NCBI GenBank assembly: GCA_043811955.1 | Contig: JBDRMQ010000092.1 | Location: 1-35,250 of the forward strand | DNA from: a bacterium | GTDB lineage: Bacteria > Margulisbacteria > WOR-1 > O2-12-FULL-45-9 | Direction: 5' to 3' | Length of the DNA: 35,250 nt | Shown here: positions 1 to 35,250 of the stretch, piece by piece | Layout of the letters: each line of letters starts with the position of its first letter | How positions within the stretch are numbered: the stretch's first letter is position 1 | Translations under genes and position numbers: made by a program | The notes under the pieces: model-generated | What the model was told of the DNA's origin: nothing | Database searches by the model: none | The model's input: only the letters and a program-made list of their open reading frames with translations

Positions 1-2
1 GG

Positions 3-356
3 GGCCGCTTTCTAATAATAATGAACCATCCCTGCTTTCGCATCCCTCGTCAGACCGGCTGGGGAACTGACGAGCAAAGAAAATTGCAGTATCGGAGAGT
101 TGACAGTTACTTATCAGAGCTAAAGATCCCGATTAAGATGCGTCCTGGAGCAGCGCCGGACGTTCATACCTGGACTTATCACCGCCCGCTAACCCGCTAT
201 TTTACAGAACTGCATAAAAATAATTTTGCAGTGGCGCAATTAGAAGAGTGGGCCTCGCATCGCACCAGCCGGCCAGGGAAAAACAGTCGTCAGGAAAACC
301 GCGCTAGGGGCGAGATACCCATGTTTCTCGCCATGCTGGTGACTAAGCTTCCTTGA
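3..356 (+). CDS. class I SAM-dependent methyltransferase, C-terminal part (5' end lies outside the window)
   Basis: The frame is open from the window start, with no stop before the ATG at 21. The tail YHRPLTRYFTELHKNNFAVAQLEEW...GEIPMFLAM resembles the C-terminal strands of Methyltransf_11/23-type enzymes. Motif memory only. Confidence 0.5.
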   Translation, partial: GRFLIIMNHPCFRIPRQTGWGTDEQRKLQYRRVDSYLSELKIPIKMRPGAAPDVHTWTYHRPLTRYFTELHKNNFAVAQLEEWASHRTSRPGKNSRQENRARGEIPMFLAMLVTKLP

Positions 357-373
357 AAATTCGGTTTTACCGC

Positions 374-402
374 TTGATTTTTCAAGGATAATAGAGTACA
401 AT
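374..402 (+). promoter_or_regulatory. sigma70-type promoter of ATPase copy 1, leaderless-type
   Basis: TTGATT (374-379), 17 nt, TACAAT (397-402), then 6 nt (aaaaac) and ATG at 409. No Shine-Dalgarno. Confidence 0.55.
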
Positions 403-408
403 AAAAAC

Positions 409-1551
409 ATGAAAAAGGTCAAGCGGGCGCACGATCTGCGGCAAACTAAAAAGCTTCTTTCGTTATTCCCTGTAACCGCTATTCTTGGCCCCAGGCAGTG
501 CGGCAAAACAACCTTGGCCGCAGAATTTAACGCTGATTACGCCTTTGACTTGGAAAACCCCCGCGATCTGGCCAAATTTAAAAACCCGCAGTTACTGCTC
601 GAGGAAATAGAAGGGACAATTATAATTGACGAAATCCAAAGAAAGCCAGACCTGTTCCCGCTTTTAAGATATCTTGTCGACACAAACAAAAAACAAAAAT
701 ATATAATCTTAGGCAGCGCCTCTACCGACCTGGTCAAACACAGCTCTGAAAGTTTGGCAGGGAGAATCGGCTATTATGAGCTTGGCGGCTTTGGCCTGCC
801 TGATATTGGGGTAAAAAATTACAAGCAGCTATGGCTAAGGGGCGGGCTGCCCCTCGCTTATTTAAATAGCGCCCCTGAAAAAAGCCTTCTCTGGAAAGAA
901 AACTATATAACAACTTTTTTAGAAAAAGACGTGCCGCAGCTTGGAATAAATATTCCCGCTAATACTTTACGAAAGTTTTGGATGATGCTGTCCGATTACC
1001 ACGGTCAAATAATTAATTATTCGGAATTGGGCAGGGCCTTTGGCGTCTCTGATACGACAGTAAAAAAATACATTGATATTTTAAGCGGGACCTTCATGGT
1101 TAGAATACTTCAGCCCTGGCACGCCAATATCAACAAGCGTCTGGTAAAAAATCCAAAAATATATTTGCGGGACAGCGGCCTTTATCATTGCTTGCTGACA
1201 ATTAGCAGCTGGGACGAGCTCTCCGGCTCAAGTAAACTCGGCGCCTCCTGGGAAGGCTTTGCTCTGGAGCAGGCAATAAAAGTCTTGAAGAAGCAGGCGC
1301 AGGAAGCTTTCTTTTGGAAAACGCACGCTGGCGCAGAGTTAGATCTTTTCTGGCAGGATAAGGGGAAGAACTGGGGCGTTGAGTTTAAATATAGCGATGC
1401 TCCTGCCGCGACAAAATCAATGCATGTTTCTATTGCTGATTTAGGGCTTGATCATCTCTGGGTAATTTATCCAGGAAAAGAAAGCTATAAAATCACACCA
1501 AAAATTACCGCAACCCCCTTAGCTCATTTCATCAAAATGTTTGAGGGTTAA
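409..1551 (+). CDS. AAA+ ATPase (AAA_14) with DUF4143 / PD-(D/E)xK-like C-terminal domain (COG1373 family), copy 1
   Basis: Walker A GPRQCGKT, Walker B IIIDEIQ, LAGR motif, mid-protein HTH-like TVKKYIDIL. C-terminal ELDLF...GVEFK is a nuclease-like D..E.K pattern. Confidence 0.85.
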   Translation: MKKVKRAHDLRQTKKLLSLFPVTAILGPRQCGKTTLAAEFNADYAFDLENPRDLAKFKNPQLLLEEIEGTIIIDEIQRKPDLFPLLRYLVDTNKKQKYIILGSASTDLVKHSSESLAGRIGYYELGGFGLPDIGVKNYKQLWLRGGLPLAYLNSAPEKSLLWKENYITTFLEKDVPQLGINIPANTLRKFWMMLSDYHGQIINYSELGRAFGVSDTTVKKYIDILSGTFMVRILQPWHANINKRLVKNPKIYLRDSGLYHCLLTISSWDELSGSSKLGASWEGFALEQAIKVLKKQAQEAFFWKTHAGAELDLFWQDKGKNWGVEFKYSDAPAATKSMHVSIADLGLDHLWVIYPGKESYKITPKITATPLAHFIKMFEG

Positions 1552-1581
1552 AAAGCCGGGGTTGTTCCGCCCCGGCTTTTT
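1550..1581. terminator. bidirectional rho-independent terminator between convergent genes
   Basis: A5 run, stem GCCGGGG (1555-1561), 8-nt loop, stem CCCCGGC (1570-1576), T5 run. The A- and T-flanks allow function on both strands. Confidence 0.7.
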
Positions 1582-1599
1582 GTAACCTAGCAAAAAAAC

Positions 1600-2112
1600 T
1601 TATCTTGGATCCATTCTTCTGCTGGGGGCGCGGCCAAATCTCATACCAAAAGATACATTAGATTTGTCAACAGAAAAGGAAACGTCTGCTGGGGGCGGGC
1701 CCAGGATACTTGCCATTTCAGAGAACAGCGCTGTGTACTCAGTATTGGAAAGCCCCTCTTTAATAATCCCCCAACTTGCCTTTGCCACATAATCACCCTT
1801 AGCCAAAGCCATTGAACTATCAAGGCCACCAAACTTTACGCGACCGCGGGAATCAGTATAAGTTGATATTATCAAAGAACCGTCACGCCCTGACGTTGTT
1901 TGGCGGTATATATCAACAACATACTTTACGTTACTATTACTAACCGCGGCACGACCATCAGGCTTTAGCACCATTATCACGATACTTGGCGCTACATTTA
2001 TCGCAACTTCTGTTGCGGCCTCTTCTGTTGCGGCCTGCTCTAGACCATAGGCGCCGCCAGCTATCATCGCGAACATTATGCTCACAACAAGGAACAAAGT
2101 TATTTTTCTCAT
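1600..2112 (-). CDS. secreted protein of unknown function (possible carboxypeptidase-regulatory/Ig-like beta-sandwich)
   Basis: Signal peptide MRKITLFLVVSIMFAMIAGGAYG. SD AAGGAGGTGA lies 8 nt upstream of the ATG. YTDSRGRVKFGGL...GDY weakly recalls the CarboxypepD_reg fold. Confidence 0.6.
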   Translation of the reverse strand: MRKITLFLVVSIMFAMIAGGAYGLEQAATEEAATEVAINVAPSIVIMVLKPDGRAAVSNSNVKYVVDIYRQTTSGRDGSLIISTYTDSRGRVKFGGLDSSMALAKGDYVAKASWGIIKEGLSNTEYTALFSEMASILGPPPADVSFSVDKSNVSFGMRFGRAPSRRMDPR

Positions 2113-2149
2113 TTATTCTATCACCTCCTTGTTTCTTTAAGATAAGCTT

Positions 2150-2181
2150 ATTCTACCCCCCCCCCCCCCATCCTTTTGCAA
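2150..2181 (-). promoter_or_regulatory. promoter of the 170-aa secreted-protein gene, with a homopolymeric G tract in the spacer
   Basis: The minus strand reads TTGCAA (2181-2176), aaggat, G14, TAGAAT (2155-2150). The spacer is 20 nt, 14 of them G. Confidence 0.55.
2156..2169. repeat. homopolymer C14 (G14 on the minus strand)
   Basis: Counted directly: C run 2156-2169. Confidence 0.9.
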
Positions 2182-2189
2182 GCGGAAAT

Positions 2190-2218
2190 TTGCGAAGTGA
2201 CAATCGCTCAGCTATAAT
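2190..2218 (+). promoter_or_regulatory. lpxB-type promoter, copy A (drives only the lpxB fragment)
   Basis: TTGCGA (2190-2195), 17 nt, TATAAT (2213-2218), 6 nt, ATG at 2225. Confidence 0.55.
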
Positions 2219-2224
2219 AACACC

Positions 2225-2347
2225 ATGAAAATCATGATCTCTGCGGGCGAAGTCTCCGGCGATGTACACGGCTCCCACTTGGTTCGCGAACTAAAAAAAC
2301 TCAATCCTAATATTTATTTCTTTGGCATGGGCTCAGAAAAACTGCTG
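2225..2347 (+). pseudogene. lpxB: lpxB 5' fragment (first 41 codons only), diverged allele
   Basis: MKIMISAGEVSGDVHGSHLVRELKKLNPNIYFFGMGSEKLL matches the lpxB N-terminus at 4672 in 37 of 41 residues. After that the ORF reads unrelated sequence to a stop at 2407. Confidence 0.8.
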
Positions 2348-2523
2348 TTATGCGGCAAACCAACCTGCCTTTTTAGCATATCACTTCTATTTTACGACGT
2401 AATATAGAAGCTGTGACGCATTATAGAAGTTGTCAAGCGCGGGATCAACAAAAAGACCGCGATTGAGATCGAGGCAGAAGACCTGATCCTGCCGGATATT
2501 CCGGAGTTAGGGATATAGCTAAT

Positions 2524-3486
2524 CTAGAAAACTGGGGGCCGACCGCCCAACTCAACAACTCGCTGCACCAGGCCTTCGGAAAACAAGTCAAAGAACTCAG
2601 CCTTAGCTTCACAAAATTCTCCCCAGCCAACTCGGGCGCCATCTAGATCAAGAAACTCACCCCGAGTCGAACCGTAGGGGGGAAGAACAACAGTTGCTTC
2701 TGCCCAATCAGTAGCACTAGTCGGAGCGTTGCCGTCTGCTGTATCTACCCTAATATAATTTTCATTAAGAAACAAGGAAAATTCAAGCAAAGTATTCCCC
2801 GCAAAATAGGGATTAATTGAAAACCCCTCTACAAAAACTGACCAAGCATTAAACTGGCCAAAGAACGCGATATTCTGCCTGCAGCGATCCATAAAGGTTC
2901 CCCCCGGGGTAGAATAAACGAACGCCTCGTCCATAAAAGCATTTCTAGGGTCAGAGACAATCCTGTCAAAAGCACTGGCAAGCAATCCGATTTTATTGCG
3001 AATGGATCGATGACAATTCCTAAGTTCAAGGAGGTTGTCTGCCGTAAAACTCGCGCCTGCAGGAACCAGCGCAGCCCTTCTGCGCACTTCCCATTCCCCA
3101 ATTGCAGCTGCCGGCAAAAGCTCATCAGAATAGTATCTATTTCTATACTTATTAGCTGTTTGATGACTTAAGACAGCTATTTCCCGTAACTCCATAACCA
3201 CCCTGGCAATATCACTATCAGTAACACCATACTTTTTACCAAGCACGTTAATATCAATTTTAACAAGCGGATAGTCTGGGAGGTCAACCTTCATGCCTAC
3301 GATTGGCTCTCTCCCTAGATCAAAGCTTTGCCTCGATGAAGCCCTTGGCACACCAAAGGCTCCTCCCGGGCTAACAACCTCTGTTCTTTTTATCGCGGCC
3401 GGAGCTGCAGCAACAAAAGACGCACCAACAAAGCCCAAACAAAAAACTATCACAATAACAACTGAAACAACCTTTACCTTAATCAT
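2524..3486 (-). CDS. secreted protein of unknown function (320 aa)
   Basis: N-terminal signal/anchor MIKVKVVSVVIVIVFCLGFVGASFVAAAPA. SD GGGGAGGAAA upstream. I recognise no domain. Confidence 0.6.
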   Translation of the reverse strand: MIKVKVVSVVIVIVFCLGFVGASFVAAAPAAIKRTEVVSPGGAFGVPRASSRQSFDLGREPIVGMKVDLPDYPLVKIDINVLGKKYGVTDSDIARVVMELREIAVLSHQTANKYRNRYYSDELLPAAAIGEWEVRRRAALVPAGASFTADNLLELRNCHRSIRNKIGLLASAFDRIVSDPRNAFMDEAFVYSTPGGTFMDRCRQNIAFFGQFNAWSVFVEGFSINPYFAGNTLLEFSLFLNENYIRVDTADGNAPTSATDWAEATVVLPPYGSTRGEFLDLDGARVGWGEFCEAKAEFFDLFSEGLVQRVVELGGRPPVF

Positions 3487-3521
3487 AATTATATTTCCTC
3501 CCCTTCACTAAGATAAGAGTA

Positions 3522-3556
3522 ATATTACCCCCCCCCCCCCCCCCATCCTTTTGCAA
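3522..3556 (-). promoter_or_regulatory. promoter of the 320-aa secreted-protein gene, with a homopolymeric G tract in the spacer
   Basis: The minus strand reads TTGCAA (3556-3551), aaggat, G17, TAATAT (3527-3522). The spacer is 23 nt. Confidence 0.55.
3528..3544. repeat. homopolymer C17 (G17 on the minus strand)
   Basis: Counted directly: C run 3528-3544. Confidence 0.9.
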
Positions 3557-3564
3557 GCGGAAAT

Positions 3565-3593
3565 TTGCGCTTCGCGAAAGTCTCGGCTATAAT
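3565..3593 (+). promoter_or_regulatory. lpxB-type promoter, copy B (drives the NTase cassette plus lpxB)
   Basis: TTGCGC (3565-3570), 17 nt, TATAAT (3588-3593), 6 nt, ATG at 3600. The 25 nt atccttttgcaagcggaaatttgcg are identical to copy A. Confidence 0.55.
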
Positions 3594-3599
3594 GTTGGC

Positions 3600-3758
3600 A
3601 TGTATTCCCAACAGAAAATCAAAAAAAGTTTGTTCCAGGTAGATATGCCAGTTGATCTCTTACTTTTCAAAGAAGCTCCTTTTAACAAAAGAAAAAATGT
3701 TTGGGGGAGCGTTCAATACAAAATCTTTCAAAATGGAAAGTTAGTTTATGAAAAATGA
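3600..3758 (+). CDS. small ORF (52 aa), possibly a remnant of a nucleotidyltransferase/antitoxin
   Basis: Hand translation: MYSQQKIKKSLFQVDMPVDLLLFKEAPFNKRKNVWGSVQYKIFQNGKLVYEK. The ATG sits exactly 6 nt after the -10 box. It is below the ORF-track length cutoff. Confidence 0.3.
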   Translation: MYSQQKIKKSLFQVDMPVDLLLFKEAPFNKRKNVWGSVQYKIFQNGKLVYEK

Positions 3759-3969
3759 AAATGAGTTAATGCGAGGGGAACGAAAAATCGCGCGAAAAAA
3801 ACCGGGCAACAAATTTATTGATGAGGAAAGAGAATGGTTAAATCTTTCGCCTAGCCAGCGTATGCTAGAAACAACAAAGCTATGGCAATTATACCTAGCA
3901 TTAGGAGGCAGCCTTGACCCAGAACCCAATCCTCAAAGTCCTTTCTACTTTCAAAAAGCACAAAGTTAA
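3748..3969 (+). CDS. small basic protein (73 aa), putative partner of the downstream nucleotidyltransferase
   Basis: The ORF overlaps the small ORF upstream by 11 nt and the downstream gene by 56 nt. Basic N-terminus. No domain recognised. Confidence 0.4.
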   Translation: MKNENELMRGERKIARKKPGNKFIDEEREWLNLSPSQRMLETTKLWQLYLALGGSLDPEPNPQSPFYFQKAQS

Positions 3970-4675
3970 AGCGCTGTTGATCGGCGGGCAGGCTTGTATT
4001 ATCTATGGCGCAGCCGAATTCAGCCGCGACTCTGACTTTGTTCTGCTGTGCGAGCAAGAAAATCTTGAGCGCCTTAATAAGGCATTGAAGGCATTAAAGG
4101 CCGAATTAATTTATGTTCCCCCGTTAGAAATAGGTTACTTGCAGAAAGGGCATGCTTGTCATTTTAGATGCAAGGCAAAGGATGTTGCAGGGCTACGCAT
4201 TGATATAATGGCCAAGATGAGGGGCTGCGATCCTTTTGAGAAGTTATGGAAACGCAGGAAAAAAGTATCGGTAGAAGGCAATGGTATTATAGATATCATT
4301 GGCCTACGAGACCTAGTTAAAAGCAAAAAGACAAAACGCGACAAGGATTGGTTAATGCTTAAAAATCTAGTTGAGAATGACATTGTGTTAAATAAAGAGC
4401 ACCCTGCTGAAGATCAGATAAAGTGGTGGTTACTGGAAAGCAGACATCCTGAATCTCTCGTTCGCTTAGCCACGGAATATTCAAAGATTAGCAATGAATG
4501 CTTAACTTATCGGCCACTTTTAGCTGCTGCTACTGAGAGAGAGAAACAAAAACTTGCTTCTTTGCTTCACGAAGAAGAATTAGCAGAGAGGAAAAGGGAC
4601 GCCGATTATTGGTCTCCTCTAATCAAAGAATTAGAAACGCTCCGCCATCTGGCAAGCAAACGGGGACAGCAATGA
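3914..4675 (+). CDS. Pol-beta superfamily minimal nucleotidyltransferase-fold protein (253 aa)
   Basis: NTase signature GG-x13-DSD (LIGGQACIIYGAAEFSRDSDFVL). The LRDLVKSKKTKRDKDW helix is typical of these NTases. AGGAGG lies 5 nt before the TTG start at 3914. The stop overlaps the lpxB start (ATGA at 4672-4675). Confidence 0.6.
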   Translation: MTQNPILKVLSTFKKHKVKALLIGGQACIIYGAAEFSRDSDFVLLCEQENLERLNKALKALKAELIYVPPLEIGYLQKGHACHFRCKAKDVAGLRIDIMAKMRGCDPFEKLWKRRKKVSVEGNGIIDIIGLRDLVKSKKTKRDKDWLMLKNLVENDIVLNKEHPAEDQIKWWLLESRHPESLVRLATEYSKISNECLTYRPLLAAATEREKQKLASLLHEEELAERKRDADYWSPLIKELETLRHLASKRGQQ

Positions 4676-5778
4676 AAATCATGCTCTCTGCCGGAGAGGT
4701 TTCCGGCGATGTCCACGGCTCTCATTTAGTCCGCGAGCTTAAAAAGCTTAAGCCAGAAGCATACTTCTTTGGTATGGGCTCAGAAAAACTTTTGGCTGAG
4801 GGCGTAGCCGTTAAAGTTGACATTACCAAGCGCGGCACAATTGGCATTTTTGAAGCCCTGCCTAATGTTCTCCCTGTTTTTCTCGCCTATAAAAAAATGG
4901 TTGGCCTGATGAAGTCAGAAAAACCAGATATGCTTATTCTCGTTGATTCCCAAGGGATTAACATGCCCCTAGCCAAAGCTGCAAAAAAGCTAGGGATTAA
5001 AACAGTCTACTACATCGCCCCGCAAGAGTGGCTTTGGGGAACACCCAAGGGCGTTAAGAAGGTTTCCGAAACAATTGATTTAATTATTTCCATTTTTGAG
5101 AAAGAACACGAAACCTACCAGCAAGCTGGAGGAAACTCAATCTATTTCGGTCATCCCCTACTAGACATTGTTAAAGGGGACAGCCAGTTTGCAAAAGGTG
5201 AAGGGCCCACGATTGCCCTGTGCCCAGGAAGCAGAACCCAGGAGATCAAAGGCTTACTCCCTATTCTTTTAAAAGCTGGGGAGTTGCTCAAAAAAGAACT
5301 TCCAAAGGCAGAGTTTATAATCCCCGCGGCGTCGACAGAAATGATCAAGAAAATTTTTAATTATATTGGCGAGGATTTTCGGCCTAAAGCTATCATTGGC
5401 CATACCTACGACATCCTGGCCAGCGCAGACCTCGCGCTTTGTGCCTCAGGCACAATTAATCTTGAAGCTTCAATTTTGGGAACACCAAATATCATGGTTT
5501 ATAAGCTCTCTCCCCTGACCTACTTTGTCGGCAAACATATTCTAAAAATTGGCGAGAAATTAAAATATTTTAGTATGCCTAATATGTTGCTTGATGAGCG
5601 GGCTATTCCAGAACTCGTTATGGAACAAGCTGAACCAAAAATAATTGCTCAAGAAGCCCTTTCTATTATTATTGATCAAGAACGACAAGCCAAGATGAAG
5701 GCCTCTTTTGAAAAACTGCGAACAAAGCTTGGCCAGCCTGGCGTGATTGAGAAAGTAGCCAGGGAGATTTTGAAATAG
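4672..5778 (+). CDS. lpxB: lipid-A-disaccharide synthase
   Basis: N-terminal MKIMLSAGEVSGDVHGSHLVRELK is the LpxB hallmark, and the length and C-terminus are GT19-like. I chose the ATG at 4672 because the lpxB fragment at 2225 starts at the same residue. Confidence 0.9.
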   Translation: MKIMLSAGEVSGDVHGSHLVRELKKLKPEAYFFGMGSEKLLAEGVAVKVDITKRGTIGIFEALPNVLPVFLAYKKMVGLMKSEKPDMLILVDSQGINMPLAKAAKKLGIKTVYYIAPQEWLWGTPKGVKKVSETIDLIISIFEKEHETYQQAGGNSIYFGHPLLDIVKGDSQFAKGEGPTIALCPGSRTQEIKGLLPILLKAGELLKKELPKAEFIIPAASTEMIKKIFNYIGEDFRPKAIIGHTYDILASADLALCASGTINLEASILGTPNIMVYKLSPLTYFVGKHILKIGEKLKYFSMPNMLLDERAIPELVMEQAEPKIIAQEALSIIIDQERQAKMKASFEKLRTKLGQPGVIEKVAREILK

Positions 5779-5799
5779 CCACAAATACCGCAAATCCTA
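5695..5799. repeat. direct repeat L: last 27 codons plus stop of lpxB, plus 21 nt
   Basis: Aligns to 10162-10266 over 105 nt with 5 substitutions. Confidence 0.9.
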
Positions 5800-5800
5800 C

Positions 5801-5828
5801 TTGACAATCCAATAATTACGCGTATAAT
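5801..5828 (+). promoter_or_regulatory. promoter of ATPase copy 2, leaderless-type
   Basis: TTGACA (5801-5806), 16 nt, TATAAT (5823-5828), 6 nt (tgaaac), ATG at 5835. Confidence 0.6.
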
Positions 5829-5834
5829 TGAAAC

Positions 5835-6977
5835 ATGATCTCAAGATTCCTGGCCTTAAGCAAGATTAAGCGCTCTCTCTTCCTGTTTGGTCCTCGGCAG
5901 GTAGGCAAAACCTACCTAATAAAGAACACCCTAGCTCCCGACATTTTCATAAACCTCCTAAAGCAAGAAGAATACTTAAGATATGCTGGAACCCCCCAGC
6001 TGCTGCGACAGGAAGTCAAGGCAAACATGCTAGTAGTTATAGACGAAATCCAGCGTTGCCCCTCCCTGCTCAACGAGGTCCAATTAATAATTGATGACAA
6101 TCCCTCTGTTCAATTTATCCTGACCGGCTCCAGCGCGCGGAAACTGCGGCGCCACGGGGTTAACTTGCTTGGTGGCAGAGCGATTGTCCTGCACCTTTTT
6201 CCGTTTACCGCTGATGAATTAGCAGATCTCTTTAACCTTGAGGAAGCATTGCTCTTTGGCGCCCTCCCCAGCATCGCGCTAGAAAAGGAAAAAGAGAGCA
6301 AGGTCCTCCTGCTGAAAAGCTATGTCGAAACCTATCTAAAAGAAGAAGTCCAACAGGAAGCCCTAACCAGGAACGTGCCGGCATTTGCCCGCTTTCTGGA
6401 ACTGGCAGCTCACGAAAACGGCAACATCCTCAATTTTCAGGCACTGTCCAGGGAAGTCGGCGTTACCTCAAAGACCATAAAAGAGTATTTTCATATCCTT
6501 GAGGATACTTTGCTTGGCTTTTTCCTTAATCCCTTCACCAAGTCCGAGCGGAAAAGAGTAGTCAGCCATCCAAGATTTTATTTTTTCGACCTAGGGGTCG
6601 TTGCTGCCTTAAGGCACGAACTATCAAGCAACTTAACGGCTGGAACACCCGCCTATGGCAGGGCCTTTGAGCACTGGGTAATTTTGGAAATAAAAAGGCT
6701 AATAGATTACAAAGGACTCGACTGGAAAATAAGCTTTTTTAGGACCAGCGACGGCGCAGAAGTTGATTTGCTTTTAGAAACAGGGAAAGAGCTCTGGGCA
6801 ATTGAAATAAAATCTTCCTCAGAGCCACGCGCGAGCGATCTCCGCGGATTAAAAAGCTTTTTGCGCGACCATCAGGTCGCTAAGTCCTTTTGCGTTTGCC
6901 AAACACCAAGGCCATACGCAACAGATGGCATTGAATTCATTCCATGGAAAGATTTTCTCAAGTTATTAAAACCTTAA
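5835..6977 (+). CDS. AAA+ ATPase (AAA_14) with DUF4143 / PD-(D/E)xK-like domain, copy 2
   Basis: GPRQVGKT, VVIDEIQ, TGSSARKLRR, LLGGR, C-terminal AEVDLLL...AIEIKSS. Confidence 0.85.
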   Translation: MISRFLALSKIKRSLFLFGPRQVGKTYLIKNTLAPDIFINLLKQEEYLRYAGTPQLLRQEVKANMLVVIDEIQRCPSLLNEVQLIIDDNPSVQFILTGSSARKLRRHGVNLLGGRAIVLHLFPFTADELADLFNLEEALLFGALPSIALEKEKESKVLLLKSYVETYLKEEVQQEALTRNVPAFARFLELAAHENGNILNFQALSREVGVTSKTIKEYFHILEDTLLGFFLNPFTKSERKRVVSHPRFYFFDLGVVAALRHELSSNLTAGTPAYGRAFEHWVILEIKRLIDYKGLDWKISFFRTSDGAEVDLLLETGKELWAIEIKSSSEPRASDLRGLKSFLRDHQVAKSFCVCQTPRPYATDGIEFIPWKDFLKLLKP

Positions 6978-7042
6978 AGTTTGCACAAGTTCTCCTCCTC
7001 TTTTTACGATAATACTTCTGTATAGATGCCCTATGGAGGTAC

Positions 7043-7603
7043 ATGGTGAGAGCACAATTAACTAAATTAACTACACATATCCCTTGGTTTTCGGCTGGGG
7101 AGCGCGTTTTCACCACCGCCAGATTTCAACTCAAAAGAAATAGCTGCGTTTGGATGGCCCTGGGATTTAAACATTCTTCTGCTTCTGTGAATGCAGCGAT
7201 TCTAAGAGGTTTAAGCGGGGATTATTATTTCGCATCTATTAGCCCTGACGAGATAAATCTTACCAAGCTAGACCAAGGGACATCAACGATTGGGCGAAAC
7301 AGAAACTGTAAAATTACAATCCCAGACACCCATCGTTTTAACCCTGTTGTTTCAAATCATCATCTGGAAGTTGATTTGTCTGCTGAAGGAATATCGATTA
7401 AAGAACCCAAAGAAACATCCTATGGAACAATGCTTTTTCCTAAGGAACCCCCTTGCGCCAAGGCTTTGTTTGAAGCCTTGGCCATTGAAACCGCCGATAC
7501 AATCGTGCAAGGAACTCCTTTTGTTTCTCCCCCACCAGAAATAGAGTACACAACCCAGTCAAAAAAAGGGGGGGCCGAGAGAGCTTACTCTAGAGGATGT
7601 TGA
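7043..7603 (+). CDS. FHA-like domain protein (186 aa)
   Basis: TIGRNRNCKITIP...VVSNHHLEVDL...ETSYGT follows the FHA pattern GR...SxxH...(N/Y)GT. It is paralogous to the N-terminus of the 8431 gene. GGAGG at 7035-7039. Confidence 0.55.
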   Translation: MVRAQLTKLTTHIPWFSAGERVFTTARFQLKRNSCVWMALGFKHSSASVNAAILRGLSGDYYFASISPDEINLTKLDQGTSTIGRNRNCKITIPDTHRFNPVVSNHHLEVDLSAEGISIKEPKETSYGTMLFPKEPPCAKALFEALAIETADTIVQGTPFVSPPPEIEYTTQSKKGGAERAYSRGC

Positions 7604-7610
7604 TACTATT

Positions 7611-15237: not shown

Positions 15238-16602
15238 CTACTTGCCTATGCAAAATTGATCAAAAATCGTGTTAATAATTTCATCAGAAACGATCTCCCC
15301 TGTCACCTCGCCCAAGGCCACAATCGATTCCTTAAGATCAACCGCAATAAACTCGGGAGAGAGCTTTTTTGAAACTGTCTCAGCTGATTTAACAAGTGAT
15401 CCTTGCGCCCGGGATAAACATTCTTTATGGCGCGAATTGATTATAACAGAAGAGCTGCTTTCCTGTCCAAGATTTTTTTGGACCTCATTAAAAATGCCAA
15501 GCGAAAGCTCGTGAACCCCCGCCCCTGTTAAAGCGGAAACATCAAAAAAAATCTTCCCCAACCCCTTGTCATTCAAGCGTTTCGGAAGATCTGACTTGTT
15601 TAAAACAACGACCCCCGGCTTCCCTCTTGCTTTATCCAAAACCATTTTGTCTAACGCGTCAATTTCTTGGGAGCGGTCTAGAACAATTAAAACAAAATCA
15701 GCTGCAGCCAGCTCTTTTTCTGTTCGCTCAATCCCAGAGCCCTCTAGCCGATCTTTTGTCTGCCTCAGCCCAGCCGTATCAATAATCCGTAGCGGTAGAC
15801 CATTAATATTAATCAACTCTTCAATCGCATCTCGAGTGGTCCCAGGAACATCTGTAACAATAGCCCTCTCTTCTTTTAAAAAAGCGTTGAGCAGGCTTGA
15901 CTTACCAACATTTGGCTTCCCAATTATAGCAGTGGATAACCCTTCTCGATAAATTTTGCCTGATGAAGCAGAGGCCAAAAGCTGGGAAACCTCTGAGATA
16001 ATCGCGTTTATTCCCAGCTGAAAGCGGCTGTAATCAAGCGGGGGAAGATCATCGGAAAAATCAAGGGCCCCCTCAAGCTCTGCCTGAAGATTAACCAAGC
16101 GCAGCCTAAGATTGTTAACTGTTTTTGAGAGCCTTCCCTCAAGCTGCTGCAAAGCAAAGCCTGCCCCTTTAGCTGTCGGCGCCTGAATAAGGGCCAGCAC
16201 TGCCTCAGACTGAGAGAGATCGAGCTTCTTGTTGAGAAAAGCACGTTTTGTAAACTCCCCGCGCTGGGCTAGCCGAGCCCCCTGAGCAAGGACTAACGCA
16301 AGAACCTGCTGCAGCACAGCCTGCCCCCCATGACAATAAATTTCAGCAACATCTTCACCAGTAAATGATTTTGGGGATTGCATATAACAAGCCATTGCCT
16401 CGTCAATGTGTTTCCCATTGTCGGGGTCAACAAGCAAGCCGTGAAGCATTTGATGAGATTTGATTTCTTGCTCGCAGGAAGGCTTATAGATTTTTTCGAG
16501 AAGGGGCTTTGCGCCATCACCGCTAATCCTGACAATCCCTACCCCGCCAATACCAATTGGGGTAGCAATTGCAGTTATTGTATCATCGGCAAATTGTTTC
16601 AT
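15238..16602 (-). CDS. mnmE: tRNA uridine-5-carboxymethylaminomethyl modification GTPase
   Basis: DTITAIATP, G1 GKPNVGKSS, DTAG, and C-terminal CIGK. I prefer the ATG at 16602, which has GGGGAGA 9 nt upstream, over the TTG at 16611. Confidence 0.92.
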   Translation of the reverse strand: MKQFADDTITAIATPIGIGGVGIVRISGDGAKPLLEKIYKPSCEQEIKSHQMLHGLLVDPDNGKHIDEAMACYMQSPKSFTGEDVAEIYCHGGQAVLQQVLALVLAQGARLAQRGEFTKRAFLNKKLDLSQSEAVLALIQAPTAKGAGFALQQLEGRLSKTVNNLRLRLVNLQAELEGALDFSDDLPPLDYSRFQLGINAIISEVSQLLASASSGKIYREGLSTAIIGKPNVGKSSLLNAFLKEERAIVTDVPGTTRDAIEELININGLPLRIIDTAGLRQTKDRLEGSGIERTEKELAAADFVLIVLDRSQEIDALDKMVLDKARGKPGVVVLNKSDLPKRLNDKGLGKIFFDVSALTGAGVHELSLGIFNEVQKNLGQESSSSVIINSRHKECLSRAQGSLVKSAETVSKKLSPEFIAVDLKESIVALGEVTGEIVSDEIINTIFDQFCIGK

Positions 16603-16617
16603 GTGAAACAATCTCCC

Positions 16618-17235
16618 CTATTTGGGGGCAACAATCAACCGACGTTCTCGCCCCTCACCCTTACTATAAGATGTCACCTCAGGATTATCCTTTAAGTACA
16701 TATGAACAATTCTGCGATCCGCAGGGGTCATTGGAGGAAGAACTTTTTCCTGGCCAGTCTGCTGAACCTCGTCAGCAACGTCTTTGGCCAAGCGCTCAAG
16801 AGAGTTGTTTCTCTTGTCTTTGTACCCATCAGCATCAATGTTCACCCTAACCCGATCGTCGTGCAATCGGCTTACGATTGAACCAACCAAAATTTCAAGA
16901 GAGCGCAATGTTGCCCCATCTTTGCCAATTATTCGCCCCATATCCTCGCCCTTAATGTCAAGCTTAATATATTCCCCATCAATAGAGGCCTCAACCATAG
17001 AGACAAAGGTCATCTTGTCTAAAATATCTTGTAAAGTATCCTTTGCGTCGTCTTGCTTACTCCCCTTTAACACAACCTCAACCTCAGCCTCTTCTCCGCC
17101 AATCATCCCCAGCATGCCAGCCTTTCCCTTAGACAAAACAACAACCTTGGCCTGCTCCCTCTCTCCCCCCAACACTTTTAAAGCTGCCTCAACCGCATCG
17201 TCAACATTTTTCCCTTTCATTACTATCCGTTTCAT
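16618..17235 (-). CDS. jag: Jag/KhpB RNA-binding protein (Jag_N, KH, R3H)
   Basis: N-terminal KGKNVDDAVEAALKVLG, KH-like GRIIGKDGATL, R3H-like PMTPADRRIVH. Conserved position after yidC. Confidence 0.85.
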   Translation of the reverse strand: MKRIVMKGKNVDDAVEAALKVLGGEREQAKVVVLSKGKAGMLGMIGGEEAEVEVVLKGSKQDDAKDTLQDILDKMTFVSMVEASIDGEYIKLDIKGEDMGRIIGKDGATLRSLEILVGSIVSRLHDDRVRVNIDADGYKDKRNNSLERLAKDVADEVQQTGQEKVLPPMTPADRRIVHMYLKDNPEVTSYSKGEGRERRLIVAPK

Positions 17236-17251
17236 ATGAAACCCCCTTGAA

Positions 17252-18184
17252 TTAAGCCTTACGCATTATATAATACTGTTGCATAGCAGCAACAGCATTT
17301 GACACAAGCCAATAAAGCTGGACCCCGGCTGGGAAATTCCAGCAAATAAAAACAAGAAAAACAGGCATAATCATGGCCATCGTCTTAGCTTGGTCTCCAG
17401 ACCCAGCCGCAGGCATTGACTTCTGCATAAAAAAAGTAGTTATGCCGACCAAGAAAGCAAGCAAGGAAATAGGGCCAAACGGGGTCTCGACCCGATCAGG
17501 TTTTGCCAACGTGTTTGTTTCATCCCAAGCAGCAACAATTGCCCCTACATCATCTTCGGACAAACCCTTAACAACCTTTGCTAAACCCTCGCTAGCTTTC
17601 TTCAAATCATCAATATTCTTCACATTAATCCCCCATAAAACATCCTTAAGCATCTTATCCCCTACCTCATGGGTTAGATTCCAGACAAACCGCTCTTTCC
17701 TCGCTGAAGAAGATTGCTCATCCAAAATAATTAATTTAGCCGCCTCTAATTTCTTAATTAATTGCTCAGAGCCAAACGCACTGCCATTCACTCTTCCGTT
17801 AATCCACAGAAACCTTGTATTACTCAAGGGATCAGAGGTAATTCCCAAAAAGGCTGTGCTTTGAAAAGCCCAAAAAAGAGCCAAAAAAAACGGGATCTTT
17901 AAAAGCATTGGCAAACACCCGCCTAGAGGATTTATCCCCTCAGATTTATAAAGGCCCATCGTCTCCTTTTGCAATTCTTTTGGATCATCCTTATATTTTT
18001 CCTGCAATGCCTTTAACTTTGGCTGCATCTTCTGCATGGCTCCCATTGATTTTATAGAAGCTAAAGTTAAAGGATAAAGAGCCAAATTAACAGCAATGGT
18101 CAACCAAATAATCCCCCATCCATAACCACCAAAAAAAGAAAAAAATCTTAACGCATCAATCATCATGTCGGATAATATTTTCAT
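17252..18184 (-). CDS. yidC: membrane protein insertase YidC (short form, with an unusual ~100-aa loop insert)
   Basis: GINPLGGCLP, FLWI and LYWLVSN motifs. GGAGG lies 6 nt before the ATG at 18184 (MKILSD). Confidence 0.88.
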   Translation of the reverse strand: MKILSDMMIDALRFFSFFGGYGWGIIWLTIAVNLALYPLTLASIKSMGAMQKMQPKLKALQEKYKDDPKELQKETMGLYKSEGINPLGGCLPMLLKIPFFLALFWAFQSTAFLGITSDPLSNTRFLWINGRVNGSAFGSEQLIKKLEAAKLIILDEQSSSARKERFVWNLTHEVGDKMLKDVLWGINVKNIDDLKKASEGLAKVVKGLSEDDVGAIVAAWDETNTLAKPDRVETPFGPISLLAFLVGITTFFMQKSMPAAGSGDQAKTMAMIMPVFLVFICWNFPAGVQLYWLVSNAVAAMQQYYIMRKA

Positions 18185-18325
18185 TACAAACCTCCACAAA
18201 TTGTTTCACCCGCCTACCGGCAGGCGGGCATGAGACAAGACAATGTCGCACTCAAACAAATTACAGCAACAAAAACTCAGTCTTTTTATTAAAAAAACAA
18301 CAAAAAAGCCAGTGTCGAATAATTA

Positions 18326-18529
18326 TTATGGGACAGGGTCAAGCCCGCCAATAAAAAACTGATTGCACTTAATTATGCGTTTTAAGGCTAAAAATCCGCC
18401 ATACGTAAGTCCATGCTTTTCGATCGCCTCTTCTGTGTAATGAGAACAAGACGGGAAATACCTGCAAGCTGGCGCTCCAAACTTTAATTTTCTATATAAA
18501 AAGAATAACAATCTAATTATGCGACGCAT
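18326..18529 (-). CDS. yidD: membrane protein insertion efficiency factor YidD
   Basis: CRYFPSCSHYTEEAIEKHG signature. Confidence 0.85.
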   Translation of the reverse strand: MRRIIRLLFFLYRKLKFGAPACRYFPSCSHYTEEAIEKHGLTYGGFLALKRIIKCNQFFIGGLDPVP

Positions 18530-18531
18530 CT

Positions 18532-18870
18532 CTAGATAACACCTATTTTCCTCAAGCAGCTATCAAGTGCTACTTGAGCTTTGTTCGAATCTTTACCAAT
18601 CATTTGTGTCGACGGAAAAACAGCAACGTCAAGGTTGTTTTTAATCTTGGGCAAAACAGTGGCAAAGGCTGCGCCAACAATTCGCCTAAGCCTATTTCTA
18701 ACATTGGCTTTGCCAAGTTTTTTAGACGTAACAACAACCAGCCGCGAGATCTCTCTGTGATTGTCTTTGGCGACGAGATAGAGTAGGGGGTGTCTCTGTT
18801 GATACTGTTTCTGTTTTAAAGTTTGTCTAATCTCAGACTCGCGAGAAAGCCGTGCTCTTTTAGGGAGCAA
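18532..18870 (-). CDS. rnpA: ribonuclease P protein component
   Basis: Basic protein immediately after rpm[13 protein letters not shown] and RNRLRR motifs. TTG start overlaps the rpmH end by 11 nt. Confidence 0.8.
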
Positions 18871-18997
18871 GGCGCGCTCTGCCCTTTTTCCGCCGATTCT
18901 TTAAAACTCGCCTGCCGCCCTTGGTCTTTGTTTTGGCGCGAAAGCCGTGCGTTTTCTTCCGTCTCCTCTTATGAGGCTGAAAAGTTCTTTTTACCAT
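18860..18997 (-). CDS. rpmH: 50S ribosomal protein L34 (45 aa; not in the ORF track)
   Basis: Hand translation of the minus strand: [45 protein letters not shown]. Confidence 0.9.
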
Positions 18998-19004
18998 GAT
19001 CATA

Positions 19005-19033
19005 ATTATATTTTATTTATAATATTGTGTCAA
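19005..19033 (-). promoter_or_regulatory. consensus promoter of the rpmH operon, leaderless-type
   Basis: The minus strand reads TTGACA (19033-19028), 17 nt, TATAAT (19010-19005), 7 nt, ATG at 18997. Confidence 0.65.
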
Positions 19034-19091
19034 GCAATTGTTTAGTAAGTATTCAGAGTTCTGGAAACAGAACAGACACATTATTTAGTCC

Positions 19092-19129
19092 TTGCATATA
19101 ACAACCGACATTGCTATAATTTCTCCACA
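19092..19129 (+). promoter_or_regulatory. candidate dnaA promoter abutted by a DnaA box
   Basis: TTGCAT (19092-19097), 17 nt, TATAAT (19115-19120), immediately followed by TTCTCCACA (19121-19129; 8 of 9 to TTATCCACA). Confidence 0.5.
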
Positions 19130-19183
19130 TCGTAGCTCGCCTGCCCATCAGCAAGGCAGCTTGTTGCTTGTAAATTCGGCGCT

Positions 19184-19294
19184 TGTGGATATCATGTTGA
19201 TAAAGATGTTAATAATTATTCGTAAGCCATGATTTTTAGCTTGGCACAAGGGTTTTATTAAATACAGAAAAAGTTATTAACAGCCTGTGGATAA
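19184..19294. promoter_or_regulatory. DnaA boxes upstream of dnaA
   Basis: tgtggatat at 19184-19192 (reverse complement ATATCCACA) and tgtggataa at 19286-19294 (perfect TTATCCACA on the minus strand). Confidence 0.6.
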
Positions 19295-19300
19295 ATTAAA

Positions 19301-20662
19301 ATGAATGATCAAGAAGAGCTATCCCAACTTTGGGATAGCGTAATACCAAACCTTGAAAAGAGTTTAAATAAACCAATTTATGAAACTTTGTTGTCATCAA
19401 CAAAGCCCCATCAAATTGAGGGGGGGGTGCTGCAAATCGCAGTGCCAAGCCAAGTGGTGAAAGATTGGCTATCAAAGCATTGCGTAACCTTATTAGAGCT
19501 GGAAGTTCGCCAAGCTAATCCAAATGTTTCTTCTGTAAATTTTTTTGTTGGGCAAGCAGATCTTTTTACCACGCCCATCCTTGAGCAAACAGCTTATCGG
19601 GTCGAGGGGCCAAGCAAGCCAGCGGTTGCTTTTTTAAATCCTCGTTATACTTTTGATCACTTTGTAGTAGGGCATGGCAACCGCTTTGCCCATGCGGCCT
19701 CTCTGGCCGTAGCAGAGGCGCCAGCCAAGGCCTACAATCCATTATTTTTATATGGTGGGGTAGGGCTGGGTAAAACACATTTAATGCAAGCCATCGGCCA
19801 CCATGTTGCTTCTTTAAACGCTCAGGCCAAGATCTTATACATTTCCTCAGAAACATTTACTAATGAAATGATCAATTCAATTAGGGACGATAAGACAGGC
19901 CAGTTTAGAAATAAATATCGCAACATTGATGTTTTATTGGTTGATGATATTCAATTTTTAGCTGGTAAAGAGCGGACCCAAGAAGAGTTTTTCCATACAT
20001 TCAATGCTTTATACGAAGCAGAAAAACAAATTGTTGTTAGCTCGGATCGTCCGCCAAAAGAGATACCAACGCTTGAGGAGCGGCTCAGATCACGCTTTGA
20101 ATGGGGCTTAACCGCCGACATCCAGGCACCTGACTTTGAAACAAGAATTGCTATTCTAAGAAAAAAAGCAGAGCAAAGCAATATCGCTATTTCCAATGAG
20201 ATCCTGACCTACATTGCTAGCCAGGTTGCCTCAAATATCCGAGAACTTGAGGGGGCTTTGATCCGGGTGGTAGCCTTTGCCTCTCTCAACAATGCTGAAA
20301 TAAACTCTGATTTAGTTGATAATGTTCTTCGGGACATTATCAAAACAAAAAACAAAACCAATAATAGTCTTTCTATTGATTTAATTAAGAAAGTAACAGC
20401 GCAGCATTACGGCATTCGGCTTGATGATCTATCAGCCAAAATCAGGACAAAGGAGATTGCCTTAACTAGACAAGTGGCTATGTATTTAAGCCGAGAGTTA
20501 ACTCGTTCCTCGCTGCCTAAAATCGGGAGTGAGTTTGGCGGCCGGGACCACACCACCGTGATGCATGCTTGTGAAAAAATAAAAGTTGGTTTGAAAAACG
20601 ATCAGTCAATCATTGAAGCGATAAAAAAGATTTCGGGAAAATTAAAAAGTTATTCGCCCTAG
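19301..20662 (+). CDS. dnaA: chromosomal replication initiator protein DnaA
   Basis: Walker [11 protein letters not shown], Walker [11 protein letters not shown]-terminal DNA-binding region [11 protein letters not shown]. Confidence 0.95.
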
Positions 20663-20871
20663 CTTGTGAATATCTGTTAATAACTATGTGGACATAATAG
20701 TTATTAACATTTTATTAAAGTTGGTTGTGGAAAAAAAAATAGTCTTTTTGTGTTAGGAGCTATAAATTCTTTGCTTGTCCACATTTACACAGGGACTACT
20801 ATTACTAACTTTTATATATTATAATAATAAGGCAGAAAAAATCAGTGGATAAACAGGAGGACTAAAACAGA
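20663..20871. other. candidate oriC (DnaA-box cluster plus AT-rich unwinding region) in the dnaA-dnaN spacer
   Basis: Boxes at 20665-20673 (tgtgaatat), 20687-20695 (tgtggacat), 20726-20734 (tgtggaaaa), 20775-20783 (ttgtccaca) and 20844-20852 (agtggataa). AT-rich tttatatattataataataa at about 20811-20830. Confidence 0.6.
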
Positions 20872-22014
20872 ATGGAGTTTACAATAAATAAGAGAGATCT
20901 CCAAAATGGTGTTTCCGCGGTCGAAAAAATTGTTACTACCAGAAGTACGCTCCCGATTATTGGTTATCTTCTTTTTGATGTAAAAAAGAAAGGGGTTAAG
21001 ATTTCGGCTAATAATCTTGAGATGGGAATTGAGTTTGGCATTGCCTCTAATGTAACCAAGGAGGGAACTGTTTTGGTCCCAGCAAAAACCTTGAGTGGGA
21101 TTGTCTCTAAATTGCCTGATGCAGATGTCTCCTTTAAATTGAACGAGAAGGGGACTATCAAAATTTCTTTTAATCAATCTAATTTTAATGTCCACACCCT
21201 GCCGCCTGACGAATTTCCTGCTTTAGCTAAAGTAAAAGATGGTAAATCATTCCTAATTAATTCAGTCATTTTTTCTTCCATGATTAAACAGACTATTTTT
21301 TCTGTTTCCAGCAGTGAGGATAAACATGTTTTATCAGGTGTTTTACTTGAATTTGGCAAAAGTTCTCGCTCTGGTGATAGTTCTAATTTTCGGATGGTCT
21401 CAACTGATGGCTATCGCTTAGCTAAGAGGGGAGAGAGCTTGGACTTGAAAGCCGATGTTAAAGGGGCTGTTATTGTTCCAGCCAAGGCACTACAAGAAAT
21501 TGCTAGGATCATTGATTTAGAAAAAGGCGAAGGCCCGATTGAAATTACCTTTGCTAATGACCAAATCTCTTTTAAGTATAATGAGGTTTATTTAGTTTCT
21601 CGAGTAATCCAGGGACAATTTCCTGACTATCGTCAAGTCCTGCCCAAAAAGAGCGCGACGAAAATAGAGATAAATAGGAAGCTATTATTAGCTTCATCTG
21701 AACGGGCAGCTGTAATTGCGGCAGGTTCAGCCAACATTGTGCGCTTTGATGTTAGGGATGATAAGCTGCGTTTATTTGCCAGCACCCCTGATGTTGGGAC
21801 GGTTGATGAAGTTTTAGACGCGAAAATAACTGGGCAAGGGACGGCTCAAATCGCGTTTAATATTCGTTTAATAACAGATGTTTTAAAAGTTCTTGAAGGG
21901 GAAAATATAATTATTGAATTAAGCGAAGCCCTGGGGCCTGGCCTTATTCAGGGTGAGGGTGAGGCTAATTATTTTTATATAGTTATGCCGATTAAAACCC
22001 AAGAGACCTCTTAA
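20872..22014 (+). CDS. dnaN: DNA polymerase III beta sliding clamp
   Basis: Position after dnaA, length of 380 aa, motifs LPIIGYLLF, MVSTDGYRLA and GPGLI. GGAGG SD. Confidence 0.93.
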   Translation: MEFTINKRDLQNGVSAVEKIVTTRSTLPIIGYLLFDVKKKGVKISANNLEMGIEFGIASNVTKEGTVLVPAKTLSGIVSKLPDADVSFKLNEKGTIKISFNQSNFNVHTLPPDEFPALAKVKDGKSFLINSVIFSSMIKQTIFSVSSSEDKHVLSGVLLEFGKSSRSGDSSNFRMVSTDGYRLAKRGESLDLKADVKGAVIVPAKALQEIARIIDLEKGEGPIEITFANDQISFKYNEVYLVSRVIQGQFPDYRQVLPKKSATKIEINRKLLLASSERAAVIAAGSANIVRFDVRDDKLRLFASTPDVGTVDEVLDAKITGQGTAQIAFNIRLITDVLKVLEGENIIIELSEALGPGLIQGEGEANYFYIVMPIKTQETS

Positions 22015-22298
22015 TGGCAGAGAAGTTGGCTGATGTTTTAGGCGGGATGGATTTTGGGGTGGGGGGAGCGATCAAGATTTGCGGCTTGCTCGCGCTTTGG
22101 CCTGACGTAGTTGATGAAAAAGTTTGCCGAAATACCGAGGCGGTTAAGATTAATAACAAGGTATTATATGTTTCAACTACTTCGCCAGCTTGGGCCCAGG
22201 AATTAACTTTTTTAAAGATAGCAATTATTAAAAAGTTTAATGATTTAGCAGGAAAAGAAGTTATTGTTGATATAAAATTCTCACCAAGGTTAGTTTAA
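22014..22298 (+). CDS. DUF721 (DciA-like/RNA-binding) protein
   Basis: The pattern LWPDVVDEKV...NKVLYVSTTSPAWAQEL...IIKKFN is typical of DUF721, in the dnaN-gyrB position. 1-nt overlap with the dnaN stop. Confidence 0.75.
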   Translation: MAEKLADVLGGMDFGVGGAIKICGLLALWPDVVDEKVCRNTEAVKINNKVLYVSTTSPAWAQELTFLKIAIIKKFNDLAGKEVIVDIKFSPRLV

Positions 22299-22313
22299 GG
22301 AGGGAAAAATAAG

Positions 22314-24281
22314 TTGATGGCAAAAGAAAAAAACCAAACTTTGTACGATGCTTCTAAAATTAAAATCCTGGGCGGGATCGAGGCTGTCCGCAAACGCCCT
22401 GCCATGTATATTGGCTCAACAGGTAAATCTGGGCTTCACCACTTAATTTATGAAGTTGTTGACAATAGCATTGACGAAGCCTTGGCCGGCCATTGCTCCG
22501 CAGTAGAAGTTCTTGTTACCAAAGACAATTATGTTACGGTTATTGATGATGGCCGCGGCATCCCTTTTGATAAACACCCGCAGACAAAGCGCCCAGCCGT
22601 TGAAGTTGTTTTAACAACCCTCCATGCCGGTGGAAAATTTGGCGACTCTGTTTATAAAGTTTCCGGGGGGCTTCACGGAGTAGGCGTTTCCTGTGTTAAT
22701 GCATTATCAGAGTGGATGGAAGCTGAGATAACCAGGGAGGGGGAGACCTATACCCAACACTATGATCGTGGCGTGCCCAAAAAAGAAAAAATTGTTAAAG
22801 CTGCCAGCAAGTCCAAGACCGGGACAACGATAACCTTTAAGCCGGACCCGGAAATTTTTACTGAAACTGTTTTTGAACGCAAGGTCATCGCCCACCGTTT
22901 ACGGGAGCTGGCCTACCTTAATAAAGGGGTTAAAATTGTTTTTACTGATGAGCGGGAAAAAGATAAAGAAAAACGCACGGAAACTTTTCAGTTTGAGGGC
23001 GGGGTGGTCGAATATGTTGAGCATTTAAATGAAAAAAAGGAACGACTTTACAGGCCTCCAGTTCATTTTACCGGGGAAAAAGATAGCGTAGAGGTTGAAG
23101 TAGCGCTGCAGCATTGCATTGATTATTACGACGAGAATATTTATTCCTTTGTTAATTGTATTAAGACTAAAGAGGGCGGGACGCACGAAGTTGGTTTTAA
23201 ATCCGCGCTAACCAAATCAATTAATAACTATGCGCGCAAGAATAATATAGCTAAAGAGAACGAATCCCTCTCTGGCGATGACGTGCGCGAAGGCTTAACC
23301 GCGGTTCTTAGCATTCGTGTCCCTGATCCACAGTTTGAGGGCCAAACAAAAACCAAACTTGGCAATGGTGAGGTTAAGGGGATTGTTGATTCAATTGTTA
23401 CTGATAATATCAATGTTTACCTTGATAAAAACCCTGCGGCTGCTAAGGCGATAATTGAACGGGCTTTGATGGCTTATCGTGTGCGGGCAGCTGCCAGAAA
23501 GGCCCAAGAGCTGGAACGGAAAAAATCAGCCTTGGATACAGCACTTTTGCCAGGCAAACTTGCCGATTGTTCTGAAAGCAACGCGGAAAAGTGCGAGTTG
23601 TTCCTTGTGGAAGGGGACAGTGCCGGCGGCTCGGCAAAACAAGGTCGGGACCGACGTTTTCAGGCGATCCTGCCGCTTCGCGGTAAGATTTTAAATGTTG
23701 AGAAAGCCAGGATTGATAAAATTTTAACTTCCAACGAAATCCGTACCATGATCACCGCGATTGGCCCTGGGGTAATTTCTGGCCTGGGCGGGGAGTCTGA
23801 CAAAGAAGAAATCAGTGACGAAGAATTTTTCAAGAAGTTAAATTATTATAAAGTCGTTATTATGACTGACGCGGATGTTGACGGCGCGCACATTCGAACT
23901 TTGCTTTTAACTTTCTTTTTCCGCTATGCCAGAAAAATGATCGAAGGCGGCCATTTGTATATAGCCCAGCCGCCGCTGTATTTGGTCAAAAAAGGAAAAA
24001 CAGCTGAGTATGTCTACAGCGACAAAGAGCTAGAAAAGGTCTTGAAAAAGATTGGTCGGGACGGGGCGCATTTGCAAAGATATAAAGGTCTAGGTGAGAT
24101 GAACCCTGACCAGCTTTGGGAAACTACCATGAATCCTGAATCCCGCACTTTATTGCAAGTCACACTTGATGATGCTGAATCAGCGGATGATATTTTTAAG
24201 GTCTTGATGGGGTCTGAAGTTGAACCGCGCCGGCAGTTTATCCAAGATAATGCTAAGTATGTGAAACGGCTGGATGTTTAG
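22314..24281 (+). CDS. gyrB: DNA gyrase subunit B
   Basis: YDASKIKILGGIEAVRKRPAMYIGST, GLHH, Toprim EGDSAGG, PLRGKILNVE, DADVDGAHI. The start is either TTG 22314 or ATG 22317. Confidence 0.95.
   Translation: MMAKEKNQTLYDASKIKILGGIEAVRKRPAMYIGSTGKSGLHHLIYEVVDNSIDEALAGHCSAVEVLVTKDNYVTVIDDGRGIPFDKHPQTKRPAVEVVLTTLHAGGKFGDSVYKVSGGLHGVGVSCVNALSEWMEAEITREGETYTQHYDRGVPKKEKIVKAASKSKTGTTITFKPDPEIFTETVFERKVIAHRLRELAYLNKGVKIVFTDEREKDKEKRTETFQFEGGVVEYVEHLNEKKERLYRPPVHFTGEKDSVEVEVALQHCIDYYDENIYSFVNCIKTKEGGTHEVGFKSALTKSINNYARKNNIAKENESLSGDDVREGLTAVLSIRVPDPQFEGQTKTKLGNGEVKGIVDSIVTDNINVYLDKNPAAAKAIIERALMAYRVRAAARKAQELERKKSALDTALLPGKLADCSESNAEKCELFLVEGDSAGGSAKQGRDRRFQAILPLRGKILNVEKARIDKILTSNEIRTMITAIGPGVISGLGGESDKEEISDEEFFKKLNYYKVVIMTDADVDGAHIRTLLLTFFFRYARKMIEGGHLYIAQPPLYLVKKGKTAEYVYSDKELEKVLKKIGRDGAHLQRYKGLGEMNPDQLWETTMNPESRTLLQVTLDDAESADDIFKVLMGSEVEPRRQFIQDNAKYVKRLDV
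24231..24277. repeat. direct repeat L (gyrB 3' end), 47-nt perfect core
   Basis: Identical to 25485-25531. Imperfect similarity extends to about 24223-24281. Confidence 0.9.
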
Positions 24282-24304
24282 CCGCAAAGATATGTAAAAT
24301 GGAC

Positions 24305-24332
24305 TTGACAACTCCAAAAATCCATGTAAAAT
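24305..24332 (+). promoter_or_regulatory. promoter of ATPase copy 3, leaderless-type
   Basis: TTGACA (24305-24310), 16 nt, TAAAAT (24327-24332), 6 nt (ggaggc), ATG at 24339. Confidence 0.6.
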
Positions 24333-24338
24333 GGAGGC

Positions 24339-25478
24339 ATGTACTCCAGATTACTTAGGCCGCCGATAGACAAAAGCTTCTTTTTATTTGGCCCTCGTGG
24401 CACTGGAAAAACAACTTGGGTTAAAACAACTTTTCCAAAAGGCCTTTATTTAGACCTGCTTGAGGCCGAGCTGTTTAATGATCTTTTAGCAAACCCACAA
24501 AAGCTAGAATCTATTATCCCACAAGGCTTTAATGACTGGATAATTATTGATGAGGTGCAAAGGGTCCCAGCTTTGCTGAACGAAGTTCATAGATTAATTG
24601 AAAAGGAAAAGCATAAGTTTGTTTTGACGGGTTCGAGTGCTCGAAAACTCCGCCGGGGAGGAGAAAATTTATTGGCAGGGCGAGCCTTGACATATGCTAT
24701 GCATCCCTTAGCGGCGATAGAACTTAAAAATGATTTTGACTTAGATCATTCGCTTATGTATGGACAGCTTCCTAGCGCATACGCCGAGTCAGACCCCAAA
24801 GCGTATTTAGAAAGCTATGTTAAAACATATCTGGAAGAAGAAATTCAGCAAGAAGGCTTAACTAGAAATCTAGGGGCTTTTTCAAGGTTTTTGGAGGCGG
24901 CTAGCTTTTCTCAAGGCGCAGTTTTAAGCATTTCCTCTGTGGCTAGGGATTGCGCCGTGGAGAGAAAGGTTGTAGAGAATTATTTTAAAATTTTGGAAGA
25001 TTTATTAATTGCTTGCCGCCTACCAGCTTTTACCAAGAAAGCCAAAAGAAGAATTGTTAGTCATCCAAAATTTTATTTTTTTGATGTTGGAGTTTTTCGA
25101 ACTATCCGGCCATTGGGACCACTTGATAATCCAGAGGCGGTTGCAGGGCAGGCCTTTGAAAGCTTGGTTTTGCAGGAATTGCAAGCGATCAATGATATTT
25201 ATAAATTAGGCTATGAAATTTATTATTGGCGGACAGCAAACAACGCGGAAGTTGATTTTATCCTTTATGGGGAAAAAGGGCTCTTGGCGATTGAGGTAAA
25301 GCGCTCGGCGAAAGTATCTGGCTCAATGCTAAGCGGCTTGAAAGCTTTTAAGCGAGACTATCCTATGGCGCGATCAGTTCTGGTCTATGGAGGGAAACGA
25401 GAATTGCAAGAAGGGGACATTCGTGTTATCCCTGCCGAGAAATTTTTTCAAGAGTTGCCGTCAATCCTTTCTAAATAA
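24339..25478 (+). CDS. AAA+ ATPase (AAA_14) with DUF4143 / PD-(D/E)xK-like domain, copy 3
   Basis: GPRGTGKT, IIIDEVQ, TGSSARKLRR, LLAGR, C-terminal AEVDFIL...AIEVKRS. Confidence 0.85.
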   Translation: MYSRLLRPPIDKSFFLFGPRGTGKTTWVKTTFPKGLYLDLLEAELFNDLLANPQKLESIIPQGFNDWIIIDEVQRVPALLNEVHRLIEKEKHKFVLTGSSARKLRRGGENLLAGRALTYAMHPLAAIELKNDFDLDHSLMYGQLPSAYAESDPKAYLESYVKTYLEEEIQQEGLTRNLGAFSRFLEAASFSQGAVLSISSVARDCAVERKVVENYFKILEDLLIACRLPAFTKKAKRRIVSHPKFYFFDVGVFRTIRPLGPLDNPEAVAGQAFESLVLQELQAINDIYKLGYEIYYWRTANNAEVDFILYGEKGLLAIEVKRSAKVSGSMLSGLKAFKRDYPMARSVLVYGGKRELQEGDIRVIPAEKFFQELPSILSK

Positions 25479-25484
25479 CCACGT

Positions 25485-25531
25485 CGGCAGTTTATCCAAG
25501 ATAATGCTAAGTATGTGAAACGGCTGGATGT
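25485..25531. repeat. direct repeat R: orphan copy of the gyrB 3' end
   Basis: 25479-25535 reads cca cgt cgg cag ... gat gtg tga, which encodes PRRQFIQDNAKYVKRLDV-stop. This matches the real gyrB tail, with synonymous differences only. Confidence 0.9.
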
Positions 25532-25539
25532 GTGACCAA

Positions 25540-25962
25540 TTAGTTTAATTTTTTCCCGGCGAAAGCCAGGCAGTCGTCTTGATTAGGGAAGGTGAGGATG
25601 TCTATTATTTGTGCTTCAAACGGGAGCACCTTAAAGAGCCTTCCTGCCTCGTCCATAATATTTAATGGGATTTCCAGATCAAGCGTGTCAGGACCGTTTT
25701 TTGGTATTTTAAAAGTAAAGTAGCCAGGGAGCCCTCCCGCCAGCCCCTGTTTATTAACAATTGATAAGTTAATAATTACTAAGCCATGTCCCCCAAAAGC
25801 CGGAATTCCAGAAGCAGTATAAAGAATTGTAATTTTTGAGAATGAGCTGTTTACTGTTATCTCCGGGGGCCTAAGTTGAGAGACATAGGCTGGCTTACGC
25901 CCTCCCCTCCTGGGCCTAGGGATAATAATTGATCCTACCGGCAATCTATTAAATGATATCAT
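25540..25962 (-). CDS. hypothetical protein (140 aa)
   Basis: Only an ORF of reasonable length in an otherwise empty gyrB-gyrA spacer. No motif recognised and the SD is weak. Confidence 0.4.
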   Translation of the reverse strand: MISFNRLPVGSIIIPRPRRGGRKPAYVSQLRPPEITVNSSFSKITILYTASGIPAFGGHGLVIINLSIVNKQGLAGGLPGYFTFKIPKNGPDTLDLEIPLNIMDEAGRLFKVLPFEAQIIDILTFPNQDDCLAFAGKKLN

Positions 25963-26051
25963 TTCCTATTTGTCCGTGTTTTTGGCGGGAAATTTCACTA
26001 TTTTTGACCTGTTGCCGAGAGGCCTAGATAGTTGTATAATTAATAAGAATC

Positions 26052-28574
26052 ATGGAAAAAGAGAAGAAAGCCCGCGGGAAAAGTATCCCCAAACAAGACG
26101 AATCAAAGATCATCCCGGCTAGTTTAGAAGAGGAGATGAAGACCTCCTATATAGACTACTCAATGAGCGTTATCGTTGGTCGCGCCCTGCCAGATGTTCG
26201 TGACGGGCTCAAGCCGGTTCACCGCAGAATACTTTTTGCCATGGACGAGCTTGGGCTCCAGCCCAGCAAACCATACAAAAAATCCGCGAGAATCGTTGGT
26301 GAAGTTTTAGGTAAGTATCACCCTCACGGCGACACCGCTGTTTATGATTCCATGGTTCGCATGGCGCAAGCCTTCTCTTTGCGCTACATGTTGGTTGATG
26401 GTCAGGGCAACTTTGGTTCGGTTGATGGTGATTCTGCCGCAGCCATGCGTTACACAGAAGTCCGCCTGCATAAACACGCGGTTGAAATGCTCTGTGATAT
26501 TGGGAAAGAGACTGTTGATTTTGCCCCTAACTTTGACGAATCGCTAAGTGAGCCGGTTGTCTTGCCAGCCAAGCTTCCTAATTTACTAATTAATGGCTCG
26601 TCCGGCATCGCGGTTGGTATGGCCACAAATATCCCCCCCCACAATTTAGAAGAAGTTATTTCCGGGGTAGAGGCAGTGATTGCCAAGCCGGAAATCAGCA
26701 TTGATGAACTAAACAAAATTATCAAAGGACCAGATTTTCCAACAGGGGGTTATATTTGCGGGAGGGCAGGGGTCAAAAAAGCTTATCAAACCGGTCGCGG
26801 GGTCATTACCTTGCGAGCCAAGCATGATGTTGAAGAGGCCAAGGGGGGAAAACAAGCAATTATTGTGACGGAGCTCCCCTACCAGGTTAACAAGGCAACC
26901 TTGATAGAGCGAATAGCTGATCTTGTTAAGGATAAAAAGATTAAGGGGATCTCTGACCTGCGCGATGAATCTGACCGTGACGGGATGCGGATCTATATTG
27001 AGCTCAAAAAGGAGACCAACCCTGAAATCATCATAAACCAGCTTTACAAGCGCACAGAGCTGCAAACGACCTTTGGAATCAATATGGTCGCGCTAGTTAA
27101 CGGAACCCCGCTCCAGCTCAATTTAAAGCAGATATTAGAAGAGTATGTTAAACATCGCGAAGAGGTTGTCACGCGTCGGACAAAATTTGACTTAAAAAAA
27201 GCGGAAGACCAAGCCCACATCCTTGAAGGCTTGTTAATTGCCCTTCAAGATATTGACGGGGTTATCAAAATAATCAAAAAATCAAAGTCTGTTGACGAAG
27301 CCCGCGAAGGCTTGATGAAAAAATACAAGCTGTCTAAGATCCAGGCCCAGGCGATCCTGGATATGCGCTTGCAAAGACTGACTCAGCTGGAGACCGCTAA
27401 AATTGAGGAAGAATATAAAACGTTAAAGAAAAAAATTGCTGAATTAAAAGACATTTTAAGCAGCAAGAAAAAGCTTTTAAAGGTTGTGACTGACGAGCTG
27501 GAAGAAGTTAAAGAGAAATTTGCCGGTGGCCGCGAGACAAAAATTACCGGCGAGGCAGAAGAGATTGAAGAGGAGTCCTTGATTGAAGAGGCCGAGGTCT
27601 TGGTGATTATTACCCGCGATGGTTACATTAAACGGCTGCCCATCTCCAGTTTTAAAGCGCAAAAGAGGGGTGGTCGCGGGGTGGCGGGGATGGCGACCAG
27701 GGGAGAGGATGAAATTGACAAGCTCTTTACCTGTTCAACCCTATCTTTTATTTTATTCTTTACGAATAAGGGCCGGGTTTATAAGGTTAAAGCTTATGAG
27801 CTGCCAGAGACCTCAAGATCTGGCAAAGGGCAATCAATTGCCAATTTTCTAGAGCTAACCATGGGTGAAGTTATTACCGCGGCTGTTCCTGTTAGGGAAT
27901 TTGATCCCAAGATTGCTCTGGCAATGGCCACCAAGGCAGGGATGATCAAAAAAGTTACCCTGGAAGATTTTGCCAACATCCGCCGCTCAGGAATTATTGC
28001 TATTAAATTAAAAGGAAACGATGAATTGCGCTGGGTTAAGATGACCTCTGGCCAACAAGAAATTATTATGGTGACAGCTAAAGGGCTGATGATCCGTTTT
28101 AATGAAAGTTACGTCCGGCCAATGGGACGATCTGCTTCCGGGGTGCGTGGGATTAGGTTAGGAAAAGACGATAAGGTTGTCTCCATGGATATTATTAAAC
28201 AAGGGGATGATTTATTGGCTGTTTCTAAAAATGGCTACGGCAAGCGCATGGCGATTAAAGAGTTTGGCGCCCAGAGCCGAGGGGGCAAGGGGCACATCGC
28301 GATGAAGCTGCGCCAGGATGACGAAGTCGCCAAGATGGTCTTGCTGCAAAAAGATGACGAACTTCTTTTTGTAACTGGCAAGGGGACAATGATGCGCCAA
28401 GAAGCAAAAGGAATTTCTACCCAAGGCCGTTATGCAAAAGGGGTCCGCCTCGTTCGCCTGGATGCCGGCGACTACCTCGCAGACTTAGCCAGTGTTGTTA
28501 AAGAAGATGAAGTAGCCGAAGAAGTCGCGGAGGCTGTGGCTGAGGTTGGAAAAGAAGAGACGAAGAAGACGTAA
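26052..28574 (+). CDS. gyrA: DNA gyrase subunit A
   Basis: [16 protein letters not shown], the catalytic-Tyr context AAMRYTE, C-terminal beta-pinwheel repeats, and an acidic tail. Confidence 0.95.
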
Positions 28575-29000
28575 CTAGCCCCACAACGGTAAGCCGGTCT
28601 CTTGATCTTTCCCGCGTTTTAATTCAGCCCCAACATATTCTTGAATCTGAAATTCCGCAGCAAAGATTTTTGTCCCGGGCATGAGGTGGCCGCCAAAAGC
28701 TTTTCCTTCAAAATCTGCGAAAACAATATGCGCATGGACCATGATTTTATTATCTTTCAGCGAGATGTTTCCTGAGCATGAGGCGATTTCCAGCTTTTTG
28801 TTTAACTCAACACAACCGTCATATTTTTGGAGCTCCTGATTGTAGTAGCCAAGCTTGGCCCCCTTAACCGCGCCGATTAGGTTAAATGTCCCCAACTTAA
28901 TCTTTTGTTCTTGGCAGAAATTTGTCAGGGCTTCCAGCAAATCATCATTATGCTTTAAGCGGCCGATGAAAGACCGAGCTGGGTTTGGCTGGATGTGCAT
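28575..29000 (-). CDS. PPC (DUF296) domain protein
   Basis: GRLKHNDDLLEALTNFC...GTFNLIGAVKGAKLGYY...HAHIVFAD...GGHL is the typical PPC/DUF296 layout. Confidence 0.7.
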   Translation of the reverse strand: MHIQPNPARSFIGRLKHNDDLLEALTNFCQEQKIKLGTFNLIGAVKGAKLGYYNQELQKYDGCVELNKKLEIASCSGNISLKDNKIMVHAHIVFADFEGKAFGGHLMPGTKIFAAEFQIQEYVGAELKRGKDQETGLPLWG

Positions 29001-29002
29001 AA

Positions 29003-30262
29003 TTAAAGGGCTTTTGCTAGCTTATCCAGCGCTTCTTTTTTCACCAACTCTGTCACACAAATCAGACGACAACCTTTTAGGTCGGGGTAAAAGGGTGCGA
29101 GATCAAACCCAACAGGCTTGTCTGTTTTGATGATGAATTCTTTAAAGGTTGGGGATGAGGGGTGGGCGATGAGGTGTGGGGGGAGTTTTTTCTTTAGATA
29201 ATTTGCTTTTTGCAGACAAAGCTCAGCGACTTTTCGCAGACCTTGTTTGCCCATCACGCTTAAATAAACTGTGGCAGCCAGGGCAGCTAAGGCTTCGTTG
29301 CTGCAAATGTTTGAAGTCGCTTTTTCGCGGCGGATGTGTTGCTCGCGAGTTTGCAAGGTCAGACAAAAAGCTCGTTTGCCTTCAATATCGGAAGTCATCC
29401 CAACTACGCGCCCGGGAATATTTCTAACATATTTTTGTTTAACTGCGAAAATTCCTAATCCCGGGCCACCAAAGTTTTGCGGGTTACCAAGGGATTGGCC
29501 TTCGCCAACAACAATGTCTGCCCCGTAATCACCAGGGGCCTTTAAAATTCCCAGCGATATCGGATCTGCGCTTACTATAAATAGTGAGCCATTTTTGTGC
29601 AGCTCGTCGGCTAGGCCCGTGACTTGTTCAATATCGCCGAAGAAGTTTGGTTGTTGGATTATTAGGCAGGAGCTATCAGATGTGAGTTGTGAGTCGTGAG
29701 GGGTGAGGCCCTTTTCATCATAGGGAATTTCTTTGACAACTAGGTCGGCGCCGGAGGCATAGGTTTTAAGGACTGCGCGGTAGTTGGGATTAACTGTTTG
29801 CGAAACTAAGATTTCTTTCCGCTTGGTTGCGCGGCAAGCAAGCAAGGCGGCTTCTGCCAGGGCGGTGGCCCCATCATACATTGAAGCATTGGCCGCATCC
29901 ATTCCTGTCAGCTCGCAAATCATGGTTTGGTATTCGTAGATTGCCTGGAGAATCCCTTGACTGATCTCGGCCTGGTAAGGGGTATAAGCTGTATAAAACT
30001 CAGAACGGGAAAGAATGTGCTTGACTACGCTAGGGATAAAGTGATTATAGCTGCCAGCCCCCAGAAAGGAAGAGGAACAGGAAGAGGACAGCCTTTTTAA
30101 TTCCTCAAGTAGTTCTGGTTCACTCAGTGGCTTTGGAAGATCAAGCGGCCCTTTCAAGCGAACTTTTTCAGGAATGTCTTGGAATAATTCTGCAAGTGCC
30201 TTTTTGCCAATAGCTTGCAGGAGTTCTTTTTGGTCTTGTTCGGTATTTGGTACGTAGGACAC
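29003..30262 (-). CDS. gcvPA: glycine dehydrogenase (aminomethyl-transferring) subunit 1
   Basis: YVPNTEQDQKELL, FLGAGSYNHFIP, YTPYQAEISQG. Operon context with gcvH and gcvT. Confidence 0.88.
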   Translation of the reverse strand: MSYVPNTEQDQKELLQAIGKKALAELFQDIPEKVRLKGPLDLPKPLSEPELLEELKRLSSSCSSSFLGAGSYNHFIPSVVKHILSRSEFYTAYTPYQAEISQGILQAIYEYQTMICELTGMDAANASMYDGATALAEAALLACRATKRKEILVSQTVNPNYRAVLKTYASGADLVVKEIPYDEKGLTPHDSQLTSDSSCLIIQQPNFFGDIEQVTGLADELHKNGSLFIVSADPISLGILKAPGDYGADIVVGEGQSLGNPQNFGGPGLGIFAVKQKYVRNIPGRVVGMTSDIEGKRAFCLTLQTREQHIRREKATSNICSNEALAALAATVYLSVMGKQGLRKVAELCLQKANYLKKKLPPHLIAHPSSPTFKEFIIKTDKPVGFDLAPFYPDLKGCRLICVTELVKKEALDKLAKAL

Positions 30263-30263
30263 G

Positions 30264-30650
30264 TTAACCTGCTAAAATTCCTTGATAGTCAGTCCCGGAA
30301 AGAAGTTGTCCAGCCTCGGGAGGGTTTGACATTTCAATTTTGATCATCCAAGCTTGGTAAGGATCTTTATTAACCGCTTGCGGTGAGCTGCTTAGCTCTG
30401 TGTTAACTTCAACAACTTTGCCAGAAACAGGGGCATACAGAGAAGAAACCGACTTAACAGACTCAACTACGCCAAACTCTTCCCCAGTCTTTACTTCTTT
30501 GCCAGCCGCCGGGAGCTCAACATAGACAATGTCTCCTAGCTGATCTTGGGCAAAGGCAGAGATCCCGATTGTTGCTATGTTCCCTTCAATTTTTGCCCAC
30601 TCGTGGTCTTTGGTATACTTTAAACTTTCTGGGATTTTTATTTCGCTCAT
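30264..30650 (-). CDS. gcvH: glycine cleavage system H protein
   Basis: YTKDHEWAK...GDIVYVELP...VESVKSVS (lipoyl-lysine motif). Confidence 0.92.
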   Translation of the reverse strand: MSEIKIPESLKYTKDHEWAKIEGNIATIGISAFAQDQLGDIVYVELPAAGKEVKTGEEFGVVESVKSVSSLYAPVSGKVVEVNTELSSSPQAVNKDPYQAWMIKIEMSNPPEAGQLLSGTDYQGILAG

Positions 30651-30970
30651 GATTGAGCCTCCAATTTGTTTACTGTAAATCGACAGTAAGCAAAAATTAC
30701 TCCGCCAATAATGACCCTAGCCAAACTATCCCAAAAACGGTCAGAAAGCATCTTGCTTTGATAGTAAGTGTCAAAAAGCTGCTCGCTTTTTTCTGGCGAC
30801 AAAGCATTTTCTTCTACCGGCATTTCCATGGTTGTTTCGCTCCCGCGAATTTTTAGTAAGCCGACTGAGGTGCTTGCTAGGTCAACCATCCCCCACATCA
30901 AGACAAAGAAGGCCATGACGCAAATTACATAATAATAGACTTTTTTGTGATCAAGATTACTTAGCGGCAT
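30647..30970 (-). CDS. small membrane protein (107 aa, 2 predicted TM) inside the gcv operon
   Basis: Hydrophobic segments YYYVICVMAFFVLMWGMV and VIIGGVIFAY. 4-nt overlap with the gcvH start. Confidence 0.5.
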   Translation of the reverse strand: MPLSNLDHKKVYYYVICVMAFFVLMWGMVDLASTSVGLLKIRGSETTMEMPVEENALSPEKSEQLFDTYYQSKMLSDRFWDSLARVIIGGVIFAYCRFTVNKLEAQS

Positions 30971-30991
30971 GCTTCCACCCCCAAGGTTATT

Positions 30992-32041
30992 CTAGCGCTT
31001 GTAAAAGTTTTTCGCAACAACTTTGGCGGCTAGTTTTTGTCCGCGAACCTCGACCAGAAGGTCTGTTTTGTCTAAATCAGAGAGCATCGCCAAGGCGATC
31101 GGTTTTTTTAACGTTGGGGAGAAGGTCCCGCTAGTAACTTTGCCGGCTGGGGCTAGATTAGCAAAGATTTTGCTCCCTTCTCTAGCAATTGCCCGAGAGT
31201 CAAGCTCGAGGCCAACAAGTTTTTTCTTGAGCCCTTTTTCTTTTTCTTGAAGAAGAGCTGCCCGGCCAATAAAGTCGCCTTTATCAAATTTAACAGCCCA
31301 GCTGTAGCCTACTTCTAGCGGAGAGGTCTCTTCGTCATATTCATGTCCATAAAGAGGAAGGCCTGCCTCCAGCCGCAGGGTGTCTCGAGCCCCTAGACCG
31401 CAAGGTTTTGCCCCAGCCTTAATAAGGGTTTCCCAAACCTTGGGGGCATCGCTCTTTTTGACAATGAGCTCTAAACCATCTTCGCCAGTGTAGCCTGTGC
31501 GCGAGATCATGCTTTCTCCTAGCCAGGCAACATGATTTCGCTTTAAGCTGGTTAGGTCAACATTAAAGACTTTGCCAACAACGACATTGGACATCGAACC
31601 TTGGACAGAGAGCATGCAGAGGTTTTCACTCAGGGAAATTTCTACTTGGGAAAAACTTTTAACTTGGGATTTTAACCAGTTTAAAACCTTGTTGGTATTA
31701 CAAGCATTGCAAACAATTAAATAGTTGGCAGGCAAACGATAGACTAAAATGTCATCAATTGTCCCGCCTTGTTCATTACATAAGATAGAATACTGACATT
31801 GATTTTCGCTTAGTTTTGACACATCATTGGTAGCTACTTTTTGGATAAAGGAAAGGGCGTCGCTCCCCTCAATTTTGATCAGTCCCATATGGCCAGTATC
31901 AAAAAGACCGGCAGAGGTGCGCACGGCATTGTGTTCTTCAATAATACTATTATATGACACTGGCATTTCCCAGCCGGCAAAAGGGACCATTTTTGCGCCA
32001 AGGGCTTTGTGGGCTTGATTTAGCGGAGTTTGTTTGAGCAT
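30992..32041 (-). CDS. gcvT: glycine cleavage system aminomethyltransferase T
   Basis: TPLNQAHKALGAKMVPFAGWEMPVSY, GLFDTGHMG, RTGYTGEDG, RDTLRLEAG. Confidence 0.92.
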   Translation of the reverse strand: MLKQTPLNQAHKALGAKMVPFAGWEMPVSYNSIIEEHNAVRTSAGLFDTGHMGLIKIEGSDALSFIQKVATNDVSKLSENQCQYSILCNEQGGTIDDILVYRLPANYLIVCNACNTNKVLNWLKSQVKSFSQVEISLSENLCMLSVQGSMSNVVVGKVFNVDLTSLKRNHVAWLGESMISRTGYTGEDGLELIVKKSDAPKVWETLIKAGAKPCGLGARDTLRLEAGLPLYGHEYDEETSPLEVGYSWAVKFDKGDFIGRAALLQEKEKGLKKKLVGLELDSRAIAREGSKIFANLAPAGKVTSGTFSPTLKKPIALAMLSDLDKTDLLVEVRGQKLAAKVVAKNFYKR

Positions 32042-32047
32042 GAAATC

Positions 32048-32076
32048 ATTATATACAATTTTATATAAAAAGTGAA
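32048..32076 (-). promoter_or_regulatory. candidate gcvT promoter, leaderless-type
   Basis: The minus strand has TATAAT (32053-32048), then 6 nt (gatttc) and the ATG at 32041. The -35 is weak (TTCACT at 32076-32071). Confidence 0.4.
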
Positions 32077-32103
32077 ATTTTCTTTGTCATTTTTTGATAA
32101 TTA

Positions 32104-32249
32104 GGAAAGAGAGCTCCGAAAAAGTTGATTTTGGAACCTGAGAATGAAATTCTCGGTTCCAAAATACAAATTGCTCTCGACGAGAAAAGGAACCGAGGCT
32201 TTTAGCCTCAGGTTCCGAACCCTTAATTTTTCGGAGTTCTCGGAAAGAG
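32104..32249. repeat. hairpin-rich palindromic, MITE-like element flanked by 8-nt direct repeats
   Basis: GGAAAGAG at 32104-32111 and again at 32242-32249. Inverted termini are ctccgaaaaa (32114-32123) and tttttcggag (32227-32236). Internal hairpins lie at 32133-32160 and 32189-32216, both of the form GGAACC...GGTTCC. The central palindrome tctcgAcgaga is at 32175-32185. Confidence 0.6.
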
Positions 32250-32258
32250 GAAATAATC

Positions 32259-32837
32259 ATGGATATGCTTAGGCAGCTAAATGTTTTGAGGAAGAAAGCT
32301 TTTTGTGCGGCAGGGAAGCCTCCTATTTATGTCGAGCTAGGTTGTGGGAAGGGCGATTTTGCGATGGATCTTTCAAAACAAGAAAGAAAATGGGTTGTTG
32401 GGATCGATGAGTGCCCAGGCCTTGCTGAAAGTTCTTTGTCTCGTTATGCTCGGGCGGTGCAATTTCTTTTATTAGAGGTGTCGTATGAAGAGTGGATTAA
32501 AGGAACTCTGCCAAAAAAAGAAATGGGCCTTGCTTTTTTTGCAGGGAGAGCCAGCAAAGCATTTATGATAATGCCCTTTGCCCTTCCGCAAAATAGGGAT
32601 TTTTCTTTGGAAATAGCTATTTGGCAAGCACTGGCCAGCAAGGACAGCGAATTGCATATTCGGACCGAAGTGCCAGTGATTAAGAAATATTTCCAACAGG
32701 CCTTTTTAAAAGCAGGACTTTCGGTGCGGGAAATCCCTTTTGCTCAAGAGGCAAAAGAAATCCCCTCTCTTTCAACAAATCTTATTCGGGACAAAAGAGG
32801 GCTGACAATTTATGACTTTGCCTTTAAGCTGTGTTAA
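32259..32837 (+). CDS. class I SAM-dependent methyltransferase, TrmB-like
   Basis: IYVELGCGKGDFAMDLS...VVGIDE is motif I plus the acidic beta2 end, as in tRNA (m7G46) methyltransferases. ELHIRTE resembles the TrmB TD motif region. Moderate confidence only. Confidence 0.55.
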   Translation: MDMLRQLNVLRKKAFCAAGKPPIYVELGCGKGDFAMDLSKQERKWVVGIDECPGLAESSLSRYARAVQFLLLEVSYEEWIKGTLPKKEMGLAFFAGRASKAFMIMPFALPQNRDFSLEIAIWQALASKDSELHIRTEVPVIKKYFQQAFLKAGLSVREIPFAQEAKEIPSLSTNLIRDKRGLTIYDFAFKLC

Positions 32838-33901
32838 ATAAGCGTTTTCATAAGAGCGATAAACTTCTCATTCTGCTCGGTCGTCCCAATTGAAACGCGG
32901 ATAGCTTCTGGCAAACCAAAAGAGGTCAGCGGGCGAATAATTACCCCTTGTTTCATCATTTGCAGAAACAACTCATCAGAGGGTCGTTTGACGTCGATAA
33001 AAATAAAATTTGATTCTGTTTTTTTGTACTCAAGGCTTAATTTATCAAGTTCTGCATAGAGATATTTTTTTCCTTCAAGATTGTTCTGGTAAGTTTTGTC
33101 GAGAAAAGACTTGTCACCGAGTGCAGCCAGCGCTCCTGTTTGAGCCAACCGGTTAACATTAAACGGGGGTTTAACGCGGAACATAAACTTTATAAGCTCT
33201 GGCGGCGCTATGCCGTAGCCAACCCGCAGGCCTGCCAGCCCATGATATTTTGAAAAAGTTCTAAGGACGAGGACGTTTCTGCGTTGCTTTACCATGGCAA
33301 GGGTATTAGGAAATTCTTTTCCCTCAACAAACTCAACATAAGCCTCGTCAATGATAACTAAAACATTGGCAGGAACTTTTGCCAAAAAGGCCCCAAGCTT
33401 AGCCGCAGAAATCATGGTCCCGGTTGGATTGTGCGGATTACAGACGAAGATCAACTTAGTCTTTGCTGTGATAGCTGCGGCCATGGCCTCCAAGTCTTGT
33501 TCATTATCTTTTAAAGGGACAATAATTGGCTGGCCATCAAAAAGTTGGGCGAAAAGTTCGTAAAGACTAAAGGTATGGGCAGGGATAATTACCTCCTCGC
33601 CAGGCTTTAGGAAGGTTGTCGCGGCAATTTGCATAATTTCGTCAGAGCCATTCCCTATAATAATGTTATCTTCTTTGACCTTTAAGGCTTTAGCCAAAGC
33701 TTCGCGCAAGAGAATAGATTTTTGGTCAGGGTACATTTGTAGATTGCTCGATGCCTTGGCAATGGCCTCAAGTGCCATTGGGGAGGGGCCAAAGGGATTT
33801 TCGTTTGAAGCCAGCTTAATTACGCCAGGTTTTTGCGGGTTTTGGCCAGGGACATAATCTTTGATATTCTTAACCGCGGTCCGGATAAACTCATCTAACA
33901 T
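32834..33901 (-). CDS. hisC: histidinol-phosphate aminotransferase
   Basis: LASNENPFGPSP, NPHNPTG, DEAYVEF, and RTFSKYHGLAGLRVGY (PLP lysine). Confidence 0.9.
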   Translation of the reverse strand: MLDEFIRTAVKNIKDYVPGQNPQKPGVIKLASNENPFGPSPMALEAIAKASSNLQMYPDQKSILLREALAKALKVKEDNIIIGNGSDEIMQIAATTFLKPGEEVIIPAHTFSLYELFAQLFDGQPIIVPLKDNEQDLEAMAAAITAKTKLIFVCNPHNPTGTMISAAKLGAFLAKVPANVLVIIDEAYVEFVEGKEFPNTLAMVKQRRNVLVLRTFSKYHGLAGLRVGYGIAPPELIKFMFRVKPPFNVNRLAQTGALAALGDKSFLDKTYQNNLEGKKYLYAELDKLSLEYKKTESNFIFIDVKRPSDELFLQMMKQGVIIRPLTSFGLPEAIRVSIGTTEQNEKFIALMKTLI

Positions 33902-34681
33902 TTAGAAAAGATTTGCCCAGGTAAAACCGATCAACACGGCCCGAGCATCCTTTGCGTCAGTGTTATCTAAGACATTTAAGCCAGAGAGGTTCATGGAAAA
34001 GATCGGGGTCAGATAAAGCCGCAACCCAGCGTTTACCTGCATCAGGGTTTCGCCGGCAATTAAGTCGCTAATTAAGAAGAGGGTGTCGCCAACAGGGAAT
34101 TCAATCCCTGCCATGCCTAGTGGGCGAAAGCGGTTGTCGGGAAAATCACCCTGAAAGCCAAAGGTTAGTTTGGGCCCCTGTGAGAAATATTTTGTGGCGA
34201 CCATATAAACATCGGTCTGGCTATAAGAAAAGAGATTTTCGACCCCGATTGCCATGAGCATAGGATTGGGCTCTTCACCTGTTGAGAGCGAAAGTTTCAT
34301 ATTAACAAAAACCCCTTCGCGAATACGATTGGTCCCCCGCTCTGTCCCCCCAACTAAGCCGATCTCAACGCCGTGAAAGGTCCCCAGGTTCATCATATAA
34401 TAAGCGGTTGTTTCTTCTGACCCCTCGTTACTAGGCAGGGTTTTGCCAAAGGAGCCGCCAAGGTTGAAATTTTTGTAAGGGATAACGTCAGCTGACGGGA
34501 TACGAATGAGGCCGCTAGGGCCGTTTAGTGCTGAGCTGGGGAAAACGTGGATTGCTGCTTGGGCAGCAGAAATGAAGAATGAAGAATGAAGAATGAAGAA
34601 TGATGGCATAACCAGAATAAACAAAATACGCTGAAGCCATACCTTCATTTTACATTTTACATTATTAATTTTACATTCCAT
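33902..34681 (-). CDS. small outer-membrane beta-barrel protein
   Basis: Signal peptide ending AAQA, alternating beta-strand pattern, and a C-terminal ...FTWANLF with terminal Phe (an OMP signature). AGGAGG lies 5 nt before the ATG at 34681. An alternative ATG is at 34648. Confidence 0.65.
   Translation of the reverse strand: MECKINNVKCKMKVWLQRILFILVMPSFFILHSSFFISAAQAAIHVFPSSALNGPSGLIRIPSADVIPYKNFNLGGSFGKTLPSNEGSEETTAYYMMNLGTFHGVEIGLVGGTERGTNRIREGVFVNMKLSLSTGEEPNPMLMAIGVENLFSYSQTDVYMVATKYFSQGPKLTFGFQGDFPDNRFRPLGMAGIEFPVGDTLFLISDLIAGETLMQVNAGLRLYLTPIFSMNLSGLNVLDNTDAKDARAVLIGFTWANLF
34571..34605. repeat. heptanucleotide tandem repeat (aatgaag x4 plus aatgatg; CTTCATT on the coding strand)
   Basis: Counted directly. 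It lies in the signal-peptide coding region of the OMP gene. Confidence 0.9.
34649..34676. repeat. second heptamer array (tttacat x2, tattaat, tttacat; ATGTAAA on the coding strand)
   Basis: Counted directly, within the first 11 codons of the OMP ORF. It creates several ATGs in different frames. Confidence 0.6.
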
Positions 34682-34713
34682 ATAGCCCTCCTTCGCTCTC
34701 GAGTGATGAAGGA

Positions 34714-34742
34714 ATTATAAGCTGTTTCGAATTTCTTTGCAA
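34714..34742 (-). promoter_or_regulatory. promoter of the OMP gene
   Basis: The minus strand reads TTGCAA (34742-34737), 17 nt, TATAAT (34719-34714), then a 32-nt leader (34713-34682) containing AGGAGG. Confidence 0.6.
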
Positions 34743-34788
34743 CCACAGGGGGCCAGGAAGTGCCCGAGGGCGGGAGTACGCTGATTAG

Positions 34789-35250
34789 TTAGCTTGTTAA
34801 TGTTTGATAAATTGTTAATATTTTTTGGGCGATCTGAGGGGAAGAAAATCTTTTCAAAACATCTTCCTTGGCTTTTTCTCCCATCTCTTTTCGCAGGGGT
34901 TCTTCCTTTAGCAGTTTGACGACCTGTGCCACAAACTTAGCTTGATTTGGCGGAACTAAGTAGCCGTCAATTCCATTTCGCACGACATCAGAAATTCCTC
35001 CGCCAAAAACAGCCACAATTGGCAGGCCGCAAGCCTTAGCTTCGGTTAAAACCAAGCCCTGGGTTTCTGTTCTTGAGGCATAAACAAAAACATCGGCACT
35101 GCGGCAATGCTCCAAGATTTCCGCGCGGTTCTTTTGCCCAGCCACAATTATCTTGCTTGATATTTTTCTCGCTCTTTCTCTAATCTCTTCTTCCATTGGC
35201 CCGCCGCCGACCAGAAAAAGCTGAATGTTTGGTTCCTGTTTTTCAATCTC
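34789..35250 (-). CDS. GT4 (group 1) glycosyltransferase, C-terminal part (5' end lies outside the window)
   Basis: ADVFVYASRTETQGLVLTEAKACGLPIVAV...GISDVVRNGIDGYLV is the E-x7-E region. The frame stays open to the window end. Confidence 0.8.
   Translation of the reverse strand, partial: EIEKQEPNIQLFLVGGGPMEEEIRERARKISSKIIVAGQKNRAEILEHCRSADVFVYASRTETQGLVLTEAKACGLPIVAVFGGGISDVVRNGIDGYLVPPNQAKFVAQVVKLLKEEPLRKEMGEKAKEDVLKRFSSPQIAQKILTIYQTLTS

What the first reader, a model, noticed from the sequence alone, without database searches (positions are those of the whole stretch)
374..1551. Three diverged DUF4143 AAA+ ATPase paralogues in 25 kb, all with the same self-contained promoter-6nt-ATG architecture
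The copies at 409-1551, 5835-6977 and 24339-25478 share Walker A/B, LAGR and C-terminal (E/D)(V/L)D...E(I/V/F)K motifs, but they are clearly not recent duplicates (copy 1 is the most divergent). Each sits immediately after the 3' end of another gene. Each has its own -35/-10 pair and exactly 6 nt between the -10 and the ATG (397-402/409, 5823-5828/5835, 24327-24332/24339). Two of the three have duplicated host-gene tails. This density and uniform packaging around the origin suggest independently acquired selfish or defence cassettes rather than housekeeping paralogues.
Basis: partly seen in the sequence, partly recalled or inferred. Interest (0 to 1): 0.6.

Follow-up and report, generated by a model that had tools for sequence, protein, structure and literature searches.

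The report
Three independently acquired ATPase-nuclease gene cassettes
Three unrelated copies of a very common but untested candidate anti-phage gene (an ATPase fused to a nuclease) were each inserted, with their own tiny promoter, just behind a resident gene of an uncultivated Saganbacteria genome, and the duplicated gene ends beside them show that such genes can spread without any transposase or integrase.

Summary
ORFs 409-1551, 5835-6977 and 24339-25478 are all AAA_14 + DUF4143 proteins: an ORC/Cdc6-like ATPase, a winged helix and a PD-(D/E)xK nuclease. They match PADLOC's unvalidated defence candidate PDC-S01. Each starts 52-57 nt after a host stop codon (a methyltransferase, lpxB, gyrB), with a -35, a -10, exactly 6 nt and then ATG, which predicts a leaderless mRNA.

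They are not lineage-specific paralogues. In a tree they fall in three separate clades, each with 64-93% identical relatives from other genera or phyla. Copy 3 splits gyrB-gyrA, which are adjacent in 27 of 29 relatives, and sits between two copies of gyrB's last 18 codons. Copy 2 heads a 4.35-kb island between two lpxB tails. Copy 1 is shared only with one sister genus, which still has the duplicated methyltransferase tail.

In copy 3's subfamily the ~45-nt promoter/operator is conserved across more than 15 phyla, better than third codon positions. The repeat arms differ mostly by synonymous changes, so they are two functional alleles, not a decaying target duplication.

Best reading: one-gene, probably self-repressed defence or selfish cassettes that spread by "insertion with long target duplication", probably through host homologous recombination. 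The protein's function and the founding insertion step are unproven.

The parts
3..356 (+). 3' end of a class I SAM methyltransferase-like host gene. Its last codons and its stop codon (TGA 354-356) lie inside the left inverted-repeat arm of cassette 1.
   Evidence: Full-length orthologue in L088, 2190-2948. Relatives end '...LAVK*' or '...AIKL*'.
351..408 (+). Promoter/operator of cassette 1. Inverted repeat CCTTGAAAA (351-359) and TTTTCAAGG (379-387); -35 TTGATT 374-379; -10 TACAAT 397-402; 6 nt before the ATG.
   Evidence: Sequence read. The same inverted repeat lies upstream of homologues in Saganbacteria, Spirochaetia and an unclassified bacterium.
409..1551 (+). DUF4143 copy 1 (380 aa): AAA_14 ATPase, winged helix, PD-(D/E)xK nuclease.
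   Evidence: Pfam. PADLOC PDC-S01, E 5e-77. 93% identical orthologue in sister genus G010/L088.
5686..5799 (+). Left arm of the lpxB long target duplication: the last 31 codons of lpxB, its stop codon and 21 nt of the lpxB-degT spacer.
5800..5834 (+). Promoter of cassette 2 (-35 5801-5806, -10 5823-5828, then 6 nt). The inserted DNA starts at the base before the -35.
   Evidence: Family consensus CCGTAAATATTGG-TTGACA-TTCCAATATTTACGG-cTATAAT.
5835..6977 (+). DUF4143 copy 2 (380 aa), the first gene of a 4.35-kb island (5800-10152).
6978..10152 (+). Rest of the island: ORFs 7043-7603, 7611-8420 and 8431-10119, with no Pfam or PADLOC match.
   Evidence: In six relatives degT follows lpxB directly.
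10153..10266 (+). Right (relic) arm of the lpxB tail duplication, directly before degT (10269).
   Evidence: Over the 93 coding nt there are 8 differences: 4 synonymous and 3 non-synonymous codons.
24223..24281 (+). Functional gyrB tail (left arm), ending ...RRQFIQDNAKYVKRLDV*.
24282..24338 (+). Promoter/operator of cassette 3. Direct repeat ATGTAAAATGGA (24292-24303 and 24324-24335); near-palindrome GGACTTGACAACTCC (24301-24315) over the -35; -10 at 24327-24332; 6 nt before the ATG.
   Evidence: The same ~45 nt is conserved across 66 loci from more than 15 phyla.
24339..25478 (+). DUF4143 copy 3 (379 aa). Its stop codon overlaps the first bases of the relic gyrB tail.
   Evidence: AF2 model with pLDDT 89.8.
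25477..25535 (+). Relic gyrB tail (right arm). It encodes the same 18 residues and a stop, and its 4 differing codons are all synonymous.
25540..25962 (-). Extra 140-aa ORF of unknown function between the relic tail and gyrA. It is absent from the 0-70-nt gyrB-gyrA spacer of relatives.

Best explanation
Each of the three genes is a separately acquired one-gene cassette of about 1.2 kb. A cassette consists of a 35-60-nt subfamily-specific promoter plus the ORF, and it ends at or within about 10 nt of the stop codon. The promoter has a -35, a -10 and exactly 6 nt before the ATG, so the mRNA is probably leaderless. It carries inverted or direct repeats over the -35 and the start site that most likely bind the protein's own winged helix for autorepression.

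The protein is an ORC/Cdc6-like AAA+ ATPase fused to a winged helix and a PD-(D/E)xK nuclease. All catalytic residues are intact. It belongs to the PADLOC candidate defence family PDC-S01. It most likely acts as an ATP-dependent nuclease against foreign DNA, or as a selfish nuclease. That function is inferred, not shown.

The cassettes carry no recombinase. They were inserted at the 3' ends of resident genes by 'insertion with long target duplication', the footprint described for restriction-modification genes. The two repeat arms are two functional alleles of the host gene's end. The most likely route is therefore that the cassette arrives together with a piece of the neighbouring gene from a related donor and is integrated by the host's homologous recombination. 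This could be a single crossover of a circular form, or a double crossover that uses the relic tail as the short arm. The result keeps the host gene whole and leaves the other allele as a relic.

Shown here: the domain content, the separate origins, the empty sites in relatives, the repeat footprint, the allelic nature of the arms, and the conservation of the promoter.

Inferred: leaderless transcription, autorepression, the recombination route, and the defence function.
For: Identity of the family:
- Pfam AAA_14 + DUF4143.
- PDC-S01, E 1e-60 to 5e-77.
- Invariant GPRxxGKT, DExQ, GR, E274, ExD306 and ExK321 across 43 sequences that include all three copies.
- AF2 model with pLDDT 89.8. Its best fold matches are ORC/Cdc6, RuvB and clamp-loader ATPases, plus Cdn1/Can2 nucleases.

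Separate origins:
- Tree.
- Copy 3's relatives are 56-74% identical in Omnitrophota, Elusimicrobiota, Actinomycetota, Patescibacteria, Planctomycetota, Chlamydiota, Pseudomonadota and others.

Empty sites:
- gyrB-gyrA adjacent in 27 of 29 relatives.
- lpxB followed directly by degT in six relatives.
- fabD followed directly by fabG in many relatives, whereas this genome's contig C104 has a DUF4143 gene between them.

Footprint:
- Flanking host-gene-end repeats around copy 3 (55 nt).
- Around the copy 2 island (114-133 nt).
- Around the C59 copy (127 nt, 88%) and the C104 copy (39 nt).
- Around copy 1's orthologue in G010 (about 45 nt).
- In loci L013, L028, L056, L059, L062 and L096.
- Tight geometry (right arm starting at most 15 nt after the stop) in 6 of 93 DUF4143 genes against 3 of 322 control ORFs, Fisher P = 0.005. 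The three control hits were a second DUF4143-like ATPase, a Fic protein and a HipA kinase.

Allelic arms:
- 36 synonymous against 13 non-synonymous differing codons in eight arm pairs. The neutral expectation is 19% synonymous (P < 2e-4). Against the 40% expected if one arm drifted freely, P = 2e-6.
- The lpxB tail adds 4 synonymous and 3 non-synonymous.
- The relic fabD tail (VEVKSF) fits the family consensus better than the functional one.

Promoter:
- A 6-nt gap in 58 of 76 loci of copy 3's subfamily.
- Majority-base frequency of 0.75-0.78 at -40 to -1, against 0.49 at third codon positions and 0.33 beyond -56.
- Different palindromes in the other two subfamilies.

No recombinase: no integrase or transposase domain in the ORFs of the window that were scanned.

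Known precedent: Furuta et al. 2010, PMC2853133.
Against: - No experiment shows anti-phage activity for PDC-S01 (PMC12988326).
- The recombination route does not explain the founding insertion at a new gene. It also does not explain why the right end of the cassette lies so consistently within 0-11 nt of the stop codon at unrelated targets.
- Allelic arms could also arise if a true target duplication was followed by later allelic replacement of the functional gene end.
- Only 6-7% of sampled relatives keep a tight repeat, so most insertions carry no readable footprint.
- No other sampled member of copy 3's or copy 2's subfamily lies next to gyrB, so the donor that the route requires at that site was not seen.
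- Copy 2 is bracketed only as part of a four-gene island.
Confidence: 0.7

Rival explanations
1. Self-mobilising one-gene element. The ATPase-nuclease itself makes staggered cuts 20-130 nt apart at gene ends and inserts its own promoter-plus-gene unit. Fill-in synthesis creates the long target duplication.
For: - The cassette carries a single gene, whose product has an intact nuclease and an intact ATPase.
- Both ends are defined. The left end lies at about -45 to -56. The right end lies 0-11 nt after the stop at seven unrelated targets.
- typA was hit twice, in opposite orientations.
- Spread across phyla.
Against: - The arms differ mostly synonymously, which a fresh duplication followed by decay does not predict.
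- There are no near-identical copies within the genome; the closest pair among the window copies is 43% identical.
- A non-DUF4143 insert in the same window has the same footprint: 2344-3503, between two alleles of the lpxB 5' end, with 17 synonymous and 4 non-synonymous differing codons.
- There are no terminal inverted repeats at the two ends.
Confidence: 0.15
2. Remnants of larger integrase-borne islands or of integrase-less att-flanked elements. The repeats would be attL and attR of a site-specific recombinase acting in trans.
For: - Integrative elements typically carry a copy of the 3' end of their target gene.
- Copy 2 lies in a multi-gene island between repeats.
Against: - No integrase in the window's scanned ORFs.
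- Each site has a different repeat with no shared core: gyrB, lpxB, fabD, an HD-domain gene, typA, sucD.
- Repeat lengths range from 17 to 133 nt.
- Copy 3's unit holds only the one gene, between arms that abut the promoter and the stop codon.
Confidence: 0.07
3. Ordinary lineage-specific paralogues, for example regulatory or replication-related ORC-like ATPases kept near the origin.
For: - Three of the seven copies lie within 25 kb of dnaA.
- The best fold match is ORC/Cdc6.
Against: - The copies fall in separate cross-phylum clades.
- Nearly all relatives lack them at these sites.
- The sister genus has a different subfamily behind lpxB, and an AbiE pair instead of copy 3 between gyrB and gyrA.
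Confidence: 0.03

Closest known systems
PADLOC phage-defence candidate PDC-S01 (AAA_14 + DUF4143, COG1373)
   Same: All three proteins match its models strongly and have the ATPase plus PD-(D/E)xK architecture. The family is reported as the fourth most common candidate defence system, with repeated transfers between bacteria and archaea (PMC12988326). DUF4143 is classed as a PD-(D/E)xK nuclease (PMC3424549).
   Different: In the papers I could search, the family is defined only by 'guilt by embedding', with no tested activity. I found no description of its cassette anatomy, its conserved leaderless promoter/operator or its insertion footprint. Four papers mention DUF4143 and seven mention PDC-S01.
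Insertion with long target duplication of restriction-modification gene complexes (Nobusato et al. 2000, as cited in Furuta, Abe and Kobayashi 2010, PMC2853133)
   Same: Nuclease-encoding defence-type genes with no mobility gene, flanked by direct repeats longer than 30 bp and of variable length. The repeat occurs once in insert-free relatives and often overlaps the 3' end of a gene.
   Different: The cargo here is a single ATPase-nuclease gene, not a restriction-modification pair. The arms here are clearly two alleles, with mostly synonymous differences. The cassette also brings a conserved promoter/operator. The mechanism is unresolved in both cases.
Free-standing homing endonuclease genes
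   Same: A single nuclease gene that sits between or at the ends of conserved genes and spreads horizontally.
   Different: No known homing family has an AAA+ ATPase. The targets here are many different genes. Homing by double-strand-break repair does not leave duplicated target ends.
Integrative elements that restore the 3' end of their target gene (tRNA, tmRNA or protein-gene att sites), and their integrase-less derivatives
   Same: The host gene end is duplicated, the host gene stays intact, and a relic lies on the far side of the insert.
   Different: There is no integrase, no common att core and only one gene.

Membership tests
PDC-S01 / AAA_14-DUF4143 ATPase-nuclease | AAA_14 and DUF4143 domains above Pfam's gathering scores | tested here: met
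   AAA_14 at 78-84 bits (cut-off 27) and DUF4143 at 113-146 bits (cut-off 28.1), for all three copies.
PDC-S01 / AAA_14-DUF4143 ATPase-nuclease | Match to the PADLOC PDC-S01 models | tested here: met
   E 5e-77, 1.2e-65 and 1e-59.
PDC-S01 / AAA_14-DUF4143 ATPase-nuclease | Intact Walker A and B motifs and intact PD-(D/E)xK catalytic residues | tested here: met
   G18, R20, G23, K24, D71, E72, Q74, E274, E304, D306, E319 and K321 are invariant in 43 sequences that include the three copies.
PDC-S01 / AAA_14-DUF4143 ATPase-nuclease | Protection against phage | not testable with these tools
   The literature says validation is pending (PMC12988326).
Insertion with long target duplication | Direct repeat longer than 30 bp on both sides of the insert | tested here: met
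   gyrB: 55 nt. lpxB: 114-133 nt. Copy 1: none in the window, about 45 nt in G010.
Insertion with long target duplication | The repeated sequence occurs once, and the flanks are adjacent, in related genomes without the insert | tested here: met
   gyrB-gyrA adjacent in 27 of 29 relatives. lpxB-degT adjacent in six relatives.
Insertion with long target duplication | No transposase or integrase in the insert | tested here: met
   Copy 3's insert holds only the DUF4143 gene. The other three ORFs of the lpxB island have no Pfam or PADLOC match, so for that island the point is weaker.
Insertion with long target duplication | The cargo is a restriction-modification system | tested here: not met
   The cargo is a lone ATPase-nuclease with no methyltransferase partner.
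Classical IS or transposon | A transposase, terminal inverted repeats, a short fixed target duplication and near-identical copies | tested here: not met
   No transposase domain. No conservation 3' of the stop codon. Repeats of 17-133 nt. Copies at most 46% identical.
Integrase-mediated island or integrase-less att-flanked element | A recombinase gene or a shared att core | tested here: not met
   No integrase. The repeats are a different host gene end at each site.
Leaderless mRNA | The transcription start coincides with the A of the start codon | not testable with these tools
   The sequence predicts it: the -10 ends 6 nt before the ATG and there is no usable Shine-Dalgarno spacing.

The most novel reading that the evidence does not exclude
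AAA_14-DUF4143 (PDC-S01) genes would be not only defence cargo but a new class of minimal, autonomous one-gene mobile element. The ATPase-nuclease would recognise the repeats in its own promoter and cut at the ends of conserved genes. This would stimulate its own capture there, in a homing-like process that duplicates the target end. That would explain both the defined cassette ends and why the family is among the most abundant 'defence candidates' in prokaryotes.
Probability: 0.15. Interest if true: 0.85.

Novelty: new variant of a known kind. Interest (0 to 1): 0.6.

Why it matters
PDC-S01 is counted as one of the most common defence candidates in bacteria and archaea, with about 39,000 detected instances in one survey (PMC12988326). 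Neither its function nor its way of spreading is known.

This window gives three independent instances with empty-site controls. It defines a cassette: promoter/operator plus ORF, probably leaderless. A leaderless design would suit a gene that has to be expressed in many phyla (my inference from general knowledge that leaderless mRNAs are broadly translatable).

The window also gives evidence that the duplicated gene ends are two alleles. That points to recombination with imported DNA rather than to a transposase. It extends an old, unexplained mobility mode of restriction-modification genes to a second kind of nuclease gene.

It also makes the mode testable. One can ask whether the nuclease or RecA is needed for integration, and whether the protein binds its own promoter.

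There is a practical point as well. Insertions of this kind break up conserved operons: gyrBA, fabD-fabG and lpxB-degT in this genome.

Tried and rejected
- Sensitive BLAST for a tail duplicate next to copy 1, and tight around copy 2, found none. My first repeat scan was limited to 3 kb and so missed the lpxB tail copy at 10153.
- NCBIfam gave no match. A sequence search of the PDB gave nothing significant.
- I asked whether gyrB is a recurrent target of copy 3's or copy 2's subfamily. None of 105 loci has gyrB or gyrA nearby.
- I asked whether the AbiE pair that occupies the gyrB-gyrA spacer in the sister genome G010 also has a duplicated gyrB tail. It does not. It has a 46-nt repeat of its own sequence instead.
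- I tried to decide which arm of the HD-gene repeat is native by comparing both with relatives. The result was not decisive.
- A pure target-site-duplication model, and a model of 'decay of one arm', were rejected on the excess of synonymous differences.
- Public reads for empty sites, circular junctions or transcription starts could not be searched.
- A neighbour-gene tally was only crude and is not used as evidence. In it, 42 of 93 cassettes had an upstream co-directional ORF end within 260 nt, and 47 of 91 had a convergent downstream ORF end within 200 nt.
Full report
**What is there**

The window is the origin region of a small genome: 1.45 Mb in 206 contigs, 43% G+C. The gene order is rnpA-yidC-jag-mnmE-folD on the minus strand, then dnaA, dnaN, dciA, gyrB and gyrA. 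The closest public relative of several stretches is labelled Candidatus Saganbacteria.

Each has an AAA_14 domain and a DUF4143 domain well above Pfam's cut-offs. Each matches PADLOC's candidate defence family PDC-S01 at E 1e-60 to 5e-77.

In an alignment of 43 family members that includes all three copies, these motifs are invariant:
- the Walker A motif (GPRxxGKT);
- the Walker B motif (DExQ);
- a GR pair;
- the nuclease residues E274, E304xD306 and E319xK321.

Both activities are therefore probably intact. An AlphaFold model of copy 3 is confident (pLDDT 89.8). Its N-terminal half resembles ORC/Cdc6, RuvB and clamp-loader ATPases. Its C-terminal part resembles PD-(D/E)xK nucleases such as Cdn1 and Can2. 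No solved structure matches the whole protein.

The literature I could search classes DUF4143 as a PD-(D/E)xK nuclease of unknown function (PMC3424549). It describes PDC-S01 as the fourth most common defence candidate of prokaryotes, still without experimental validation (PMC12988326).

**The promoter claim**

The -35 and -10 hexamers and the exact 6-nt gap to the ATG are at the stated coordinates. With 6 nt between the -10 and the ATG, the expected transcription start is the A of the start codon, which gives a leaderless mRNA. This rests on established promoter geometry and was not measured.

The design is not private to these genes. In this genome a TAnnnT box ends exactly 6 nt before the start of 71 crude gene calls, against about 30 at neighbouring distances. 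About 40 of 1112 genes have a full -35, -10 and 5-8-nt layout. It is strongly enriched among the DUF4143 genes, at 5 of 7.

More telling is what the relatives show. In copy 3's subfamily, 58 of 76 loci from more than 15 phyla have the same 6-nt gap. The roughly 45 nt before the ATG is conserved at a majority-base frequency of 0.75-0.78. That compares with 0.49 for third codon positions of the gene itself and 0.33 beyond -56. The consensus is aTGGAGTTGACAACTCCAAAnATatATGTAAAATGGAgTT-ATG. It contains:
- a palindrome (GGAGTT/AACTCC) across the -35;
- a third GGAGTT just before the ATG;
- in many loci, including the window, a direct repeat of ATGTAAAATGGA (24292-24303 and 24324-24335).

The other two subfamilies have different palindromes in the same place. 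Copy 1 has CCTTGAAA...TTTCAAGG (351-359 and 379-387 in the window). Copy 2's relatives have CCGTAAATATTGG-TTGACA-TTCCAATATTTACGG.

Subfamily-specific palindromes over the promoter of a protein that carries a winged helix make autorepression the likeliest reading. This is inferred. Nothing is conserved 3' of the stop codon. The unit is therefore promoter/operator plus ORF.

**Separate origins**

The genome holds seven DUF4143 genes. In a maximum-likelihood tree with fetched homologues they need six label changes, no more clustered than shuffled labels. The three window copies sit in three well-supported clades:
- Copy 1 groups with Saganbacteria, Elusimicrobia and Spirochaetia proteins at 62-93% identity.
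- Copy 2 groups with Omnitrophota and WOR-1 proteins at 64-67%.
- Copy 3 lies in a clade spread over Omnitrophota, Elusimicrobiota, Actinomycetota, Patescibacteria, Planctomycetota, Chlamydiota, Pseudomonadota and others, at 56-74%.

The copies are only 25-43% identical to each other.

**Empty sites**

*Copy 3.* In 27 of 29 relatives of the same family and order with usable sequence, gyrA starts within about 0-70 nt of gyrB's stop codon. In the window, 1.77 kb separates them. One further relative's contig ends inside gyrB. The remaining relative is the sister genus G010, which has an AbiEi/AbiEii pair in that spacer instead. The spacer is therefore a hotspot.

*Copy 1.* The orthologue (93% identical) is present only in G010. 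The 15 other relatives that have the methyltransferase have no DUF4143 gene after it.

*Copy 2.* Only this genome and G010 have a DUF4143 gene behind lpxB. The two genes belong to different subfamilies (below 30% identity). Both are followed within 5 nt of the stop by the same 60-nt host-side segment. In six relatives degT follows lpxB directly.

*A further case elsewhere in the genome.* Another copy sits between fabD and fabG, which abut in many relatives.

**The footprint**

*Copy 3.* It lies between two copies of gyrB's last 18 codons (24223-24277 and 25477-25531, 53 of 55 nt). The left arm ends gyrB, about 10 nt before the conserved promoter. The right arm begins inside the cassette's own stop codon.

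*Copy 2.* It is the first gene of a 4.35-kb block (5800-10152). The block is bracketed by two copies of the lpxB tail plus 21 nt of the lpxB-degT spacer (5686-5799 and 10153-10266).

*Copy 1.* It has no repeat in the window. In G010 the orthologue is followed, 2 nt after its stop, by a ~45-nt copy of the methyltransferase end. The host gene now terminates at a TGA inside the cassette's left palindrome arm.

The same geometry appears around:
- the C59 copy, with 127 nt at 88% of a convergent HD-domain gene's end;
- the C104 copy, with the fabD tail;
- loci from other phyla: typA twice in opposite orientations, sucD, an M16 peptidase and others.

A repeat whose right arm starts within 15 nt of the stop occurs in 6 of 93 fetched DUF4143 genes, against 3 of 322 other ORFs in the same loci (P = 0.005). 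The three 'controls' were another DUF4143-like ATPase, a Fic protein and a HipA kinase.

None of the window ORFs that I scanned against Pfam has an integrase or transposase domain. About ten of them have no Pfam match at all, so they cannot be excluded this way.

**What the arms say about mechanism**

If the repeats were target duplications made at insertion, the relic arm should decay neutrally. It does not.

| Arm pair | Synonymous differing codons | Non-synonymous differing codons |
|---|---|---|
| gyrB (window) | 4 | 0 |
| Eight DUF4143 arm pairs pooled | 36 | 13 |
| lpxB tail | 4 | 3 |

For the pooled set, the neutral expectation is 19% synonymous, and the highest value in 5000 simulations was 39%. 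Against the 40% expected if only one arm were constrained, P = 2e-6.

The relic fabD tail (VEVKSF) fits the family consensus better than the functional one. The arms are therefore two functional alleles of the host gene end.

The simplest reading is that the cassette travels together with a piece of the neighbouring gene from a related donor and is integrated by homologous recombination. This could be a Campbell-type single crossover of a circle, or a double crossover that uses the relic as the short arm. The host gene is kept whole and the other allele is left as a relic. Later allelic replacement of the functional end would give the same pattern and cannot be excluded.

One observation suggests that the cassette's own protein is not required. 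A non-DUF4143 insert in this window (2344-3503) lies between two alleles of the lpxB promoter and first 40 codons, with 17 synonymous and 4 non-synonymous differing codons.

Two things remain unexplained by recombination alone:
- how a cassette first lands at a new gene;
- why its right end lies 0-11 nt after the stop at unrelated targets.

That keeps a self-mobilising reading alive at perhaps 15%.

**Comparison with what is known**

The footprint matches 'insertion with long target duplication', described for restriction-modification genes. That footprint has repeats longer than 30 bp and of variable length. It has no mobility gene and often overlaps a gene's 3' end. Most cases are in naturally competent species, and the mechanism is unknown (PMC2853133).

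The cargo here is a different nuclease gene family. In the searchable literature I found no description of this mobility or of the promoter/operator for DUF4143/PDC-S01.

Earlier notes of this scan report the same footprint around this family in many other genomes. I treat them as leads.

**Verdict**

The genes are independently acquired, self-promoted one-gene cassettes of an untested defence-candidate family, and a recombinase-free insertion footprint survives at two of the three window sites and at the third in the sister genome. I rate the finding as a new variant of a known kind.

Noticed in passing
window 2133-2343, compared with 3504-3593 and 4672-4790: The divergent promoter region and the first 40 codons of lpxB are duplicated around a 1.16-kb insert (2344-3503) that carries ORF 2524-3486 on the minus strand (320 aa, with no Pfam or PADLOC match). 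The relic lpxB 5' end differs from the real one at 24 of 120 nt but at only 4 residues (17 synonymous codons). It is slightly closer to the sister genome's lpxB. This is the same two-allele footprint at a 5' end, with no DUF4143 gene.
   Followed up: partly
window 3594-4671: A block of small ORFs and a 253-aa ORF (3914-4675) is wedged between the lpxB promoter (TATAAT at 3586-3591, then 6 nt, then ATG) and the real lpxB start at 4672. The sister genome has a related nucleotidyltransferase-like block there. The 253-aa ORF has no Pfam or PADLOC match.
   Followed up: partly
window 2156-2169 and 3527-3543: Homopolymer runs of 14 and 17 C on the + strand lie in the two copies of the divergent promoter region, in front of the minus-strand genes 1600-2112 and 2524-3486. 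They may be slippage-prone. Earlier notes of this scan read them as phase-variable promoters.
   Followed up: no
window 25540-26051: A 140-aa ORF of unknown function on the minus strand, plus about 90 nt with a TATAAT box (26035-26040, 11 nt before gyrA's ATG), lie between the relic gyrB tail and gyrA. In relatives, gyrA follows gyrB within 0-70 nt. gyrA has therefore been uncoupled from gyrB here and probably runs from a new promoter.
   Followed up: partly
L123 and L150 (G010, gyrB-gyrA spacer): The sister genus has an AbiEi/AbiEii-like pair on the minus strand in the same gyrB-gyrA spacer. It carries a 46-nt direct repeat (89%) of its own sequence at both ends and no gyrB tail duplicate.
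   Followed up: partly
genome contig C104 11165-12343, and contig C59 (minus strand): Two further DUF4143 genes of this genome carry the footprint. One lies between fabD and fabG, with a diverged copy of the fabD tail (DRAVEIKSYLDI* and DHAVEVKSFSNI*). The other lies in the end of a convergent HD-domain gene, with a 127-nt repeat at 88%.
   Followed up: yes
L023 486-1626, L022 2550-3612, L029 (minus strand): In loci fetched for copy 3's relatives, three other genes are also flanked by tight direct repeats of 25-61 nt: a second DUF4143-like ATPase lying in tandem with the first, a Fic-domain protein and a HipA-like kinase.
   Followed up: partly
window 13480-14345: Two small overlapping ORFs between the M50 protease gene and folD. 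The first matches PADLOC candidate PDC-M05A weakly (E 8e-9), so this may be another small defence or toxin-antitoxin pair.
   Followed up: no
L259 (G010) 4518-8418, compared with window 5800-10152: Both genomes have an island between lpxB and degT that begins with a DUF4143 gene. The two DUF4143 genes belong to different subfamilies. Only a 60-nt segment after them is shared at the DNA level, which suggests cassette replacement in place.
   Followed up: partly

What the first reader, a model, noticed from the sequence alone, without database searches (positions are those of the whole stretch)
2150..2181. G14 tract inside the -35/-10 spacer of a secreted-protein gene promoter (phase-variation architecture), copy A
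The minus strand reads TTGCAA-aaggat-G14-TAGAAT, followed by a 37-nt leader with a perfect SD (AAGGAGGTGA) and the 170-aa signal-peptide protein. The homopolymer makes the spacer 20 nt, and loss of 3 G would give the optimal 17. Homopolymers in promoter spacers are the established slipped-strand on/off or rheostat switch of Neisseria porA/opc and Bordetella fim. I am not aware of reports of this outside classical pathogens, so finding it in what appears to be an environmental lineage would be notable.
Basis: partly seen in the sequence, partly recalled or inferred. Interest (0 to 1): 0.7.

Follow-up and report, generated by a model that had tools for sequence, protein, structure and literature searches.

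The report
Poly-G promoter switch in Saganbacteria
An uncultivated groundwater-type bacterium (Candidatus Saganbacteria) has 14 and 17 G's in a row between the two halves of the promoters of two secreted-protein genes. Its relatives have the same layout with other run lengths, so this looks like the slippage-driven on/off switch known from pathogens, though switching itself is untested.

Summary
On the minus strand, 2150-2181 reads TTGCAA-aaggat-G14-TAGAAT. It is followed by a Shine-Dalgarno site and a 170-aa signal-peptide gene. A second copy sits at 3522-3556 with an identical 25-nt upstream module, G17 and TAATAT, in front of a 320-aa signal-peptide gene. These are the only G/C runs longer than 8 in 35 kb; composition predicts about 3.5e-5 runs of 14 or more.

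The contig is an NCBI MAG of the Saganbacteria/WOR-1 lineage. Relatives carry the same layout in front of unrelated secreted-protein genes:
- G9, spacer 15.
- G10, spacer 16.
- G13/14, spacer about 22.
- G14 or more, next to a scaffold gap.
- An interrupted, "locked" version with a 16-nt spacer.
- A distant homologue of the 170-aa protein with G6 and G10 promoters.

Five related contigs end at the tract.

The best reading is transcriptional phase variation, or a rheostat, by slipped-strand mispairing in the promoter spacer. Both copies here would be in a predicted OFF or weak state (spacers 20 and 23). Neither switching nor the transcription start site could be tested.

This is a new member of a known kind, in an unexpected environmental lineage.

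The parts
2176..2181 (-). -35-like hexamer TTGCAA of copy A
   Evidence: The same hexamer (or TTGACA) sits upstream of the tract in every related locus. TTGCAA-17-TATAAT also occurs upstream of gene 33902-34681.
2156..2169 (-). G14 homopolymer (C14 on the + strand) filling most of the 20-nt spacer. Putative slippage-prone switch element.
   Evidence: Expected number of runs of 14 or more is 3.5e-5.
2150..2155 (-). -10-like hexamer TAGAAT, directly abutting the tract
   Evidence: TAGAAT or TAATAT abuts the tract in the window (both copies), L003 (both loci) and L006.
2121..2130 (-). Shine-Dalgarno AAGGAGGTGA, 8 nt before the ATG at 2112
1600..2112 (-). 170-aa secreted protein gene with an N-terminal signal peptide. 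Probably a transthyretin-like beta-sandwich. It is an ORFan apart from one 29%-identical homologue.
   Evidence: Model pLDDT 59. Transthyretin and hydroxyisourate hydrolase are the top fold matches.
1550..1576 (.). GC-rich stem-loop with T/A runs between the convergent DUF4143 ATPase gene and the 170-aa gene (bidirectional terminator-like)
   Evidence: Read directly: gccgggg-cggaacaa-ccccggc-ttttt
2170..2194 (-). 25-nt module CGCAAATTTCCGCTTGCAAAAGGAT, shared 100% with copy B (3545-3569)
3522..3556 (-). Copy B: TTGCAA (3556-3551), aaggat, G17 (3544-3528), TAATAT (3527-3522). Spacer 23 nt.
2524..3486 (-). 320-aa signal-peptide ORFan driven by copy B
2190..2218 (+). Back-to-back divergent promoter TTGCGA-17-TATAAT, 6 nt before the ATG at 2225. 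The counterpart in copy B is TTGCGC-17-TATAAT at 3565-3593, before the ATG at 3600.
   Evidence: It is conserved in L014/L015.
2225..2407 (+). Duplicated 5' fragment of lpxB, about 123 nt homologous and then divergent. It is a pseudogene marking the cassette junction.

Best explanation
This is a sigma-70-type promoter whose -35/-10 spacer consists mostly of a long G run.

Such runs gain and lose units by slipped-strand mispairing during replication. This changes the spacer length, and with it promoter strength, stochastically and reversibly. The cell lineage therefore switches or dials expression of the downstream secreted protein.

In this assembly both copies are predicted to be off or weak:
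- Copy A: G14, spacer 20.
- Copy B: G17, spacer 23.
- About G10-G12, giving a spacer of 16-18, would be on.

The promoter module sits in a variable cassette island next to lpxB. In related Saganbacteria this island carries different, non-homologous secreted-protein genes behind the same kind of promoter.

Shown: the sequence anatomy, its non-randomness, its conservation, and the length differences among relatives.

Inferred: the transcription start site, hypermutability in this organism, the effect of length on transcription, reversibility and adaptive use.
For: 1. Anatomy. TTGCAA-6 nt-G14-TAGAAT is followed 37 nt later by the ATG, with a strong SD between them, then a signal-peptide ORF and a terminator-like hairpin.

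2. Not chance. These are the only two G/C runs longer than 8 in 35 kb. The expected number of runs of 14 or more is 3.5e-5. Both lie in the same 25-nt module.

3. Recurrence in relatives. The lineage was identified through LpxB, 72-81% identical.
- L003: TTGACA-aaaact-G10-TAGAAT, spacer 16, before a 208-aa gene.
- L006: TTGACA-aaaaat-G9-TAGAAT, spacer 15, before a 306-aa NHL-repeat protein gene.
- L003 9549-9562: G14 or more, then TAATAT, before a 140-aa gene. This locus is syntenic with the window.
- L007/L008/L009: TTGCAA-tgatggca-G13/14.
- In all of these the G run is on the sense strand of a signal-peptide gene.

4. Selection pattern. The pre-tract bases differ (aaggat, atagct, tgatggca, aaaact, aaaaat). 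The -35 hexamer, the tract and the abutting -10 hexamer are all kept.

5. Calibration of the functional spacing.
- The paralogous NHL gene in L006 has a homologous promoter with an interrupted tract, TTGACA-aaaaGGGGAGAGGGAG-TAAAAT, spacer 16.
- Sigma-70-like sites with 16-18-nt spacers are enriched in the part of the window scanned (15300-35250): 52 found against 30.7 +/- 6.3 in shuffles.
- These include TTGCAA-17-TATAAT 32 nt before a gene start.

6. The only full-length homologue of the 170-aa protein among 1.84 billion representatives is P0124, 29% identical. Its contig carries two tandem paralogue starts, TTGACA-...G6...-TATACT and TTGACA-...G10-TATTAT.

7. Assemblies tend to fail at the long tracts. 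L007, L008 and L009 end in the tract, L014 and L015 start at it, and L003 has an N15 gap beside it. This fits length heterogeneity.

8. Precedent.
- An 11G tract between -35 and -10 of porA gives high expression; 10G gives 2-fold and 9G 13-fold lower surface expression (PMC3639595).
- Poly-G length in Treponema pallidum tpr/tp0126/tprL promoters controls transcription (PMC7864442).
Against: - No reads were available, so within-population length variation is unmeasured.
- There is no transcription start site or expression data.
- The consensus lengths are 3 and 6 units above the optimum, so several steps are needed to reach ON. Homopolymer lengths in short-read assemblies are also error-prone.
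- Contig breaks at G runs can come from sequencing failure alone. Some of the broken contigs may be re-assemblies of the same reads (JGI versus ENA).
- The related loci are partly homologous modules, so they are not fully independent observations.
- The island contains gene remnants (an lpxB fragment and an MNT-like remnant), so some decay is occurring there.
Confidence: 0.66

Rival explanations
1. Decayed or runaway tract. The promoter was once functional, but the tracts have expanded beyond the useful range in a degenerating island. The two genes are effectively silenced, and the tract has no current regulatory role.
For: - Spacers of 20 and 23 nt lie well outside the 16-18 nt seen for other promoter-like sites.
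- The island holds an lpxB 5' fragment and a truncated MNT-like ORF.
- Both cargo proteins are ORFans.
Against: - Both ORFs are intact, with SD sites and signal peptides.
- The hexamers and uninterrupted tracts are retained across several species. Tracts without selection usually pick up interruptions, as the L006 paralogue shows.
- Relatives hold near-optimal lengths, G9 and G10.
Confidence: 0.15
2. The tract regulates, but not through -35/-10 spacing. One option is that it separates an activator site from the -10, as at Bordetella fim promoters. Another is that the promoter is effectively -35-independent and the G run acts through DNA structure (G-quadruplex or i-motif) or on the back-to-back divergent promoter.
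For: - The tract abuts the -10, so G occupies -14 and gives a partial extended -10.
- A divergent promoter lies 20 nt upstream of the tract.
- The long lengths (14, 17) fit a simple spacing model poorly.
Against: - A good -35 hexamer (TTGACA or TTGCAA) is kept immediately upstream in every locus, although the sequence around it differs.
- G9, G10 and G14 cannot form a three-tetrad quadruplex.
- The interrupted paralogue keeps a 16-nt spacing.
- No conserved inverted repeat beyond TTGCAA was seen across modules.
Confidence: 0.12
3. Sequencing or assembly artefact, for example two-colour-chemistry poly-G or a mis-join.
For: Several related contigs end in the G run.
Against: - In the window, L003 and L006 the tracts are internal, flanked by unique sequence on both sides, and set in a coherent promoter-gene context.
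- They recur at syntenic positions in independent assemblies from JGI, ENA, NCBI and Logan.
Confidence: 0.03

Closest known systems
Neisseria meningitidis porA (poly-G) and opc/fetA (poly-C) promoter-spacer phase variation
   Same: A homopolymeric G/C tract lies between the -35 and -10 hexamers of a sigma-70 promoter for a surface protein. A 17-nt spacer needs about G11, and expression is graded with length (PMC3639595).
   Different: - The lineage is an uncultivated environmental one (Saganbacteria), not a host-restricted pathogen.
- The tracts here are longer (14, 17) and away from the optimum.
- The cargo genes are small ORFan secreted proteins.
- The module is duplicated and associated with different cargo genes in a cassette island.
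- No experimental evidence of switching exists.
Treponema pallidum tprE/G/J, tp0126 and tprL poly-G promoters
   Same: Several paralogous promoters in one genome each carry a poly-G tract of variable length that controls transcription of secreted or outer-membrane protein genes. Long tracts mean OFF (PMC7864442).
   Different: In T. pallidum the permissive length is 8 or fewer for tprE/G/J. The organism is an obligate pathogen. Tract variability there was measured directly by fragment-length analysis.
Bordetella pertussis fim2/fim3 poly-C promoters (from my own knowledge)
   Same: A poly-C/G run of about 13-15 lies upstream of the -10 and sets fimbrial gene expression through its length.
   Different: There the tract separates a BvgA activator site from the -10. 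Here a canonical -35 hexamer is present and no activator site is evident.
Haemophilus influenzae hifA/hifB TA-repeat switch (from my own knowledge)
   Same: The repeat lies in the promoter spacer within a divergent, back-to-back promoter region.
   Different: That repeat is a dinucleotide lying in the overlapping spacers of both promoters. Here the tract lies only in the minus-strand promoter's spacer, and the plus-strand promoter lies beside it.

Membership tests
SSR-mediated transcriptional phase variation (homopolymer in promoter spacer; porA/opc type) | An uninterrupted homopolymer much longer than composition predicts | tested here: met
   G14 and G17. Expected number of runs of 14 or more is 3.5e-5. 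No other G/C run exceeds 8.
SSR-mediated transcriptional phase variation (homopolymer in promoter spacer; porA/opc type) | The tract lies between recognisable -35 and -10 hexamers, at a proper distance from an SD and start codon | tested here: met
   TTGCAA-20 nt-TAGAAT, then 37 nt to the ATG with AAGGAGGTGA between. The same geometry holds in 5 related loci. This is sequence-level evidence only.
SSR-mediated transcriptional phase variation (homopolymer in promoter spacer; porA/opc type) | The transcription start site is mapped downstream of that -10 | not testable with these tools
   No transcript data were available.
SSR-mediated transcriptional phase variation (homopolymer in promoter spacer; porA/opc type) | Tract length differs among strains or loci while the flanks are conserved | tested here: met
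   Lengths of 9, 10, 13/14, 14, 14 or more, and 17 occur across paralogous and orthologous modules in 4 genomes. The distant homologue's contig has 6 and 10.
SSR-mediated transcriptional phase variation (homopolymer in promoter spacer; porA/opc type) | Length heterogeneity within a population, with high-frequency reversible switching | not testable with these tools
   No reads were available. The only evidence is indirect: 5 contigs break at the tract and 1 scaffold has a gap beside it.
SSR-mediated transcriptional phase variation (homopolymer in promoter spacer; porA/opc type) | Expression depends on tract length | not testable with these tools
   Support is only indirect. The interrupted paralogue has a 16-nt spacer, and other promoter-like sites in the window have spacers of 16-18 nt.
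SSR-mediated transcriptional phase variation (homopolymer in promoter spacer; porA/opc type) | The controlled genes encode surface or secreted products | tested here: met
   All 7 cargo proteins have a K/R-rich N-terminus followed by a hydrophobic stretch (KD 2.5-3.5), against 0.9-1.2 for cytoplasmic controls.
Activator-spacing type (Bordetella fim) | An activator binding site replaces the -35 upstream of the tract | tested here: inconclusive
   A -35-like hexamer is present. No conserved extra motif is shared across modules. The absence of an activator cannot be shown.
Promoter G-quadruplex element | Enough G's for four runs of at least 3 separated by loops (15 nt or more) | tested here: not met
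   G9, G10 and G14 are too short, and only G17 would qualify.

The most novel reading that the evidence does not exclude
A sub-clade of Saganbacteria keeps a dedicated contingency island beside lpxB, and at other sites. In it, unrelated lineage-specific secreted proteins are each placed behind a portable poly-G promoter module. Under this reading, bet-hedging of the cell surface by simple-sequence repeats is an evolved strategy in free-living or episymbiotic groundwater bacteria, presumably driven by phage or grazer pressure rather than by an immune system.
Probability: 0.35. Interest if true: 0.7.

Novelty: new member of a known kind. Interest (0 to 1): 0.55.

Why it matters
Repeat-driven contingency loci are textbook features of host-adapted pathogens and are usually explained as immune evasion. 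A conserved, multi-copy poly-G promoter switch in an uncultivated environmental phylum would show that the same strategy is selected outside hosts. It would mark a set of ORFan secreted proteins as likely targets of phage or predator pressure. It would also explain recurrent assembly breaks in these MAGs. The idea is directly testable with existing metagenomic reads.

Tried and rejected
- I scanned for TTGCAAAAGGATGGGGGGGG. GTDB representative genomes gave 0 hits. JGI metagenome contigs gave 2 hits with unrelated flanks, judged to be chance.
- Exact-protein look-ups of the 170-aa and 320-aa products found nothing on record.
- Word-indexed homologue searches for both found only the proteins themselves.
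- Pfam found nothing for either cargo protein, even at E up to 1. A PDB sequence search with the 320-aa protein gave only E = 0.038 noise.
- Rfam on 1400-4800 gave only a sub-threshold rimP-leader match at the terminator. No known RNA element explains the region.
- The single-sequence AlphaFold model was unusable at pLDDT 38. The two-sequence model reached only pLDDT 59, so the transthyretin-like fold is tentative.
- A cluster look-up found a second MAG with an identical 186-aa protein. Its contig starts inside the DUF4143 gene at 5835-6977, well downstream of both tracts, so it does not reach them.
- I considered a sigma-54 reading of TTGCA and rejected it, because there is no GG element at the right distance (read).
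- I considered TTGCAA, which is a palindrome, as a plus-strand -35 and rejected it. The matching -10 is poor and is not conserved in copy B.

Full report
**1. Observation**

The minus strand of 2150-2181 reads TTGCAA (2181-2176), aaggat, G14 (2169-2156) and TAGAAT (2155-2150). Next come 37 nt that contain AAGGAGGTGA (2130-2121), and then the ATG at 2112 of a 170-aa ORF. The spacer is 20 nt, and G11 would make it 17. A GC-rich hairpin with a T-run follows the stop codon at about 1550-1576.

The window is 44% G+C. Its G/C runs stop at length 8, with two exceptions: C14 at 2156-2169 and C17 at 3528-3544. Composition predicts 3.5e-5 runs of 14 or more.

It then has G17, TAATAT, an SD and a 320-aa ORF at 2524-3486. 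That spacer is 23 nt.

**2. Context**

The window is a whole 35,250-bp contig of an NCBI MAG labelled only 'bacterium'. It carries yidC-jag-mnmE, dnaA, dnaN, gyrB and gyrA, so it includes the replication-origin region. It also carries lpxB, folD, glycine-cleavage genes and three DUF4143 AAA ATPase paralogues.

LpxB is 72-81% identical to proteins of Candidatus Saganbacteria / WOR-1 / Margulisiibacteriota MAGs.

Both tract-controlled proteins have typical signal peptides and no Pfam domain. In the 5.8-billion-protein collection they matched only themselves.

A full HMMER scan of 1.84 billion representatives found one full-length relative of the 170-aa protein: P0124, 175 aa, 29% identical. A two-sequence AlphaFold model (pLDDT 59) resembles transthyretin-like beta-sandwiches. 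That fold assignment is tentative.

Each tract region is back-to-back with a plus-strand promoter:
- Copy A: TTGCGA-17-TATAAT at 2190-2218, ending 6 nt before the ATG at 2225.
- Copy B: TTGCGC-17-TATAAT at 3565-3593, ending 6 nt before the ATG at 3600.

In copy A this ATG opens a roughly 123-nt duplicated 5' fragment of lpxB. The region therefore looks like two tandem cassettes.

**3. Relatives**

The ancestral arrangement lpxC-fabZ/lpxA-(methyltransferase)-lpxB has no cassette and no long tract. This is seen in L010, L013, L016, L018, L019 and L020.

Four genomes with LpxB 79-100% identical to the window's have insertions with the same promoter design:

| Locus | Promoter (sense strand of the gene) | Spacer | Downstream gene |
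|---|---|---|---|
| Window, copy A | TTGCAA-aaggat-G14-TAGAAT | 20 | 170 aa |
| Window, copy B | TTGCAA-aaggat-G17-TAATAT | 23 | 320 aa |
| L003 9549-9562 (syntenic; upstream side from L014/L015) | TTGCAA-atagct-G14 or more-TAATAT | 20 or more | 140 aa |
| L007/L008/L009 | TTGCAA-tgatggca-G13/14-(AGAAT in L008) | about 22 | off the contig |
| L003 5618-5627 | TTGACA-aaaact-G10-TAGAAT | 16 | 208 aa |
| L006 5269-5277 | TTGACA-aaaaat-G9-TAGAAT | 15 | 306 aa, NHL repeats |

In every case the G's are on the sense strand of a signal-peptide gene. The cargo proteins are not homologous to one another.

The bases between the -35 and the tract differ among modules. The -35 hexamer, the uninterrupted tract and the abutting -10 hexamer are all kept.

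The L006 paralogue of the NHL gene (49% identical) has a homologous promoter in which the tract is broken up: TTGACA-aaaaGGGGAGAGGGAG-TAAAAT, spacer 16. This is what a fixed-ON derivative should look like. It also calibrates the working spacer at 16-17 nt.

Other promoter-like sites in the part of the window scanned (15300-35250) use 16-18 nt and are enriched (52 against 30.7 +/- 6.3 in shuffles). They include TTGCAA-17-TATAAT 32 nt before a gene start.

The contig of the distant homologue P0124 has two tandem gene starts: TTGACA-aattgt-G6-aag-TATACT and TTGACA-aatctgtgt-G10-TATTAT. The association of this protein family with G-tract promoters therefore extends to a homologue that is only 29% identical.

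**4. Assembly behaviour**

L007 and L009 end inside the tract, and L008 ends 5 nt past it. L014 and L015 start at its edge, and L003 has an N15 gap beside it. This fits length heterogeneity. It could equally come from sequencing failure at long G runs, and some of these contigs may be re-assemblies of the same reads. I count it as weak support only.

**5. Mechanism**

The best explanation is transcriptional phase variation, or a rheostat, by slipped-strand mispairing in the spacer. It works like meningococcal porA, where an 11G tract between -35 and -10 gives high expression, 10G about 2-fold lower and 9G about 13-fold lower (PMC3639595). It also works like the multi-copy poly-G promoters of Treponema pallidum tpr, tp0126 and tprL (PMC7864442).

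With spacers of 20 and 23 nt, both promoters here are predicted to be off or weak in the consensus genome. The G9 and G10 promoters of relatives would be near ON.

Status of the evidence:
- Shown: anatomy, non-randomness, conservation and inter-genome length differences.
- Inferred: the start site, mutability in this organism, the dependence of expression on length, reversibility and benefit.

**6. Rivals**

- A decayed, runaway tract in a degenerating island: 0.15.
- A tract acting other than through -35/-10 spacing, such as activator spacing, DNA structure or an effect on the divergent promoter: 0.12.
- An artefact: 0.03.

A sigma-54 reading and a G-quadruplex reading were rejected on sequence grounds. 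Rfam shows no RNA element.

**7. Novelty**

The mechanism is a known kind. The host lineage, the multi-locus conservation and the cassette-island setting are new as far as I could check. No paper in the held library holds both 'Saganbacteria' and 'phase variation', and the top-ranked papers from a broader six-term search held neither lineage name.

I rate this as a new member of a known kind, with interest 0.55.

Noticed in passing
window 3522-3556 (tract 3528-3544): A second copy of the same promoter module has G17 (spacer 23) and TAATAT, and drives a 320-aa signal-peptide ORFan at 2524-3486. The two copies differ in tract length by 3.
   Followed up: yes
window 2225-2407: This is a duplicated 5' fragment of lpxB. 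About 123 nt are homologous to the full lpxB at 4672-5778, about 83% identical to it by my estimate from the alignment, and the sequence then diverges. It starts 6 nt after the divergent TATAAT. It looks like a scar of cassette duplication or recombination.
   Followed up: partly
window 2190-2225, 3565-3600 and 24305-24339: In three places a good -10 hexamer ends 6 nt before an ATG (2225, 3600, 24339). This suggests leaderless transcripts in this lineage. The arrangement is conserved in L014/L015.
   Followed up: no
window 3600-3758; L011 202-880: The 52-aa ORF after copy B's divergent promoter resembles the start of contig L012, immediately upstream of its HEPN gene. At the same position L011 has a nucleotidyltransferase (MNT) gene upstream of HEPN and lpxB. 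The ORF is probably a remnant of a toxin-antitoxin gene.
   Followed up: partly
L006 7343-7440: The paralogous NHL-repeat gene has a homologous promoter in which the G tract is interrupted (GGGGAGAGGGAG), with a 16-nt spacer. It looks like a 'locked' derivative of the switch.
   Followed up: yes
L003 12445-12453; L014 2916-2924; L015 2918-2926: A G9 run lies inside the 5' end of a roughly 294-aa ORF downstream of a DUF4143 gene (ATG...aca GGGGGGGGG acc). It is a possible frameshift-type contingency tract in the coding sequence. It has the same length in all three assemblies.
   Followed up: no
L017 1-763: Tandem paralogues of the 170-aa protein family each have their own TTGACA-G-tract promoter (G6 interrupted, and G10), separated by a terminator hairpin. 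This is a very low-coverage contig of unknown lineage.
   Followed up: partly
window 409-1551, 5835-6977 and 24339-25478: Three paralogous AAA_14/DUF4143 ATPase genes are present. Two of them flank the variable island and may act as recombination anchors. Relatives also have DUF4143 genes beside their cassettes (L003, L006, L011).
   Followed up: no
window 7043-7603: A second NCBI MAG (Candidatus Margulisiibacteriota, MBU0501956.1) encodes an identical 186-aa FHA-like protein. Its 4.7-kb contig starts inside the neighbouring DUF4143 gene and does not reach the tracts.
   Followed up: partly
window 17252-28574: This stretch is the origin-region gene set: yidC, then an rnpA/rpmH-sized ORF at 18532-18870 (assigned by position and size only, not searched), dnaA, dnaN, gyrB and gyrA. 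A perfect TTGACA-17-TATAAT lies at 19033-19005. G8 at 19420-19427 lies inside dnaA and C8 at 26633-26640 inside gyrA, both in frame. They would serve as homopolymer error controls.
   Followed up: no

What the first reader, a model, noticed from the sequence alone, without database searches (positions are those of the whole stretch)
3522..3556. G17 tract inside the -35/-10 spacer of a second secreted-protein gene promoter, copy B of the same module
The minus strand reads TTGCAA-aaggat-G17-TAATAT (a 23-nt spacer) upstream of the unrelated 320-aa signal-peptide protein. The 25 nt flanking the tract (atccttttgcaagcggaaatttgcg) are identical to copy A (2170-2194 versus 3545-3569). The leaders also share CTTATCTTA. 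The same switchable divergent-promoter module is therefore attached to two different surface or secreted cargo genes, with different tract lengths. This points to independently switching loci.
Basis: partly seen in the sequence, partly recalled or inferred. Interest (0 to 1): 0.7.

Follow-up and report, generated by a model that had tools for sequence, protein, structure and literature searches.

The report
Poly-G promoter switch before secreted-protein gene
A run of 17 G's sits directly against the -10 box of the promoter of a secreted-protein gene in an uncultivated groundwater-type bacterium (Saganbacteria/Margulisiibacteriota). The same layout recurs in front of unrelated secreted-protein genes in this genome and its relatives, so it is most likely a slippage-prone on/off promoter of a kind well known from pathogens, though switching itself is not shown.

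Summary
C17 lies at 3528-3544 (+ strand); the minus strand reads TTGCAA-aaggat-G17-TAATAT, 35 nt upstream of the ATG of a 320-aa signal-peptide ORFan. The 25-nt flank is identical to copy A (C14, 2156-2169).

The window is a contig of a Saganbacteria-like MAG (Margulisiibacteriota). In 170 kb of this clade I found 8 distinct loci where G9-G17 directly abuts a TAGAAT or TAATAT hexamer, ahead of a signal-peptide gene wherever that gene is visible. The cargo genes fall into five unrelated families.
- Orthologues of the 320-aa gene (41-48% identity) keep the tract.
- A paralogous promoter carries an interrupted tract (GGGGAGAGGGAG) with a 16-nt spacer.
- Two loci read TTGACA-N6-G9/G10-TAGAAT (spacers 15 and 16).
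- Contigs from other assemblies end at the tract or within 5 nt of it, and one scaffold has a gap there.

This fits a slipped-strand, length-dependent promoter (porA, tp0126, Bordetella fim C-stretch). At 23 nt the copy-B spacer should be OFF for a plain sigma-70 reading. Alternatively, the conserved 19-nt core TTGCAAGCRGAAATTYGCG is an activator site, as in fim promoters. No reads were available, so switching is inferred. This is a new member of a known kind.

The parts
2524..3486 (-). Cargo gene B: a 320-aa protein with an N-terminal signal-peptide-like segment (MIKVKVVSVVIVIVFCLGFVGASFVAAAP...) and no known domain.
   Evidence: ORF. No Pfam hit. Only itself among 5.8e9 proteins. Three relatives among 1.84e9 representatives.
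3487..3521 (-). 5' leader of cargo B, with Shine-Dalgarno GGGGAGG (3497-3503) and the CTTATCTTA motif (3510-3518) shared with copy A.
   Evidence: (repeat D8).
3522..3527 (-). -10-like hexamer TAATAT, directly abutting the tract.
   Evidence: The same hexamer follows the tract in L004. TAGAAT takes this position at five other loci and a cut-off AGAAT at the L010-12 locus.
3528..3544 (-). G17 homopolymer (C17 on the + strand), the candidate slippage tract.
3545..3550 (-). 6-nt linker aaggat between the tract and TTGCAA. It varies between lineages (atagct, tgatggca).
3551..3569 (.). Conserved 19-nt core TTGCAAGCGGAAATTTGCG. It holds the -35-like TTGCAA of the cargo promoter (3551-3556) and overlaps the -35-like TTGCGC of the + strand promoter. 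It may be a regulator site.
   Evidence: Identical in copy A. 18/19 and 17/19 identical in two other lineages. Found only next to tracts.
3565..3593 (+). Divergent promoter TTGCGC-N17-TATAAT. The ATG at 3600 lies 6 nt after the -10 box, so the transcript is probably leaderless.
   Evidence: The copy-A counterpart TTGCGA-N17-TATAAT scores 10/12. L020 has the same layout.
3600..3969 (+). Degraded nucleotidyltransferase-type ORF (52 aa) plus a 73-aa ORF, followed by the 253-aa gene and lpxB (4672-5778). All are presumably transcribed from the + promoter.
   Evidence: (L004 has the longer, uninterrupted ORF; the NTP_transf_2 and HEPN annotations come from L015 and L010).
2150..2218 (.). Copy A of the module: TAGAAT (2150-2155, minus strand), G14 (2156-2169), linker, core (2176-2194) and the + promoter TTGCGA-N17-TATAAT (2190-2218).
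1600..2112 (-). Cargo gene A: a 170-aa signal-peptide ORFan.
2225..2343 (+). Fragment of the lpxB 5' end, 81% identical at nucleotide level to the resident lpxB at 4672-4790. It is a rearrangement scar on the + side of copy A.
   Evidence: (repeat D2).
2434..2517 (+). Fragment of the lpxA 3' end, convergent with cargo B. It is a rearrangement scar.
   Evidence: 86% to L004 821-904. L009 carries a similar extra fragment.

Best explanation
The G17 tract is the variable spacer of a contingency-type promoter.

How it would work. A sigma-70-like -10 hexamer (TAATAT) directly follows the tract. An upstream recognition element lies 6 nt before it: TTGCAA inside a conserved 19-nt core. Slipped-strand mispairing at the long G:C run during replication adds or removes G's. 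This changes the distance and helical phase between the upstream element and the -10 box, and so turns transcription of the downstream secreted-protein gene up or down, heritably and reversibly.

What follows for this window. With a 6-nt linker, a canonical 16-18-nt spacer needs G10-G12. As assembled, copy B (23 nt) and copy A (20 nt) are therefore most likely in low or OFF states. Because the two copies share an identical upstream element and linker but differ by 3 bp, they cannot both sit at the same promoter geometry.

Wider context. The module belongs to a family of such promoters in a Saganbacteria clade. They drive strain-specific secreted or surface ORFan genes inserted in the lpxA-methyltransferase-lpxB region.

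Shown: the anatomy, its recurrence, and length differences between loci and lineages. Inferred: promoter activity, slippage, and the ON/OFF assignment.
For: 1. The tract and its flanks are real and far beyond chance.

2. The architecture recurs at 8 distinct loci. In each, a G-run is followed at once by TAGAAT or TAATAT (AGAAT at the contig end of L011). Where the downstream gene is visible, a Shine-Dalgarno sequence and the ATG of a signal-peptide gene follow 29-43 nt later. The loci are window A (G14), window B (G17), L004a (G10), L004b (G14 or more), L007 and L008 (G10 or more), L009a (G9) and L010-12 (G14, cargo not seen).

3. Two loci have a perfect -35: TTGACA-aaaact-G10-TAGAAT (spacer 16) and TTGACA-aaaaat-G9-TAGAAT (spacer 15). 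This shows the tract lies in a -35/-10 spacer.

4. The paralogue of the L009 NHL-repeat gene has TTGACA-aaaaGGGGAGAGGGAG-TAAAAT, an interrupted tract with a 16-nt spacer. This is what a fixed version of such a switch would look like.

5. Orthologues of the 320-aa cargo at 41-48% identity, from two other metagenomes, keep the tract next to TAGAAT. An unselected homopolymer would not persist over that divergence.

6. The cargo genes fall into five unrelated families. All have signal-peptide-like N termini, the class of genes usually under phase variation.

7. Six contigs from other assemblies end in the tract (L007, L008, L010, L012, L020) or just past it (L019), L011 ends 5 nt beyond it, and the L004 scaffold has an N gap there. 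This is as expected for a long and possibly heterogeneous homopolymer.

8. Experimentally proven precedents exist. T. pallidum tp0126 has a poly-G in the -35/-10 spacer with an optimum at 17 nt, and the N. meningitidis porA poly-G lies in the spacer (PMC7864442). Bordetella fim2/fim3 switch independently through poly-C length (PMC10172299).
Against: - There is no direct evidence of length heterogeneity. No reads were available, and the one locus seen in three samples gives 14, at least 14 and at least 13.
- All four loci with the TTGCAA-type module have spacers of 20 to 23 nt or at least 20. None is in the 16-18 range, which is odd if TTGCAA is a plain -35.
- Reaching an ON state from G17 needs loss of 5-7 bases, far more than the one-step switches typical of known loci.
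- Promoter rules for this phylum are untested.
- Tract lengths above about 10 in short-read assemblies are imprecise.
Confidence: 0.55

Rival explanations
1. Same slippage switch, but activator-dependent, as in Bordetella fim promoters. The conserved 19-nt core (TTGCAAGCRGAAATTYGCG) would be the binding site of a transcription factor rather than a plain -35. The tract would set the distance from that site to the -10 box, and lengths around G14-G17 (distance 20-23) would be near the ON state rather than OFF.
For: - The core is conserved 17-19/19 in three lineages, while the linker next to it (aaggat, atagct, tgatggca) and the sequence beyond it diverge.
- In L010-12 the + strand promoter lies elsewhere (TTGACA-N17-TAAACT), so the conservation cannot be explained as that promoter's -35.
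- All TTGCAA-type loci have distances of 20, 22, 23 or at least 20.
- In Bordetella the fim promoters combine a conserved 'fim box' with a C-stretch. For Pfim3, 14 C's is the ON length (PMC10172299).
- The core contains an imperfect palindrome, CGCAAA/TTTCCG.
Against: - No regulator has been identified.
- TTGCAA is a reasonable -35 (4/6).
- The TTGACA-type loci in the same clade work as plain -35/-10 spacers.
- The distances differ by 3 bp between the two copies in this window, so at most one can be optimal.
Confidence: 0.25
2. A static promoter feature with no switching. The G:C run would be a fixed structural element: a rigid or A-like spacer, a block to nucleoid-protein binding, or an insulator between the two back-to-back promoters. 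The length differences would be slow evolutionary drift rather than a population-level switch.
For: - No within-lineage length change was seen (L010-12).
- The G9 in the coding region of the FHA-like gene is identical in three assemblies.
- The tract lies exactly between two divergent promoters.
Against: - G:C runs of 14-17 are intrinsically unstable in every bacterium tested (poly-C lengths of 11 to 16 coexist in one B. pertussis culture, PMC10172299).
- Lengths range from 9 to 17 among homologous modules.
- Assemblies break at the tract.
- An interrupted variant exists.
Confidence: 0.1
3. A recombination or cassette boundary. The tract, which can form a G-quadruplex at 15 or more G's, would mark or stimulate exchange of the adjacent secreted-protein gene. 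The module would then be the conserved end of a replaceable cassette rather than mainly an expression switch.
For: - Cargo genes differ completely between relatives whose flanks are 86% identical.
- Fragments of lpxA, lpxB and the methyltransferase gene lie beside the cassettes in the window and in L009.
- The same cargo family is found at different junctions.
Against: - No silent cassette copies, recombinase gene or repeated boundary on the other side of the cargo genes were found.
- Homology between copies A and B ends near the start codon, not at the tract.
- The position abutting the -10 box is explained by a promoter role.
Confidence: 0.06
4. Sequencing or assembly artefact, such as poly-G read tails from two-colour chemistry or a chimeric join.
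For: - Several contigs end in G/C runs.
- Homopolymer lengths from short reads are unreliable.
Against: - The tract is internal in the window (twice), in L004, in L009 and in L011. It has conserved flanks on both sides and the same position relative to the -10 box, the Shine-Dalgarno sequence and the ATG.
- It appears in independent assemblies from NCBI, JGI, ENA and Logan.
- Synteny across the tract matches relatives.
Confidence: 0.03

Closest known systems
Bordetella pertussis / B. bronchiseptica fimbrial promoters (fim2, fim3, fimX, fimN): 'fim box' plus C-stretch
   Same: - A long poly-C/G run lies in the promoter between a conserved upstream box and the -10 box: 10-15 for fim2, 13-18 for fim3, about C19 or more in B. 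bronchiseptica.
- The conserved upstream box is shared by several separately located genes.
- Each gene switches independently.
- Interrupted tracts occur in relatives (C6TC3, C9TC8), like GGGGAGAGGGAG here (PMC1891110, PMC10172299).
   Different: - The cargo genes here are unrelated ORFans, not paralogous fimbrial subunits.
- No BvgA-like activator is known.
- The organism is an uncultivated Margulisiibacteriota member, apparently environmental rather than host-restricted (sample origin not verified).
- The module is fused back-to-back with a housekeeping promoter (lpxB or nucleotidyltransferase side).
- Sequence similarity of the core to the fim box was not tested.
Neisseria meningitidis porA and Treponema pallidum tp0126: poly-G within the -35/-10 spacer
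   Same: - A G-run lies inside the spacer of a sigma-70-type promoter of an outer-membrane or secreted protein gene.
- Expression is optimal when the spacer is 17 nt (PMC7864442).
- The TTGACA-N6-G9/G10-TAGAAT loci in L004 and L009 have exactly this layout.
   Different: - The tracts here are longer (14-17), giving 20-23-nt spacers well outside the range those systems move in.
- Length variation and its effect on expression are proven there and only inferred here.
Mycoplasma hyorhinis vlp genes: poly-A tract in each vlp promoter
   Same: One promoter design with a homopolymer is placed before several different surface-protein genes. Each gene is its own transcript and switches independently, giving combinatorial surface variation (PMC10502178).
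   Different: - The tract is poly-A rather than poly-G.
- The vlp genes are paralogous lipoproteins clustered together; the cargo families here are unrelated.
- The organism is a host-restricted parasite.

Membership tests
Homopolymer (simple-sequence-repeat) promoter phase variation / contingency locus | An uninterrupted mononucleotide tract of about 8 or more within the core promoter, between the upstream element and the -10 box | tested here: met
   G17 lies between TTGCAA and TAATAT. The same layout occurs at 8 distinct loci, although the upstream element itself is visible at only 6 of them. The promoter itself is predicted, not mapped.
Homopolymer (simple-sequence-repeat) promoter phase variation / contingency locus | Tract length is polymorphic within a clonal population or among very close strains, and reversibly so | tested here: inconclusive
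   Lengths of 9-17 are seen among homologous modules in different loci and lineages. The only locus sampled three times gives 14, at least 14 and at least 13. No reads were available. Contig breaks at the tract are suggestive only.
Homopolymer (simple-sequence-repeat) promoter phase variation / contingency locus | Transcription depends on tract length | not testable with these tools
   This needs reporter fusions or metatranscriptomes. Indirect support only: spacers of 15-16 with TTGACA and a fixed 16-nt interrupted version.
Homopolymer (simple-sequence-repeat) promoter phase variation / contingency locus | The controlled gene encodes a surface or secreted product | tested here: met
   All seven visible cargo proteins downstream of an uninterrupted tract, and the one behind the interrupted tract in L009, start with a charged n-region, a hydrophobic segment of 15-20 residues and an Ala-rich end (by inspection). 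No signal-peptide predictor was available.
Bordetella fim-type promoter (fim box + C-stretch, BvgA-activated) | A conserved upstream box shared by several genes, separated from the -10 box by the C-stretch | tested here: met
   The 19-nt core TTGCAAGCRGAAATTYGCG is present next to the tract in the window (twice), in the L004 lineage (L019/L020) and in L010-12. It is absent elsewhere.
Bordetella fim-type promoter (fim box + C-stretch, BvgA-activated) | Dependence on a response-regulator activator bound at the box | not testable with these tools
   No regulator was identified and none can be assigned from sequence.
Bordetella fim-type promoter (fim box + C-stretch, BvgA-activated) | Cargo genes are fimbrial major subunits | tested here: not met
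   The 170-aa and 320-aa proteins have no Pfam family. The cargo genes fall into five unrelated families, one of them NHL-repeat proteins.
Mycoplasma vlp-type system | A poly-A tract in the promoter spacer of paralogous lipoprotein genes in one cluster | tested here: not met
   The tract is G, not A. The cargo genes are not paralogous. No lipobox cysteine follows the hydrophobic segment in cargo A or B.
G-quadruplex-initiated cassette recombination (Neisseria pilE type; from my own knowledge) | A G4 motif near the expressed gene, plus silent donor copies of that gene | tested here: not met
   G17 could formally fold as a G4. However, no second copy of either cargo gene exists in the window or in the protein databases.

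The most novel reading that the evidence does not exclude
The G-tract modules would be both switches and exchange points. In this Saganbacteria clade, the lpxA-lpxB region would be a dedicated hot spot where strain-specific secreted-protein genes are swapped in behind a conserved, slippage-prone promoter. The recombinogenic or G4-forming tract would help to drive cassette replacement. That would make it a combined expression-switching and gene-shuffling system in a free-living, uncultivated phylum, perhaps under pressure from phages or predators rather than from an immune system.
Probability: 0.07. Interest if true: 0.75.

Novelty: new member of a known kind. Interest (0 to 1): 0.5.

Why it matters
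Homopolymer-driven phase variation is regarded as a hallmark of host-adapted pathogens such as Neisseria, Haemophilus, Bordetella, Treponema, Campylobacter and Mycoplasma. Here the same promoter design appears in an uncultivated Margulisiibacteriota/Saganbacteria clade. Its genomes appear to come from groundwater-type metagenomes; I infer this from the record names and from my own knowledge and did not verify it.

The design is conserved and used repeatedly in front of strain-specific secreted ORFans. If switching is confirmed, stochastic surface variation also operates in subsurface, free-living lineages, where phages, predators or attachment may be the selective pressure. No paper in the library links Saganbacteria with phase variation.

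There is also a practical point. These tracts systematically break short-read assemblies, so the genes behind them are likely to be under-represented in MAGs.

Tried and rejected
- **Exact search for the module.** I searched the 25-mer in 185,579 species genomes, a 20-mer in the JGI metagenomes and the 19-nt core in viral contigs. There were no true hits. The three metagenome hits (L001-L003) are chance matches without a tract.
- **Exact-protein look-up of both cargo genes.** Neither is on record.
- **Homologue searches.** The 170-aa protein has none and the 320-aa protein has none by word-indexed search. The full HMMER scan gave two orthologues and one giant repeat protein.
- **Pfam on cargo genes and neighbours.** Nothing was found for the cargo genes.
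- **AlphaFold2 of the 320-aa protein with 3 sequences.** Mean pLDDT was 39.7, which is unusable, so no fold search was run.
- **Test for within-lineage tract variation.** L010-12 and L004/L019/L020 are uninformative because the contigs end in the tract.
- **Idea that the window's 186-aa and 269-aa ORFs (7043-8420) are one gene split at the A7G7 run.** Only the first ORF resembles the L004 434-aa protein, so this is not supported.
- **L015/L016 minus-strand genes.** They were examined as possible cassettes. They have no tract and no signal peptide.
- **Artefact explanation.** Rejected because internal, flank-conserved copies exist in independent assemblies.

Full report
**1. The observation**

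- The + strand carries C17 at 3528-3544.
- Read on the minus strand, 3556-3522 is TTGCAA-aaggat-G17-TAATAT.
- Then come a 35-nt leader with GGGGAGG and the ATG of a 320-aa ORF (2524-3486).
- The flanking 25-mer ATCCTTTTGCAAGCGGAAATTTGCG occurs exactly twice, at 2170-2194 and 3545-3569. None was expected by chance, even at 3 mismatches.
- Copy A has C14 (2156-2169) and TAGAAT.
- The copies are homologous over about 110 nt, from the Shine-Dalgarno region to a + strand TATAAT. The shared leader motif CTTATCTTA is part of that homology.
- These are the only G or C runs of 9 or more in the window.

**2. Where the window comes from**

- Both cargo proteins match only themselves. Their records are 'MAG: hypothetical protein ABIH69_03705 / _03715 [bacterium]', on a contig of 35,250 nt. 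The window is therefore a whole MAG contig.
- LpxB (4672-5778) is 79-81% identical to proteins of Candidatus Saganbacteria, WOR-1 and Margulisiibacteriota MAGs.

**3. The same layout in relatives**

I fetched 18 related loci through LpxB and through the two orthologues of the 320-aa protein. Together with the window they hold 170 kb and 13 G/C runs of 9 or more, against 0.32 expected.

Ten of the 13 runs, at 8 distinct loci, are followed at once by a -10-like hexamer (TAGAAT or TAATAT; AGAAT at the contig end of L011, hexamer not seen in L010 and L012). Where the downstream gene is visible, a Shine-Dalgarno sequence and the ATG of a protein with a signal-peptide-like N terminus follow.

| Locus | Promoter as read | Spacer | Cargo |
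|---|---|---|---|
| Window A | TTGCAA-aaggat-G14-TAGAAT | 20 | 170 aa |
| Window B | TTGCAA-aaggat-G17-TAATAT | 23 | 320 aa |
| L004a | TTGACA-aaaact-G10-TAGAAT | 16 | 208 aa |
| L004b | TTGCAA-atagct-G14 or more-TAATAT | at least 20 | 140 aa |
| L009a | TTGACA-aaaaat-G9-TAGAAT | 15 | 306-aa NHL-repeat protein |
| L007, L008 | G10 or more-TAGAAT | not seen | 309 and 310 aa, orthologues of the window's 320-aa protein at 48% and 41% |
| L010/11/12 | TTGCAA-tgatggca-G14-(T)AGAAT | 22 | off the contig |

- For L004b, the scaffold has an N gap. L019 and L020, from the same lineage, supply the far side.
- A paralogue of the L009 NHL gene has TTGACA-aaaaGGGGAGAGGGAG-TAAAAT, an interrupted tract with a 16-nt spacer.
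- The three remaining runs are one G9 inside the 5' coding region of an FHA-like gene (L004, L019, L020).

**4. What is conserved and what is not**

- The cargo genes fall into five unrelated families.
- The window and L004 are 86% identical across the methyltransferase and AAA-ATPase genes up to the cargo gene. The cargo genes themselves share nothing.
- In the TTGCAA-type modules a 19-nt core, TTGCAAGCRGAAATTYGCG, is conserved 17-19/19 in three lineages. The linker and the distal sequence vary. The core occurs nowhere else in the window or in the other loci.
- On the + strand, the window copies and L020 have TTGCG(A/C)-N17-TATAAT with an ATG 6 nt after the -10 box. This probably drives a leaderless transcript of the nucleotidyltransferase, 253-aa and lpxB genes. 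In copy A it drives a dead lpxB fragment.
- The tract lies 20 nt upstream of that promoter's -35, not in its spacer.

**5. Locus history**

- Relatives L005, L013, L014, L017/18 and L021 have lpxA, with or without the methyltransferase gene, and lpxB packed together. They have no cassettes and no tracts.
- The cassettes therefore look like insertions into this operon.
- The window keeps scars: an lpxB 5' fragment (2225-2343, 81% to the resident gene) and an lpxA 3' fragment (2434-2517). L009 has similar extra fragments.
- The 320-aa family sits after lpxA' in the window, but next to the methyltransferase gene in L007 and L008.

**6. Mechanism**

The anatomy is that of a promoter in which a homopolymer sets the distance between an upstream element and the -10 box. 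Proven precedents:
- T. pallidum tp0126 and N. meningitidis porA have a poly-G in the spacer, with an optimum at 17 nt (PMC7864442).
- M. hyorhinis vlp genes carry a poly-A in every vlp promoter and switch independently (PMC10502178).
- Bordetella fim2, fim3 and fimX combine a 'fim box' with a C-stretch of 10-18 or more. Interrupted tracts occur in relatives, and several lengths coexist in one culture (PMC1891110, PMC10172299).

The TTGACA-type loci here fit the plain spacer model. Their spacers are 15-16 nt, and the interrupted version has 16 nt.

The window's two copies have 20 and 23 nt, outside sigma-70 tolerance. There are two readings:
- They are OFF as assembled. This is my leading reading for G17.
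- The conserved core is an activator site, and distances of about 20-23 are near the ON state, as in fim promoters.

In either reading the two copies differ by 3 bp behind identical upstream elements. They cannot share one geometry, which fits independent setting.

**7. What is not shown**

- No reads were available, so there is no direct evidence of length heterogeneity.
- The only multi-sample locus is uninformative because its contigs end in the tract.
- Six contigs from other assemblies end in the tract or just past it, L011 ends 5 nt beyond it, and L004 has a scaffold gap there. This is consistent with a heterogeneous or hard-to-sequence tract, but it does not prove switching.
- Promoter activity, the transcription start and the location of the cargo proteins are all inferred.
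- The structure prediction of the 320-aa protein failed (pLDDT 39.7).

**8. Verdict**

This is a real, non-random and evolutionarily maintained feature. It is most likely a slipped-strand, length-dependent promoter for strain-specific secreted proteins. The mechanism is well known; the phylum and the modular use before unrelated ORFans are new. I class it as a new member of a known kind, with interest 0.5.

Noticed in passing
window 2225-2343 and 2434-2517: An lpxB 5' fragment (81% identical at nucleotide level to the resident lpxB at 4672-4790) is followed about 90 nt later by an lpxA 3' fragment. These are scars of a rearrangement, or of imported DNA from a related lineage, between the two cassettes. 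L009 also carries an extra lpxA 3' fragment (5470-5550) and a methyltransferase fragment (6240-6327) beside its cargo genes.
   Followed up: partly
window 5686-5799 and 10153-10266: A 114-nt direct repeat at 93% identity. The second copy is a duplicate of the lpxB 3' end, sitting just before the aminotransferase gene (10269-11423). In relatives (L013, L014) lpxB is followed directly by that aminotransferase gene. The 4.3-kb segment between the repeats (AAA-ATPase, FHA-like gene, 269-aa and 562-aa ORFs) therefore looks like an insertion flanked by a duplicated gene end.
   Followed up: partly
window 2213-2227 and 3588-3602; L020 46-60: On the + strand the ATG starts 6 nt after the TATAAT box in both modules and in L020. 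This implies leaderless mRNAs for the lpxB and nucleotidyltransferase side. L006 has TATAAT 9 nt before the lpxB ATG.
   Followed up: no
window 3600-3969: The first + strand ORF (52 aa) is an internally deleted remnant of a longer ORF that is uninterrupted in L004 (5587-5782). An equivalent gene upstream of lpxB in L015 hits the nucleotidyltransferase family NTP_transf_2 and is followed by a HEPN-domain gene. This looks like a decaying toxin-antitoxin-like pair upstream of lpxB.
   Followed up: partly
L004 8445-8453 (also L019 2916-2924 and L020 2918-2926); window 7561-7574: A G9 run lies 11 codons into an FHA-like 434-aa gene and has the same length in three assemblies. It may be a coding-region slippage site. 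In the window the corresponding FHA-like ORF (7043-7603) has an A7G7 run 10 codons before its stop. A split-gene reading was not supported.
   Followed up: partly
L004 1667-1688; L009 about 7431-7452 (minus strand): A 22-nt imperfect palindrome, TTGGATAATGGCCATTGACCAA, is conserved about 40 nt (L004) and about 30 nt (L009) upstream of the TTGACA-type G-tract promoters. It lies between them and the divergent AAA-ATPase gene (L004) or methyltransferase gene (L009). It may be an operator.
   Followed up: no
P0005: A 2,673-aa protein contains 12 repeats matching residues 223-295 of the 320-aa cargo protein. This suggests that the cargo's C-terminal part is a module also used in giant, presumably surface, proteins.
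   Followed up: no
window 409-1551 and 5835-6977 (also 20872-22014 and 24339-25478, sizes only): DUF4143/AAA_14 ATPase genes flank the cassettes in the window. Pfam confirms 409-1551 only. 5835-6977 looks similar by sequence and by its position after lpxB. 20872-22014 and 24339-25478 were not examined. Genes of this family also flank the cassettes in L004, L009 and L015. Their link to the insertions is unexplained.
   Followed up: no
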